From an uncultured Bacilli bacterium (GTDB lineage Bacteria; Bacillota_I; Bacilli_A; RF39; UBA660), in the NCBI GenBank assembly GCA_944358325.1, contig CALVQV010000001.1, positions 472 to 64,471 of the forward strand: a DNA stretch of 64,000 nt, given 5' to 3'. This document shows, piece after piece, positions 1 through 64,000 of this stretch. A program made the translations under genes and the position numbers. Within the stretch, counting starts at the first letter, position 1, and each line of letters opens with the position of its first letter. Below the pieces are notes generated by a model that searched no databases, was not told where the DNA came from, and saw nothing but the letters and a program-made list of their open reading frames with translations.

Positions 1-48
1 AAAACACCTTCCATACTTTATTTTGATAAACATTCAAAAACTAAAACT

Positions 49-264
49 TTGACATATACTATTGTTAGAGATAAATTTTGTTGTGAATATTGTTTTAAAG
101 GAGCAGTACAATATTTACTTGAAATTGAAGGCATAGAAAAAGTTGAAAGCAATTTTAATGAAGCTTATGATAAAAACGAAAAAATTATAATAAATATACA
201 ATATGATCCTAATCTTATAACTAGTGAAAAAATGAAACAAGTTGAATTAGAGTTAGATATATAA
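49..264 (+). CDS. small hypothetical protein, possibly metal-binding (HMA-like beta-alpha-beta-beta-alpha-beta pattern, CCEYC in place of CxxC)
   Basis: 71-aa ORF; N-terminal 'KFCCEYCFKGAVQYLLEIEGIEKVE' resembles the metal-binding loop and helix of heavy-metal-associated domains. Weak and unverified. Confidence 0.3.
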   Translation: MTYTIVRDKFCCEYCFKGAVQYLLEIEGIEKVESNFNEAYDKNEKIIINIQYDPNLITSEKMKQVELELDI

Positions 265-403
265 AAATTAATCATTTTGATTAATTTTTTATTTTGGTAA
301 ATTTTAATTTTATAACAATATCTCATCTGCTTACATTATTTTACTTGTTTATATTTGATGTTTAAGTAAAATATTTTGAATTGTAAATTTGACTAATAAC
401 TAA

Positions 404-444
404 TAAAAAAACTACTTTTAATTAATTAAAAGTAGTTTTATTAG
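404..444. terminator. bidirectional rho-independent terminator between convergent genes
   Basis: Perfect palindrome aaaactacttttaatt/aattaaaagtagtttt with A/T runs on both sides, between the 49..264 (+) and 446..2935 (-) ORFs. Confidence 0.5.
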
Positions 445-445
445 C

Positions 446-2935
446 TTATTTATTTAATATTGCATCTATAGGTTTTATGTTAGTTATTCTACTTATTGAT
501 AATATAGTTATTGCTAATGCTATTAATATTGTATATATAAACATTATTAATGGAATAAGCGGATGTGGTAATATACCATTTATTTCATAATATAAATTAC
601 CAAATAATGAATTATTTAAAACGTCACAAATGAAATACCAACTTGCTATAGAAAATAACCAAGATAAAAAAGCAATGATTAAAGATTCATAACCAAATAT
701 TTTAATTGTATCTTTTCTTGAAGTTCCTAAAGCTCTTAAAATACCAATTTCTTTTTTACAATATGATATTGATGTAGTAATGAAATTAGAAAATAATAAC
801 ATATTGAATAAAACAAATATTATACTTATAACTAATAAATAAATTTTTAAATATTTATAATTATTAATTATTTCAGACACTTTCATATTATGATTAATTT
901 CATATACATATTTAATACCATTGGTATCTTCAGTTATTTCACTAGTTGATGTTAAGTTATCAAAAGTATTTTTTAGATTATTAGTATCATTATCAAATAC
1001 TTGTATAGAATATATACTTTTTGTAATTGGCTCATATTCTTCAATATATTGATAGCTTATATAATTTATATCATCTAATGATACACCTACAATATTTAAA
1101 TCATTATTTTCTAAATTATATCCTAAAGTGTTTATACTTAGTTGTAATCCTAATATTTTATTATTTTCTCTTAAATAGTTGATAATATATTCTTTTATTA
1201 ATTCTTCATACACACCACTACTATTTTCTTTAAGATAATCATTTAATCCTTTGTTAAAATTAGAATCTACTGCTTTTAATGATTCAAGTGATAAAATTAC
1301 ATCATTTTTATCTAATTTTGAAATAGTATTGTAACCATCTTTAGTAATAATTTCTATATTATTTTTTATAGCTTTAGTGTTATCTAAACTTACAACATTA
1401 TAGCCAACTTTTTTGAAAAGTCTAGTATAGTCTTCTAATATTTCTTTATCTTTTTTTAATTTGACTTCTTGAGTAAAACCTTTAACATAAATGTAATTAG
1501 CTTTATTAAAATATTCTAGATTAGCATAATCTTTTAGTTTTTCATTTGTGAATTTTCCTGTTACTCTTTCTTCATCAAATAAACTATCTTCTTCATTATT
1601 CGTTATTCCAACAATAATTACACTATTATCACCTAATTTTATAGGATTTCTATCATTTATGATTTGATCATAATCTTTAGGATAATAAAATTCATTTTGA
1701 CTATCTTTAATACCACGCTTAATAATACTATCTGCTAAATATTTATGAATAACTATTTCATTACTTTCTTGAGGCATTTTACCTATTATATCTCCAACTA
1801 CCCGTTCATCTTCTATTTCTAAATATTCATAATAAAAATTTAATCCACTATAAAAATCAAGTTCATCAGCAATCGGTCCTAATTCAAATCCTAATGGTTT
1901 ATTATTATCAAATAAAATATAGGACTTGTTCAATTTAGTATTTGTTATATTTTTTATACTTTCATAATCTTTATTTTCAAGTATTAAACTTTGTTCACTA
2001 CCATAACCACTATATTCTACTTTTTTTATTTTATATGTATAATCATTATTTTGTTTCATAGTATCTACAATTAACAATTTAGGATCAAACATTGAACTAT
2101 TAACAGTCAATCCCATAAAAATTAAAGACATTGTTGTAAGTATTATAGTCATTAATAGTTTTAATGGTTTTTGTTTTAAACCTGTTAGAGACATTTTTAA
2201 AGCATATAAAAATGGTAATCTTGATTTTTTTAATTCTAATTTATTATTTCCTATTATTTCATTAGTGTTAGTATCATTAATAATTTTACCATCTTCTATT
2301 TGAACAATTCTATCTGCATATTTTTGTGCAGATTCAATATCATGTGATACAACTACCACTAATCTATCTTTACTTATTTCCTTTAAAATATTAAATATTT
2401 GTTCACTTGATGCTCTATCTAAATTACCTGTTGGTTCATCCGCTAAAATAACTTTAGGCTTTTTTATTAGTGCACGAGCAATAGCAACTCTTTGTTTTTG
2501 ACCACCTGATAATTCATTAATTTTACGTTTTTCTAAATGACCTATTCCTAATTTGTTTAATAATTCGTTGATTTCTTTGGTATTAGTTTTTTTATTTTGT
2601 AATTTTAAAGCAAGTTCAATATTTTCATATACATTATACTCTTCTAAAATATTAAAATCTTGAAATATAAAACCAATATATGTATTTCGATAAGCATCAT
2701 ATTTATTTTTCTTGAATTTTTTTATGTTTGTTCCATCTACAAGCATATCTCCTTCAGTAATATTATCTAAACCACCAATAATATTCAATAGTGTTGATTT
2801 ACCACTACCACTTTTACCTAAAATAAAAGTCATTCCTCTATCAGATAACTTTAAATTTATATTATCTAAAGCTTTGGTACTACTGCTTTTCTTTGATTTG
2901 TAAACTTTAATAACATTTTTAAGTTCTATCATCAA
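446..2935 (-). CDS. ABC transporter, fused ATP-binding/permease protein (MacB/FtsX-like)
   Basis: N-terminal Walker A GKSGSGKST, ABC signature LSGGQKQR, Walker B ILADEPTGNLD. One TM helix, a ~450-aa extracytoplasmic domain, then a C-terminal FtsX-like bundle of 3 TM helices. Confidence 0.85.
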   Translation of the reverse strand: MMIELKNVIKVYKSKKSSSTKALDNINLKLSDRGMTFILGKSGSGKSTLLNIIGGLDNITEGDMLVDGTNIKKFKKNKYDAYRNTYIGFIFQDFNILEEYNVYENIELALKLQNKKTNTKEINELLNKLGIGHLEKRKINELSGGQKQRVAIARALIKKPKVILADEPTGNLDRASSEQIFNILKEISKDRLVVVVSHDIESAQKYADRIVQIEDGKIINDTNTNEIIGNNKLELKKSRLPFLYALKMSLTGLKQKPLKLLMTIILTTMSLIFMGLTVNSSMFDPKLLIVDTMKQNNDYTYKIKKVEYSGYGSEQSLILENKDYESIKNITNTKLNKSYILFDNNKPLGFELGPIADELDFYSGLNFYYEYLEIEDERVVGDIIGKMPQESNEIVIHKYLADSIIKRGIKDSQNEFYYPKDYDQIINDRNPIKLGDNSVIIVGITNNEEDSLFDEERVTGKFTNEKLKDYANLEYFNKANYIYVKGFTQEVKLKKDKEILEDYTRLFKKVGYNVVSLDNTKAIKNNIEIITKDGYNTISKLDKNDVILSLESLKAVDSNFNKGLNDYLKENSSGVYEELIKEYIINYLRENNKILGLQLSINTLGYNLENNDLNIVGVSLDDINYISYQYIEEYEPITKSIYSIQVFDNDTNNLKNTFDNLTSTSEITEDTNGIKYVYEINHNMKVSEIINNYKYLKIYLLVISIIFVLFNMLLFSNFITTSISYCKKEIGILRALGTSRKDTIKIFGYESLIIAFLSWLFSIASWYFICDVLNNSLFGNLYYEINGILPHPLIPLIMFIYTILIALAITILSISRITNIKPIDAILNK

Positions 2936-3094
2936 TACACCCCTATTTTCCTATTTATATAGTACCACAAATTATTAAAAAAATCAATGTTGTTAGAATT
3001 TGAAATATTTATATGTATGATAATGTAAATGCTTTTTACAACGAATATAGACAATAAATATTTTACATGTTATATTATAATTGAGGTAGATGCT

Positions 3095-4156
3095 ATGAAT
3101 GAATTTACAAATCAATACACTAATTTTGATGTATGTTTTGATGAAGTTATAAAATACTTAAATGGTTTAAATATTAATGCTAAAAAAATAGATACAAATA
3201 TTTATTTTGGATATTCTTTTAACAACAAAGATTATATTGTAGATATTGTTTCTCCAAATAAAGAAAAAGGTTACAATATTCCCTACATTTTAGTGCTTCC
3301 AAAAGAGATGAAAGAAAATGCAATGATGGCTGTTGAAGTGAATAATTTAGAAGTTGAAAATTATGAAAAATTAATAATGGATGGTCTTAAAACTGCACAA
3401 GATTTAACTAAAATTTTACATGAGTATGATAATCCCATATTAGTACCAATACTACCAAGTGTTCCAGGTGGTAGACCTTATTTTCAACAATTATCAAGAG
3501 AATGTTTTGATGTTAAAAAAGATAATCCATATTATAGAATCGATTTACAAGTTTTAAATATTATAAAAGATGCACAAGAAAAATGTTCAAAAATTAATTC
3601 AATAAATGAAAAAATTTTTCTTAGAGGTTATTCTTCCTCTGGAGTATTCGCGCAACGTTTTTCACTTTGTCATTATAAGATTATAGATACATTGTGTATT
3701 GGTGGTGCAAGTGGTAGTATTCCTATGCCAACAGATATTTTAAAATATCCATTAGGCGTTTTTGATATAGAAGAGTTAACTGGTAACCCCTTTGAACTAG
3801 ATGAATTTATGAAAATGAAAATAAGATATTGTGTTGGTGCACAAGAGTGTATTAATAAAACAAATACTCGTCTTGATGAAGATGGTAATTATGCTCCTAT
3901 GCATGACATGAGTTATTTTGATCGTAGTGTTCCAATCGAAATTGGAATACAACAAAGACAAATTTTTGGAAGAAATTTATTTCAACGTTCTCAAAAACAA
4001 ATAGATTATATGAATCAAATGGGAATTGATATTAGTCAACAAATATTTGAAGGACGTACACATAATAATAGTTCTGGACATGGCGTTAATGAATTAGGTG
4101 ATGAATTTACAAGAAATGTTTATGAGGAAGCTATTACCAAAGAAAAAGCTTTATAG
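3095..4156 (+). CDS. hypothetical protein with GxSxG motif (possible alpha/beta-hydrolase-like)
   Basis: 'RGYSSSGVF' nucleophile-elbow-like motif. Start moved to the ATG at 3095, which is preceded by GAGGTAGA; the ORF track begins at 3029. Function uncertain. Confidence 0.4.
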   Translation: MNEFTNQYTNFDVCFDEVIKYLNGLNINAKKIDTNIYFGYSFNNKDYIVDIVSPNKEKGYNIPYILVLPKEMKENAMMAVEVNNLEVENYEKLIMDGLKTAQDLTKILHEYDNPILVPILPSVPGGRPYFQQLSRECFDVKKDNPYYRIDLQVLNIIKDAQEKCSKINSINEKIFLRGYSSSGVFAQRFSLCHYKIIDTLCIGGASGSIPMPTDILKYPLGVFDIEELTGNPFELDEFMKMKIRYCVGAQECINKTNTRLDEDGNYAPMHDMSYFDRSVPIEIGIQQRQIFGRNLFQRSQKQIDYMNQMGIDISQQIFEGRTHNNSSGHGVNELGDEFTRNVYEEAITKEKAL

Positions 4157-4251
4157 GTTATTTAAAATTTATAACAGATGTTATAAATTTTTTTATTTAA
4201 GGATAGATAATAAAAACTCTATGTGTTAGAATATAAATTGAGGATGATAGT

Positions 4252-5121
4252 ATGAAAGAAATGTTACGTATCCAAGATTTAACAAAATATTATGGTAAAG
4301 TACGTGGAATTGAAAATCTAAATTTAGTTTTAAATAAAGGAGAAATTTATGGTTTTATTGGACCGAATGGTGCTGGTAAGTCTACTACCATTCGCTCTAT
4401 TATGCATCTTGTTAATAAAAATTCCGGAAAAGTATTTGTTAATGGTAAAGAGTTTGGTAAAGATAATTTAGAAATTAAAAAAATAATTGGTTATTTACCT
4501 AGCGAAATAAGTTTATATGATGATATGACAGTTAAAGAAATACTAGATTATCATGAAAGTTTTTATGATAATATTCATGATAGAAGAAAAAATTTAGTTA
4601 ATCGATTACAATTAGATGAAAAGAAAAAGATTGAAGATTTATCACTTGGTAATTTAAAAAAATTAGGTATTGTTTTAGCTTTTATGCATAATCCAAAGTT
4701 AGTTATTTTAGATGAACCTACTAGTGGTTTAGATCCTATTATGCAAAATAATTTTTTTGATATTTTAAAAGAGGAAAAAGAAAAAGGAACAACTATTCTT
4801 TATTCAACGCATATTCTTAGCGAAGTATCTAAAATTTGTGATAAAGTTGGAATTGTTAAAGATGGTCATTTAATTCATGAAACAACAATTGAAGATTTGC
4901 AAAAAAATAATTTTAATTTTATAACCATTATTTCTAGTGATATTGATAAAATTAAAAAAGAGTTAGATTTACCAATTATTTTAGAAAATAAGGATATAAT
5001 TAAGTTTAAAAATGATTTAGAAATTAATTTAATATTAAATAAATTAGTTAATTATAAAATTGATAAATTATTAATTGAAGATCCTACTTTAGAAGATTTG
5101 TTTATGCATTATTACAATTAG
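4252..5121 (+). CDS. ABC transporter ATP-binding protein
   Basis: Walker A GPNGAGKST, degenerate signature LSLGNLKKL, Walker B VILDEPTSGLD, H-loop STHIL. Followed by a permease gene 10 nt downstream. Confidence 0.85.
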   Translation: MKEMLRIQDLTKYYGKVRGIENLNLVLNKGEIYGFIGPNGAGKSTTIRSIMHLVNKNSGKVFVNGKEFGKDNLEIKKIIGYLPSEISLYDDMTVKEILDYHESFYDNIHDRRKNLVNRLQLDEKKKIEDLSLGNLKKLGIVLAFMHNPKLVILDEPTSGLDPIMQNNFFDILKEEKEKGTTILYSTHILSEVSKICDKVGIVKDGHLIHETTIEDLQKNNFNFITIISSDIDKIKKELDLPIILENKDIIKFKNDLEINLILNKLVNYKIDKLLIEDPTLEDLFMHYYN

Positions 5122-5130
5122 GAGGATATT

Positions 5131-5922
5131 ATGTTTTTAAGAGAAATAAAAGTTAATTTTAAAAGTTTTTTGATTTGGTTAAGTGTTTTAATTGGTATTT
5201 TTTTAGTTGTTTTTCTTATTTATCCACATATGTTTAATAAGGAAAATATGGAAATGTTTGATGAGATGATGGCGATGTTTCCTGAAGAAGTATTAAAAGC
5301 TTTTAATATGGATATCGCTTCTATTGATACAGTGTTTGGGTGGATTAAAACAGAAGGTTTTATTTTTGTATTACTCATTATAGGATGTTATGCGAGTATT
5401 TTAGGTTCTAATATTTTACTTAAAGAAGAAAGTGATAAAACAATTGAATATTTAAATAGTTTACCCATTACTCGTTCTAAAATTGTTTTAAATAAATTTT
5501 TATGTGGTATTTGTTATGTAGTATTGATGGTTTTAGGTCTTAGTATTTTTAATTATTTTGGTTTAATTTTAAGTGATAATTTTGATCATAGAAGTTATTT
5601 ATTATTAAGTATTACTCCCCTATTTTCTTCTTTGGTATTTTTTAGTTTAAGTATGTTTTTGGCAACTTTTACTCATAAAACAAAGAAAATGTTAGGAATA
5701 AGTTTAGGTATTGTTTTTATAAGTTATATTTTACAAACAATTGCTTCATTAAGTAATAATGTTAGTTTTTTAAAATATTTTTCTATTTTTACTTTAGCTG
5801 ATACTCGTTATGTTATTACTAATAGTGCTTTAAATATGAATATTATTTTTATTAGTATTATTCTTACTATTTTGTTTTTAGGACTAACGCTTATACGTTA
5901 TAATAAAAAAGAATTAATATAG
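5131..5922 (+). CDS. ABC-2 type permease (partner of 4252..5121)
   Basis: 263 aa with about 6 predicted TM helices, translationally coupled to the preceding ATPase gene. Confidence 0.6.
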   Translation: MFLREIKVNFKSFLIWLSVLIGIFLVVFLIYPHMFNKENMEMFDEMMAMFPEEVLKAFNMDIASIDTVFGWIKTEGFIFVLLIIGCYASILGSNILLKEESDKTIEYLNSLPITRSKIVLNKFLCGICYVVLMVLGLSIFNYFGLILSDNFDHRSYLLLSITPLFSSLVFFSLSMFLATFTHKTKKMLGISLGIVFISYILQTIASLSNNVSFLKYFSIFTLADTRYVITNSALNMNIIFISIILTILFLGLTLIRYNKKELI

Positions 5923-5981
5923 ATTATGTAAACACATAATCTTTTTTTATACCTCCATATAATAAAGTGAAAGGAGGCATT

Positions 5982-6404
5982 ATGAATATTTTAGTTTTTG
6001 TATTATGTTCTTTTGTTACAACTATTATTTATTATTTAGGTGGATTAGATAATGCATTACAAATGTTATTAATGGTTATGATTCTAGATATTTTAACCGG
6101 TATAGCTAAAGCAATATATAATAAAGAGTTTAATGTAATGATTGGTGTTAAGGGAATTATTATTAAGTTTGGATATTTAATCATTGTGTCTGTTTCTTTC
6201 ATGTTAGATAAATTTATGGAAAGTAATGGTATGGTTAGAGGTGCGGTTATATATTTATTTGTATTTAATCAAGTGTTATCAATTTTACAAAATTGGACAG
6301 ATATGGGAATAAAGATTCCTACTATTCTAACTGATTTACTAAATAAATTTAAAAAAAATACAGGAGGTGATGATGATGAGCAAAATAACAGAAAAGATCT
6401 TTAA
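5982..6404 (+). CDS. holin (TcdE/UtxA, phage_holin_4_1-like family)
   Basis: ~140 aa with 3 TM helices. N-terminal 'YLGGLDNALQMLLMVMILDILTGIAKA' matches the conserved GG-D-L-L-M-DY/I-TG pattern of this holin family. Charged C-terminal tail. RBS AAAGGAGG 5 nt before the ATG at 5982. 3' end overlaps the next gene. Confidence 0.6.
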   Translation: MNILVFVLCSFVTTIIYYLGGLDNALQMLLMVMILDILTGIAKAIYNKEFNVMIGVKGIIIKFGYLIIVSVSFMLDKFMESNGMVRGAVIYLFVFNQVLSILQNWTDMGIKIPTILTDLLNKFKKNTGGDDDEQNNRKDL

Positions 6405-7155
6405 AGGGGAAAAACATTATATTACAAGTAATTTTGGTGATCGTAATACGATTGATATAAATGGTACTACTACCCCTGCTTTTCACAATGGTACTGATTA
6501 TGGAACTGATGGTAAGAAAATTGCCCAATATGCATTAGAATATGGAACTATTGTTGATACTGGTACTGATAAAGCTGGTGCTAAATACGTTGTTGTAAAT
6601 TATCCACGTTTAAATGTAAATATGGCACATTATCATTTGGATAGTATTAGAGTTAAAAAGAATCAAGTAGTTGATAATAATACTATTATTGGTTATACTG
6701 GTAAAACAGGGTTAGCTACAGGTGTGCACCTACATTTATCGATATATGATTTAAATAAGAAACAGTATGTTGATCCTGAAGTTTACGCTAAAACATATAA
6801 TGAAGATGTTAATAATTATAAAGTTGGAGACAAAGTTATTGTAAATGGTACATTATATAGTAATAGCTATGGTGGTAAAGCAGGAAAAACTTTAACTAAT
6901 TATGAAGGTACAATTACAATTATCAATATTAAAGGAACTAAACCATATCATATTGATAAATTAGGTTGGGTTTCTAAAGAAAGTATAAGCACAAATAATA
7001 AATTTACAACTTATACTGTTGTTAAAGGTGACACTTTAAATAGTATAGCTAAAAAGTTTAATACGACATGGCAACTTATTTATGAAGATAATAAAGATGT
7101 TATTGGTAATAATCCTAATTTAATTAAACCAGGACAAGTTTTAAAAATAAAATAA
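6373..7155 (+). CDS. M23 family peptidoglycan peptidase with C-terminal LysM domain (endolysin-like, no signal peptide)
   Basis: HNGTDY...HLHLSIY matches the M23 HxxxD and HxH zinc motifs. C-terminal 'YTVVKGDTLNSIAKKF...IKPGQVLKI' is LysM. No N-terminal signal peptide. RBS GGAGG before the ATG cluster. Confidence 0.75.
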   Translation: MMSKITEKIFKGEKHYITSNFGDRNTIDINGTTTPAFHNGTDYGTDGKKIAQYALEYGTIVDTGTDKAGAKYVVVNYPRLNVNMAHYHLDSIRVKKNQVVDNNTIIGYTGKTGLATGVHLHLSIYDLNKKQYVDPEVYAKTYNEDVNNYKVGDKVIVNGTLYSNSYGGKAGKTLTNYEGTITIINIKGTKPYHIDKLGWVSKESISTNNKFTTYTVVKGDTLNSIAKKFNTTWQLIYEDNKDVIGNNPNLIKPGQVLKIK

Positions 7156-7173
7156 AAGAGCTTAAAAGCTCTT

Positions 7174-9138
7174 TTATCTTGTACCACGATATTTAAAATA
7201 ATCTGTTTTTAATGTTAAATCAGAAACTGTAAACCAATTACTTACTTTCGTATTTATTTTATTTATATATTCTTCATCAACACCATCTTGTAAAGTTTCA
7301 TATTTTCCTGTACTAGAAAAATATAATGCTTTATCTGTTGCCCATGAACCATTGGTGAAAATAACAATTTTTTCATCTTCACTAAAAATATCTTTCCCAA
7401 CATAAAGTCTTGGATCATATTCTAAGTTAAACATATTAGCTAATGTTGGAAGAATGTCAAATGTTGATGCTGTTGTTGATATTGTTTTACCTTCTATTTC
7501 AGAATTATAAATAATAAATGGTAATCTATCTTCATTAAATCCTTCATAACGATTAAAACTTGATGCACTATTTAATTCTCCTAATCCCATTTTTAAAGGA
7601 TGATGATCACCAAATAAAACAATAACTGTGTCATCTAATTTATTTTGATTTTGTAATTCACTTAATAAATATTCTAAACCTTTATCTAATTCAGCAACTT
7701 TAGCAAGATATCTTTTTATTTTAGTACTATAATTTAAATCTTTAACTTTATTCCAATTTCTTGTTACAACAGTACTATCTACATCATATGGAAAATGAGT
7801 ACTTGAAGTTATAATAAAACTAAAAAATTTATCTTGATTAATAAAATGTGGCATTGAATTAGTCATTAAATCATAGTCACTTTGCCATCCTTGAATTATT
7901 TTAATTCCTAAAGCATCAACATCATAAAATTTATCTGAACCCATATTTTGATGTAAAACAGTTCTACTATAAAATTGATCATTCCAATTGTGATACGAAG
8001 AACTATAATAACCTTTTTTATTAAACAAATTAAATATTGTATCAGTATAAGTATTATTACGATAAGTATTAGGTGTACAAACTGTTGATGATGGAATAAT
8101 AGATGTTAGACCTATGTATTCACTTTCACCAGTTGTACAACTATATTTTGGTGTATAGTAATTATCAAAATAGAAACCTTCTGTTGCCATTTTATATAAT
8201 GTTGGCGCTACATCTTGATTAATAGCGATCGTATCAAATGCTTCTACCATAATTAAAATTAGGTTTTTATTTTCAAAAATTCCAGTATACTCATTTTTAG
8301 AAGTTATATTTTGTGACATATAAAATTCATCTAATTGTTTAATATTAGTATTAGTTTCGTTATTCATTAATTCTTGCCATTTTGTATCATCTATTTCTCT
8401 AATATAGTTAGGTTCTTCTGGTTTTTGTTCTACATTATTTTCTTCTTCATCAATAATAATTGAACTATTATTATTGTGTGGCATAACCATATAAATTAAG
8501 TCTCTCGTTAAAAATCTATTTGTTCCAAATTGTCTTAATGATAATTCAATTAAAGTTGGTTCATAATAAAGCTTTAAGTTTGATTTAATTTGATTAGAGT
8601 TTTGCATAAAAGGTATTACTAAAGTCGTGTATCCTAATAAATAAGAAAAGACAATGATAATTGCTAATAATGCTCTTTGTTTATAATCATATTTAATATA
8701 TGTTAATATGTCTTTTTTTCTTATGAAAATAATTAATATTATTATAAAAGGTATTAAGCATAAATAATATTCTAATTTTATATATTTAATAAATTCAATA
8801 ACATATTCTCCTACACGTCCTGCACCATCTCCTGCTGCATTAAATGACATATAGTTTCCCATAAAATTATTAAATCCCATTTCCGTAATAGCATATACTC
8901 CACTAAATAATACTAATATTAAAATAACAATTTTAACTACTTTTTCTTTAAAAAAAGAAAGAAGAAAACTTATTAATAAGCTACTACTCAAATTAAAAAT
9001 TAAAATTCTTAATGTTGACCATTCTAAAATATTTTTAAATGTTATTACTTTAAAAGTTAATTCAATAAAGAAATAACTTAAAAATAAGCATAAAAATATT
9101 TTAAGAAAATATTTAAATCTCTCTACCATACATATCAA
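7174..9138 (-). CDS. LTA synthase family protein (LtaS-like polytopic membrane sulfatase-fold enzyme)
   Basis: N-terminal ~5 TM helices, then an extracellular sulfatase-fold domain (MVEAFD..., HHPL). Typical LtaS/YflE architecture and size (654 aa). Confidence 0.7.
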
Positions 9139-9572
9139 TTTCCTTTTAACATTTTTCTTGCTTCACGCATTTCATCACGTTTTTTTATTGTCTCACGTTT
9201 ATCGTAATTCTTTTTACCTTTAGCAACACCTAATAATATTTTGGCCTTATTTTTAATAAAATATAATTTTAATGGTACTAAAGTATAACCTTCCATTTCG
9301 ATTTTATTTTGTAATTTTTTTATTTCTTTTTTATGAAGCAATAATTTTCTTGTTCTTTTTTCATCATGATTAAATTGATTACCTTCTTTATATGGACTAA
9401 TATGCATGTTTAATAAAAATATTTCATTATTTCTAATAATTGCATAACTATCTTTTAAGTTAGCACTACCTTCTCTAATTGACTTGATTTCTGTACCAAC
9501 TAAAACAATTCCTGCTTCAATAGTATCTTCAATATTATAATCATAATTAGCTTTTTTGTTTAGAATTTCCAT
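9135..9572 (-). CDS. smpB: SsrA-binding protein SmpB
   Basis: 145 aa. 'NKKANYDY...[13 protein letters not shown]' is the canonical SmpB N-terminus. Located immediately downstream of rnr, the conserved rnr-smpB order. Confidence 0.9.
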
Positions 9573-11715
9573 ATTCCACCTTCTTTATTTTTGGTTTATC
9601 ATTAGAATCAACTAAAGCAAAATCAATTGTGTGTTTTTCTTTAGATGCATCAATTAATTTTACTTTAACAGGCATTCCTAATTTATAAACTAAGTTTTTA
9701 TTAACATTAGTCAAAGTATATTTTTCTTGATTAAATATATATTTTTCTTTACCTTTTTCTAAATTTAAACGACCTTCAATTAAATTAGGAAGTTGAACAT
9801 ACATATTTTTAGGAAAAATATCACATATAACGCCATCATATTCTTCACCTATATGTTTTTCCATGTATTCAGCGATTTTCATTTTATCTACTTCGCGTTC
9901 TAAATCTTGGGCAATACGTTCACGATTTGATAAATGTGGCCCTAATTCGGATACTTCTGAAATAAGATTATTTATAACTTCTTCTTCATATTTATTATAG
10001 ATAACTAATTCTTTTAAGATACGATGATTTTCCAAATCAGGATATCTTCTGATTGGTGATGTTAAATGAGAATATGCTTTTGAGGCTAAAGCAAAGTGAC
10101 CTATATTATGATCACTATATTCAGCTTTTTTTACAGAACGTAAAATATGAGAAGCTAAAACTTTGTAATCTTCACGATCTTTTAAATCATTTAATAAACT
10201 TTGCATAATTTTAGGATATTTTACTAAATTTTTGCGAATCATCTTAGATGCGTCATATTCTAAACCAGCTAATATATTTACAATTTCTTCTATCTTTTCT
10301 TCTCTAGGTAAATCATGAATACGATATAAGAATGGTAAATCTAAATTAGTTGCATATTCTGCGGTTCCTTCATTTATGGCAATCATAAAATCTTCGATTA
10401 ATTTTTCACCTTCGCCACGTTCACGAGGACTAACACCTATTGTTTTACCACTTTCATCGATATCTAATTTTATTTCATCTATATCAAAGTCAACATTTCC
10501 TCTTTTAACGCGATTTTTACGTAAAAGATGGGCTAAATTATTCATTTCTTTTAATTTATCAACATATAGTTCATATCCTTCTGGTATAGTTTCTTCTTCT
10601 AAAATTTTATTAACATTTTTATATGTCATTTGTTTTTTAGAACGAATAACTGATTCTGCAATATCAAAATCAACAATATTACCTTCTTTATCAATTTCTA
10701 CGAAAAAAGAAAGAGCTAAACGATCAACATTTGGATTTAATGAACATATACCATTAGATAGTTCTGATGGTAACATCGGTATAACACGATCAGCTAAATA
10801 GTTACTTGTTCCTCTAGCACAAGCATCTAAATCAAGTGCAGTGTTTGGTTTTACATAATGACTTACATCAGCTATATGGCCACCTAATAGATAATTACCA
10901 TTTTCTTTTATATCTAGTGATATTGCATCATCAATATCTTTAGTATCATCACCATCAATTGTAAATATTAATTTATCTCTTAAATCTAAGCGATCTTTTA
11001 TATCTTTTTCATCTACTTGCATAGGAATTGTTTTTAGTTCTTCTAATGCTTCTTTAGAAAATTCAACAGGTACTTCATATGCTTTAATGACACTTAAAAT
11101 ATCTACTCCTGGTTCATTTTTATGTCCTATTACTTCTTCAATTTTTCCTGAAAAAACATCTTCTTTGACTTCACCTTCTAGTTTAAATGTAACTTTATGA
11201 CCTGGTACAAGATTACCTGGATTATAAAAACGAACTTTAATTTTATATTTTTTATTGTCTGGTATAATATATTCTTCACCATCTATAATGGCTACTTCAC
11301 CAACTAAATTAGTTGCATTACGTGCTAATCTTTTTTCAATGATACCTTCCATTTTACCATTTTTCTCACTTGTTCTAATTAAAACTGTATCATTATGAAT
11401 ACATCCTTTTAGTTTATTAGCTGGAATAAAAACTTCACAATCATCACTTATTTTGACGAATCCATATCCTTTTTCATTCATATGAAGTTGACCAACTTTT
11501 TTATTTTTTGTTTCCAATAATTCATAACATCCATCTTTAGTTAGCACTATTTTAAATTCTCTTTCTAATATAGCTAAAGATTGATTAATATCTTCATCAC
11601 TTAAGTTTTCATTTTTTAATAAATTGATTAATTGTGTTTTATTAATAACACCTTTTTTATTCAATATTTTAATTACTTTTCCACATGCATTATCCATAAT
11701 ATCCTCCACATACAT
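9547..11715 (-). CDS. rnr: ribonuclease R
   Basis: 722 aa. N-terminal HTH/winged helix, cold-shock OB, RNB catalytic core ([15 protein letters not shown]), C-terminal S1 domain. Confidence 0.9.
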
Positions 11716-11768
11716 ATTATAAAATAATTTATTTAGAATTACTAGATAAAGTTAAAAAAAAGAAGAAG

Positions 11769-13877
11769 TTATTCTTCTTCTTCAACATCGATTATAAAAT
11801 CAACAGTTTTAGCTTCTTTATTTGCATCTTTAACAATAACGTTTACAGTATCTCCTAAGCGATAACCACGTTTATCTTTATTACTTCTAATAGTAAATGT
11901 TGTTTCATCATAATAGTATTTACTATCTCCTGGTAAATCATCTATACGAACAAGTCCTTCAACTAAGTTTGGTAGTTCTACAAAGAAACCAAAAGTTAAA
12001 ACACTACTAATAATACCAGTATATTTTTCACCAATATGATCCATCATATACTCAGCTTTTTTCATATCATCAACTTCACGTTCGCATTCAATAGAATCTC
12101 TTTCCTTATTTGAAGCATGTTCAGTTAAGAAAGGTAGTTTTTGTTCCCAATATCTGATTGTATCCATATCCATTTTATTTTCAAAAAGATATGTTCTAAG
12201 TAGACGATGCACTGTTGTATCAGGATATCTTCTGATTGGTGAAGTAAAATGTGTATAACATTTACTAGCAATACCAAAGTGTCCTATATTAGTAGGATCA
12301 TATACTGCTTTTTGCATACTTCTTAAAAGTAGTTTTGATAATAAATGAAATTCTTTTTTATCATTTAATTCTTCTAGTATTTTTTGCATTGATTTTGGTG
12401 TTATATCATTAATTCTTGTACTTATATGATATCCTAACATATTAACAAATTTAAGAAAATTAGTTATTTTTTCTTCATCTGGTTTACCATGAATACGATA
12501 AACAAAAGGTAAATCCATCATGTATATATATGTTGCGACAGCTTCATTAGCGGCAATCATAAAATCTTCAATTAATTTTTCACCTTCGCCTCGATTACGA
12601 AGTACCACATCAATAGCTTTACCATCTTCATTAACAATTATTTTAGATTCATCAATATCAAAATCGATATATCCTCTTCTTGTTTTATTTTCTCTTAGTA
12701 TGTGTGCTAATTCAAGCATTTCTTTTAATTTATCAGCATATTCTTCATAGCCTTCAGGAATAATATTTTTCTCTAAAATACTATTAACATTTTTATATGT
12801 CATTTGTTTTCTTGATCTTATAACACTAGGAAAAATATCGGTTGTTAAAATATCTCCTTTATTGTTTATTTCCATAACGCAAGATACAGCTAAACGATCA
12901 ACATTTGGATTTAATGAACAAATACCATTAGATAGTTTATGTGGTAACATCGGTATAACACGATCAGCTAAATAAACACTTGTTCCTCTATCATATGCTT
13001 CTTTATCTATTTCCGTATTTTCACGTACGTAATAACTTACATCTGCTATATGAACTCCTAATTCATAATTACCATTTTCTAATTTATTAATTTCAATCGC
13101 ATCATCGATATCTTTTGTATCATCACCATCAATAGTGAAAATAATATGATCACGTAAATCTCTACGATCTTTCATTTCTTCTATACTAACTTCATTTGGT
13201 AATGCTTCAACTTCTTCCATTACTTCTTCACTGAAAGTATCATTAATGCCATACTTAGCTACTATACTTAAAATATCAACACCAGGATCATTTTTATGTC
13301 CTAAAATACGCACTACTTTTCCTTTATAATTATTATCCTTTAATTTAGCACCAACTTTAACTAAAACTTTATGACCATCCATTGCTCCCATTGCATCTTC
13401 TGGGCTAATAGAAATAGTTATTTTTACTTTTTCATCGTCTAGAGTTATATATCCCATACCATCATGAGTATGATATTCACCAACCATTTGTTTTAGTTCA
13501 CGACTAACAATTTTAACGATACGTCCTTCTAGTTCTACACCTTTTTTAGAAGTTATTTCAACAATAACTTGATCTCCATGAATAGCATTATTCATATTTG
13601 TTGGTGGGATAAAAACATCTTCATCACCATCAATATCGACAAAACCAAAACCTTTTTTATGGGCAATCATTTTACCTATTTTTAAATGACTGTTTGTGAA
13701 TAACATATAATTATCTTTTTTAGTACGATATACTTTTAATGTATCTTCTAATTCATTTAAAACTTTCATTAAATTTTTTAAATCATCAACACTAGTTAAG
13801 CCAAGCATGTCATATATTTCTTGAACAGAAAAGGCCTTATCTTCTTTTTTTAATATTTCTAGAATTTTATCTTGCAT
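11769..13877 (-). CDS. ribonuclease R paralog (second tandem copy)
   Basis: 702 aa. Same domain order with near-identical core motifs ([33 protein letters not shown]); acidic C-terminus. Confidence 0.9.
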   Translation of the reverse strand: MQDKILEILKKEDKAFSVQEIYDMLGLTSVDDLKNLMKVLNELEDTLKVYRTKKDNYMLFTNSHLKIGKMIAHKKGFGFVDIDGDEDVFIPPTNMNNAIHGDQVIVEITSKKGVELEGRIVKIVSRELKQMVGEYHTHDGMGYITLDDEKVKITISISPEDAMGAMDGHKVLVKVGAKLKDNNYKGKVVRILGHKNDPGVDILSIVAKYGINDTFSEEVMEEVEALPNEVSIEEMKDRRDLRDHIIFTIDGDDTKDIDDAIEINKLENGNYELGVHIADVSYYVRENTEIDKEAYDRGTSVYLADRVIPMLPHKLSNGICSLNPNVDRLAVSCVMEINNKGDILTTDIFPSVIRSRKQMTYKNVNSILEKNIIPEGYEEYADKLKEMLELAHILRENKTRRGYIDFDIDESKIIVNEDGKAIDVVLRNRGEGEKLIEDFMIAANEAVATYIYMMDLPFVYRIHGKPDEEKITNFLKFVNMLGYHISTRINDITPKSMQKILEELNDKKEFHLLSKLLLRSMQKAVYDPTNIGHFGIASKCYTHFTSPIRRYPDTTVHRLLRTYLFENKMDMDTIRYWEQKLPFLTEHASNKERDSIECEREVDDMKKAEYMMDHIGEKYTGIISSVLTFGFFVELPNLVEGLVRIDDLPGDSKYYYDETTFTIRSNKDKRGYRLGDTVNVIVKDANKEAKTVDFIIDVEEEE

Positions 13878-13966
13878 CTTACTACACCTCTATCTTAATT
13901 ATAAAGCAAATTATAATAAAAAGATATAATTTTTACATATTTTTACAACAAAAAAAGTAGGTTTTC

Positions 13967-14293
13967 CTACTTTATAAATAAATATACTAAGAAAATCATT
14001 AATGGTTCTAATAATAAAGTTAAAAGTCCTAAGAACCACATGTCTGTGAAAGCGCTATTGCTACGACGATGATTTGGTTGTTGCAATGTTTTCTTTTTTT
14101 GTTTTGCTATTTCCAAATTTTCTGATTTTACTTGATCTTCAAATAGACTTTGAACGTACGGATCACTAGATTCCCTTAATAATTCAGCTTGAGGATTAGG
14201 CATATCAGGATCATTGGCAAATTTCATTGGATCATCAATTCCTCTAAGTGCATCCCTTTGTTCTTGTAATTTTCTTAATTCTTCTTCAGTCAT
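13967..14293 (-). CDS. hypothetical tail-anchored membrane protein
   Basis: 108 aa, hydrophilic N-terminus and a single C-terminal TM helix. Start overlaps the rmuC stop by 8 nt. Confidence 0.4.
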   Translation of the reverse strand: MTEEELRKLQEQRDALRGIDDPMKFANDPDMPNPQAELLRESSDPYVQSLFEDQVKSENLEIAKQKKKTLQQPNHRRSNSAFTDMWFLGLLTLLLEPLMIFLVYLFIK

Positions 14294-15362
14294 TATTATC
14301 TCCTCCTTCTAATTTTTTAACTTCAACTTGATTAATAGAATTAAATCTTTTAGTAATTTTTTCACCAGTTGTGTGTAATTCTTTAACATCTCTACTTACA
14401 GTATCAATACTTCTTGATAACTTGTCCCATCTTTCTTTATATCTTCTAAATTCTTCATCAAGTAATTTTAATTGTTGATGAATGATGGTTGCATATTTAT
14501 CTCTTTCTAAATTTTTAATAATTACTTCAATTGTTGTTAAAGTACTTATTAAAGTAGTTGGACTAGTAATCCAGACTCTTTTTTTGTAAGCATATTCAAT
14601 AATATCTGTATGATAAGCATTTAATTCAGCAAATATAGCTTCAGCAGGCAAAAATAATATTGCTTGATCGGTTGTAACACCAGGAATAATATATTTACTA
14701 CTTATCGCATCAATGTGTTTTTTCATATCAGCTTTAAATCCTTTTAGAGCTAAATTTCTAGTAGTTTCATCTTTTGTCTTATCAACCATATTTTGATAAT
14801 TTTCTAAAGGAAACTTAGAATCAATAGCAATTGTTCCTAAAGGCTCTGGTGTAAATAAAACACAGTCAGCTATAGTACCGTTAGGAAAAGTATATTGTAA
14901 ACGATAAATATCATCATTTTTTTCACCAAAGACACTACTCATAATATGTCTTAAATTAACTTCTCCAAAAATACCTCGACTTTTTTTATCTGTTAAAACA
15001 TTTTGTAAACTAATAATTTCTGTTGATAAACCATCAATTTTCTTTTGAGCTTCATCAATTTTACTTAAACGTTCTAAAACATTAGTAAATGTTTTATTTG
15101 TTTTTTCAAAATTTTCATCTAAACGTTCATTAACACGATCATTAATTAAACGTAAACGTTGTTCTATCTTTTCATTTAAATTATTAAAGTCACCATTCAA
15201 ATCTTTCGCAAATTCACTTTTAAAGTTTCCTATTTCTTTAACTACTGTTGTTTCTAGTTTACCTAAACGTTCAGTAATATTTGATTCATTAATGTTTTTA
15301 TATAATGAAATAACAACTAGTATTAGTATTAACACTAAAAGTCCAATTATAATGTAATCCAT
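14286..15362 (-). CDS. rmuC: DNA recombination protein RmuC homolog
   Basis: N-terminal TM helix, long coiled-coil, C-terminal RmuC-like domain. Family assignment from architecture, not verified. Confidence 0.6.
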   Translation of the reverse strand: MDYIIIGLLVLILILVVISLYKNINESNITERLGKLETTVVKEIGNFKSEFAKDLNGDFNNLNEKIEQRLRLINDRVNERLDENFEKTNKTFTNVLERLSKIDEAQKKIDGLSTEIISLQNVLTDKKSRGIFGEVNLRHIMSSVFGEKNDDIYRLQYTFPNGTIADCVLFTPEPLGTIAIDSKFPLENYQNMVDKTKDETTRNLALKGFKADMKKHIDAISSKYIIPGVTTDQAILFLPAEAIFAELNAYHTDIIEYAYKKRVWITSPTTLISTLTTIEVIIKNLERDKYATIIHQQLKLLDEEFRRYKERWDKLSRSIDTVSRDVKELHTTGEKITKRFNSINQVEVKKLEGGDNND

Positions 15363-15371
15363 AAATACCTC

Positions 15372-15965
15372 CTAGTTTATATTGAATTTTTTGCAAACAA
15401 TATGCGATATAATATAAGTAATTATTAAAATAATTCCTAATTTAAATAAAGCAATAGGATTTTCAAGACTCTCTACAAATGTTGTGCCAACATAGCCCCA
15501 AAAATAAACTATGGAAATTTTTGCTAATAACATAGCAAATAAATATTTTTTAAAAGACATCTTAGATAATCCACAAACAATATTAACTAAGAATGCGGGT
15601 GTAAAAGGCATAGCTGTTACCAACACTAATCCAGAAAAATTAATATTGCTTATACTATTCATAACTTCTTTTCCTATTTCTTTAGTATCTATGTAACGAT
15701 ATAAATATTTACTAAATCCTTTTCGAAAAGCCATAAATGATAAAATACAGCCCATTATTGTTCCTACCCAAGAGAGAATAAAACCAAATATATTGCCAAA
15801 CACTAATACGTTAGTAGCAATAAAAAGGGCTAAAGGTAAAATAGGAAAAATTGATTCTAAAATAATAATACCTAAACCTAAAAAAATAGAAATAAAGATA
15901 TTGCTTGTTCGAATGGTTTCAACTAAAGTGTTTACAACATCTAAGATTATTTGCATTAGCCTCAC
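15372..15965 (-). CDS. TVP38/TMEM64 (DedA/SNARE-associated) family membrane protein
   Basis: 197 aa polytopic protein with a 'GxxxGF...F.RG...Y..R' type core. Confidence 0.55.
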   Translation of the reverse strand: MRLMQIILDVVNTLVETIRTSNIFISIFLGLGIIILESIFPILPLALFIATNVLVFGNIFGFILSWVGTIMGCILSFMAFRKGFSKYLYRYIDTKEIGKEVMNSISNINFSGLVLVTAMPFTPAFLVNIVCGLSKMSFKKYLFAMLLAKISIVYFWGYVGTTFVESLENPIALFKLGIILIITYIISHIVCKKFNIN

Positions 15966-16018
15966 CTATTCTATATATAATTATAAAGCTTTACATAAAA
16001 AAAGTAAAGTATTGAACT

Positions 16019-17320
16019 TTACTTTTTGTAACGATAACGATATACAGGTACTAATGCATATGAAGCATCATTATTAATTTGTTCTAAAGTCATACCTACA
16101 GTACTTTCAAATTTATCTTTAGATACTGCTTCACTTAATAAATTATAAGAATACAAATCGTATTTTAATCGATATCTTGTTCTAACTTCTGTTTCTTCTT
16201 CACGATATGCTTGATTTGAACTATCAATTTTAGAAGATGTTGACCAGCTCGAATAATTTCCATAACTTGTTAGACCTTCATCTTTATATTTGTATGTTGA
16301 TGTTGCATTAGACATAAAAGAACTATATCCTCTTTTTTCACCATTATACCAACGCCATTCTGTATCTTGATATCTATAAATTGTTGCTTTATCATCTTTA
16401 TCTTTTTCAACATATTTATCATCTGGTGCTTCTGGTAAATATTGTCCACCATTATAATATATTTTTTCTTTTCCATCTTTATAGTACCAACGATATCCTG
16501 TTTTTGTTTCTATTTTACGATAATCTGCTTCTTCAGGTGCATTTACACTCCAATCACTCCACTCTGTTGTTCTAGCAGTAGCAGTATCTTTATTAGCATA
16601 TCCATTAGGTTGAGTTGATGAAAAATCAGAATAATCAGCATTATTATTACGATAGAATTTCCACTTTTTATCATGATAACGATAATAAGTTAAATCTTCT
16701 GAAACTATTTCAATATTTTTAGCATCTTTACTAATAGTTGCAAAACGTTTATCAGTATATTCTGTTATTGGATTTTTTTCTAACTCAGCTGGAGTATAAT
16801 ATTCTGTCCACTCTGTATAATTTATTGTCTTTTTAACATAATTATAAGTAACTTCTACATCTACTATTTGTTTCTTTGGTAACTTATTGGTCCATTCTGA
16901 CCATTTACTATATCTTTCAGAAGTACTGCAACTACCACAATTAGTAACATCAACTGTTACTACATAGTCATCATCTACTCTAGTTATTTTAGCAATACCA
17001 CCACATGAACTATCTTCAAATGAAAATTTATCATCTAAATAGCCAGCGGCAATTAAATCACTTGCTTTAACTTCTACACTTTCATCTACGATGGTAGGTA
17101 AAGTCTTATTATCAGTAGCATATTTTAAAGATGCTTCTTTAAATATATTCTCTACATTATTACATTTCTTATTTTTAGATATATTAATTGCAATCATTAT
17201 TATAATAATAAACAATATTATAATACCTAAAGCAATACCAATAAAAATTAGTTTTTTGCGATTATCTCTTGGCTTTATTACTTCTCCATGTTCATCAACA
17301 TAAGCTTGTTGTTCCATCAT
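16019..17320 (-). CDS. type II membrane-anchored surface protein, Trp/Tyr-rich repeats
   Basis: Single N-terminal TM helix, then an extracellular region with repeated YRY/WxW-type aromatic motifs (YRYHDKKWKFY, YRWYYKDGKEKIYY, YRYQDTEWRWYNGEKRGY). Confidence 0.5.
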   Translation of the reverse strand: MMEQQAYVDEHGEVIKPRDNRKKLIFIGIALGIIILFIIIIMIAINISKNKKCNNVENIFKEASLKYATDNKTLPTIVDESVEVKASDLIAAGYLDDKFSFEDSSCGGIAKITRVDDDYVVTVDVTNCGSCSTSERYSKWSEWTNKLPKKQIVDVEVTYNYVKKTINYTEWTEYYTPAELEKNPITEYTDKRFATISKDAKNIEIVSEDLTYYRYHDKKWKFYRNNNADYSDFSSTQPNGYANKDTATARTTEWSDWSVNAPEEADYRKIETKTGYRWYYKDGKEKIYYNGGQYLPEAPDDKYVEKDKDDKATIYRYQDTEWRWYNGEKRGYSSFMSNATSTYKYKDEGLTSYGNYSSWSTSSKIDSSNQAYREEETEVRTRYRLKYDLYSYNLLSEAVSKDKFESTVGMTLEQINNDASYALVPVYRYRYKK

Positions 17321-17385
17321 ATCACTTCCTAGTATTATTTTACCATTTATAAAAGAATATATAAAGTATTTTTATATAAAAACTC

Positions 17386-17676
17386 TTATTTATTTAGAAT
17401 ATATTCTTCATAACCTCCTAATATATTTACAACATTAAATCCTTTATTTCTTAAGGTATTACAAACTCTTGGACTAACTAATCCTCTTTGACAATATATA
17501 TAATATGTCTTATGAAAATCTAAATATTTGTGAGGATTAGCAAGTAAATTATCCATAGGAATATTTTTAGCATTAGGTATATGACTTCTATTAAAATTTT
17601 CTATTATTCTAATGTCTATTATATTTACGTCATTCTGTATTTTTAAAAAATCAGCAATTTTAATATTAAATAACAT
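17386..17676 (-). CDS. rhodanese-like single-domain sulfurtransferase
   Basis: 96 aa. Active-site Cys loop 'YCQRGLVSPRV'. Confidence 0.75.
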   Translation of the reverse strand: MLFNIKIADFLKIQNDVNIIDIRIIENFNRSHIPNAKNIPMDNLLANPHKYLDFHKTYYIYCQRGLVSPRVCNTLRNKGFNVVNILGGYEEYILNK

Positions 17677-17721
17677 ATAAAAACCACCTATTACATTGTA
17701 TGTAATAAAGTGGTTTTTGTT

Positions 17722-20055
17722 TTATTCATCTTCACTGAAGAAATCGTCAAAGAATTGATCATCAGTAACAAAATTTTCATCATATTGTTCTTCTGGATTG
17801 GAAGTAATTTCTTCTTCTTTAACAACTACTTTTCCAGTTTCTGTTGGTTCTGCTACCGCTACTTTTACTTCTTTTCTATCTACTTTCTTTTCTTCTATTT
17901 TTGGTTTTTCAACCTTATCTACATCATAAGTAAATTCGGGTTCATCATCAATAATTGATGTCTCTGGAATATTAACCTTTTTAGCTTCTTCTTTTGTATC
18001 TTTAGTAAGATTTTCAACAAGTTCATCAACTTTGATTTCTTCCTCTTTAATTTCAAGTGGTTTATCAATTTCTTGTTTTGTTTCTTTTGATTTAGCTTCT
18101 GCTGCTTCTTTTTCTTTTCTTTCTTCCTCTTCTAATTCAGCTAATTTAGCATCTATACGTTTAGTTAATTCATCAAGATCAAATGGTTTTCTTTGAATTG
18201 GTTCAGAATTAACTTGTTGCTTTGGAAATGGTTGAGTTTGTGCTGGTGATTGACCAAATAAATTAGTTCCCATTGGACTATCCATAAGTGGGTTTCCACT
18301 TCCACCGCTACCAAACATTTCTTCCATTTTAGCCTTATGTTTAGCTTCTGTAAATCCTTTAATATCAAATATTTGTAAAGTTTTCTTTTCTCTAAGTGGT
18401 AAAACACATTTTGGATAATGCTTACCCCATTTACCTTCTTTATCCATTTGGAAATAAGGAATAGCTTTAGTTTTAAATGGCATCATTCTTGAACGAATAA
18501 TGATTTGTGTCCATTTTGGCAAACGTTGTAAATCACTAACTGTAACAAGTGGTGTTGAAGCAGTCTTTTCATCTTTCTTAGATTCTTTTTCACCACATAA
18601 TTTGCTTATTTCTTCTAAGGCTGCTAATTCACTACTAATTAAGTAAATTATATTACCACAGTTACCTTTAATTGTTTCAGCAGTTTGTTTACCATATACA
18701 TCTTCTAATTGTGCAAAGTTTTGAATAATGAAGTTTAATCTTATTTGACGAGAACGAGCAGCTGTAATCATTGTACTGATATCTTTTAATGGTGGCATAT
18801 TGGCAAATTCGTCTAGGATAAAGTTAGTACGATATTTTAATTTACCACCATTTTCTTGAGCCACATCAATCAATGTTTCATAGCATTGTTTTAGAAAAAT
18901 AGTACCTAATGCATGATATGTTTTCTTTTCATCTTGTAAGATAATAAATACAGCTGTTTTCTTTTTACCAATATCACGCATATCAAAATCACTATAACTT
19001 AACATTTCACTTAAGTTATCACGTGATGCAAAAATTTTAATTTTTGTTCTAAATACTGATAAAATACTTCCTTTAGTTTCTGTAGGAGCATTAATAGTTG
19101 AGTTAACGTTAACATATGAACTACTAGCACGATCTTTGAAATTAAAGTAAGCATTTAATAATTTTGTTCCAGCAAATTTATCATCTGCTGCCATAGCCAT
19201 GACATTAATACTATTAATATTGATTTCTTCTTTTTTAGCATCTTCAAATAAAGCAAGAGCTAAACCAGTAAAGAAATCTCCACCTGTATTTTGCCAGAAT
19301 GGATCATCAGCATGTTCTTCATGAACGATATTTGTTCCTAAATCTTCTAATAATTCGATTGCTTTATCTTGATTGCCATTTTTATAATAATAATATGGCG
19401 CTTCTAACGGATTCCAAGCATTACCATTTTGTGGATTACGAAAGTTTAATACAACAATGTTATATCCTTTTTCTTTTAGCAATTCACCATTTCTTTCGTA
19501 AATTTCTCCTTTTGGATCGGTAATAATCATTGATTCGCCTTTACGAGCAAGAACACTAACTAAAGGTTGAACAACCATTTCTGTTTTACCAGAACCTGTA
19601 GCCCCAATAATTAAACTGTGATATTCGCCATCATCAACCCATACACCACTTTTATTATTGATTAGAGGCACTCCAGCTGCCTGTATATCCATAGAAGATG
19701 GATCAATTCTTTTTAATTCTTTTTGCATTTCTCTGTCTTTAGCCCATCTAGAATATCCACCTTTATCTTTTTTAGAAGTAGATAATCCAAATCCTTTTTC
19801 TCTTTCCCAAAAATAATTAGAAACACTAGCAATAATACCAATTAAAGCAGCTAGAAAAAAGACCATTGTAGGCGCAAACATTTCAGCACTAAATGCAGGT
19901 AATGGATTTAAACCATGAAAACTACTAGTTCCAGCAAAAGTAATAATATTTAATTCAACAATTGCTACAACATACAATAATATTACACAAAAAATGATAA
20001 AAATAATTATATCTTTTGGCTCTGCTCTAAACTTCAATTTCATAGTACCCTCCAT
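17722..20055 (-). CDS. type IV secretion coupling protein (VirD4/TraG/TraD family) with long acidic C-terminal tail
   Basis: Two N-terminal TM helices, Walker A IIGATGSGKT, TraG/VirD4-like all-alpha and nucleotide-binding regions. C-terminal ~190 aa is E/K-rich low-complexity sequence. Confidence 0.85.
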   Translation of the reverse strand: MEGTMKLKFRAEPKDIIIFIIFCVILLYVVAIVELNIITFAGTSSFHGLNPLPAFSAEMFAPTMVFFLAALIGIIASVSNYFWEREKGFGLSTSKKDKGGYSRWAKDREMQKELKRIDPSSMDIQAAGVPLINNKSGVWVDDGEYHSLIIGATGSGKTEMVVQPLVSVLARKGESMIITDPKGEIYERNGELLKEKGYNIVVLNFRNPQNGNAWNPLEAPYYYYKNGNQDKAIELLEDLGTNIVHEEHADDPFWQNTGGDFFTGLALALFEDAKKEEININSINVMAMAADDKFAGTKLLNAYFNFKDRASSSYVNVNSTINAPTETKGSILSVFRTKIKIFASRDNLSEMLSYSDFDMRDIGKKKTAVFIILQDEKKTYHALGTIFLKQCYETLIDVAQENGGKLKYRTNFILDEFANMPPLKDISTMITAARSRQIRLNFIIQNFAQLEDVYGKQTAETIKGNCGNIIYLISSELAALEEISKLCGEKESKKDEKTASTPLVTVSDLQRLPKWTQIIIRSRMMPFKTKAIPYFQMDKEGKWGKHYPKCVLPLREKKTLQIFDIKGFTEAKHKAKMEEMFGSGGSGNPLMDSPMGTNLFGQSPAQTQPFPKQQVNSEPIQRKPFDLDELTKRIDAKLAELEEEERKEKEAAEAKSKETKQEIDKPLEIKEEEIKVDELVENLTKDTKEEAKKVNIPETSIIDDEPEFTYDVDKVEKPKIEEKKVDRKEVKVAVAEPTETGKVVVKEEEITSNPEEQYDENFVTDDQFFDDFFSEDE

Positions 20056-20118
20056 ATAGTAAATATTCTAGATATAATTATATAACAAAATTAAAAAAAC
20101 TACAATGATTTGTAGTTT

Positions 20119-20775
20119 TTAAATTTTATTTTTTATATTAGAAGAATTTTTAATTATAGATAAAATTAATGATACTATCCCAACAATAATCAAAGATATT
20201 AATACAAAAATTAGAATTTGATTATTATTACTTTTTTCTATATTATTTTCATCAATATCATTAATAATAACTAAATTAATATTACCTTTTTTTTCTGGAG
20301 TTAATTCCCATATATATTCTCCATTTTTTACTTCATCAGCATTGTGGTTAGTAACTTTGTATTTTGTTTTTATACTTATACTAATTTTTTCTAAATTATC
20401 ATATTTATCAAATATATTAATATTTTCAACAGAAAATAAAACATAATTGTTATCTAATCCTGTATATAAAACATCAGCATATTCTTCAGGAAAAAAATTA
20501 ATTTGCTTGTGATTTATATTCACGCGCCTTGTTAATGTAACTTTAGAAGTGAATAAAGTTGAAGAAAATTTATAACTATAACCATATGTCTCTAAAAATT
20601 TTTTATTATCTTCTATTTGTTCCTTAAAACTATTATCAAATATATTCGATTTAGAAACTTCTAATACAATTTTTTCCGTCATATAACTTGGTGAAATATC
20701 TAATGTTACATCAGCAGAACAACCAGTTAATAAACATATGAAAAATATACATATTAATATTTTTATCTTTTTCAT
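20119..20775 (-). CDS. lipoprotein with C-terminal TM anchor (T4SS-associated, function unknown)
   Basis: Signal peptide plus lipobox LLTGCS, C-terminal hydrophobic helix. Sits between the coupling-protein and CHAP-hydrolase genes. Confidence 0.55.
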   Translation of the reverse strand: MKKIKILICIFFICLLTGCSADVTLDISPSYMTEKIVLEVSKSNIFDNSFKEQIEDNKKFLETYGYSYKFSSTLFTSKVTLTRRVNINHKQINFFPEEYADVLYTGLDNNYVLFSVENINIFDKYDNLEKISISIKTKYKVTNHNADEVKNGEYIWELTPEKKGNINLVIINDIDENNIEKSNNNQILIFVLISLIIVGIVSLILSIIKNSSNIKNKI

Positions 20776-20787
20776 ATAATCAATCCT

Positions 20788-22383
20788 TTAATAATCAATT
20801 GTATAAATATATCCTAAAAAATTCATGCCATTTCTATTTTGAATCGAAGAAAGCGTTGCGTCTTCTAAAGCCCATGTCCCCTTTGCAGGAGGACTTGTAG
20901 CTCCAGGAATACTAACTGCTCCAGACATACTGGTATTAGCGTGAGAAAAAACAACATGTGTTACACCATTTTCTTCATATATATTTTCTATAACAGCTAC
21001 GTGTCCAAAAGAATTACTACCACTTCCACCCCAAACGATAACTGCACCTATCTTAGGTGAATTAATGTCTGTAGAAGTAGAAAACATCATACCACCTACA
21101 ATACGTGGATCAGTAATCCAATTTTTAGCATCAGGAAACCCATCAATTCTAATGCCACTTCCCATAGATGCCATTATTTCATTTACACGGCCTTTAACAT
21201 ACCAAGTACATTGTCCCCATAAACTTGATGCAGTTCCAGAGCCACTCCACCAAAAACTATCATCAGATGGATTTGCTTGTTCCGGCGGTCTATCTCGTGG
21301 CGTAAATCCATCAATATTAACTGTAATCGTTCCTAATCCAGCAACACTTTCAATAGTTTGATCAGTATAAAATTCACGTAATAAATATATTTCATCAATT
21401 ATATCTTGTACTTTTTTATTATATTCTTCACTTCCACGTGTCATATATTGCCACTTGCAATCTCTACATTCCATATAATAAGTTGGTACAAAATATTCAG
21501 TTAAATATGTATTATATTTTTTATAATCGATAACATATCTAAGTTTTGTGGAATTATAATATCCTTCACCACATTCAAGATCTAAATTTGCATATGAAAA
21601 ATCAAATAATTTTTCGAAAGATTCAATTGTAGTATATGTACTAGCAATTGTTTTATTGTACCATACATCAAAAGAATCATATCCTAAATTATCATATACA
21701 TACATATTATAAAGCCCGTTAGCTATATTTAAACTAACTACACTATCACCAATATTTTGATCTAAGCTATAACCAACACTTTTTATTGAATTAACAATTG
21801 CTTCTCCTAATGCATCAAGCCAACTTCCTTCTTTGCATTCTGTAACCAATTGCCTATTAACCATATTTCCTAATAAACCAGGTCTAACATAACTATTGAA
21901 ACTCCCAAGCTCATTATTAGCCCATCTATAAAAATATCTTGTATCATTTGTTTCAACTATAGGTTCGGGTTGATAATCATCTTTAGTCTCTGTTTCTTCT
22001 TCAATTTCAGTAAATGCATTAGAATCTAATAAACTTCCATAATGTATTGTTGCGTTTGCTAGAGGAATATCTAAAGAACCAACGCCATCTACATCAGCAT
22101 ATCTATCAGCTTGTTCTTGTAAATGTGTGTAGTATCCTTTATCATCATCTGACCACCCATTAAAAGTAATAAACTCTCCTAATTCTTTTGTAAATTCTTT
22201 AGTTGCTTGTCCTATGTCATCAAAAAATTCTCCAACAGCTGCAAAAGGGGAATAGACAAAAATGCATAACATAATCAGCATAATTATGAGACCAAATATT
22301 GGTAGAACTGAAATTATAATAGGGATAATCATTTTTTTCATCTTTGATTTTATCATATTACTTATAAAATTATCATCTTTCAA
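20788..22383 (-). CDS. CHAP-domain peptidoglycan hydrolase (VirB1-equivalent of Gram-positive T4SS, CwlT/TcpG-like role)
   Basis: N-terminal TM helix and a large central domain. C-terminal CHAP signature with Cys (GQCTWYVKGR) and His (FGHVAVIE). Confidence 0.7.
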   Translation of the reverse strand: MKDDNFISNMIKSKMKKMIIPIIISVLPIFGLIIMLIMLCIFVYSPFAAVGEFFDDIGQATKEFTKELGEFITFNGWSDDDKGYYTHLQEQADRYADVDGVGSLDIPLANATIHYGSLLDSNAFTEIEEETETKDDYQPEPIVETNDTRYFYRWANNELGSFNSYVRPGLLGNMVNRQLVTECKEGSWLDALGEAIVNSIKSVGYSLDQNIGDSVVSLNIANGLYNMYVYDNLGYDSFDVWYNKTIASTYTTIESFEKLFDFSYANLDLECGEGYYNSTKLRYVIDYKKYNTYLTEYFVPTYYMECRDCKWQYMTRGSEEYNKKVQDIIDEIYLLREFYTDQTIESVAGLGTITVNIDGFTPRDRPPEQANPSDDSFWWSGSGTASSLWGQCTWYVKGRVNEIMASMGSGIRIDGFPDAKNWITDPRIVGGMMFSTSTDINSPKIGAVIVWGGSGSNSFGHVAVIENIYEENGVTHVVFSHANTSMSGAVSIPGATSPPAKGTWALEDATLSSIQNRNGMNFLGYIYTIDY

Positions 22384-22402
22384 AAATGATCACCACCTTA
22401 TT

Positions 22403-24187
22403 TTATAATCCTCCACCTCGTCCCATGGAATCTAATTCTTCATCTGTCGCAATAACATTAATTTGCATACGACGACTTCCACATACAAACAAGGCATTAC
22501 CTTGTTGATATCTTTTTATACTTTCTTTTTCATTATCGTTCAAATCTATTAATAACGCTAAATCTTCTACTGCTTGTTTTTTCAACCCCATTATAAGATA
22601 ATATGAAGCATTATCAAATATTGCTTTACCTTGAGTTATAACAGCAGGATCACTAAAATCACTAGGTTGTTGTGTAATAATAATTGTTCCTGTATTATAT
22701 TTTCTTGAACGTCTTTGAATTTGTGCCAAGAAATCTGCTCCTAGTGTATTGTTACCACTGATTAAAACATGAGCTTCATCAACCATTAAAATAGTATTAA
22801 TATTTCTGTCTAATGTCATACCCCAAGCATATTTTAAAATATTAAAGAATAAAGCATTTTTAATATTAACATCACTATTCATTAATTCACGAATGTTGAA
22901 AACAATAAATTCGCTTTTTGGTGTAATAGTTGTATGACCATCAAAGTAATATTTTAATTCTTTAACAATTGGTCTAATTTTTAATTCCAATTTTTCTAAT
23001 ATAGCTTTTTCATGAGATGCTTCTGGCATTGCTAAAATACGTCCTTTAATAGTTGCGTACACATCTTTAAATGTTGGATAATCTTTAGACGTAAATTTGC
23101 TAAAATCAGTATCAAAGCCAATACCAAATCTTTTATATGTATCTTGAACAACTTCACTAAACATTGTAATAACATCTTCTTCCACACTTGGATCATAATA
23201 TTTCAAAAATGCTTTTAATGTTTGAAGAGTTCTAGTAAGAATAGTATAACCTAATCCTTCTTTTAATTCATCTTCATCGGCATCTAGAATCACTTCAAGT
23301 GGATTAATCATACCAAATTCTCCACCCTTACCTAAATCAATGAAATCTCCTCCAAAGAATTTAGTCATTTCTTCTAATTCACCTTCAGGGTCAATAACAA
23401 CTATCTTATAATTGTTTCTAAAATGACTTCTTAAAAGTAATTTTGCTGCTGTAGATTTACCACTACCAGAAGTACCTAAAATAATCATATTAGCGTTATT
23501 ACGATTGTGTTCTTTTTTTATTTGATATAAGAATTGATTAAATAATATAACACCTCCAGAGAAATCAGTACCTAATAAAGTACTTAATCCCGGATCTTTA
23601 ATACTATCAAAAATATATGGATACATAGCTGCAATTGTGGTAGATGGTATAGGTGTACCTATACGATCTTCAATATCTTGTTTTGGAAAAATTGGTAAAA
23701 TGGATTTTAATACTTTTTCTTGTTCAAACATCAATGGTACTGCTTGCATTTCCATTGATTCCATATAATTTTTCAATTGAACCTTTTTAGCAATTAATTC
23801 ATCATGTGAATCTGCAGTTATCATAATATGTAATTGAAAATCGTAAATCTTAGCTTGTGTACTTGCTAGCATTTGAATAAATTGTTCTAATGACTCATAA
23901 TCTTGTCTAATTCTTTCTTGTAATGTTTTATCATTTTCATCTTGAAATCTTTGTTTTAAATCAGCGATTTCCTTATTAATCATTTTACTGATAGTACTAA
24001 ATGGTAATGGTATATGTTTAATTACCATTTTTACACCTGGTATACTAGTAATATTAGATAAATAAGCAGTACTAATATATTTAGGATAAGAAATTGCTGT
24101 CAAAATAGTTGCATATTTATCGCTAATAATAAAATCTCTAGGCCTAAATTCTAAGCCTTTTGGCGCTAACTGTGTCTTAATATCCAT
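22403..24187 (-). CDS. VirB4-family T4SS ATPase, C-terminal (ATPase) part
   Basis: Walker A ILGTSGSGKST, Walker B ILMVDEAHVL, motif IIITQQPSDF. Starts with the QLAP...YP... region typical of Gram-positive VirB4 (TrsE/PrgJ/Orf16-like). Confidence 0.85.
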   Translation of the reverse strand: MDIKTQLAPKGLEFRPRDFIISDKYATILTAISYPKYISTAYLSNITSIPGVKMVIKHIPLPFSTISKMINKEIADLKQRFQDENDKTLQERIRQDYESLEQFIQMLASTQAKIYDFQLHIMITADSHDELIAKKVQLKNYMESMEMQAVPLMFEQEKVLKSILPIFPKQDIEDRIGTPIPSTTIAAMYPYIFDSIKDPGLSTLLGTDFSGGVILFNQFLYQIKKEHNRNNANMIILGTSGSGKSTAAKLLLRSHFRNNYKIVVIDPEGELEEMTKFFGGDFIDLGKGGEFGMINPLEVILDADEDELKEGLGYTILTRTLQTLKAFLKYYDPSVEEDVITMFSEVVQDTYKRFGIGFDTDFSKFTSKDYPTFKDVYATIKGRILAMPEASHEKAILEKLELKIRPIVKELKYYFDGHTTITPKSEFIVFNIRELMNSDVNIKNALFFNILKYAWGMTLDRNINTILMVDEAHVLISGNNTLGADFLAQIQRRSRKYNTGTIIITQQPSDFSDPAVITQGKAIFDNASYYLIMGLKKQAVEDLALLIDLNDNEKESIKRYQQGNALFVCGSRRMQINVIATDEELDSMGRGGGL

Positions 24188-24786
24188 TATCCAATCACCG
24201 TCCCAAATGTCGTACTTTTTCCACCATTTAAGAAATTATCAATAATAATTCTTAAATCTTCATTTGTGGTTTGATATGAAGTTAATCCAGCTTGTGCTAA
24301 GTTATTAATTAAATTACGAATTCTTTTTTGACATAACTGCATATCTTTATCTTTAAATAAAATATAAAATTCTGTATCAACAACATTATTATTCATAAAC
24401 ATATTAGCCTTATTAATATCTTGTCTAATAAGTTTTTTCTTGATTTGATTTTGACTATTGTTATATAAAAGTTCTAGATTTGATAAATAAACATTTATAT
24501 CAACCGGTCTATCAGCAGCAATCATCCAAAACTCATAATCGATACTATCATAAACTCTGCGTAAATTAACAATCGCACTATCTTGCGATAATTGATCTAA
24601 GATGAAAATATTTTTAGGCATTATTTTAACACCAGTAATATAATAATTGTTATCTAAAATAATCATCCCATTAACAATACTTTTAACTGGAACAAAATGA
24701 TCATTAGTATACTTACTTTTTGTCTTTGTCATAACTGAAGCACCAACCCTTCCATACGTATCTTTGCCTATTAGTATAAAAAACAT
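24187..24786 (-). CDS. VirB4 N-terminal domain encoded as a separate ORF (split gene or frameshift)
   Basis: 199 aa. Its pattern (IVNGMIILDNNYYITGVKIMPKNIFILDQLSQDSAIV...) resembles the N-terminus of Gram-positive VirB4 ATPases. Stop overlaps the start of 22403..24187 as TAATG. 199+594 aa equals the normal VirB4 length. Confidence 0.5.
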   Translation of the reverse strand: MFFILIGKDTYGRVGASVMTKTKSKYTNDHFVPVKSIVNGMIILDNNYYITGVKIMPKNIFILDQLSQDSAIVNLRRVYDSIDYEFWMIAADRPVDINVYLSNLELLYNNSQNQIKKKLIRQDINKANMFMNNNVVDTEFYILFKDKDMQLCQKRIRNLINNLAQAGLTSYQTTNEDLRIIIDNFLNGGKSTTFGTVIG

Positions 24787-25027
24787 AGGCTGAATTTATA
24801 AACGTCAAAACATTATGATAATTCGGAATAGGAAAAACTAAAGCAGATGCTAGCAAGCCAGGAGTTAAAGCTAAAGCAGCAATTGTGACATTACTTAAAT
24901 CCAAAAACGCCATTAATAACAAACTAATCCCTACTCCAACACCAAATATTATTAAATCAACAAAAGTAAAAAGTCCAAAAATTAACATAGACTTTTTACT
25001 ATTTGCTGGAATCAAATAACTATTCAT
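24713..25027 (-). CDS. VirB3-like small two-TM membrane protein
   Basis: 104 aa with two hydrophobic helices, immediately upstream of and overlapping VirB4. Same position as Tn916 Orf17, ICEBs1 ConD and PrgI. Confidence 0.45.
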   Translation of the reverse strand: MNSYLIPANSKKSMLIFGLFTFVDLIIFGVGVGISLLLMAFLDLSNVTIAALALTPGLLASALVFPIPNYHNVLTFINSAYVFYTNRQRYVWKGWCFSYDKDKK

Positions 25028-25044
25028 ATAGTATCACATCCTTT

Positions 25045-26811
25045 TTATTTTTTGTTTTTATTACCACTCAATGCTTTTTTATCTTCTTCTAACTGTTTAA
25101 TATCTTTGTTAATATCTTTTGCTTGTTGAGTAATATTATTTATTTCATTATTTATAGAAACTAAATTATTAACTTCTGACAATAACCTATTTCCTTTTTC
25201 TCTATCTTTAAGTTCTGAAGAAGCTAATAACTGATTAATAATAGGCTGTATATCGCTTCCATCAAATTTTCTTGTTCCCGTTTTTTCATCCCTTTTAAAT
25301 AAAGAACGCATCATTTGTGGATCTATAGACTTTTCAATAGCAGATGAAAATGCATCGCGTAATGATTCCATTTCTAATTCTAAATTTAACTTTAATTGTG
25401 TTTTATCATTTAATTGATTTTTAATATCATGGGCTTTTGTTGTAGTATATTCTTGTCCACTTACATCATTCCACCAATTAATAATTTTTTGTCCACTACC
25501 AATACCTCTTGCTCTAATGTTTCTATTAGCACTACTAGTAGACGCCCCCTTATTTACAGAAGAAATAATATTTCCTTTCCCACTTGATGCGTCAAGTGCA
25601 GCATGAAATCCTCCACTAAAACCACCTGCTATAGCAGATCCAGCTGTTTTTAAGAATCCTTTTTTCTTGTCAATACCTGAAGCGATATTAGCAGCAAATG
25701 ACAACGCTGAACCTCCAACTGCTGATACTGCTGCGGCTGCTAAAGGTGAAGACCCTATTTTCTTTAAAGGATTAAGAGTAAATCCACTACCCATTTTAAT
25801 TCCTAAGATATCACCAACTAATTTTGGTAACTGACTAACAAACATAAGAATACCAATTATTATAAATGTTTGAGCAAAAAAATCACCTGATTTAGAACCT
25901 GCAATTATATTGCCATCTGGCCCATATTCATTAAATCCAAGTCCACCATTAGTGAAATTAGCACAAACTTCACTAATAAGAAAAATTCCAAAATATATAG
26001 CAATTAGCCTTGCAAAAACGTCCAAATATGTTTTTGTACATTCACTAACCCAATTATTAAATATTTTATCTCCCTTTTTCTGATCTATATATGAAAGAAC
26101 TGGAATAGGAGCAATTAATTGTAGAAAAGCTAATTTTACAGAACGAATTGCAATATCAATACAAAAAATTAGTAAAATCCACGCCACAAATCCACCAGCA
26201 ATAGTTGAAATAAAAGCTTGATAGTGGTATCTATATTCTCCATTATCTTTGGTGTTTATATTTTCATGAATGAATTTTGAAGCTGATGACCAACTTGTTG
26301 AACTCATAGCAGTATCATAATCACTTCCCGCCACATAATTATTTGGATAAAAAAAGCCTTGGAAAGTTCTTATTGCCATAATGTTACCACCATTTTTTAT
26401 AGCTTCATTGGGATCAGTTGTAGTCATACCTGCTAAGACTAAATTACCTATGATATTTTCATGCAAAATAACATATTGAATCCTATATGCAAATGTAAAT
26501 ATCCAAGGTACTATTGCTAGACATACAAGGGAAATAACAATTCTTTTTATAAGCGCGCCAGAACCTGATTTACTATCACTAATACTATCAGGATTAGCAT
26601 ACCATGATATCATAGAAATTGTTATTTTAAAAATCATAAAAATACCAATTAGAATATAAATTCTTTGTGTAAATTCACTAATTGTATCTTGACCAATTAC
26701 TGCAATATTAGAAATTGTCATAAACAATTCATACAGCATTCCAATTACGCTGTATACTATTTTGTCCAGACAAAACATAATCCATCTAAATGCATCTTCT
26801 ATCCATCCCAT
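25045..26811 (-). CDS. VirB6/TrbL-like polytopic membrane protein with Gly/Ser-rich region and coiled-coil tail
   Basis: 588 aa with at least 6 TM helices. Internal G/S/A-rich segment and a C-terminal coiled-coil (KDINKDIKQLEEDKKAL). Architecture like ConG/TcpH channel proteins. Confidence 0.55.
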   Translation of the reverse strand: MGWIEDAFRWIMFCLDKIVYSVIGMLYELFMTISNIAVIGQDTISEFTQRIYILIGIFMIFKITISMISWYANPDSISDSKSGSGALIKRIVISLVCLAIVPWIFTFAYRIQYVILHENIIGNLVLAGMTTTDPNEAIKNGGNIMAIRTFQGFFYPNNYVAGSDYDTAMSSTSWSSASKFIHENINTKDNGEYRYHYQAFISTIAGGFVAWILLIFCIDIAIRSVKLAFLQLIAPIPVLSYIDQKKGDKIFNNWVSECTKTYLDVFARLIAIYFGIFLISEVCANFTNGGLGFNEYGPDGNIIAGSKSGDFFAQTFIIIGILMFVSQLPKLVGDILGIKMGSGFTLNPLKKIGSSPLAAAAVSAVGGSALSFAANIASGIDKKKGFLKTAGSAIAGGFSGGFHAALDASSGKGNIISSVNKGASTSSANRNIRARGIGSGQKIINWWNDVSGQEYTTTKAHDIKNQLNDKTQLKLNLELEMESLRDAFSSAIEKSIDPQMMRSLFKRDEKTGTRKFDGSDIQPIINQLLASSELKDREKGNRLLSEVNNLVSINNEINNITQQAKDINKDIKQLEEDKKALSGNKNKK

Positions 26812-26832
26812 ATTTTTCTCCTTTTTTCTATA

Positions 26833-27738
26833 TTACCAACAGAAATATTCTCCTAATCCAATAGCATTTAATAAGAAATTGATTAATTCTGGTAATAAAT
26901 ATAAAACTATTATAATTCCTATTCTAACAGCAAAATTTTTATTTGCTTTTTTGAAACTTTTAAAATCACTATTATCAATTACTACTTTAGCATAATCCAT
27001 CATAGTTACAATAAATAATAAAACACTTAAAAATATTCTTATCATTTTGTATATATCTTTGATTATTTCAGCTAATCCCCCTAAAGCATCGCAACCATTT
27101 TTTTCACTAAAATCTAAATCTCCAATATTACTTCCACCTTGTTCGTTACCTTGATTAGTATCTTGATTATTATCTTGAGAATCTTCATCTTTTTCAGTCC
27201 ATTCAATTTCATATTGTTTTTTACAAGACTCTCTAAGTTCTTCAGTAGTTCTACATTCACATCTTGTTTTGCAATCTTCTACACTACTAGCTTGCCCTGT
27301 GGCATTACAATAATTAAGAATCCAAGATTTACAAGGTTCTTGAGAACATTTTTGTTTTAAAGTTATACTTGTACTAGGTGATGTCATATCAATACCTATG
27401 CAGTCACGGCACATATCAGAAACATTAGAATTCTCCACTGGACAACTTTTATATAAATTTTGATATTTTGTAAATCTATTTGATTCACAAGTTCCCATAT
27501 TACTAGCCATACTGCTATTTTGACAAACTCTAAATTCATCATTAATTTTTTTTAGTTCTGTTTGAATTTGTTCTAATGTCATTCCACCAATTTTAGTTAC
27601 TCCAAAATCTTCGTCACATAATTTTGAAGCAGAGTTAATTGGTGTGTATTTATCGGGAATAGCCTTAACATTTGCAGTCCCTATTATAAATAATAATAAT
27701 ATTAGAAATATTTTTGATAAATTTTTCTTTTTTAACAT
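26833..27738 (-). CDS. secreted Cys-rich protein with C-terminal double-TM anchor
   Basis: Signal peptide MLKKKNLSKIFLILLLFIIGTANVKA. About 17 Cys in the extracellular part, two C-terminal hydrophobic helices. Start set at the ATG with RBS AGGGAGA; the ORF track starts at TTG 27762. Confidence 0.5.
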   Translation of the reverse strand: MLKKKNLSKIFLILLLFIIGTANVKAIPDKYTPINSASKLCDEDFGVTKIGGMTLEQIQTELKKINDEFRVCQNSSMASNMGTCESNRFTKYQNLYKSCPVENSNVSDMCRDCIGIDMTSPSTSITLKQKCSQEPCKSWILNYCNATGQASSVEDCKTRCECRTTEELRESCKKQYEIEWTEKDEDSQDNNQDTNQGNEQGGSNIGDLDFSEKNGCDALGGLAEIIKDIYKMIRIFLSVLLFIVTMMDYAKVVIDNSDFKSFKKANKNFAVRIGIIIVLYLLPELINFLLNAIGLGEYFCW

Positions 27739-27783
27739 ACATAGTTCTCCCTTGATATACAATAAACTAATATAATTATAGCA

Positions 27784-27819
27784 TAAAAAAAATATAGAAT
27801 AAAGTAAATTATTCTATAT
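27784..27819 (-). terminator. rho-independent terminator ending the pilus-module transcript
   Basis: Perfect 11-bp inverted repeat atatagaataa/ttattctatat with a 6-nt loop, followed on the minus strand by T8, directly after the stop of 27837..28175. Confidence 0.6.
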
Positions 27820-27836
27820 TTTAAGATTATGTTTAA

Positions 27837-28175
27837 TTAGCAATTGTTATTTAAAAAGCAATCAACACATTCCATTGGACTTGCTGTGTCGCCACCTGCT
27901 GATCCTAATAATCCAAATACTAATTGAACGATTGAGAAAATTAAGAATACAATAACAGCTGCGATAGCACGTGTAATAAAAGTTTTTTGTCCTTTTTTAA
28001 TATCATCTTCTTTTTGTTGCATTACAGCTTTTCCTAAATCCATCATTCCGTATAAAATTAATGCGATTGGTACAAAAATTTTAATTATATTATATGCTAA
28101 ACTAACTAAATTAGGTAGCATCGCTGGTATTCCTTCAATTCCTCCACATGAAACAGTTGCGTCTAAAACAAACAT
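27837..28175 (-). CDS. small two-TM membrane protein with C-terminal Cys cluster
   Basis: 112 aa with two hydrophobic helices. C-terminus 'ASPMECVDCFLNNNC'. Last gene before the internal terminator. Confidence 0.45.
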   Translation of the reverse strand: MFVLDATVSCGGIEGIPAMLPNLVSLAYNIIKIFVPIALILYGMMDLGKAVMQQKEDDIKKGQKTFITRAIAAVIVFLIFSIVQLVFGLLGSAGGDTASPMECVDCFLNNNC

Positions 28176-28233
28176 ATTTTACCTCCTCTTTGTTAATATA
28201 ATTGTACTTTATTCATAGTTGTTTGTCAACTTT

Positions 28234-29223
28234 TTATATGTTAAATAAGCCTAAAAGTTTCTTCTTTTTTTCATTTTCGCCATCTGCTTGACGTTCAAAA
28301 CCCATTTTCATTAAGAATGGATCCATTGCATTTATATCTTTTTCTCTTTCATCAAGTGGTGGCATATTATAAAACACTTTAGTTTTTGCTTCATATTCAA
28401 AGTCTAATACATCTTTTGGAGTTAAAAGGCTTTGATTTAAAATTAAATGTTTTCCCTTTAATTCGTTAAAAATCTTTCTATTACTCAACATTAATTTATT
28501 TAATTTAATAGTTGAAGGTTCTAATAAGTAAAGAGTGTCTTGACACATTCCTTCAGCTACAGAACTATTATTCATATCTACTAATATAACATCATTACCA
28601 TTATATTTTGCAAGTGTATTACCTAAATCTTGTGTAACGGTAGAAACCATATTTTTATCTCTAAAATATGCAAAATCACGTTTATCAACTTCGATTGCCA
28701 CAACACTATAATTTTTACTCAATTGTTTTTTCATCATATAAGTAAATGTTGTTGCTCCTGCACTTTGATTAACATTTTTAATTCCTATTATTTTAGTTCC
28801 TGAATTTGGTCCAAATTTTTCTACAACAACTTCATGAATATTATCAAGTTGATGATATTGTGCTACGTCACGATAACTATTAGGGTTATTATATAAATAA
28901 ACTATTCCTTCTACATTTTTTGTAAAATTATAAATTCCCATGGAAATTAATTTTGATAAATAATCACTAGATGAACTATCAGGAGAATCATCAAGTAAAA
29001 GAATTACTTTATCCATGTCTAAAGAAATTGATAATTTTTGTAACGTTTTTATATCTTTATAATTTTTTATAGCTGTAATATCTAAAATCATTCTTTGATA
29101 AAAGAAATTTTGAAATTGATTAATAATTTCATCAACAGTAAATTCTCCATCTAGTCTTTTAATAACTTCTATTTCTAATGATTGTAGCATTGCACTATAA
29201 CGATTAGCAATTATAACATTCAT
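28234..29223 (-). CDS. TadZ/CpaE-like protein (receiver-like N-domain plus degenerate ParA/MinD-like domain)
   Basis: 329 aa. Central 'IIGIKNVNQSAGATTFTYMM' sits where the deviant Walker A (GxKGGxGKTT) would be but is degenerate. Walker-B-like VILVDMN. Position next to tad-like genes. Assignment tentative. Confidence 0.35.
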   Translation of the reverse strand: MNVIIANRYSAMLQSLEIEVIKRLDGEFTVDEIINQFQNFFYQRMILDITAIKNYKDIKTLQKLSISLDMDKVILLLDDSPDSSSSDYLSKLISMGIYNFTKNVEGIVYLYNNPNSYRDVAQYHQLDNIHEVVVEKFGPNSGTKIIGIKNVNQSAGATTFTYMMKKQLSKNYSVVAIEVDKRDFAYFRDKNMVSTVTQDLGNTLAKYNGNDVILVDMNNSSVAEGMCQDTLYLLEPSTIKLNKLMLSNRKIFNELKGKHLILNQSLLTPKDVLDFEYEAKTKVFYNMPPLDEREKDINAMDPFLMKMGFERQADGENEKKKKLLGLFNI

Positions 29224-29241
29224 TTTTATCTTCCTTCCTTT

Positions 29242-29757
29242 TTACATACATTTATTATTGACACATTTGTCATTACCACAATCTGCATCTGTATTACACT
29301 TATGATGATTATCTATAGTATGATAAAAAACTTTGGTTTGTCCCGTTAAAGGAATTTCTAATTTTGAATCAATTATTGGTATATCCAAATACATATAGGC
29401 TACCACATAATATTGATTACCTCTTCCTTGTGGTTCTTCATAAATACAATATCTATAGTTTTTTTGATTATTAATAGCTGTCAAAACATTTCCAGACTTC
29501 GTTGTTCTTGTAGGACATGTGTGATTATTACTAACACGATATCCAATATCTTTCAACATTTCTTCTATTTTTTGATCTAATACGGCTCTGTTTTCTTCTG
29601 AATAACCATCATCATATTTTTCAATCAAATCAACAATTTTATTCTTAACTTTAAAAGCTTTTGAATAAGCAAGAGAACTTAAAAATACTAACATAATTAT
29701 TATAATAAATGTAATGATAATCATAAAAACATAACTGTTTGCGATTGATTCCTTCAT
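29242..29757 (-). CDS. TadE/pseudopilin-like membrane-anchored protein, Cys-rich C-terminus (paralog A)
   Basis: N-terminal TM helix, then 'LAYSKAFKVKNKI', 'YCIY', 'YLDIPI'. C-terminal knot-like CNTDADCGNDKCVNNKCM. Confidence 0.4.
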   Translation of the reverse strand: MKESIANSYVFMIIITFIIIIMLVFLSSLAYSKAFKVKNKIVDLIEKYDDGYSEENRAVLDQKIEEMLKDIGYRVSNNHTCPTRTTKSGNVLTAINNQKNYRYCIYEEPQGRGNQYYVVAYMYLDIPIIDSKLEIPLTGQTKVFYHTIDNHHKCNTDADCGNDKCVNNKCM

Positions 29758-29790
29758 ATTTCCTCCTACCTATTAAAAAACTTTTAAATT

Positions 29791-30216
29791 TTATATATTA
29801 AATCTAAAAATTCTTTCTGTTTTTGTATATACAGGTACTTTAATTATATCTTTTACAAATGGTAAATCAATGTATAAATAAGTTAAAACACCATATGTAT
29901 AATGTCTAGCATCTTCTTTGTAATAATATATACAATATGCATAATTATTACTTAATCTTTCGACTGCTTCAGCATCGTCTCTATTTGGACACACAAAATT
30001 TTTATCATATGTATAACCAAGTGTTTTTAATACATCTTCTATTTCAGATGCTGCTAAATCATTATATCCTTCATATTTCTCAATAGCAAATATAATTCTA
30101 CTATTGACACGAAAGGCTTTGGAATAACTTACAGTAGCTGCTAAAAAAGCAAAGACAATAACTATAAATATTAAAACAATGTTATATAAAGCAATGCTTC
30201 CAACGCTTTGATTCAT
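29791..30216 (-). CDS. TadE/pseudopilin-like membrane-anchored protein (paralog B)
   Basis: Shares 'SYSKAFRVNSRI', 'YCIYYY' and 'YLYIDLPF' with 29242..29757. Same N-terminal TM topology. Confidence 0.4.
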   Translation of the reverse strand: MNQSVGSIALYNIVLIFIVIVFAFLAATVSYSKAFRVNSRIIFAIEKYEGYNDLAASEIEDVLKTLGYTYDKNFVCPNRDDAEAVERLSNNYAYCIYYYKEDARHYTYGVLTYLYIDLPFVKDIIKVPVYTKTERIFRFNI

Positions 30217-30219
30217 AAG

Positions 30220-30462
30220 TTACCACCTCCAAAACTTACATTTACTTGTGCATGATGTATCTTGATTAACAGCAAAACCATTAACATCTACGCAAATATT
30301 ATTTTCCATTCTTCTTCCACCAGCATCCTTGCAACATTCATGTAAACAAAGTCTTTGAAAGATATATAAAGTTAAAAAAAGTAAGATGGTTACGATTACA
30401 GCAATCAAAAAGTATGTAAAAATTTTTTCACCAATACTCTTTTTTTCTTTCATCATAACCAT
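30220..30462 (-). CDS. small pilin-like protein (TM helix plus conserved CC..GG..ENNxCV motif), paralog 2
   Basis: 80 aa. One TM helix, then 'ECCKDAGGRRMENNICVDVNG'. Confidence 0.4.
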   Translation of the reverse strand: MVMMKEKKSIGEKIFTYFLIAVIVTILLFLTLYIFQRLCLHECCKDAGGRRMENNICVDVNGFAVNQDTSCTSKCKFWRW

Positions 30463-30483
30463 CTCCCTAAAATTATAGACAAA

Positions 30484-30681
30484 TTAGCATTCATCAGATG
30501 CTCCAACGCAGGCATTATTTTCCCAAACACCACCATTTGTCATACAACAAGATTTCTTCTTAGTACTTTCCATTGCACTGTTAATAATTGGAGTTACAAC
30601 AGCAGCAATTACGGCGATTAAAATAATAGCCATTACAGTTAAGTTTGCTTCACCAGCAGCTTCTTTCATTATCTCACCCAC
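30484..30681 (-). CDS. small pilin-like protein (TM helix plus conserved CC..GG..ENNxCV motif), paralog 1
   Basis: 65 aa. Short charged leader ending in Gly, hydrophobic helix, then 'SCCMTNGGVWENNACVGASDEC'. Size and position right after the tadC-like gene fit an Flp-type pilin, but the canonical G/xxxxEY motif is absent. Confidence 0.4.
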   Translation of the reverse strand: MGEIMKEAAGEANLTVMAIILIAVIAAVVTPIINSAMESTKKKSCCMTNGGVWENNACVGASDEC

Positions 30682-30726
30682 CTTACTTTTCTTAATTATA
30701 ACACCTTTTTATTAGTTTATCAACAA

Positions 30727-31521
30727 TTATAAATTCATCATCATCATCATAGATAATAGCATTAGAAATAATATTCCTCCACCTGTGCACATAAGCATCA
30801 TCATGGTTTTTTGTTCCATTTTTTCTAGACGTTCTTTATATTTTTGTTCACGACTTTTATTTTGAAGTGTAGAAACAGTCTTAGAAAACATCATTAATTG
30901 TTCTTGTTTGTTTTCTTGACTCCCTAAACCTAAACGATATAAAAGACGCATCATACGCATTGAATCACGAACTGGATATTCTTTAGCAAAATCCATATAA
31001 GGATCTACACTGGAATCTCCAGCTTCTATTTTTTCGACTAATCTTCTTAATCCTGGTTTAAACATATCAGGAGCTGTTTCAATTGAACGTGATAACGCAA
31101 CTGGAACTGTATAATGTTGAATTAAAATTTCCAAACTTTTTAAATAGTATGGCAACATCAAATTAATATTGTGTAAATTATTTTTATAATATCTATTTAA
31201 ACTAGAATATGGCATTTTAAATACTATAAATCCTAGTAAAAAAGAAAATAATATGCTAACAAAGTTTAATTTTGATAAGAAATAAAATAAAATAACTACA
31301 ATAATTAAAATACCATTTCTTACTCTAATACCAAACATTTTATTTACATCAACATCTTCTCCATATTTAATGTGTAATAAAAATTCATAATCATCTTCCA
31401 TTAAAAAGCGAAAATATGGTTCTGTTTCTTGAATAAATTTATTTTGATCTATCATTTTATTATAAAACATAACAAATAAAACAATAGCAGTAATAATAAT
31501 AAACATCATATTATTCAGCAC
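30727..31521 (-). CDS. TadC-like (GspF-family) pilus assembly membrane protein
   Basis: 264 aa. N-terminal TM, cytoplasmic helical domain, C-terminal TMs. Overlaps the upstream paralog by 11 nt. Called from topology and context only. Confidence 0.45.
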   Translation of the reverse strand: MLNNMMFIIITAIVLFVMFYNKMIDQNKFIQETEPYFRFLMEDDYEFLLHIKYGEDVDVNKMFGIRVRNGILIIVVILFYFLSKLNFVSILFSFLLGFIVFKMPYSSLNRYYKNNLHNINLMLPYYLKSLEILIQHYTVPVALSRSIETAPDMFKPGLRRLVEKIEAGDSSVDPYMDFAKEYPVRDSMRMMRLLYRLGLGSQENKQEQLMMFSKTVSTLQNKSREQKYKERLEKMEQKTMMMLMCTGGGILFLMLLSMMMMMNL

Positions 31522-41395: not shown

Positions 41396-41974
41396 ATGCT
41401 TATACCTAGTGTTATTGAAAAAAGTAGTAATGGTGAACGTGTTTATGACTTATATTCTAGATTATTAAAAGATCGTATTATTTTACTTAGTGGCGAAATA
41501 ACTGATCAAAACGCTAATATTATTGTTGGAGAACTTTTATATTTGGATTCTCTAAATCATGATGATATAAATATTTATATTAATTCACCTGGTGGTAGTG
41601 TTACTGCTGGTATGGCAATTTATGATACGATGAACATGGTAAAAAGCAAAGTATCAACTATATGTGTAGGAATGGCAGCTAGTATGGCAGCATTTTTATT
41701 AAGTAGTGGTTCAAAAGGTAAAAGATATATTTTACCTAATGGCGAAGTTATGATTCATCAACCATTAGGTGGTGCGGAAGGACAAGCAACCGATATAAAA
41801 ATTGCTGCTGAACACATCTTAAAGTTACGCGACAAATTAAATTTTATTTTATCTAAAAATACAGGACAACCTTTGAAACAAATTATTAAAGATACTGATC
41901 GTGATAATTTCATGGATAGTGATGAAGCTTTAAAATATGGTATTGTAGATGAAATATTATTCCCACAAAAATAA
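41396..41974 (+). CDS. clpP: ATP-dependent Clp protease proteolytic subunit
   Basis: 192 aa. [14 protein letters not shown], catalytic Ser in GMAASMAAF, His in MIHQP. Confidence 0.9.
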
Positions 41975-42003
41975 AAAAACACTTTCGTGTTTTTTATTTT
42001 TTC
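41975..42003. terminator. intrinsic terminator after clpP (convergent with 41994..42683)
   Basis: aaacac-tttc-gtgttt hairpin followed by a T-run. Confidence 0.45.
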
Positions 42004-42683
42004 TTTCTAATTTTAAAGAAGTTTCTTAAACGATGTTTTTTTGCTTCTGCTTCCTTTTTAAAAATCAAAATTTTAACAACTGCATAAATACCCATAGCTA
42101 CAAATATTATTGGCATTATAACTAATAATGGACTATATTTCCAAATAATATTTGGTAAATATGAATGAATTAATGTTCCTGAAACAATATAGAATAATAA
42201 ACCACATACAATTACTAATCCTGCTTTCAAGATGGCATTTTTATCATCTTTTTGGCTATCTGGATCAATCATGTATAGTGCTAATGGAATTACTAACATC
42301 ATTGCCCCTATAACAAGCATGAAAACATTTTCATTAAAAGTTTCAACAACTGCTAATTTAGGATTTTCAGGATTAACGTAAACAGTTTCTTCTTTTCCTA
42401 TTTCAGTTGCATTTAAAATAGCATAATCAGCTTGAACTGTATATGTTTGATCATTATATATGTAAGCATATGTTGTTACATATAACCCTTCATTTGTTTC
42501 CATATTGGATATTGCTGTTCCAACCATTTTTACATATCTATTTTTTATATCCATTTCATTAACGATAGCAACTGTACCAATTATAATAAATACAATACCA
42601 AAAATTGCTAACAATCCAAATAGCATTCTAGATATAAACAATCTTACTTCTAAATTATTAAGTAAACCCTTTTTCTTTTTCAT
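41994..42683 (-). CDS. hypothetical polytopic membrane protein
   Basis: 229 aa. Two TM clusters separated by a ~90-aa loop. Basic C-terminal tail. Confidence 0.5.
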   Translation of the reverse strand: MKKKKGLLNNLEVRLFISRMLFGLLAIFGIVFIIIGTVAIVNEMDIKNRYVKMVGTAISNMETNEGLYVTTYAYIYNDQTYTVQADYAILNATEIGKEETVYVNPENPKLAVVETFNENVFMLVIGAMMLVIPLALYMIDPDSQKDDKNAILKAGLVIVCGLLFYIVSGTLIHSYLPNIIWKYSPLLVIMPIIFVAMGIYAVVKILIFKKEAEAKKHRLRNFFKIRKKK

Positions 42684-42778
42684 AGGACACCTCTATTCTT
42701 TAATATTATTATAGAGGATTTTTATAAAAAATACAATATCTTTTTATAAAAATAAAAAGCATCAAAAGATGCTTATAA

Positions 42779-42979
42779 TTAATAATTTTTAGCGTTCATT
42801 GATTGTAAACCTAAATTTACTAATCTTTTTGTCATTTCGCCACCAACTGTTCCATTAGCTCTACTTGTTGTATCTGGTCCTAATGTAACACCTAGTTCAC
42901 GTGCGATTTCATATTTCATTGTATCTAAAACTTGTTTAGATCCTGCAACGTTTAATTTATTATTCATACATCTCACCAC
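42779..42979 (-). CDS. small acid-soluble spore protein, alpha/beta type
   Basis: 66 aa. '[16 protein letters not shown]...[21 protein letters not shown]' matches the conserved SASP blocks. Own terminator hairpin aagcatc/gatgctt downstream. Confidence 0.85.
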
Positions 42980-43089
42980 CTTATTTATATTATTATCTGT
43001 TAATTATTTATTATTAGTGGTAATTAGTGCCAACTTTATTTTTTGTTTAAAAAAAGATGAACTTAAATTCATCTTTATAGATTTATAAT

Positions 43090-43299
43090 TTATTTTGATT
43101 GATAATGAGTAGCACCTAAATTTTGTTCACCCATTTTAACTAAACGTTTAGTGATTTCACCACCAACTCTACCGTTAGCTTTGCTAGTTGCATCAGGTCC
43201 CATTTTAACACCTAATTCATTAGCGATTTCATATTTCATTTGTTCGATAGCTTGTTTAGCACCATTTACAACGAATTTATTGTTTTCCATATTTTTCAC
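43090..43299 (-). CDS. small acid-soluble spore protein, alpha/beta type (tandem paralog)
   Basis: 69 aa. '[16 protein letters not shown]...[21 protein letters not shown]'. Terminator hairpin aagatgaa/ttcatctt downstream. Confidence 0.85.
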
Positions 43300-43348
43300 C
43301 TCCGTACATTTATATCATGTACGAAAGATATTATTTCATACTGGAAAA

Positions 43349-44521
43349 TTATAGTAATTCTTTAAAAGTTTTTTTATCTATATTAGTAATTGTTTCAATA
43401 TTATTTACGCATTCATCTATTAATGATTCATAATCAAATGTTTTTTCCATGTCAATACATTTATTAACATTTGGATTAATGACTGGATGATCTGGTAAAA
43501 ATATAGTACAACAATCTTCATAAGGTAATATACTTGTTTCATACGTACCAATTTTTTTCGATATGTCAATTATTTCTAGCTTATCTAAGCATGCAACTGG
43601 TCTAATTATAGGATAATTGGTTACACTATTAATAGCAATCATACTTGTTAAAGTTTGACTTGCTACTTGACCAATTGATTCACCATTTATAATAATTTTG
43701 CAATTACGTTTTAACGCTACTTTGTGAGCTATTCTGTACATCATACGACGCATAATTGTGATGTTATAAGTAGGATCAACGTTTTTATATATTTCCTCTT
43801 GAAGATGTGTAAAAGGAACAATATGAACTTTTATATTGCCAGAATATTTATTAATAATATTTGCTAATTCTAATACTTTATTTTTAGCTTCAATACTTGT
43901 ATGAGGTGGAGATTCAAAATATAAACATTCTAAATCTACGCCTCTTTTTAAAGCTAAGTATCCAGCAACAGGTGAATCAATACCACCACTTAACATAAGT
44001 AATCCTTTGCCTTGAATACCTACAGGATATCCTCCTAATCCTTTTATTTCATTAGTATATATATAAGTATAGTCTTTATGAATTTCTATATGAATTAAAA
44101 GATCAGGATTGTGAACATCAACTTTACAATCAAATTTTTTTAAAATTAAAGCTCCTAACTTTCTTGAAAATTCCATACTTTGTATTGGAAACTCTTTATA
44201 ACTTCTTTTTGTTTCTACTTTAAATGTTGTAAATTTTTCTTTTCCTACGACCTCAATTACTAAATTATTTATATCTTCAATATTAGTGTTTACTTTATAA
44301 CAAATAACTATACTATGAATACCAAATACATTAGTTAATTTGTTTGCTATTTCATCTATATTTTTAGATTCAATATACATACGATCATACATATCTCTTA
44401 TATTAAAATCAAAATCTTTTAAAATTTTGCTAATGTTATTTTTCAAAAGTTTTATAAAAGTACGACGATTACCTTTTTTAGTTGTCAATTCTCCATATTT
44501 TATTAAAATTAGTTTACCCAT
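43349..44521 (-). CDS. thiI: tRNA 4-thiouridine(8) synthase ThiI
   Basis: 390 aa. THUMP-like N-terminus, PP-loop 'LMLSGGIDSPVAGYL'. Confidence 0.85.
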   Translation of the reverse strand: MGKLILIKYGELTTKKGNRRTFIKLLKNNISKILKDFDFNIRDMYDRMYIESKNIDEIANKLTNVFGIHSIVICYKVNTNIEDINNLVIEVVGKEKFTTFKVETKRSYKEFPIQSMEFSRKLGALILKKFDCKVDVHNPDLLIHIEIHKDYTYIYTNEIKGLGGYPVGIQGKGLLMLSGGIDSPVAGYLALKRGVDLECLYFESPPHTSIEAKNKVLELANIINKYSGNIKVHIVPFTHLQEEIYKNVDPTYNITIMRRMMYRIAHKVALKRNCKIIINGESIGQVASQTLTSMIAINSVTNYPIIRPVACLDKLEIIDISKKIGTYETSILPYEDCCTIFLPDHPVINPNVNKCIDMEKTFDYESLIDECVNNIETITNIDKKTFKELL

Positions 44522-44582
44522 AAATTCCTCCTAAGTCCGTTATTATATCATAATTTTAAAAAAAGTAATACATGTGTTTGTA

Positions 44583-46301
44583 TTACTTTTGTTCTTGATA
44601 AAATTTAGTTAATTTATCATAGATTCCTGGCTCTAAACGATTTAAAATATTTATTGTTAATTCTAGTGATTTTGTATATTCACCACGGTTAAATAAAACT
44701 TCTGATGCATTTAGATGTTTGTCTATTTCATCATAACTTGAACGATAACGATTTCCATAAACAATTGCCATTTCAGAAAAACGTGCTGTTTTAATTAAAT
44801 CCTTAGTTGTACTATAAAGTTTTAAAACTAAGTCACGTGCTGTATCTACTCTAGTATTTAAAACACTAATAGTAATTGGTTTTTTATCAAGTTCTTTAAT
44901 AATTTCTTTAATTGCGTCACTTGCTTCATTTAATTCCACATAATAAGATTGTGGTATAACAGGAAAATTATATTCTTGAATCTTTCGTTTTGCTTCTTTA
45001 AGAATACTTTTTATTTCTTCTAATTGTTGACGAGCACGAACTTCATCTTCCTTCATTGATCCAATAACATTTAAAGAACTATCCAATTTATCTTCTAAAA
45101 TAATTAAACGATTAACTAATAATTCTATTTCTTTTGTAAGTTGAGAAAATGCAAAAGTATTATTACTTGTATGATCTTTTAAAGCTTTATAATCATTACT
45201 TAGAACTTTCATTTGCTCATTAACTTCGTTTAAAAGTAACATATCTTCTGGTGATAAATTATAAACAGTTTTAATATCATCAATTTGTTTAAAAATATCA
45301 TTTAACAAATTTTGCATTTTTTCTAATCTAACTTTAAATGCTGAACTAGCATCTTCATATGCTTTACGTTCATTTTTTTCTTTTTCAAAATCATTGAATA
45401 AGCCATCAAAATATTCTAATAAAATTTTTAATTCAAATAAACTATCTTCTAAATTTAAAACTTTAGCACGATCTTTAATATCACTGATTTTTTTATTTGC
45501 TTCGTTGATATTATATTCTACATTTAAATAATCTAGTGGATATCCTTGTTTAACCATTGTGTTATATATTTCATTAGCTTCAGCAATACGTTTTGGTAAA
45601 ATACTATCGGCCATCAAAATAATCGCTGGTACTTCTTCTACTACAACGGTCATATGTTTTAACATTTCATCTATGGCTTTAATAATTGCTGTTACTTCAG
45701 TATACTCATTATTTTCCATAACACGCTCAAAGTCTTCAAATCTTTTAGCAATATTTTCAAATTGTAGATTAATTGAATTAACAACATCTCCATATTCAGA
45801 TTTAGAATTGCTATATTTTTGATATAGTTCACGATAAGTAGCCTTTAGTTTTGTTATGATTGCACGATTTCTTTCTTCACTAGTTGTTATTTCTTTAATT
45901 TCATCCAATAATTCTTCAGTATTTTGTCTAACTTTATATAATTCCATTTCTAATTTAGCTATTTTATATAAAGCATTTTTATAATCCATTTTTGAAACAG
46001 AATAATCAGCATCTAAAAGCATATCTGTAATTTTAGGAATTTCTATACCTTTAATAGATGCTAAACGATCTTTCCAATCATTATATAGAACTTCTATTTT
46101 TTCGTTTTTTAAGAAAGCTTCTATTTTTGAAAGTTCTGGCATAATAGGAGCCGTTTCAATTTTATTTTTTTCTATTTCTAACTCTTCTAAATGTTTTTTT
46201 ATTTTTTTATTTTTATGACTTTGAATTATATTCAAAACAGCAACAATGAGAATGGCAGCAAGCAAAAATAAAGTTGTCATAACAAGTATTATTTCATTCA
46301 T
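44583..46301 (-). CDS. ezrA: septation ring formation regulator EzrA
   Basis: 572 aa. Single N-terminal TM helix, then extensive coiled-coil. Size and topology diagnostic for EzrA. Confidence 0.8.
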   Translation of the reverse strand: MNEIILVMTTLFLLAAILIVAVLNIIQSHKNKKIKKHLEELEIEKNKIETAPIMPELSKIEAFLKNEKIEVLYNDWKDRLASIKGIEIPKITDMLLDADYSVSKMDYKNALYKIAKLEMELYKVRQNTEELLDEIKEITTSEERNRAIITKLKATYRELYQKYSNSKSEYGDVVNSINLQFENIAKRFEDFERVMENNEYTEVTAIIKAIDEMLKHMTVVVEEVPAIILMADSILPKRIAEANEIYNTMVKQGYPLDYLNVEYNINEANKKISDIKDRAKVLNLEDSLFELKILLEYFDGLFNDFEKEKNERKAYEDASSAFKVRLEKMQNLLNDIFKQIDDIKTVYNLSPEDMLLLNEVNEQMKVLSNDYKALKDHTSNNTFAFSQLTKEIELLVNRLIILEDKLDSSLNVIGSMKEDEVRARQQLEEIKSILKEAKRKIQEYNFPVIPQSYYVELNEASDAIKEIIKELDKKPITISVLNTRVDTARDLVLKLYSTTKDLIKTARFSEMAIVYGNRYRSSYDEIDKHLNASEVLFNRGEYTKSLELTINILNRLEPGIYDKLTKFYQEQK

Positions 46302-46594
46302 CTATGTCACCTCGCTATTATAATTTTATCATATATTTTGACAAATATCTCTAATTTTTTTTAATTTCCTATTTTTTTCTTTTATGATTATGATTTTTGT
46401 CTTGACTTTAAAGGGTTAAGCATATATAATTAATAGTGCGAATGTGAAGCAGCGTTATTCGAATTTAGTAACGTGTTTGTTACCACATGGGATATTAGTA
46501 ACTTTTGCTGCAAAGCGAAGATATTAAACAAACACCCTATTATTTGACGAATAACCTCAATCGTATTTGTAATATATGAAGGAGGAGAAAAAAT

Positions 46595-47197
46595 ATGGCA
46601 AGATATACTGGACCACAATATCGTAAAGCAAGAAGATTAAATTTCTCTACTAGTGAAACTGGAAAAGAAATGGCTCGTAAACCTTTTGCTCCAGGCGCTC
46701 ATGGTAAAGAACGTGGAAAAAAATTATCTAACTATGGTATTCAATTACAAGAAAAACAAAAAGTTAGATTCATGTATGGTTTAAATGAAAAACAATTCCA
46801 CAAAACTTTTGTTGAAGCTGGTAAGTTAAAAGGTGTTCATGGTGAAGATTTCTTAAAATTACTAGAAAGTCGTTTAGACAATTTAGTATATCGTTTAGGA
46901 TTTGCTACTACACGTAATGCTGCTAGACAAGTTGTTAATCATGGACATATTACAGTTAATGGTAAAAAAGTAAATATCCCATCATATCGTTGTAAACCAG
47001 GTGACGTTATCGCTGTTAAAGAAAACTCTAAAGAACATCCTGCAATTAAAGCAGCTTTAGAAGCTAAAACTAAACGTGTTGAATTCGTTACTTACGATGA
47101 AGCTAAGATGGCTGGTACTTATGTTAGATATCCAGAACGTAGTGAATTAAATCCAGAAATTAACGAATCATTAATCGTTGAATTCTACAACAGATAA
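46595..47197 (+). CDS. rpsD: 30S ribosomal protein S4
   Basis: 200 aa, 'MARYTGPQYRKARRL...'. RBS GGAGGAG. Confidence 0.95.
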   Translation: MARYTGPQYRKARRLNFSTSETGKEMARKPFAPGAHGKERGKKLSNYGIQLQEKQKVRFMYGLNEKQFHKTFVEAGKLKGVHGEDFLKLLESRLDNLVYRLGFATTRNAARQVVNHGHITVNGKKVNIPSYRCKPGDVIAVKENSKEHPAIKAALEAKTKRVEFVTYDEAKMAGTYVRYPERSELNPEINESLIVEFYNR

Positions 47198-47203
47198 TAA
47201 GAA

Positions 47204-47233
47204 AAGATTTCCCAATTTGGAAATCTTTTTTTT
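47204..47233. terminator. bidirectional terminator between rpsD and tyrS
   Basis: aagatttcc-caattt-ggaaatctt hairpin plus T8. Confidence 0.6.
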
Positions 47234-48458
47234 AATTAAATTTACCTAAATAATATTTTTTCTTACCACGACGAACTATAACTACTTTATTTTCAATTGC
47301 ATCTTTTTTTGTAATAACGTAATCTAAATCAGTTATCTTATCACCATTAATAGTAATTGAACCAGCATTTACAAATTCACGTGCTTCTCTTTTAGAAGAA
47401 CATATTTTATTATTAACTAAAAAGTCTATAATATTTTCTTCTGTATTAATGGCAAAGTTTGGAACATCTTTAAATCCTTCTTCTATTTCTTTTAAATTTA
47501 ATTTTTTAATATCGCCACTAAATAATACTTCACTTATTTTAACTGCTTTATTAAATTCATCTTTACCATGAAGATCTGTGATAATTTCACGAGCTAAAGC
47601 TTTATGGGCTTCTCTTAATTCTGGATGTTCATTATTTGTTTTTTCTAAATCTTCAATTTCTTCTTTTGTTAAAAAAGTTAATTTTTTTAAGTATTCAATA
47701 ATCATTGAATCCTCTAAGTTAAGCAAATATTGATATAGCTCATAACTAGAAGTTTTATTTTTATCAAGCCATAAAGCATTGCCTTCTGTTTTGCCAAATT
47801 TAACTCCATTAGAATCAGTTACTAGCGGCATAACCATACCATAAACAGTTTTACCTAATTTCTTTTTAACTAACTCAATTCCGGAAGTAATATTTCCCCA
47901 TTGATCAGACCCTGCTACTTGTAAAGTACAATTTCTTGTTTCAAATAAATGCATAAAATCTAAGGCTTGCAAAATCATATAAGAAAATTCAGCATAAGTA
48001 ATACCACTTTCTAATCTTGATTTTACTTTATCTTTAGCAAGCATATAATTAACGTTAAAATATTTTCCATAATCTCTTAAAAAATCGATGACATTGATAT
48101 CTTTTGTCCAATCAAAATTATTAACGACTTCAAATCCAAATATCTTTTCTGCTTGCGCTTTTAAACCTTTAAAATTGTGTTCTACTTCTTCTTTAGAAAT
48201 CATTGGTCTTTCAGCAGTTGGTTTAGGATCCCCAATTAACCCTGTTGCTCCACCTACTAATAAAATAGGATGATGTCCAGCACGAGCTAATCTTTTAGAA
48301 ATTAAAAATGATGAATAATGTCCTATATGCATAGAATCAGCTGTTGGATCAGTTCCAATATAAAAAGTTAATCCCCCCTTATTTAATTGCTCGATTAATT
48401 CAGGATCACTAATATCTTGAACTAAGCCACGCCACTCTAATTCTTCAAATAATGTCAT
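47232..48458 (-). CDS. tyrS: tyrosine--tRNA ligase
   Basis: 408 aa. HIGH motif (MHIGHY), KFGKT (KMSKS-type), C-terminal S4-like domain. Confidence 0.9.
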   Translation of the reverse strand: MTLFEELEWRGLVQDISDPELIEQLNKGGLTFYIGTDPTADSMHIGHYSSFLISKRLARAGHHPILLVGGATGLIGDPKPTAERPMISKEEVEHNFKGLKAQAEKIFGFEVVNNFDWTKDINVIDFLRDYGKYFNVNYMLAKDKVKSRLESGITYAEFSYMILQALDFMHLFETRNCTLQVAGSDQWGNITSGIELVKKKLGKTVYGMVMPLVTDSNGVKFGKTEGNALWLDKNKTSSYELYQYLLNLEDSMIIEYLKKLTFLTKEEIEDLEKTNNEHPELREAHKALAREIITDLHGKDEFNKAVKISEVLFSGDIKKLNLKEIEEGFKDVPNFAINTEENIIDFLVNNKICSSKREAREFVNAGSITINGDKITDLDYVITKKDAIENKVVIVRRGKKKYYLGKFN

Positions 48459-48464
48459 AATATC

Positions 48465-48700
48465 TCCTCCTCATAATAATTAAAAAACGTCATAATAAGC
48501 TAAGGGCGAAAATCCGCGGTACCACCTTAATTTATCATGACGACATCTTTTACTTTTAACGCAAGTAACGTTTGAACTCCAACTATGTAACTTCCATATT
48601 AATCTTGATTAGTTTGCATCAACCACTAATTTTCTAATTACTAATTAATATTTAAAATAGTCTTCTTTGTTCAATAATAAGTATAGTTTAGCATATACCT
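48465..48700 (-). promoter_or_regulatory. T-box riboswitch leader of tyrS
   Basis: The minus strand contains AATTAAGGTGGTACCGCGG, the conserved T-box antiterminator sequence, followed by a GC-rich segment and a T-run before the tyrS RBS. Confidence 0.65.
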
Positions 48701-48713
48701 TATTTTAAGTCAA

Positions 48714-49064
48714 TTATTTTTCTTCGTGTAATTCTTCAATGATATTTTCAATTTTCTTACCATAAGCAATTGATTCATCATATACAAATTCCAATTCTGG
48801 AATGTGTCTAATATCTACACGATCATGTAACATACTACGGATAAATCCTTTCGCACTTTTTAAAGCTTTTAAAGTAGTTTCTTTTTTTGTATCATCTAAT
48901 ACTGTAAAGTAAACTTTAGCAAAGCTTAAATCATTTGTAACTTTTACATCAGTAATGGTTACAAAATTAATATCTTTATTTTTTACTTCTGTTGCGATAA
49001 TATAGCTTATTTCACTAATTAGCATATCGCCAATACGTTCTGTTTTAACACTCATGGATTTCAC
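48714..49064 (-). CDS. rbfA: ribosome-binding factor A
   Basis: 116 aa, KH-like RbfA pattern (RIGDMLISEISYII...LSFAKVYFTVL). Confidence 0.85.
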   Translation of the reverse strand: MKSMSVKTERIGDMLISEISYIIATEVKNKDINFVTITDVKVTNDLSFAKVYFTVLDDTKKETTLKALKSAKGFIRSMLHDRVDIRHIPELEFVYDESIAYGKKIENIIEELHEEK

Positions 49065-49092
49065 CTCTAGTAATAGTATACCATGAAAGTGT

Positions 49093-49788
49093 TTATTTTA
49101 CTAATAATTGTTCTAATTCTTTACATCTTTGTTTATCCATTTCGAGTACATTTTCTAATGGATATGGTATACCTAATTTATGATATTTAGATAGTGCCAT
49201 AGTATGATATGGTAATAGTTCAACTTTTTCTATATTTTTTAATTTACTAATAAATTCTTTTAATTCTAAAATATATTCTTTTGTATCATTAATACCAGGC
49301 ACAATTACTTGACGAAGCCACATAGGTATATTTCTCTTTTGACATTTATCTAAAAATACTAATGAATCTTTAATATCATGACTAACTAGATCTTGATATT
49401 TATCTTTATCTATTGCTTTAATATCAAAGATAACTAAATCAACATAATTTAATAACTCGTCATAATCATATCCGACACCAGCTGTATCTAAGGCAATATG
49501 GATATGTTCTTTTTTTAATTCTTTACATACCTCTAATAAAAATTTAGTTTGTAATAATGGTTCTCCACCTGAGAAAGTAACACCACCATTATTTTTAAAG
49601 TACGGTTTATAACGTTTTATTTTATTTACTAATTCTTCTACTGTTATATTGTTTATGCCTTTTTGCCACATTTCTGGATTATGACAAAATTTACATCTTA
49701 GGCTACAACCATTTAAAAATATAACTACTCTTATACCAGGACCATCAACTAGTCCAAATGTTTCAATTGAATTGATACTTCCTTGCAT
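49093..49788 (-). CDS. pflA: pyruvate formate-lyase activating enzyme (radical SAM)
   Basis: 231 aa. CxxxCxxC cluster 'GCSLRCKFCHNP', GGEPL. Confidence 0.85.
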   Translation of the reverse strand: MQGSINSIETFGLVDGPGIRVVIFLNGCSLRCKFCHNPEMWQKGINNITVEELVNKIKRYKPYFKNNGGVTFSGGEPLLQTKFLLEVCKELKKEHIHIALDTAGVGYDYDELLNYVDLVIFDIKAIDKDKYQDLVSHDIKDSLVFLDKCQKRNIPMWLRQVIVPGINDTKEYILELKEFISKLKNIEKVELLPYHTMALSKYHKLGIPYPLENVLEMDKQRCKELEQLLVK

Positions 49789-52013
49789 TACATTTTACCA
49801 TGGAAAGTACGTGAAATAACTTCTTCTTGTTGTTTTCTAGTTAAACGATTAAAACGTACAGCGTATCCTGATACACGAATGGTTAAAAGTGGATATTTTT
49901 CTGGATTATTCATAGCATCAATTAATGTTTCACGAGTTAAAACATTTACATTTAAGTGATGAGCTTTTTGAATGAAATAACCATCTAATAAGTTTACTAA
50001 ATTTTCTATACGTGATTCTTCATCTTTACCTAAGGCATCAGGTACAATTGAGAATGTATTGGAAATACCATCTTGACAACAATTTTCATATTTTAATTTA
50101 GCTACTGAGTTAAGACTGGCTAGGGCTCCACTCATATCTCTTTCATGCATTGGATTAGCTCCTGGAGCAAAAGCTACACCTGCTTTACGACCATCTGGAG
50201 TAGCACCAGTTTTAGATCCATATACAACATTAGAAGTAATTGTTAATACTGATAACGTATGTTTAGCGTTACGATATAATTTATGTTTACATAATTCACT
50301 ATAGAACTTGTCTAATACTTCAACAGCAATACTATCTACACGATCATCATCATTACCATACTTAGGAAAATCGCCTTCAATTTCAAAATCAATAGCGATT
50401 CCTTCTTCATTACGAATTGGTTTTACTTTAGCATATTTAATAGCTGACAATGAATCTGTTACAACTGATAATCCTGCTACGCCAAAAGCCATAAGTCTTC
50501 TAACATTTGTATCATGTAGAGCCATTTGACTTGCTTCGTATGCATATTTATCATGCATGTAGTGAATTATATTCATGGCATCAACATAAATACCTGCTAC
50601 TTTTTCTAGCATCTTGTAATAACTATTTTTTACTTTATCATAATCTAGTATTTCATCTTTCATGATATCGAAACCATCAATTACATGATCACCTTTAACT
50701 TCATCAATACCACCATTAATTGAGTAAAGTAGAGCTTTTGCTAAATTACAACGAGCGCCAAAGAATTGCATATCTTTGCCTACGCGCATTGCGGAAACAC
50801 AACAAGCAATAGCATAATCATCGCCATAAATTGGACGCATAACATCATCATTTTCATATTGAATTGAATCTGTTTCAATACTCATTTTAGCGCAGTATTT
50901 TTTGAAGTTTTCTGGTAAATTTTGACTCCATAATACTGTCATGTTTGGTTCTGGTGCAGAGTCAAGATTAGCTAAAGTGTGTAAAAAGCGGAAAGAGTTT
51001 TTAGTTACTAATGATCTACCATCTTCTGTTATACCCCCAATTGCTTCTGTTACCCATGTTGGATCACCTGAGAATAATTCATCATATTCTGGTGTTCTTA
51101 AGTGACGAGCCATACGTAATTTAATAACAAATTGGTCAATTAATTCTTGAGCTTCTACTTCAGTTAGTTTTCCTTCTTCTAAATCTCTTTCAATATAAAT
51201 ATCTAAGAAAGTTGAAGTTCTACCTAAACTCATAGCAGCACCATTATTTTCTTTAATAGCTGCTAAGTAACCAAAATATAACCATTGAACAGCTTCACGA
51301 GCATCTTTTGCTGGTTTAGATATATCAAAACCATAACGAAGTGCCATTTTCTTAATCTTTTCTAAAGCACGATATTGTTCAGAAATTTCTTCTCTTTGTC
51401 TAATCATATCTTCAGTCATTTCTTCTACTGGTTGATCCCATTCTTTTTTCTTTTCAGCCATCAAGAAATCAATACCGTATAAAGCAATACGACGATAATC
51501 ACCAATAATACGACCACGACCATAAGCATCAGGTAATCCTGTTAATAAACCTACATGACGTGCTTTTCTTATTTGTTCTGTATAAACATCAAATACTCCT
51601 TGATTATGTGTTTTACGATATTCATTAAACTTAGCATCAATATCTTTATTCAATTCATAACCATAAGCTTTAAGTGATGAATAAACCATACGGATACCAC
51701 CATAAGGATTTACAATTCTTTTTAATGGCGCATCAGTTTGAAGTCCAACTATTACTTCATTTTCTTTATCAATATATCCAGGTTCATAATTATCAATGCC
51801 TGATACATGTTCAACATCAATATCTAAAACACCTTTTTTTAATTCTTCTTTTAATAAATCTAAACATCTAGTCCAAACTTTATCTGTTTTAGGAGTAGTT
51901 TTTTCTAAAAATGATTCATCTCCTTTATACTCTTTATAGTTATTGATAATGAAATCTCTTACATCAATTTCACTACACCATTTTCCTTCTTTAAAATTTT
52001 TCCATTCTTGCAT
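49788..52013 (-). CDS. pflB: formate C-acetyltransferase (pyruvate formate-lyase)
   Basis: 741 aa. C-terminal glycyl-radical motif '[11 protein letters not shown]', catalytic CC in 'IACCVSAM'. Confidence 0.9.
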
Positions 52014-52061
52014 AATATCCTCCTTTTATTGTACACAACTAATTATAGCATACCCAAACAG

Positions 52062-52098
52062 AAAAAAGTGTTGCATGTGCAACACTTTACAAATATAT
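52062..52098 (-). terminator. intrinsic terminator directly after infB
   Basis: On the minus strand: 10-bp stem AAAGTGTTGC/GCAACACTTT with loop ACAT, followed by TTTTTTCTGTTT. A TATAAT box for pflB lies downstream. Confidence 0.6.
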
Positions 52099-52100
52099 TT

Positions 52101-64000: not shown

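Follow-up and report, generated by a model that had tools for sequence, protein, structure and literature searches.

Conjugation systems of Gram-positive bacteria are generally described as pilus-less. For the pLS20 family of conjugation operons, found on plasmids of Bacillus and Clostridia, the published account states that pilus homologues are absent from the encoded proteins, and the small proteins in the stretch of genes 36–45 are labelled 'Unknown' (PMC8557374). Gram-positive tad loci follow the order tadA-B-C-flp-tadE-tadF, with tadV elsewhere (PMC13091076). They bring together an ATPase, two membrane proteins, a pilin of about 60 aa and two paralogous proteins of about 140 aa that share an N-terminal signal – along with a ParA/MinD-type TadZ-like protein and a peptidase outside the cluster – and in all of this they are paralleled by the locus described here. 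Finally, operons with DUF5411, CpaF and PilC/GspF genes in Roseburia, Ruminococcus and Eubacterium have been proposed to encode an uncharacterised type IV pilus/T2SS-like system (PMC9523054); they resemble our locus in that a DUF5411 protein adjoins a CpaF-type ATPase in Firmicutes, and are set apart by a description that includes neither a T4SS half nor a cysteine-rich small pilin.

The locus lies in the window, by which we mean the whole stretch of 64,000 nucleotides that was analysed, from an uncultured bacterium of RF39. RF39-like bacteria are frequent inhabitants of the guts of humans and animals; RF39 itself is a genome-reduced gut order with, to our knowledge, no cultured member, and a search for literature tying it to pili, T4SSs or competence found nothing relevant. 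Four small genes in the operon encode candidate pilins that, judged by their sequences, probably form a class of their own. Probably, though with no more than moderate confidence on our part, p65 is the major pilin, p80 its lineage-specific duplicate, and p141 and p171 two paralogous minor pilins of a Tad-like filament machine.

Organisation of the locus

The operon (Table 1) begins with the DUF5411 and CpaB/RcpC genes, continues through the TadA-type ATPase and two polytopic proteins to the pilin set and the TadZ-like gene, and runs on into a Gram-positive T4SS. This continuation, like the separate VirB2-like family formed by p112 and p309, was overlooked in an earlier note on the same DNA. 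The locus is chromosomal and flanked by scpAB, and no relaxase was recognised in it.

Table 1. Features of the operon, listed from its first gene to its last
Feature	Position in window	Strand	Remarks
DUF5411 protein	34480..34881	minus	133 aa from MKESFWG; same leader type plus TM helix
CpaB/RcpC-like protein	33646..34464	minus	SAF domain; PF16976, E 2.6e-7
TadA/CpaF/VirB11-type secretion ATPase	32426..33643	minus	PF00437, E 2.6e-26
TadB-like polytopic membrane protein	31511..32413	minus	Position and topology only
TadC-like polytopic membrane protein	30727..31521	minus	Position and topology only
Promoter-like site	30695..30723	minus	TTGATA-17-(TGt)TATAAT, in the tadC-like/p65 spacer
p65	30484..30669	minus	61-aa candidate major pilin; leader MKEAAG, hydrophobic helix, G/P kink positions, basic patch
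p80	30220..30456	minus	78 aa; diverged second copy of the small pilin-like gene; …KKSIG/EKIFTY…
p141	29791..30216	minus	Candidate minor pilin 1; leader MNQSVG in the window, MRESIG in most species
p171	29242..29757	minus	Candidate minor pilin 2; leader MKESIA in the window, M[KR]EAIG in most species
p329	28234..29223	minus	TadZ/CpaE-like two-domain protein: N-terminal alpha/beta (flavodoxin-like) and ParA/MinD-fold domains
p112	27837..28175	minus	VirB2-like, Gram-positive 'T4SS_pilin' family; two-TM hairpin plus Cys tail
p309	26833..27762	minus	Sec-signal-like N-terminus, Cys-rich ectodomain, C-terminal p112-like hairpin
T4SS half	17722..26811	minus	VirB6/TrbL-like, VirB4-like, CHAP hydrolase, VirD4
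VirB6/TrbL-like protein	25045..26811	minus	
VirB4-like protein	22403..24187	minus	
CHAP hydrolase	20788..22383	minus	
VirD4 coupling protein	17722..20055	minus	

The four small minus-strand ORFs picked out in the earlier note proved to be placed correctly; each has a strong ribosome-binding site and is also predicted by other gene callers. Two starts had to be revised. The 65-aa version of p65 opens with a GTG that falls within the Shine–Dalgarno sequence, and the real start is ATG 30669, preceded by AAGGTGGGTGAG and yielding a 61-aa product that begins MKEAAGEANLTV, in agreement with independent gene calls on three identical contigs; for p80, the gene call gives 78 rather than 80 aa, from ATG 30456. 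As had been claimed, each protein has a single predicted TM helix, and both pairs are paralogous beyond chance – the small one with a BLASTP E of 2e-5 and 29% identity, the large one with 1e-19 and 33%. The sequence blocks said to unite each pair hold in substance, with corrections of detail: the cysteine block of the small pair differs in spacing by one indel (CC-x3-GG-x2-ENN-x-CV in p65 vs CC-x3-GG-x3-ENN-x-CV in p80) instead of being identical, and the blocks of the larger pair should read [SA]YSKAF[KR]V, YCIY and Y[IL]D[LI]P.

The placement of these genes in a tad-like locus is supported by CpaB, the ATPase, the TadZ-like protein and an order like that of Gram-positive tad loci, but not as regards the identity of TadB and TadC. 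The topology of the two polytopic neighbours fits these names, yet their sequences do not confirm them: T2SSF matches were confined to 4 of 73 members, at E values of 0.058 or more, and no PDB sequence matches were obtained for either protein. In p329, the ParA/MinD-fold domain has a degenerate Walker A motif; the AF2 model (pLDDT 75.5) shows an N-terminal beta-alpha-beta domain, and a Foldseek search with the C-terminal domain returned ParA, MinD, HypB and BcsQ at E values of 3e-5 to 1e-3, TadZ not being in the top 50. Profile searches of the PDB with the p141/p171, p329, DUF5411, TadB-like and TadC-like families were negative. Since it carries the same type of leader followed by a TM helix, the DUF5411 protein is possibly a further pilin-like subunit.

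Compared with Gram-positive Tad loci, the candidate pilins here fall outside the Flp and TadE HMM families and have G/E-x-x-x-T in place of G/x-x-x-x-E-Y, the TadZ-like gene comes after the pilins rather than before them, and the locus adds CpaB and a DUF5411 protein, cysteine-rich ectodomains and a fusion of the operon to a T4SS. Two plasmid entries met in this comparison deserve a remark: a match in a Phyllobacterium plasmid is an orphan flp and not a tad reference set, and the 'tadA' of an E. coli plasmid is a mis-named IncN VirB11.

The pLS20-type loci of our comparison set (L081 and L087) share with the window, in the same order, a DUF5411-like protein (p36), a CpaF/VirB11 ATPase (33% identity), two polytopic proteins, a 120-aa protein with an N-terminal TM helix (…SIG/K…, …YFDLP…), small TM proteins, a PF18895 T4SS_pilin, VirB6 and VirD4. 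The similarity of p141 to the pLS20 protein p40 (hhalign E 0.014) is no more than suggestive. Unlike the locus studied here, however, pLS20 has no CpaB, TadZ-like protein or p65-type gene (p41, of 47 aa, has an unrelated sequence), and it is a plasmid with a relaxase rather than a chromosomal locus. No plasmid match to the locus itself was found by blastn against plasmids.

A common leader and N-terminal helix

Each of the four proteins opens with a leader of six residues, M-[KR]-E-[AS]-x-G (with A or S for the Gly in some), and a hydrophobic helix of about 22 residues comes directly behind it. The absence of the canonical G/xxxxEY processing motif, reported in the earlier note, was confirmed in the sequences, but the note missed this conserved short leader with its final Gly, a candidate processing signal. 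In the p65 family, the N-terminal consensus is MKEAAG/EAN(L/M)TV, then the TM helix: K2, E3, E7, A8 and T11 are present in 70 of 70 sequences and G6 in 69. Synonymous codons vary freely throughout, which rules out a nucleotide-level cause of this invariance and shows that the constraint acts on the protein. The larger proteins begin M-[KR]-E-[SA]-[IV]-G in both paralogue groups, the Gly being kept in 61/68 and 52/67 members, respectively, and mostly replaced by A or S elsewhere. Within the window, the leader motif occurs three times in all six frames, each time inside the operon. p80 retains G-1, E+1 and T+5, together with the CC…GG…ENNxCV block.

When the p65 and p141/p171 profiles are aligned by hhalign, residues 1–26 match in register (E 5.4e-5), and homology among the three families is restricted to this N-terminal module. 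Position +1 of p65 is Glu and position +5 is Thr, each in 70/70 sequences, so that the Phe/Met+1 and Glu+5 of the N-methylation motif are lacking. The leaders are neutral rather than basic, with Glu+1 in place of Phe or Met and Thr+5 in place of Glu; consequently, they fit none of the known PilD, TadV and FlaK rules.

With classical pilins (N_methyl, PF07963; PilE1 of Streptococcus sanguinis, PDB 8pfb), the candidates share a leader of six residues with a final Gly, a hydrophobic alpha1-N segment with Gly/Pro kink positions, a disulfide-bonded C-terminal region (predicted here) and a set of minor and major pilins that have only the N-terminus in common. The kink positions of p65 are occupied by G (41 sequences) or A (29) at +13 and by P at +21 (50 of 70). 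Its profile aligns with PilE1 residues 7–34, including the AAVAxP kink (AAVAIP in PilE1), and alpha1-N of this type IV pilin was the sole PDB match with an E below 1 (E 0.007), an apparent resemblance that is limited to the hydrophobic helix, whose composition inflates the scores. The same helix accounts for the alignment of p65 with an N_methyl prepilin of the sister genome L047 (hhalign E 1.9e-5, probability 78%). p65 departs from the classical type in lacking Phe+1 and Glu+5, in a mature N-terminus that is one residue shorter and in a head of only about 25–50 residues, and the machinery encoded beside it is Tad-like (CpaB, CpaF-type) rather than PilB/PilC/PilM-Q.

Among the pilin family HMMs, Flp_Fap, TadE, N_methyl and T4SS_pilin remained unmatched. 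Scans of the four proteins against Pfam and NCBIfam gave no pilin family, N_methyl (PF07963) matched none of the 42 small-family and 71 larger-family members at E ≤ 10, and archaeal Pilin_N had sub-threshold matches in 6/42 members only.

Cysteine-paired ectodomains

Beyond the helix, the ectodomains of the candidate pilins bear paired cysteines. The number of Cys residues is 0, 2, 4 or 6 in 72 of 73 small proteins and 2, 4 or 6 in 131 of 135 larger ones. In p65, the part that follows the basic patch contains the block CC-x3-GG-x-W-x4-C; residues C76 and C95 of p141 are invariant, and in the lineage of the window p171 has an additional C-terminal tail with four Cys.

Conservation in related genomes

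Conservation was counted over the 56 related loci with enough downstream sequence, from metagenome-assembled genomes of RF39-like gut Bacilli/'Tenericutes'. The small gene is present in 54 of these, always immediately after the TadC-like gene, and the larger pair in 55, always after that same gene; synteny of the locus is kept in 50–56 of the 56. Small-gene products range from 55 to 100 aa, as against 45–90 aa for Flp/Fap pilins. Most species have one small gene, p80 being found as a divergent second copy only in the window and its closest relative, and the p141/p171-type pair is represented by two paralogues in 67 loci. Homologues of the four proteins make up 2447 and 736 clusters, all unannotated and without a Pfam domain, and profile searches of a set of 5.8 billion proteins likewise retrieved only unnamed, domain-less relatives.

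Natural variants depart from the common layout. L045 has lost the T4SS half, and its pilin genes remain with the Tad-like half; in L047, an N_methyl prepilin gene is inserted between the two minor-pilin genes; and L058 has no p65, with two N_methyl prepilins adjoining the locus instead. The classical prepilins of the latter two imply that the clade possesses a prepilin peptidase.

A possible filament and its use

The reading of these proteins as pilins of a tad-like machine draws on the shared leader and helix, the alpha1-N likeness of p65, the helix-plus-sheet model of p141, the even cysteine counts, the predicted promoter of p65, the natural variants in sister genomes, the filling of the VirB2 role by another family and the context of the locus. 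The same evidence speaks for the earlier idea of a divergent, possibly disulfide-stabilised pilin class, although a match to a pilin HMM did not emerge. Under this reading, the candidate pilins would insert N-in/C-out – even though the positive-inside rule, applied to the lysines that immediately follow the p65 TM helix, would point to the reverse orientation – and a prepilin-type peptidase encoded elsewhere would cut after the leader Gly, exposing the invariant Glu+1, with Thr+5 replacing the classical Glu+5. The TadA-type ATPase, acting via the two polytopic platform proteins, would then extract p65 from the membrane into a helical fibre with the N-terminal helices of p65 as its core. Priming and capping of this fibre may fall to p141 and p171, with the DUF5411 protein as a possible further partner, and CpaB and the TadZ-like protein may position the machine. 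The surface of the fibre would be a small disulfide-locked C-terminal knob, perhaps glycosylated in some lineages by an inserted YfhO enzyme.

Since the operon runs on into the T4SS genes (VirB4, VirB6, VirD4 and CHAP), this secretion system is probably what the fibre serves, as a pilus for contact or adhesion or else as a pseudopilus spanning the wall. A bolder version, which we put forward tentatively and consider rather unlikely, is that the Tad-like and T4SS halves form one chimeric machine, in which a new-class pilus or pseudopilus is integral to a Gram-positive T4SS and belongs to the core equipment of RF39. If so, it would supply the 'conjugative pilus' that monoderm T4SSs have been missing, hinted at by the unexplained pLS20 genes 36–41 and fixed chromosomally by RF39 for contact-dependent exchange of DNA or protein with partner cells.

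The pilus-less view would be called into question by conserved pilin-like genes and a Tad-type motor within the operon of a monoderm T4SS, and the pilin reading would give a testable function to 'unknown' genes on plasmids of Bacillus, Listeria and Clostridia. The leader M-[KR]-E-[AS]-x-G/E…T would widen the range of class III signal peptides and predict a peptidase of matching specificity, and if the fibre is displayed at the surface with a tip that is hypervariable, disulfide-locked and possibly glycosylated, it could plausibly determine attachment to the host or to partner cells. The families themselves comprise thousands of clusters at 90% identity, none of them annotated, and merit new family models.

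Alternative readings

It is also conceivable, if unlikely, that all these proteins are non-polymerising bitopic accessory subunits: p141 and p171 would form an alignment or stator heterodimer like PilN/PilO or VirB8, p65 would have a regulatory or anchoring role, and the conserved N-terminus would be an uncleaved cytoplasmic docking peptide for the ATPase or the platform. The AF2 model of p141 (pLDDT 86.5), with a helix over residues 3–47, a short helix and a three-stranded sheet, suits this as well, a paralogous pair with a single TM helix, an extended helix and a small alpha/beta domain being the PilN/PilO design too, and no pilin is among its Foldseek matches. The same reading is favoured by the pLS20-type operons, which have the equivalent 120-aa p40 and small TM proteins with no pilus reported, and by a search for an A24 prepilin peptidase (GxGD motif, polytopic ORFs) that came up empty both for the 64-kb window and for the sequence within 10 kb of 80 loci. 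What tells against it is the expression predicted for p65: a TTGAxA-17/18-TGnTATAAT site and the strong Shine–Dalgarno sequence AAGGTGGTGA precede the gene in 54 of 69 orthologous spacers, so that p65 has, by prediction, a conserved strong promoter and ribosome-binding site of its own, as would suit a bulk structural subunit. Moreover, three families have the N-terminal module in common, a pattern known from pilin sets; in sister genomes, classical prepilins are inserted or substituted at the same place; and the ectodomain of p65, hypervariable and with paired Cys, looks as if it were exposed on the surface.

Somewhat less probable, in our view, is that p65 and p80 are highly diverged Flp orthologues and p141 and p171 are TadE and TadF, that is, known type IVc families with a drifted motif. 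Their position after the TadC-like gene is the same as in Gram-positive tad loci, the sizes agree (a pilin of some 60 aa and two paralogous pseudopilins of some 140 aa), and CpaB and a TadZ-like protein are present. Nevertheless, even at E ≤ 10, Flp_Fap (PF04964) matched 0 of 42 small-family members and TadE (PF07811) 0 of 71 larger-family members; G/xxxxEY is absent, and the p65 helix, with its G13/P21-type kinks, aligns with classical (T4a/Com-type) pilins and not with Flp.

Only a very slight chance attaches to the proposal that p65 and p80 are Cys-rich membrane or secreted peptides outside filament assembly, be it a bacteriocin, a signal or a metal-binding peptide of the 'FeoB-associated' type. 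FeoB_associated (PF12669) gave sub-threshold matches in 22/42 members (best E 9.5e-4), p171 has a weak YxzE-like bacteriocin match, and a basic patch directly precedes the Cys block of p65. The PF12669 match, however, spans the TM helix only and not the cysteines; there is neither a double-glycine nor a Sec-type cleavage site, and no immunity, transporter or feoB genes are found; the four small-family members without any Cys retain the N-terminus; and synteny with the Tad-like genes is strict (54/56 loci). With a TM-only match and the wrong context, both the bacteriocin and the FeoB-associated identities were rejected.

Finally, that p65 and p80, as small hydrophobic proteins within a T4SS-containing operon, might be its VirB2-type pilins is next to inconceivable and effectively refuted by topology and by a better candidate: they have a single TM helix instead of a two-helix hairpin and no PF18895 match among the 42 members of their family, whereas the distinct p112/p309 family of the same operon does match PF18895 (22/37 members, best E 5.1e-5), as does its pLS20 equivalent p45 at 8.8e-8.

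Four genes in a conserved operon

All four minus-strand open reading frames proposed in the earlier note – p65, the candidate major pilin, its divergent duplicate p80, and p141 and p171, a paralogous pair of candidate minor pilins – are present (see table), each behind a strong Shine–Dalgarno sequence, and all were also called by independent gene callers (three identical metagenomic contigs). The two smaller products are shorter than first described: as their longer GTG-start frames overlap the ribosome-binding sites, ATG starts are taken at 30669 for p65 (61 rather than 65 aa, beginning MKEAAGEANLTV) and at 30456 for p80 (78 rather than 80 aa). One transmembrane (TM) helix is predicted for each protein, and both pairs are indeed paralogous (BLASTP E 2e-5 for the small pair and 1e-19 for the larger). 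The Cys block common to p65 and p80 also exists, albeit with a one-residue difference in a spacing thought to be identical, while the blocks shared by p141 and p171 are more exactly [SA]YSKAF[KR]V, YCIY and Y[IL]D[LI]P.

The operon lies entirely on the minus strand of a window with ~27% G+C, and the locus is flanked by housekeeping genes (scpAB, clpP, thiI, ezrA, rpsD, tyrS, pfl, infB, nusA, RNase R and smpB). With the ATPase as query, a scan gave 428 confirmed relatives, of which the best 80 (68–88% identity) are nearly all from gut MAGs, animal and human, labelled Bacilli, Tenericutes or Mollicutes, with Candidatus Fimihabitans among them; presumably, these represent an RF39-like lineage. 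About 21 of 62 relatives have scpA/scpB next to the locus, which looks chromosomal and long-resident; neither a relaxase nor an integrase was recognised there. With VirB4, VirB6, VirD4 and CHAP, the type IV secretion system (T4SS) of the window looks complete; inside or next to it (17386-40000), there was no recognisable relaxase, integrase or oriT-type feature. In the same interval, p539, p858 and p225 are large, conserved and without a family match, and a rhodanese gene comes after the VirD4 gene.

Among the 56 relatives with sufficient downstream sequence, the ATPase, CpaB and both polytopic proteins are always found, the larger pair in 55, a small (p65-type) gene in 54, the TadZ-like p329 in 52 and the VirB2-like p112 in 50. 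Most species have two larger paralogues behind a single small gene; p80, the divergent extra copy, is particular to the window lineage and one related locus (L001), and a few other species have two or three small-gene copies.

Positions of operon genes (in operon order) and of other features in the window and in related loci
Feature	Locus	Position (strand)	Remark
p539, p225, p858	window	(-)	no Pfam match
DUF5411 protein	window	34480-34881 (-)	E 2.6e-53; 133 aa
CpaB/RcpC with SAF domain	window	(-)	E 2.6e-7
T2SSE ATPase	window	(-)	E 2.6e-26
Two polytopic proteins	window	(-)	300 and 264 aa
p65	window	30484-30669 (-)
p80	window	30220-30456 (-)
p141	window	29791-30216 (-)
p171	window	29242-29757 (-)
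p329	window	28234-29223 (-)
p112	window	27837-28175 (-)
p309	window	26833-27762 (-)
TrbL/VirB6-like protein, then two small proteins	window	(-)
VirB4-like ATPase, CHAP hydrolase, p218	window	(-)
VirD4 coupling protein	window	(-)
Promoter-like TTGACA-17-TACAAT	window	28229-28201 (-)	near p112/p309
Tandem RNase R/RNB-domain genes	window	9547-11715, 11769-13877 (-)	adjoin smpB
Holin gene overlapping M23 peptidase/LysM gene	window	5967-7155 (+)	phage-type holin
YfhO-family gene	L007	13069-15423	5' of small gene
YfhO-family gene	L018	13751-16165	5' of small gene
YfhO-family gene	L056	12970-15450	5' of small gene
YfhO-family gene	L015	10053-12524	just 3' of small gene
YfhO-family gene	L021	10041-12524	just 3' of small gene
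YfhO-family gene	L037	9852-12281	just 3' of small gene
N_methyl protein	L047	13760-15328	522 aa
N_methyl prepilins	L058	122-1714, 1873-2283	530 and 136 aa
47-aa single-TM protein	L087	12196-12339, 12456-12599	pLS20-type plasmid
47-aa single-TM protein	L081	15228-15422	pLS20-type plasmid

Pilin-like features

The p65 family begins MKEAAGEAN(L/M)TV, with K2, E3, E7, A8 and T11 each in 70 of 70 members and G6 in 69 of 70; synonymous positions of this leader are free to vary (GCA/GCT, GGA/GGT, ACA/ACT), which places the constraint at the protein level. In both groups of larger paralogues the start is M-[KR]-E-[SA]-[IV]-G, with Ala or Ser in place of its Gly in a minority (window p171 included) and a conserved Asn six residues past it, and p80 retains G, E+1 and T+5 (…SIG↓EKIFTY). 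Across the six frames of the window, M[KR]E[SAG]x(1-2)[GAS] has three occurrences, each in the operon and ahead of a TM helix. The invariant E-A-N-(L/M)-T of p65 also fits a D/E-x-N-x-S/T sequon. The DUF5411 protein, from its true start MKESFWG, has a leader of the same manner; this combination of leader and TM helix holds in about 77 loci, and the protein may be a further pilin-like subunit.

Profile–profile comparison aligns p65 with p141/p171 from residue 1 through 26 (E 5.4e-5). Major and minor type IV pilins share homology limited to the leader and hydrophobic helix, and an N-terminal-only relationship between a small, abundant subunit and larger paralogues follows that pattern. The sole PDB match below E 1 for the p65 profile is the type IV pilin PilE1 (8pfb, E 0.007), the alignment pairing vitiiLIavvaavatplinn with IVVIIIIAIIAAVAIPAITS; the kink residues of classical pilins, G14 and P22, have counterparts in p65 one position earlier, as G/A at +13 and P at +21. 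Above-threshold N_methyl proteins occur in two sister genomes: in L047 one (KKG↓FTLIELLAV) is an insertion separating the larger paralogues, and in L058 two prepilins lie just upstream of an operon without a p65 gene or the T4SS half. The p65 profile matches the L047 prepilin helix (E 1.9e-5, probability 78%). As a hydrophobic segment underlies these scores, they call for caution; no other non-trivial similarities were found, and all of these point in one direction. The AlphaFold2 (AF2) model of p141 (71-sequence alignment; pLDDT 86.5, pTM 0.73) has helices at 3-47 and 53-66 and strands at 94-100, 105-117 and 124-132, a predicted order that is that of the pilin lollipop.

Cysteine number is even in 72 of 73 small-family members (0, 2, 4 or 6; four in 47) and in 131 of 135 larger-family members (2, 4 or 6), with C76 and C95 of p141 invariant. 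This parity, together with variable spacing and pairwise loss, fits disulfides better than a metal site. The cysteine-rich ectodomains of p225 and p309, behind N-termini that read by eye as putative Sec signal peptides, plausibly make extracellular disulfides a theme of this operon.

Neighbouring genes and separable halves

Among the proteins of the locus other than ATPases, p329 is the most conserved (63-73% mean column identity), and its relatives form over 6400 clusters, none named. Its AF2 model (pLDDT 75.5) combines an N-terminal beta-alpha-beta domain with a C-terminal domain matched in Foldseek by ParA, MinD, HypB, UreG, BcsQ and FlhG (E 3e-5 to 1e-3), a modelled architecture that appears to be that of TadZ/CpaE. 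Since the Walker A lysine of this ParA/MinD fold is replaced (K149…G156-A-T-T), p329 is probably a TadZ-like organiser without hydrolytic activity. For the two polytopic proteins, the predicted topology is TadB/TadC-like and there is no detectable T2SSF signal; they are labelled by position alone. Of 37 p112 members, 22 have PF18895 as their top family (best E 5.1e-5), which identifies p112 as the VirB2-like element of the operon, of the Gram-positive T4SS_pilin family; the C-terminus of p309 is homologous to it (E 1e-7). Relatives carry several p112 copies per locus, and p309 has a p112-like hairpin in addition to a putative Sec signal and an ectodomain very rich in Cys.

The T4SS half has been lost while the Tad-like half was kept in three related loci, so the two are separable: a small gene persists in L045 together with both of the larger paralogues and in L080 together with one of them, and in L058 the two larger ones remain but a p65-type gene is absent. 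Small genes kept after T4SS loss thus travel with the Tad-like motor. The TadZ-like gene is also lost together with the T4SS half in several lineages (L045, L058, L080 and L068), and L068 has lost everything downstream of tadC. Six lineages have a YfhO-family GT-C glycosyltransferase gene (PF09586, E 1e-106 to 1e-154) in the stretch from the TadC-like gene to the first larger paralogue, an arrangement recalling the pilin glycosylation genes that adjoin pilA in other bacteria.

Probable filament subunits and the alternatives

We consider it fairly probable that the four genes encode a separate class of subunits for a type IV filament, given the gene neighbourhood, a leader and helix common to the proteins, the resemblance to alpha1-N, the modelled fold of p141, a promoter dedicated to p65, the even cysteine numbers, classical prepilins naturally inserted or substituted in sister genomes, and co-segregation with the motor. 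Counted against this are the lack of a match to any pilin HMM or fold, a cleavage context that is unorthodox (neutral leader, Glu+1, Thr+5), a prepilin peptidase looked for and not found, platform proteins that are putative, and lysines after the TM helix. Cleavage, polymerisation, disulfides and the T4SS link are all inferred.

The promoter bears on whether the proteins are instead non-polymerising accessory subunits, which we judge unlikely. In the 57-nt spacer 5' of p65 lies TTGATA-17-TATAAT, with a TG upstream, which no other site of the region matches as well; equivalents (TTGAxA-17/18-(TGn)TATAAT plus AAGGTGGTGA) precede the first small gene in 54 of 69 orthologous spacers and are absent in front of second copies. 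A strong internal promoter for a single small gene suits a bulk structural subunit.

Gram-positive tad loci run tadZ-A-B-C-flp-tadE-tadF, with tadV elsewhere (PMC13091076), and the position of the four genes led the earlier note to compare them with flp and tadE/tadF. That they are diverged true Flp and TadE/F proteins seems less likely again: none of 42 small-family members matches Flp_Fap, N_methyl or T4SS_pilin (E<=10), and none of 71 larger-pair members matches TadE or any pilin family. Pfam and NCBIfam searches with the four proteins gave sub-threshold noise only, profile searches with the small protein reached 2447 clusters and those with the larger pair 736, all of them unnamed and free of Pfam domains, and by these comparisons the four would fall outside known families. 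At E<=10, small-family members match archaeal Pilin_N weakly (6 of 42) and FeoB_associated in the TM segment only (22 of 42). Residues 1-35 of p65 retrieve just 61 representatives among 1.84 billion, all of 38-111 aa and all but two matching from residue 1. Unrelated peptides or VirB2 are very improbable readings of the four.

Related systems and other features of the window

The best plasmid matches to the window ATPase are 'CpaF/VirB11 family' genes on pLS20-type plasmids, which have a similar order: p36, the ATPase, two polytopic proteins, a 120-aa protein with an N-terminal TM helix (carrying …SIG↓K… and …YFDLP…), 47-aa TM proteins, a PF18895 pilin, VirD4 and VirB6. Their p36 is DUF5411-like (E 8.6e-4), a weak homologue of the window protein. 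The small proteins of pLS20 are listed as unknown, and no pilus homologues are encoded, according to the paper (PMC8557374); DUF5411 has also been reported from Clostridia, in predicted pilus-like operons where CpaF and PilC/GspF adjoin it (PMC9523054). The conserved 47-aa single-TM protein (MLDQNTDR…), encoded after the p40 gene and in tandem duplicate on a Paraclostridium plasmid, may be the filament subunit of the pLS20-type system itself.

Elsewhere in the window, two RNase R/RNB-domain genes lie in tandem, and the overlapping holin and M23/LysM genes, in a region of positive GC skew, may represent a prophage remnant or a cassette for lysis.
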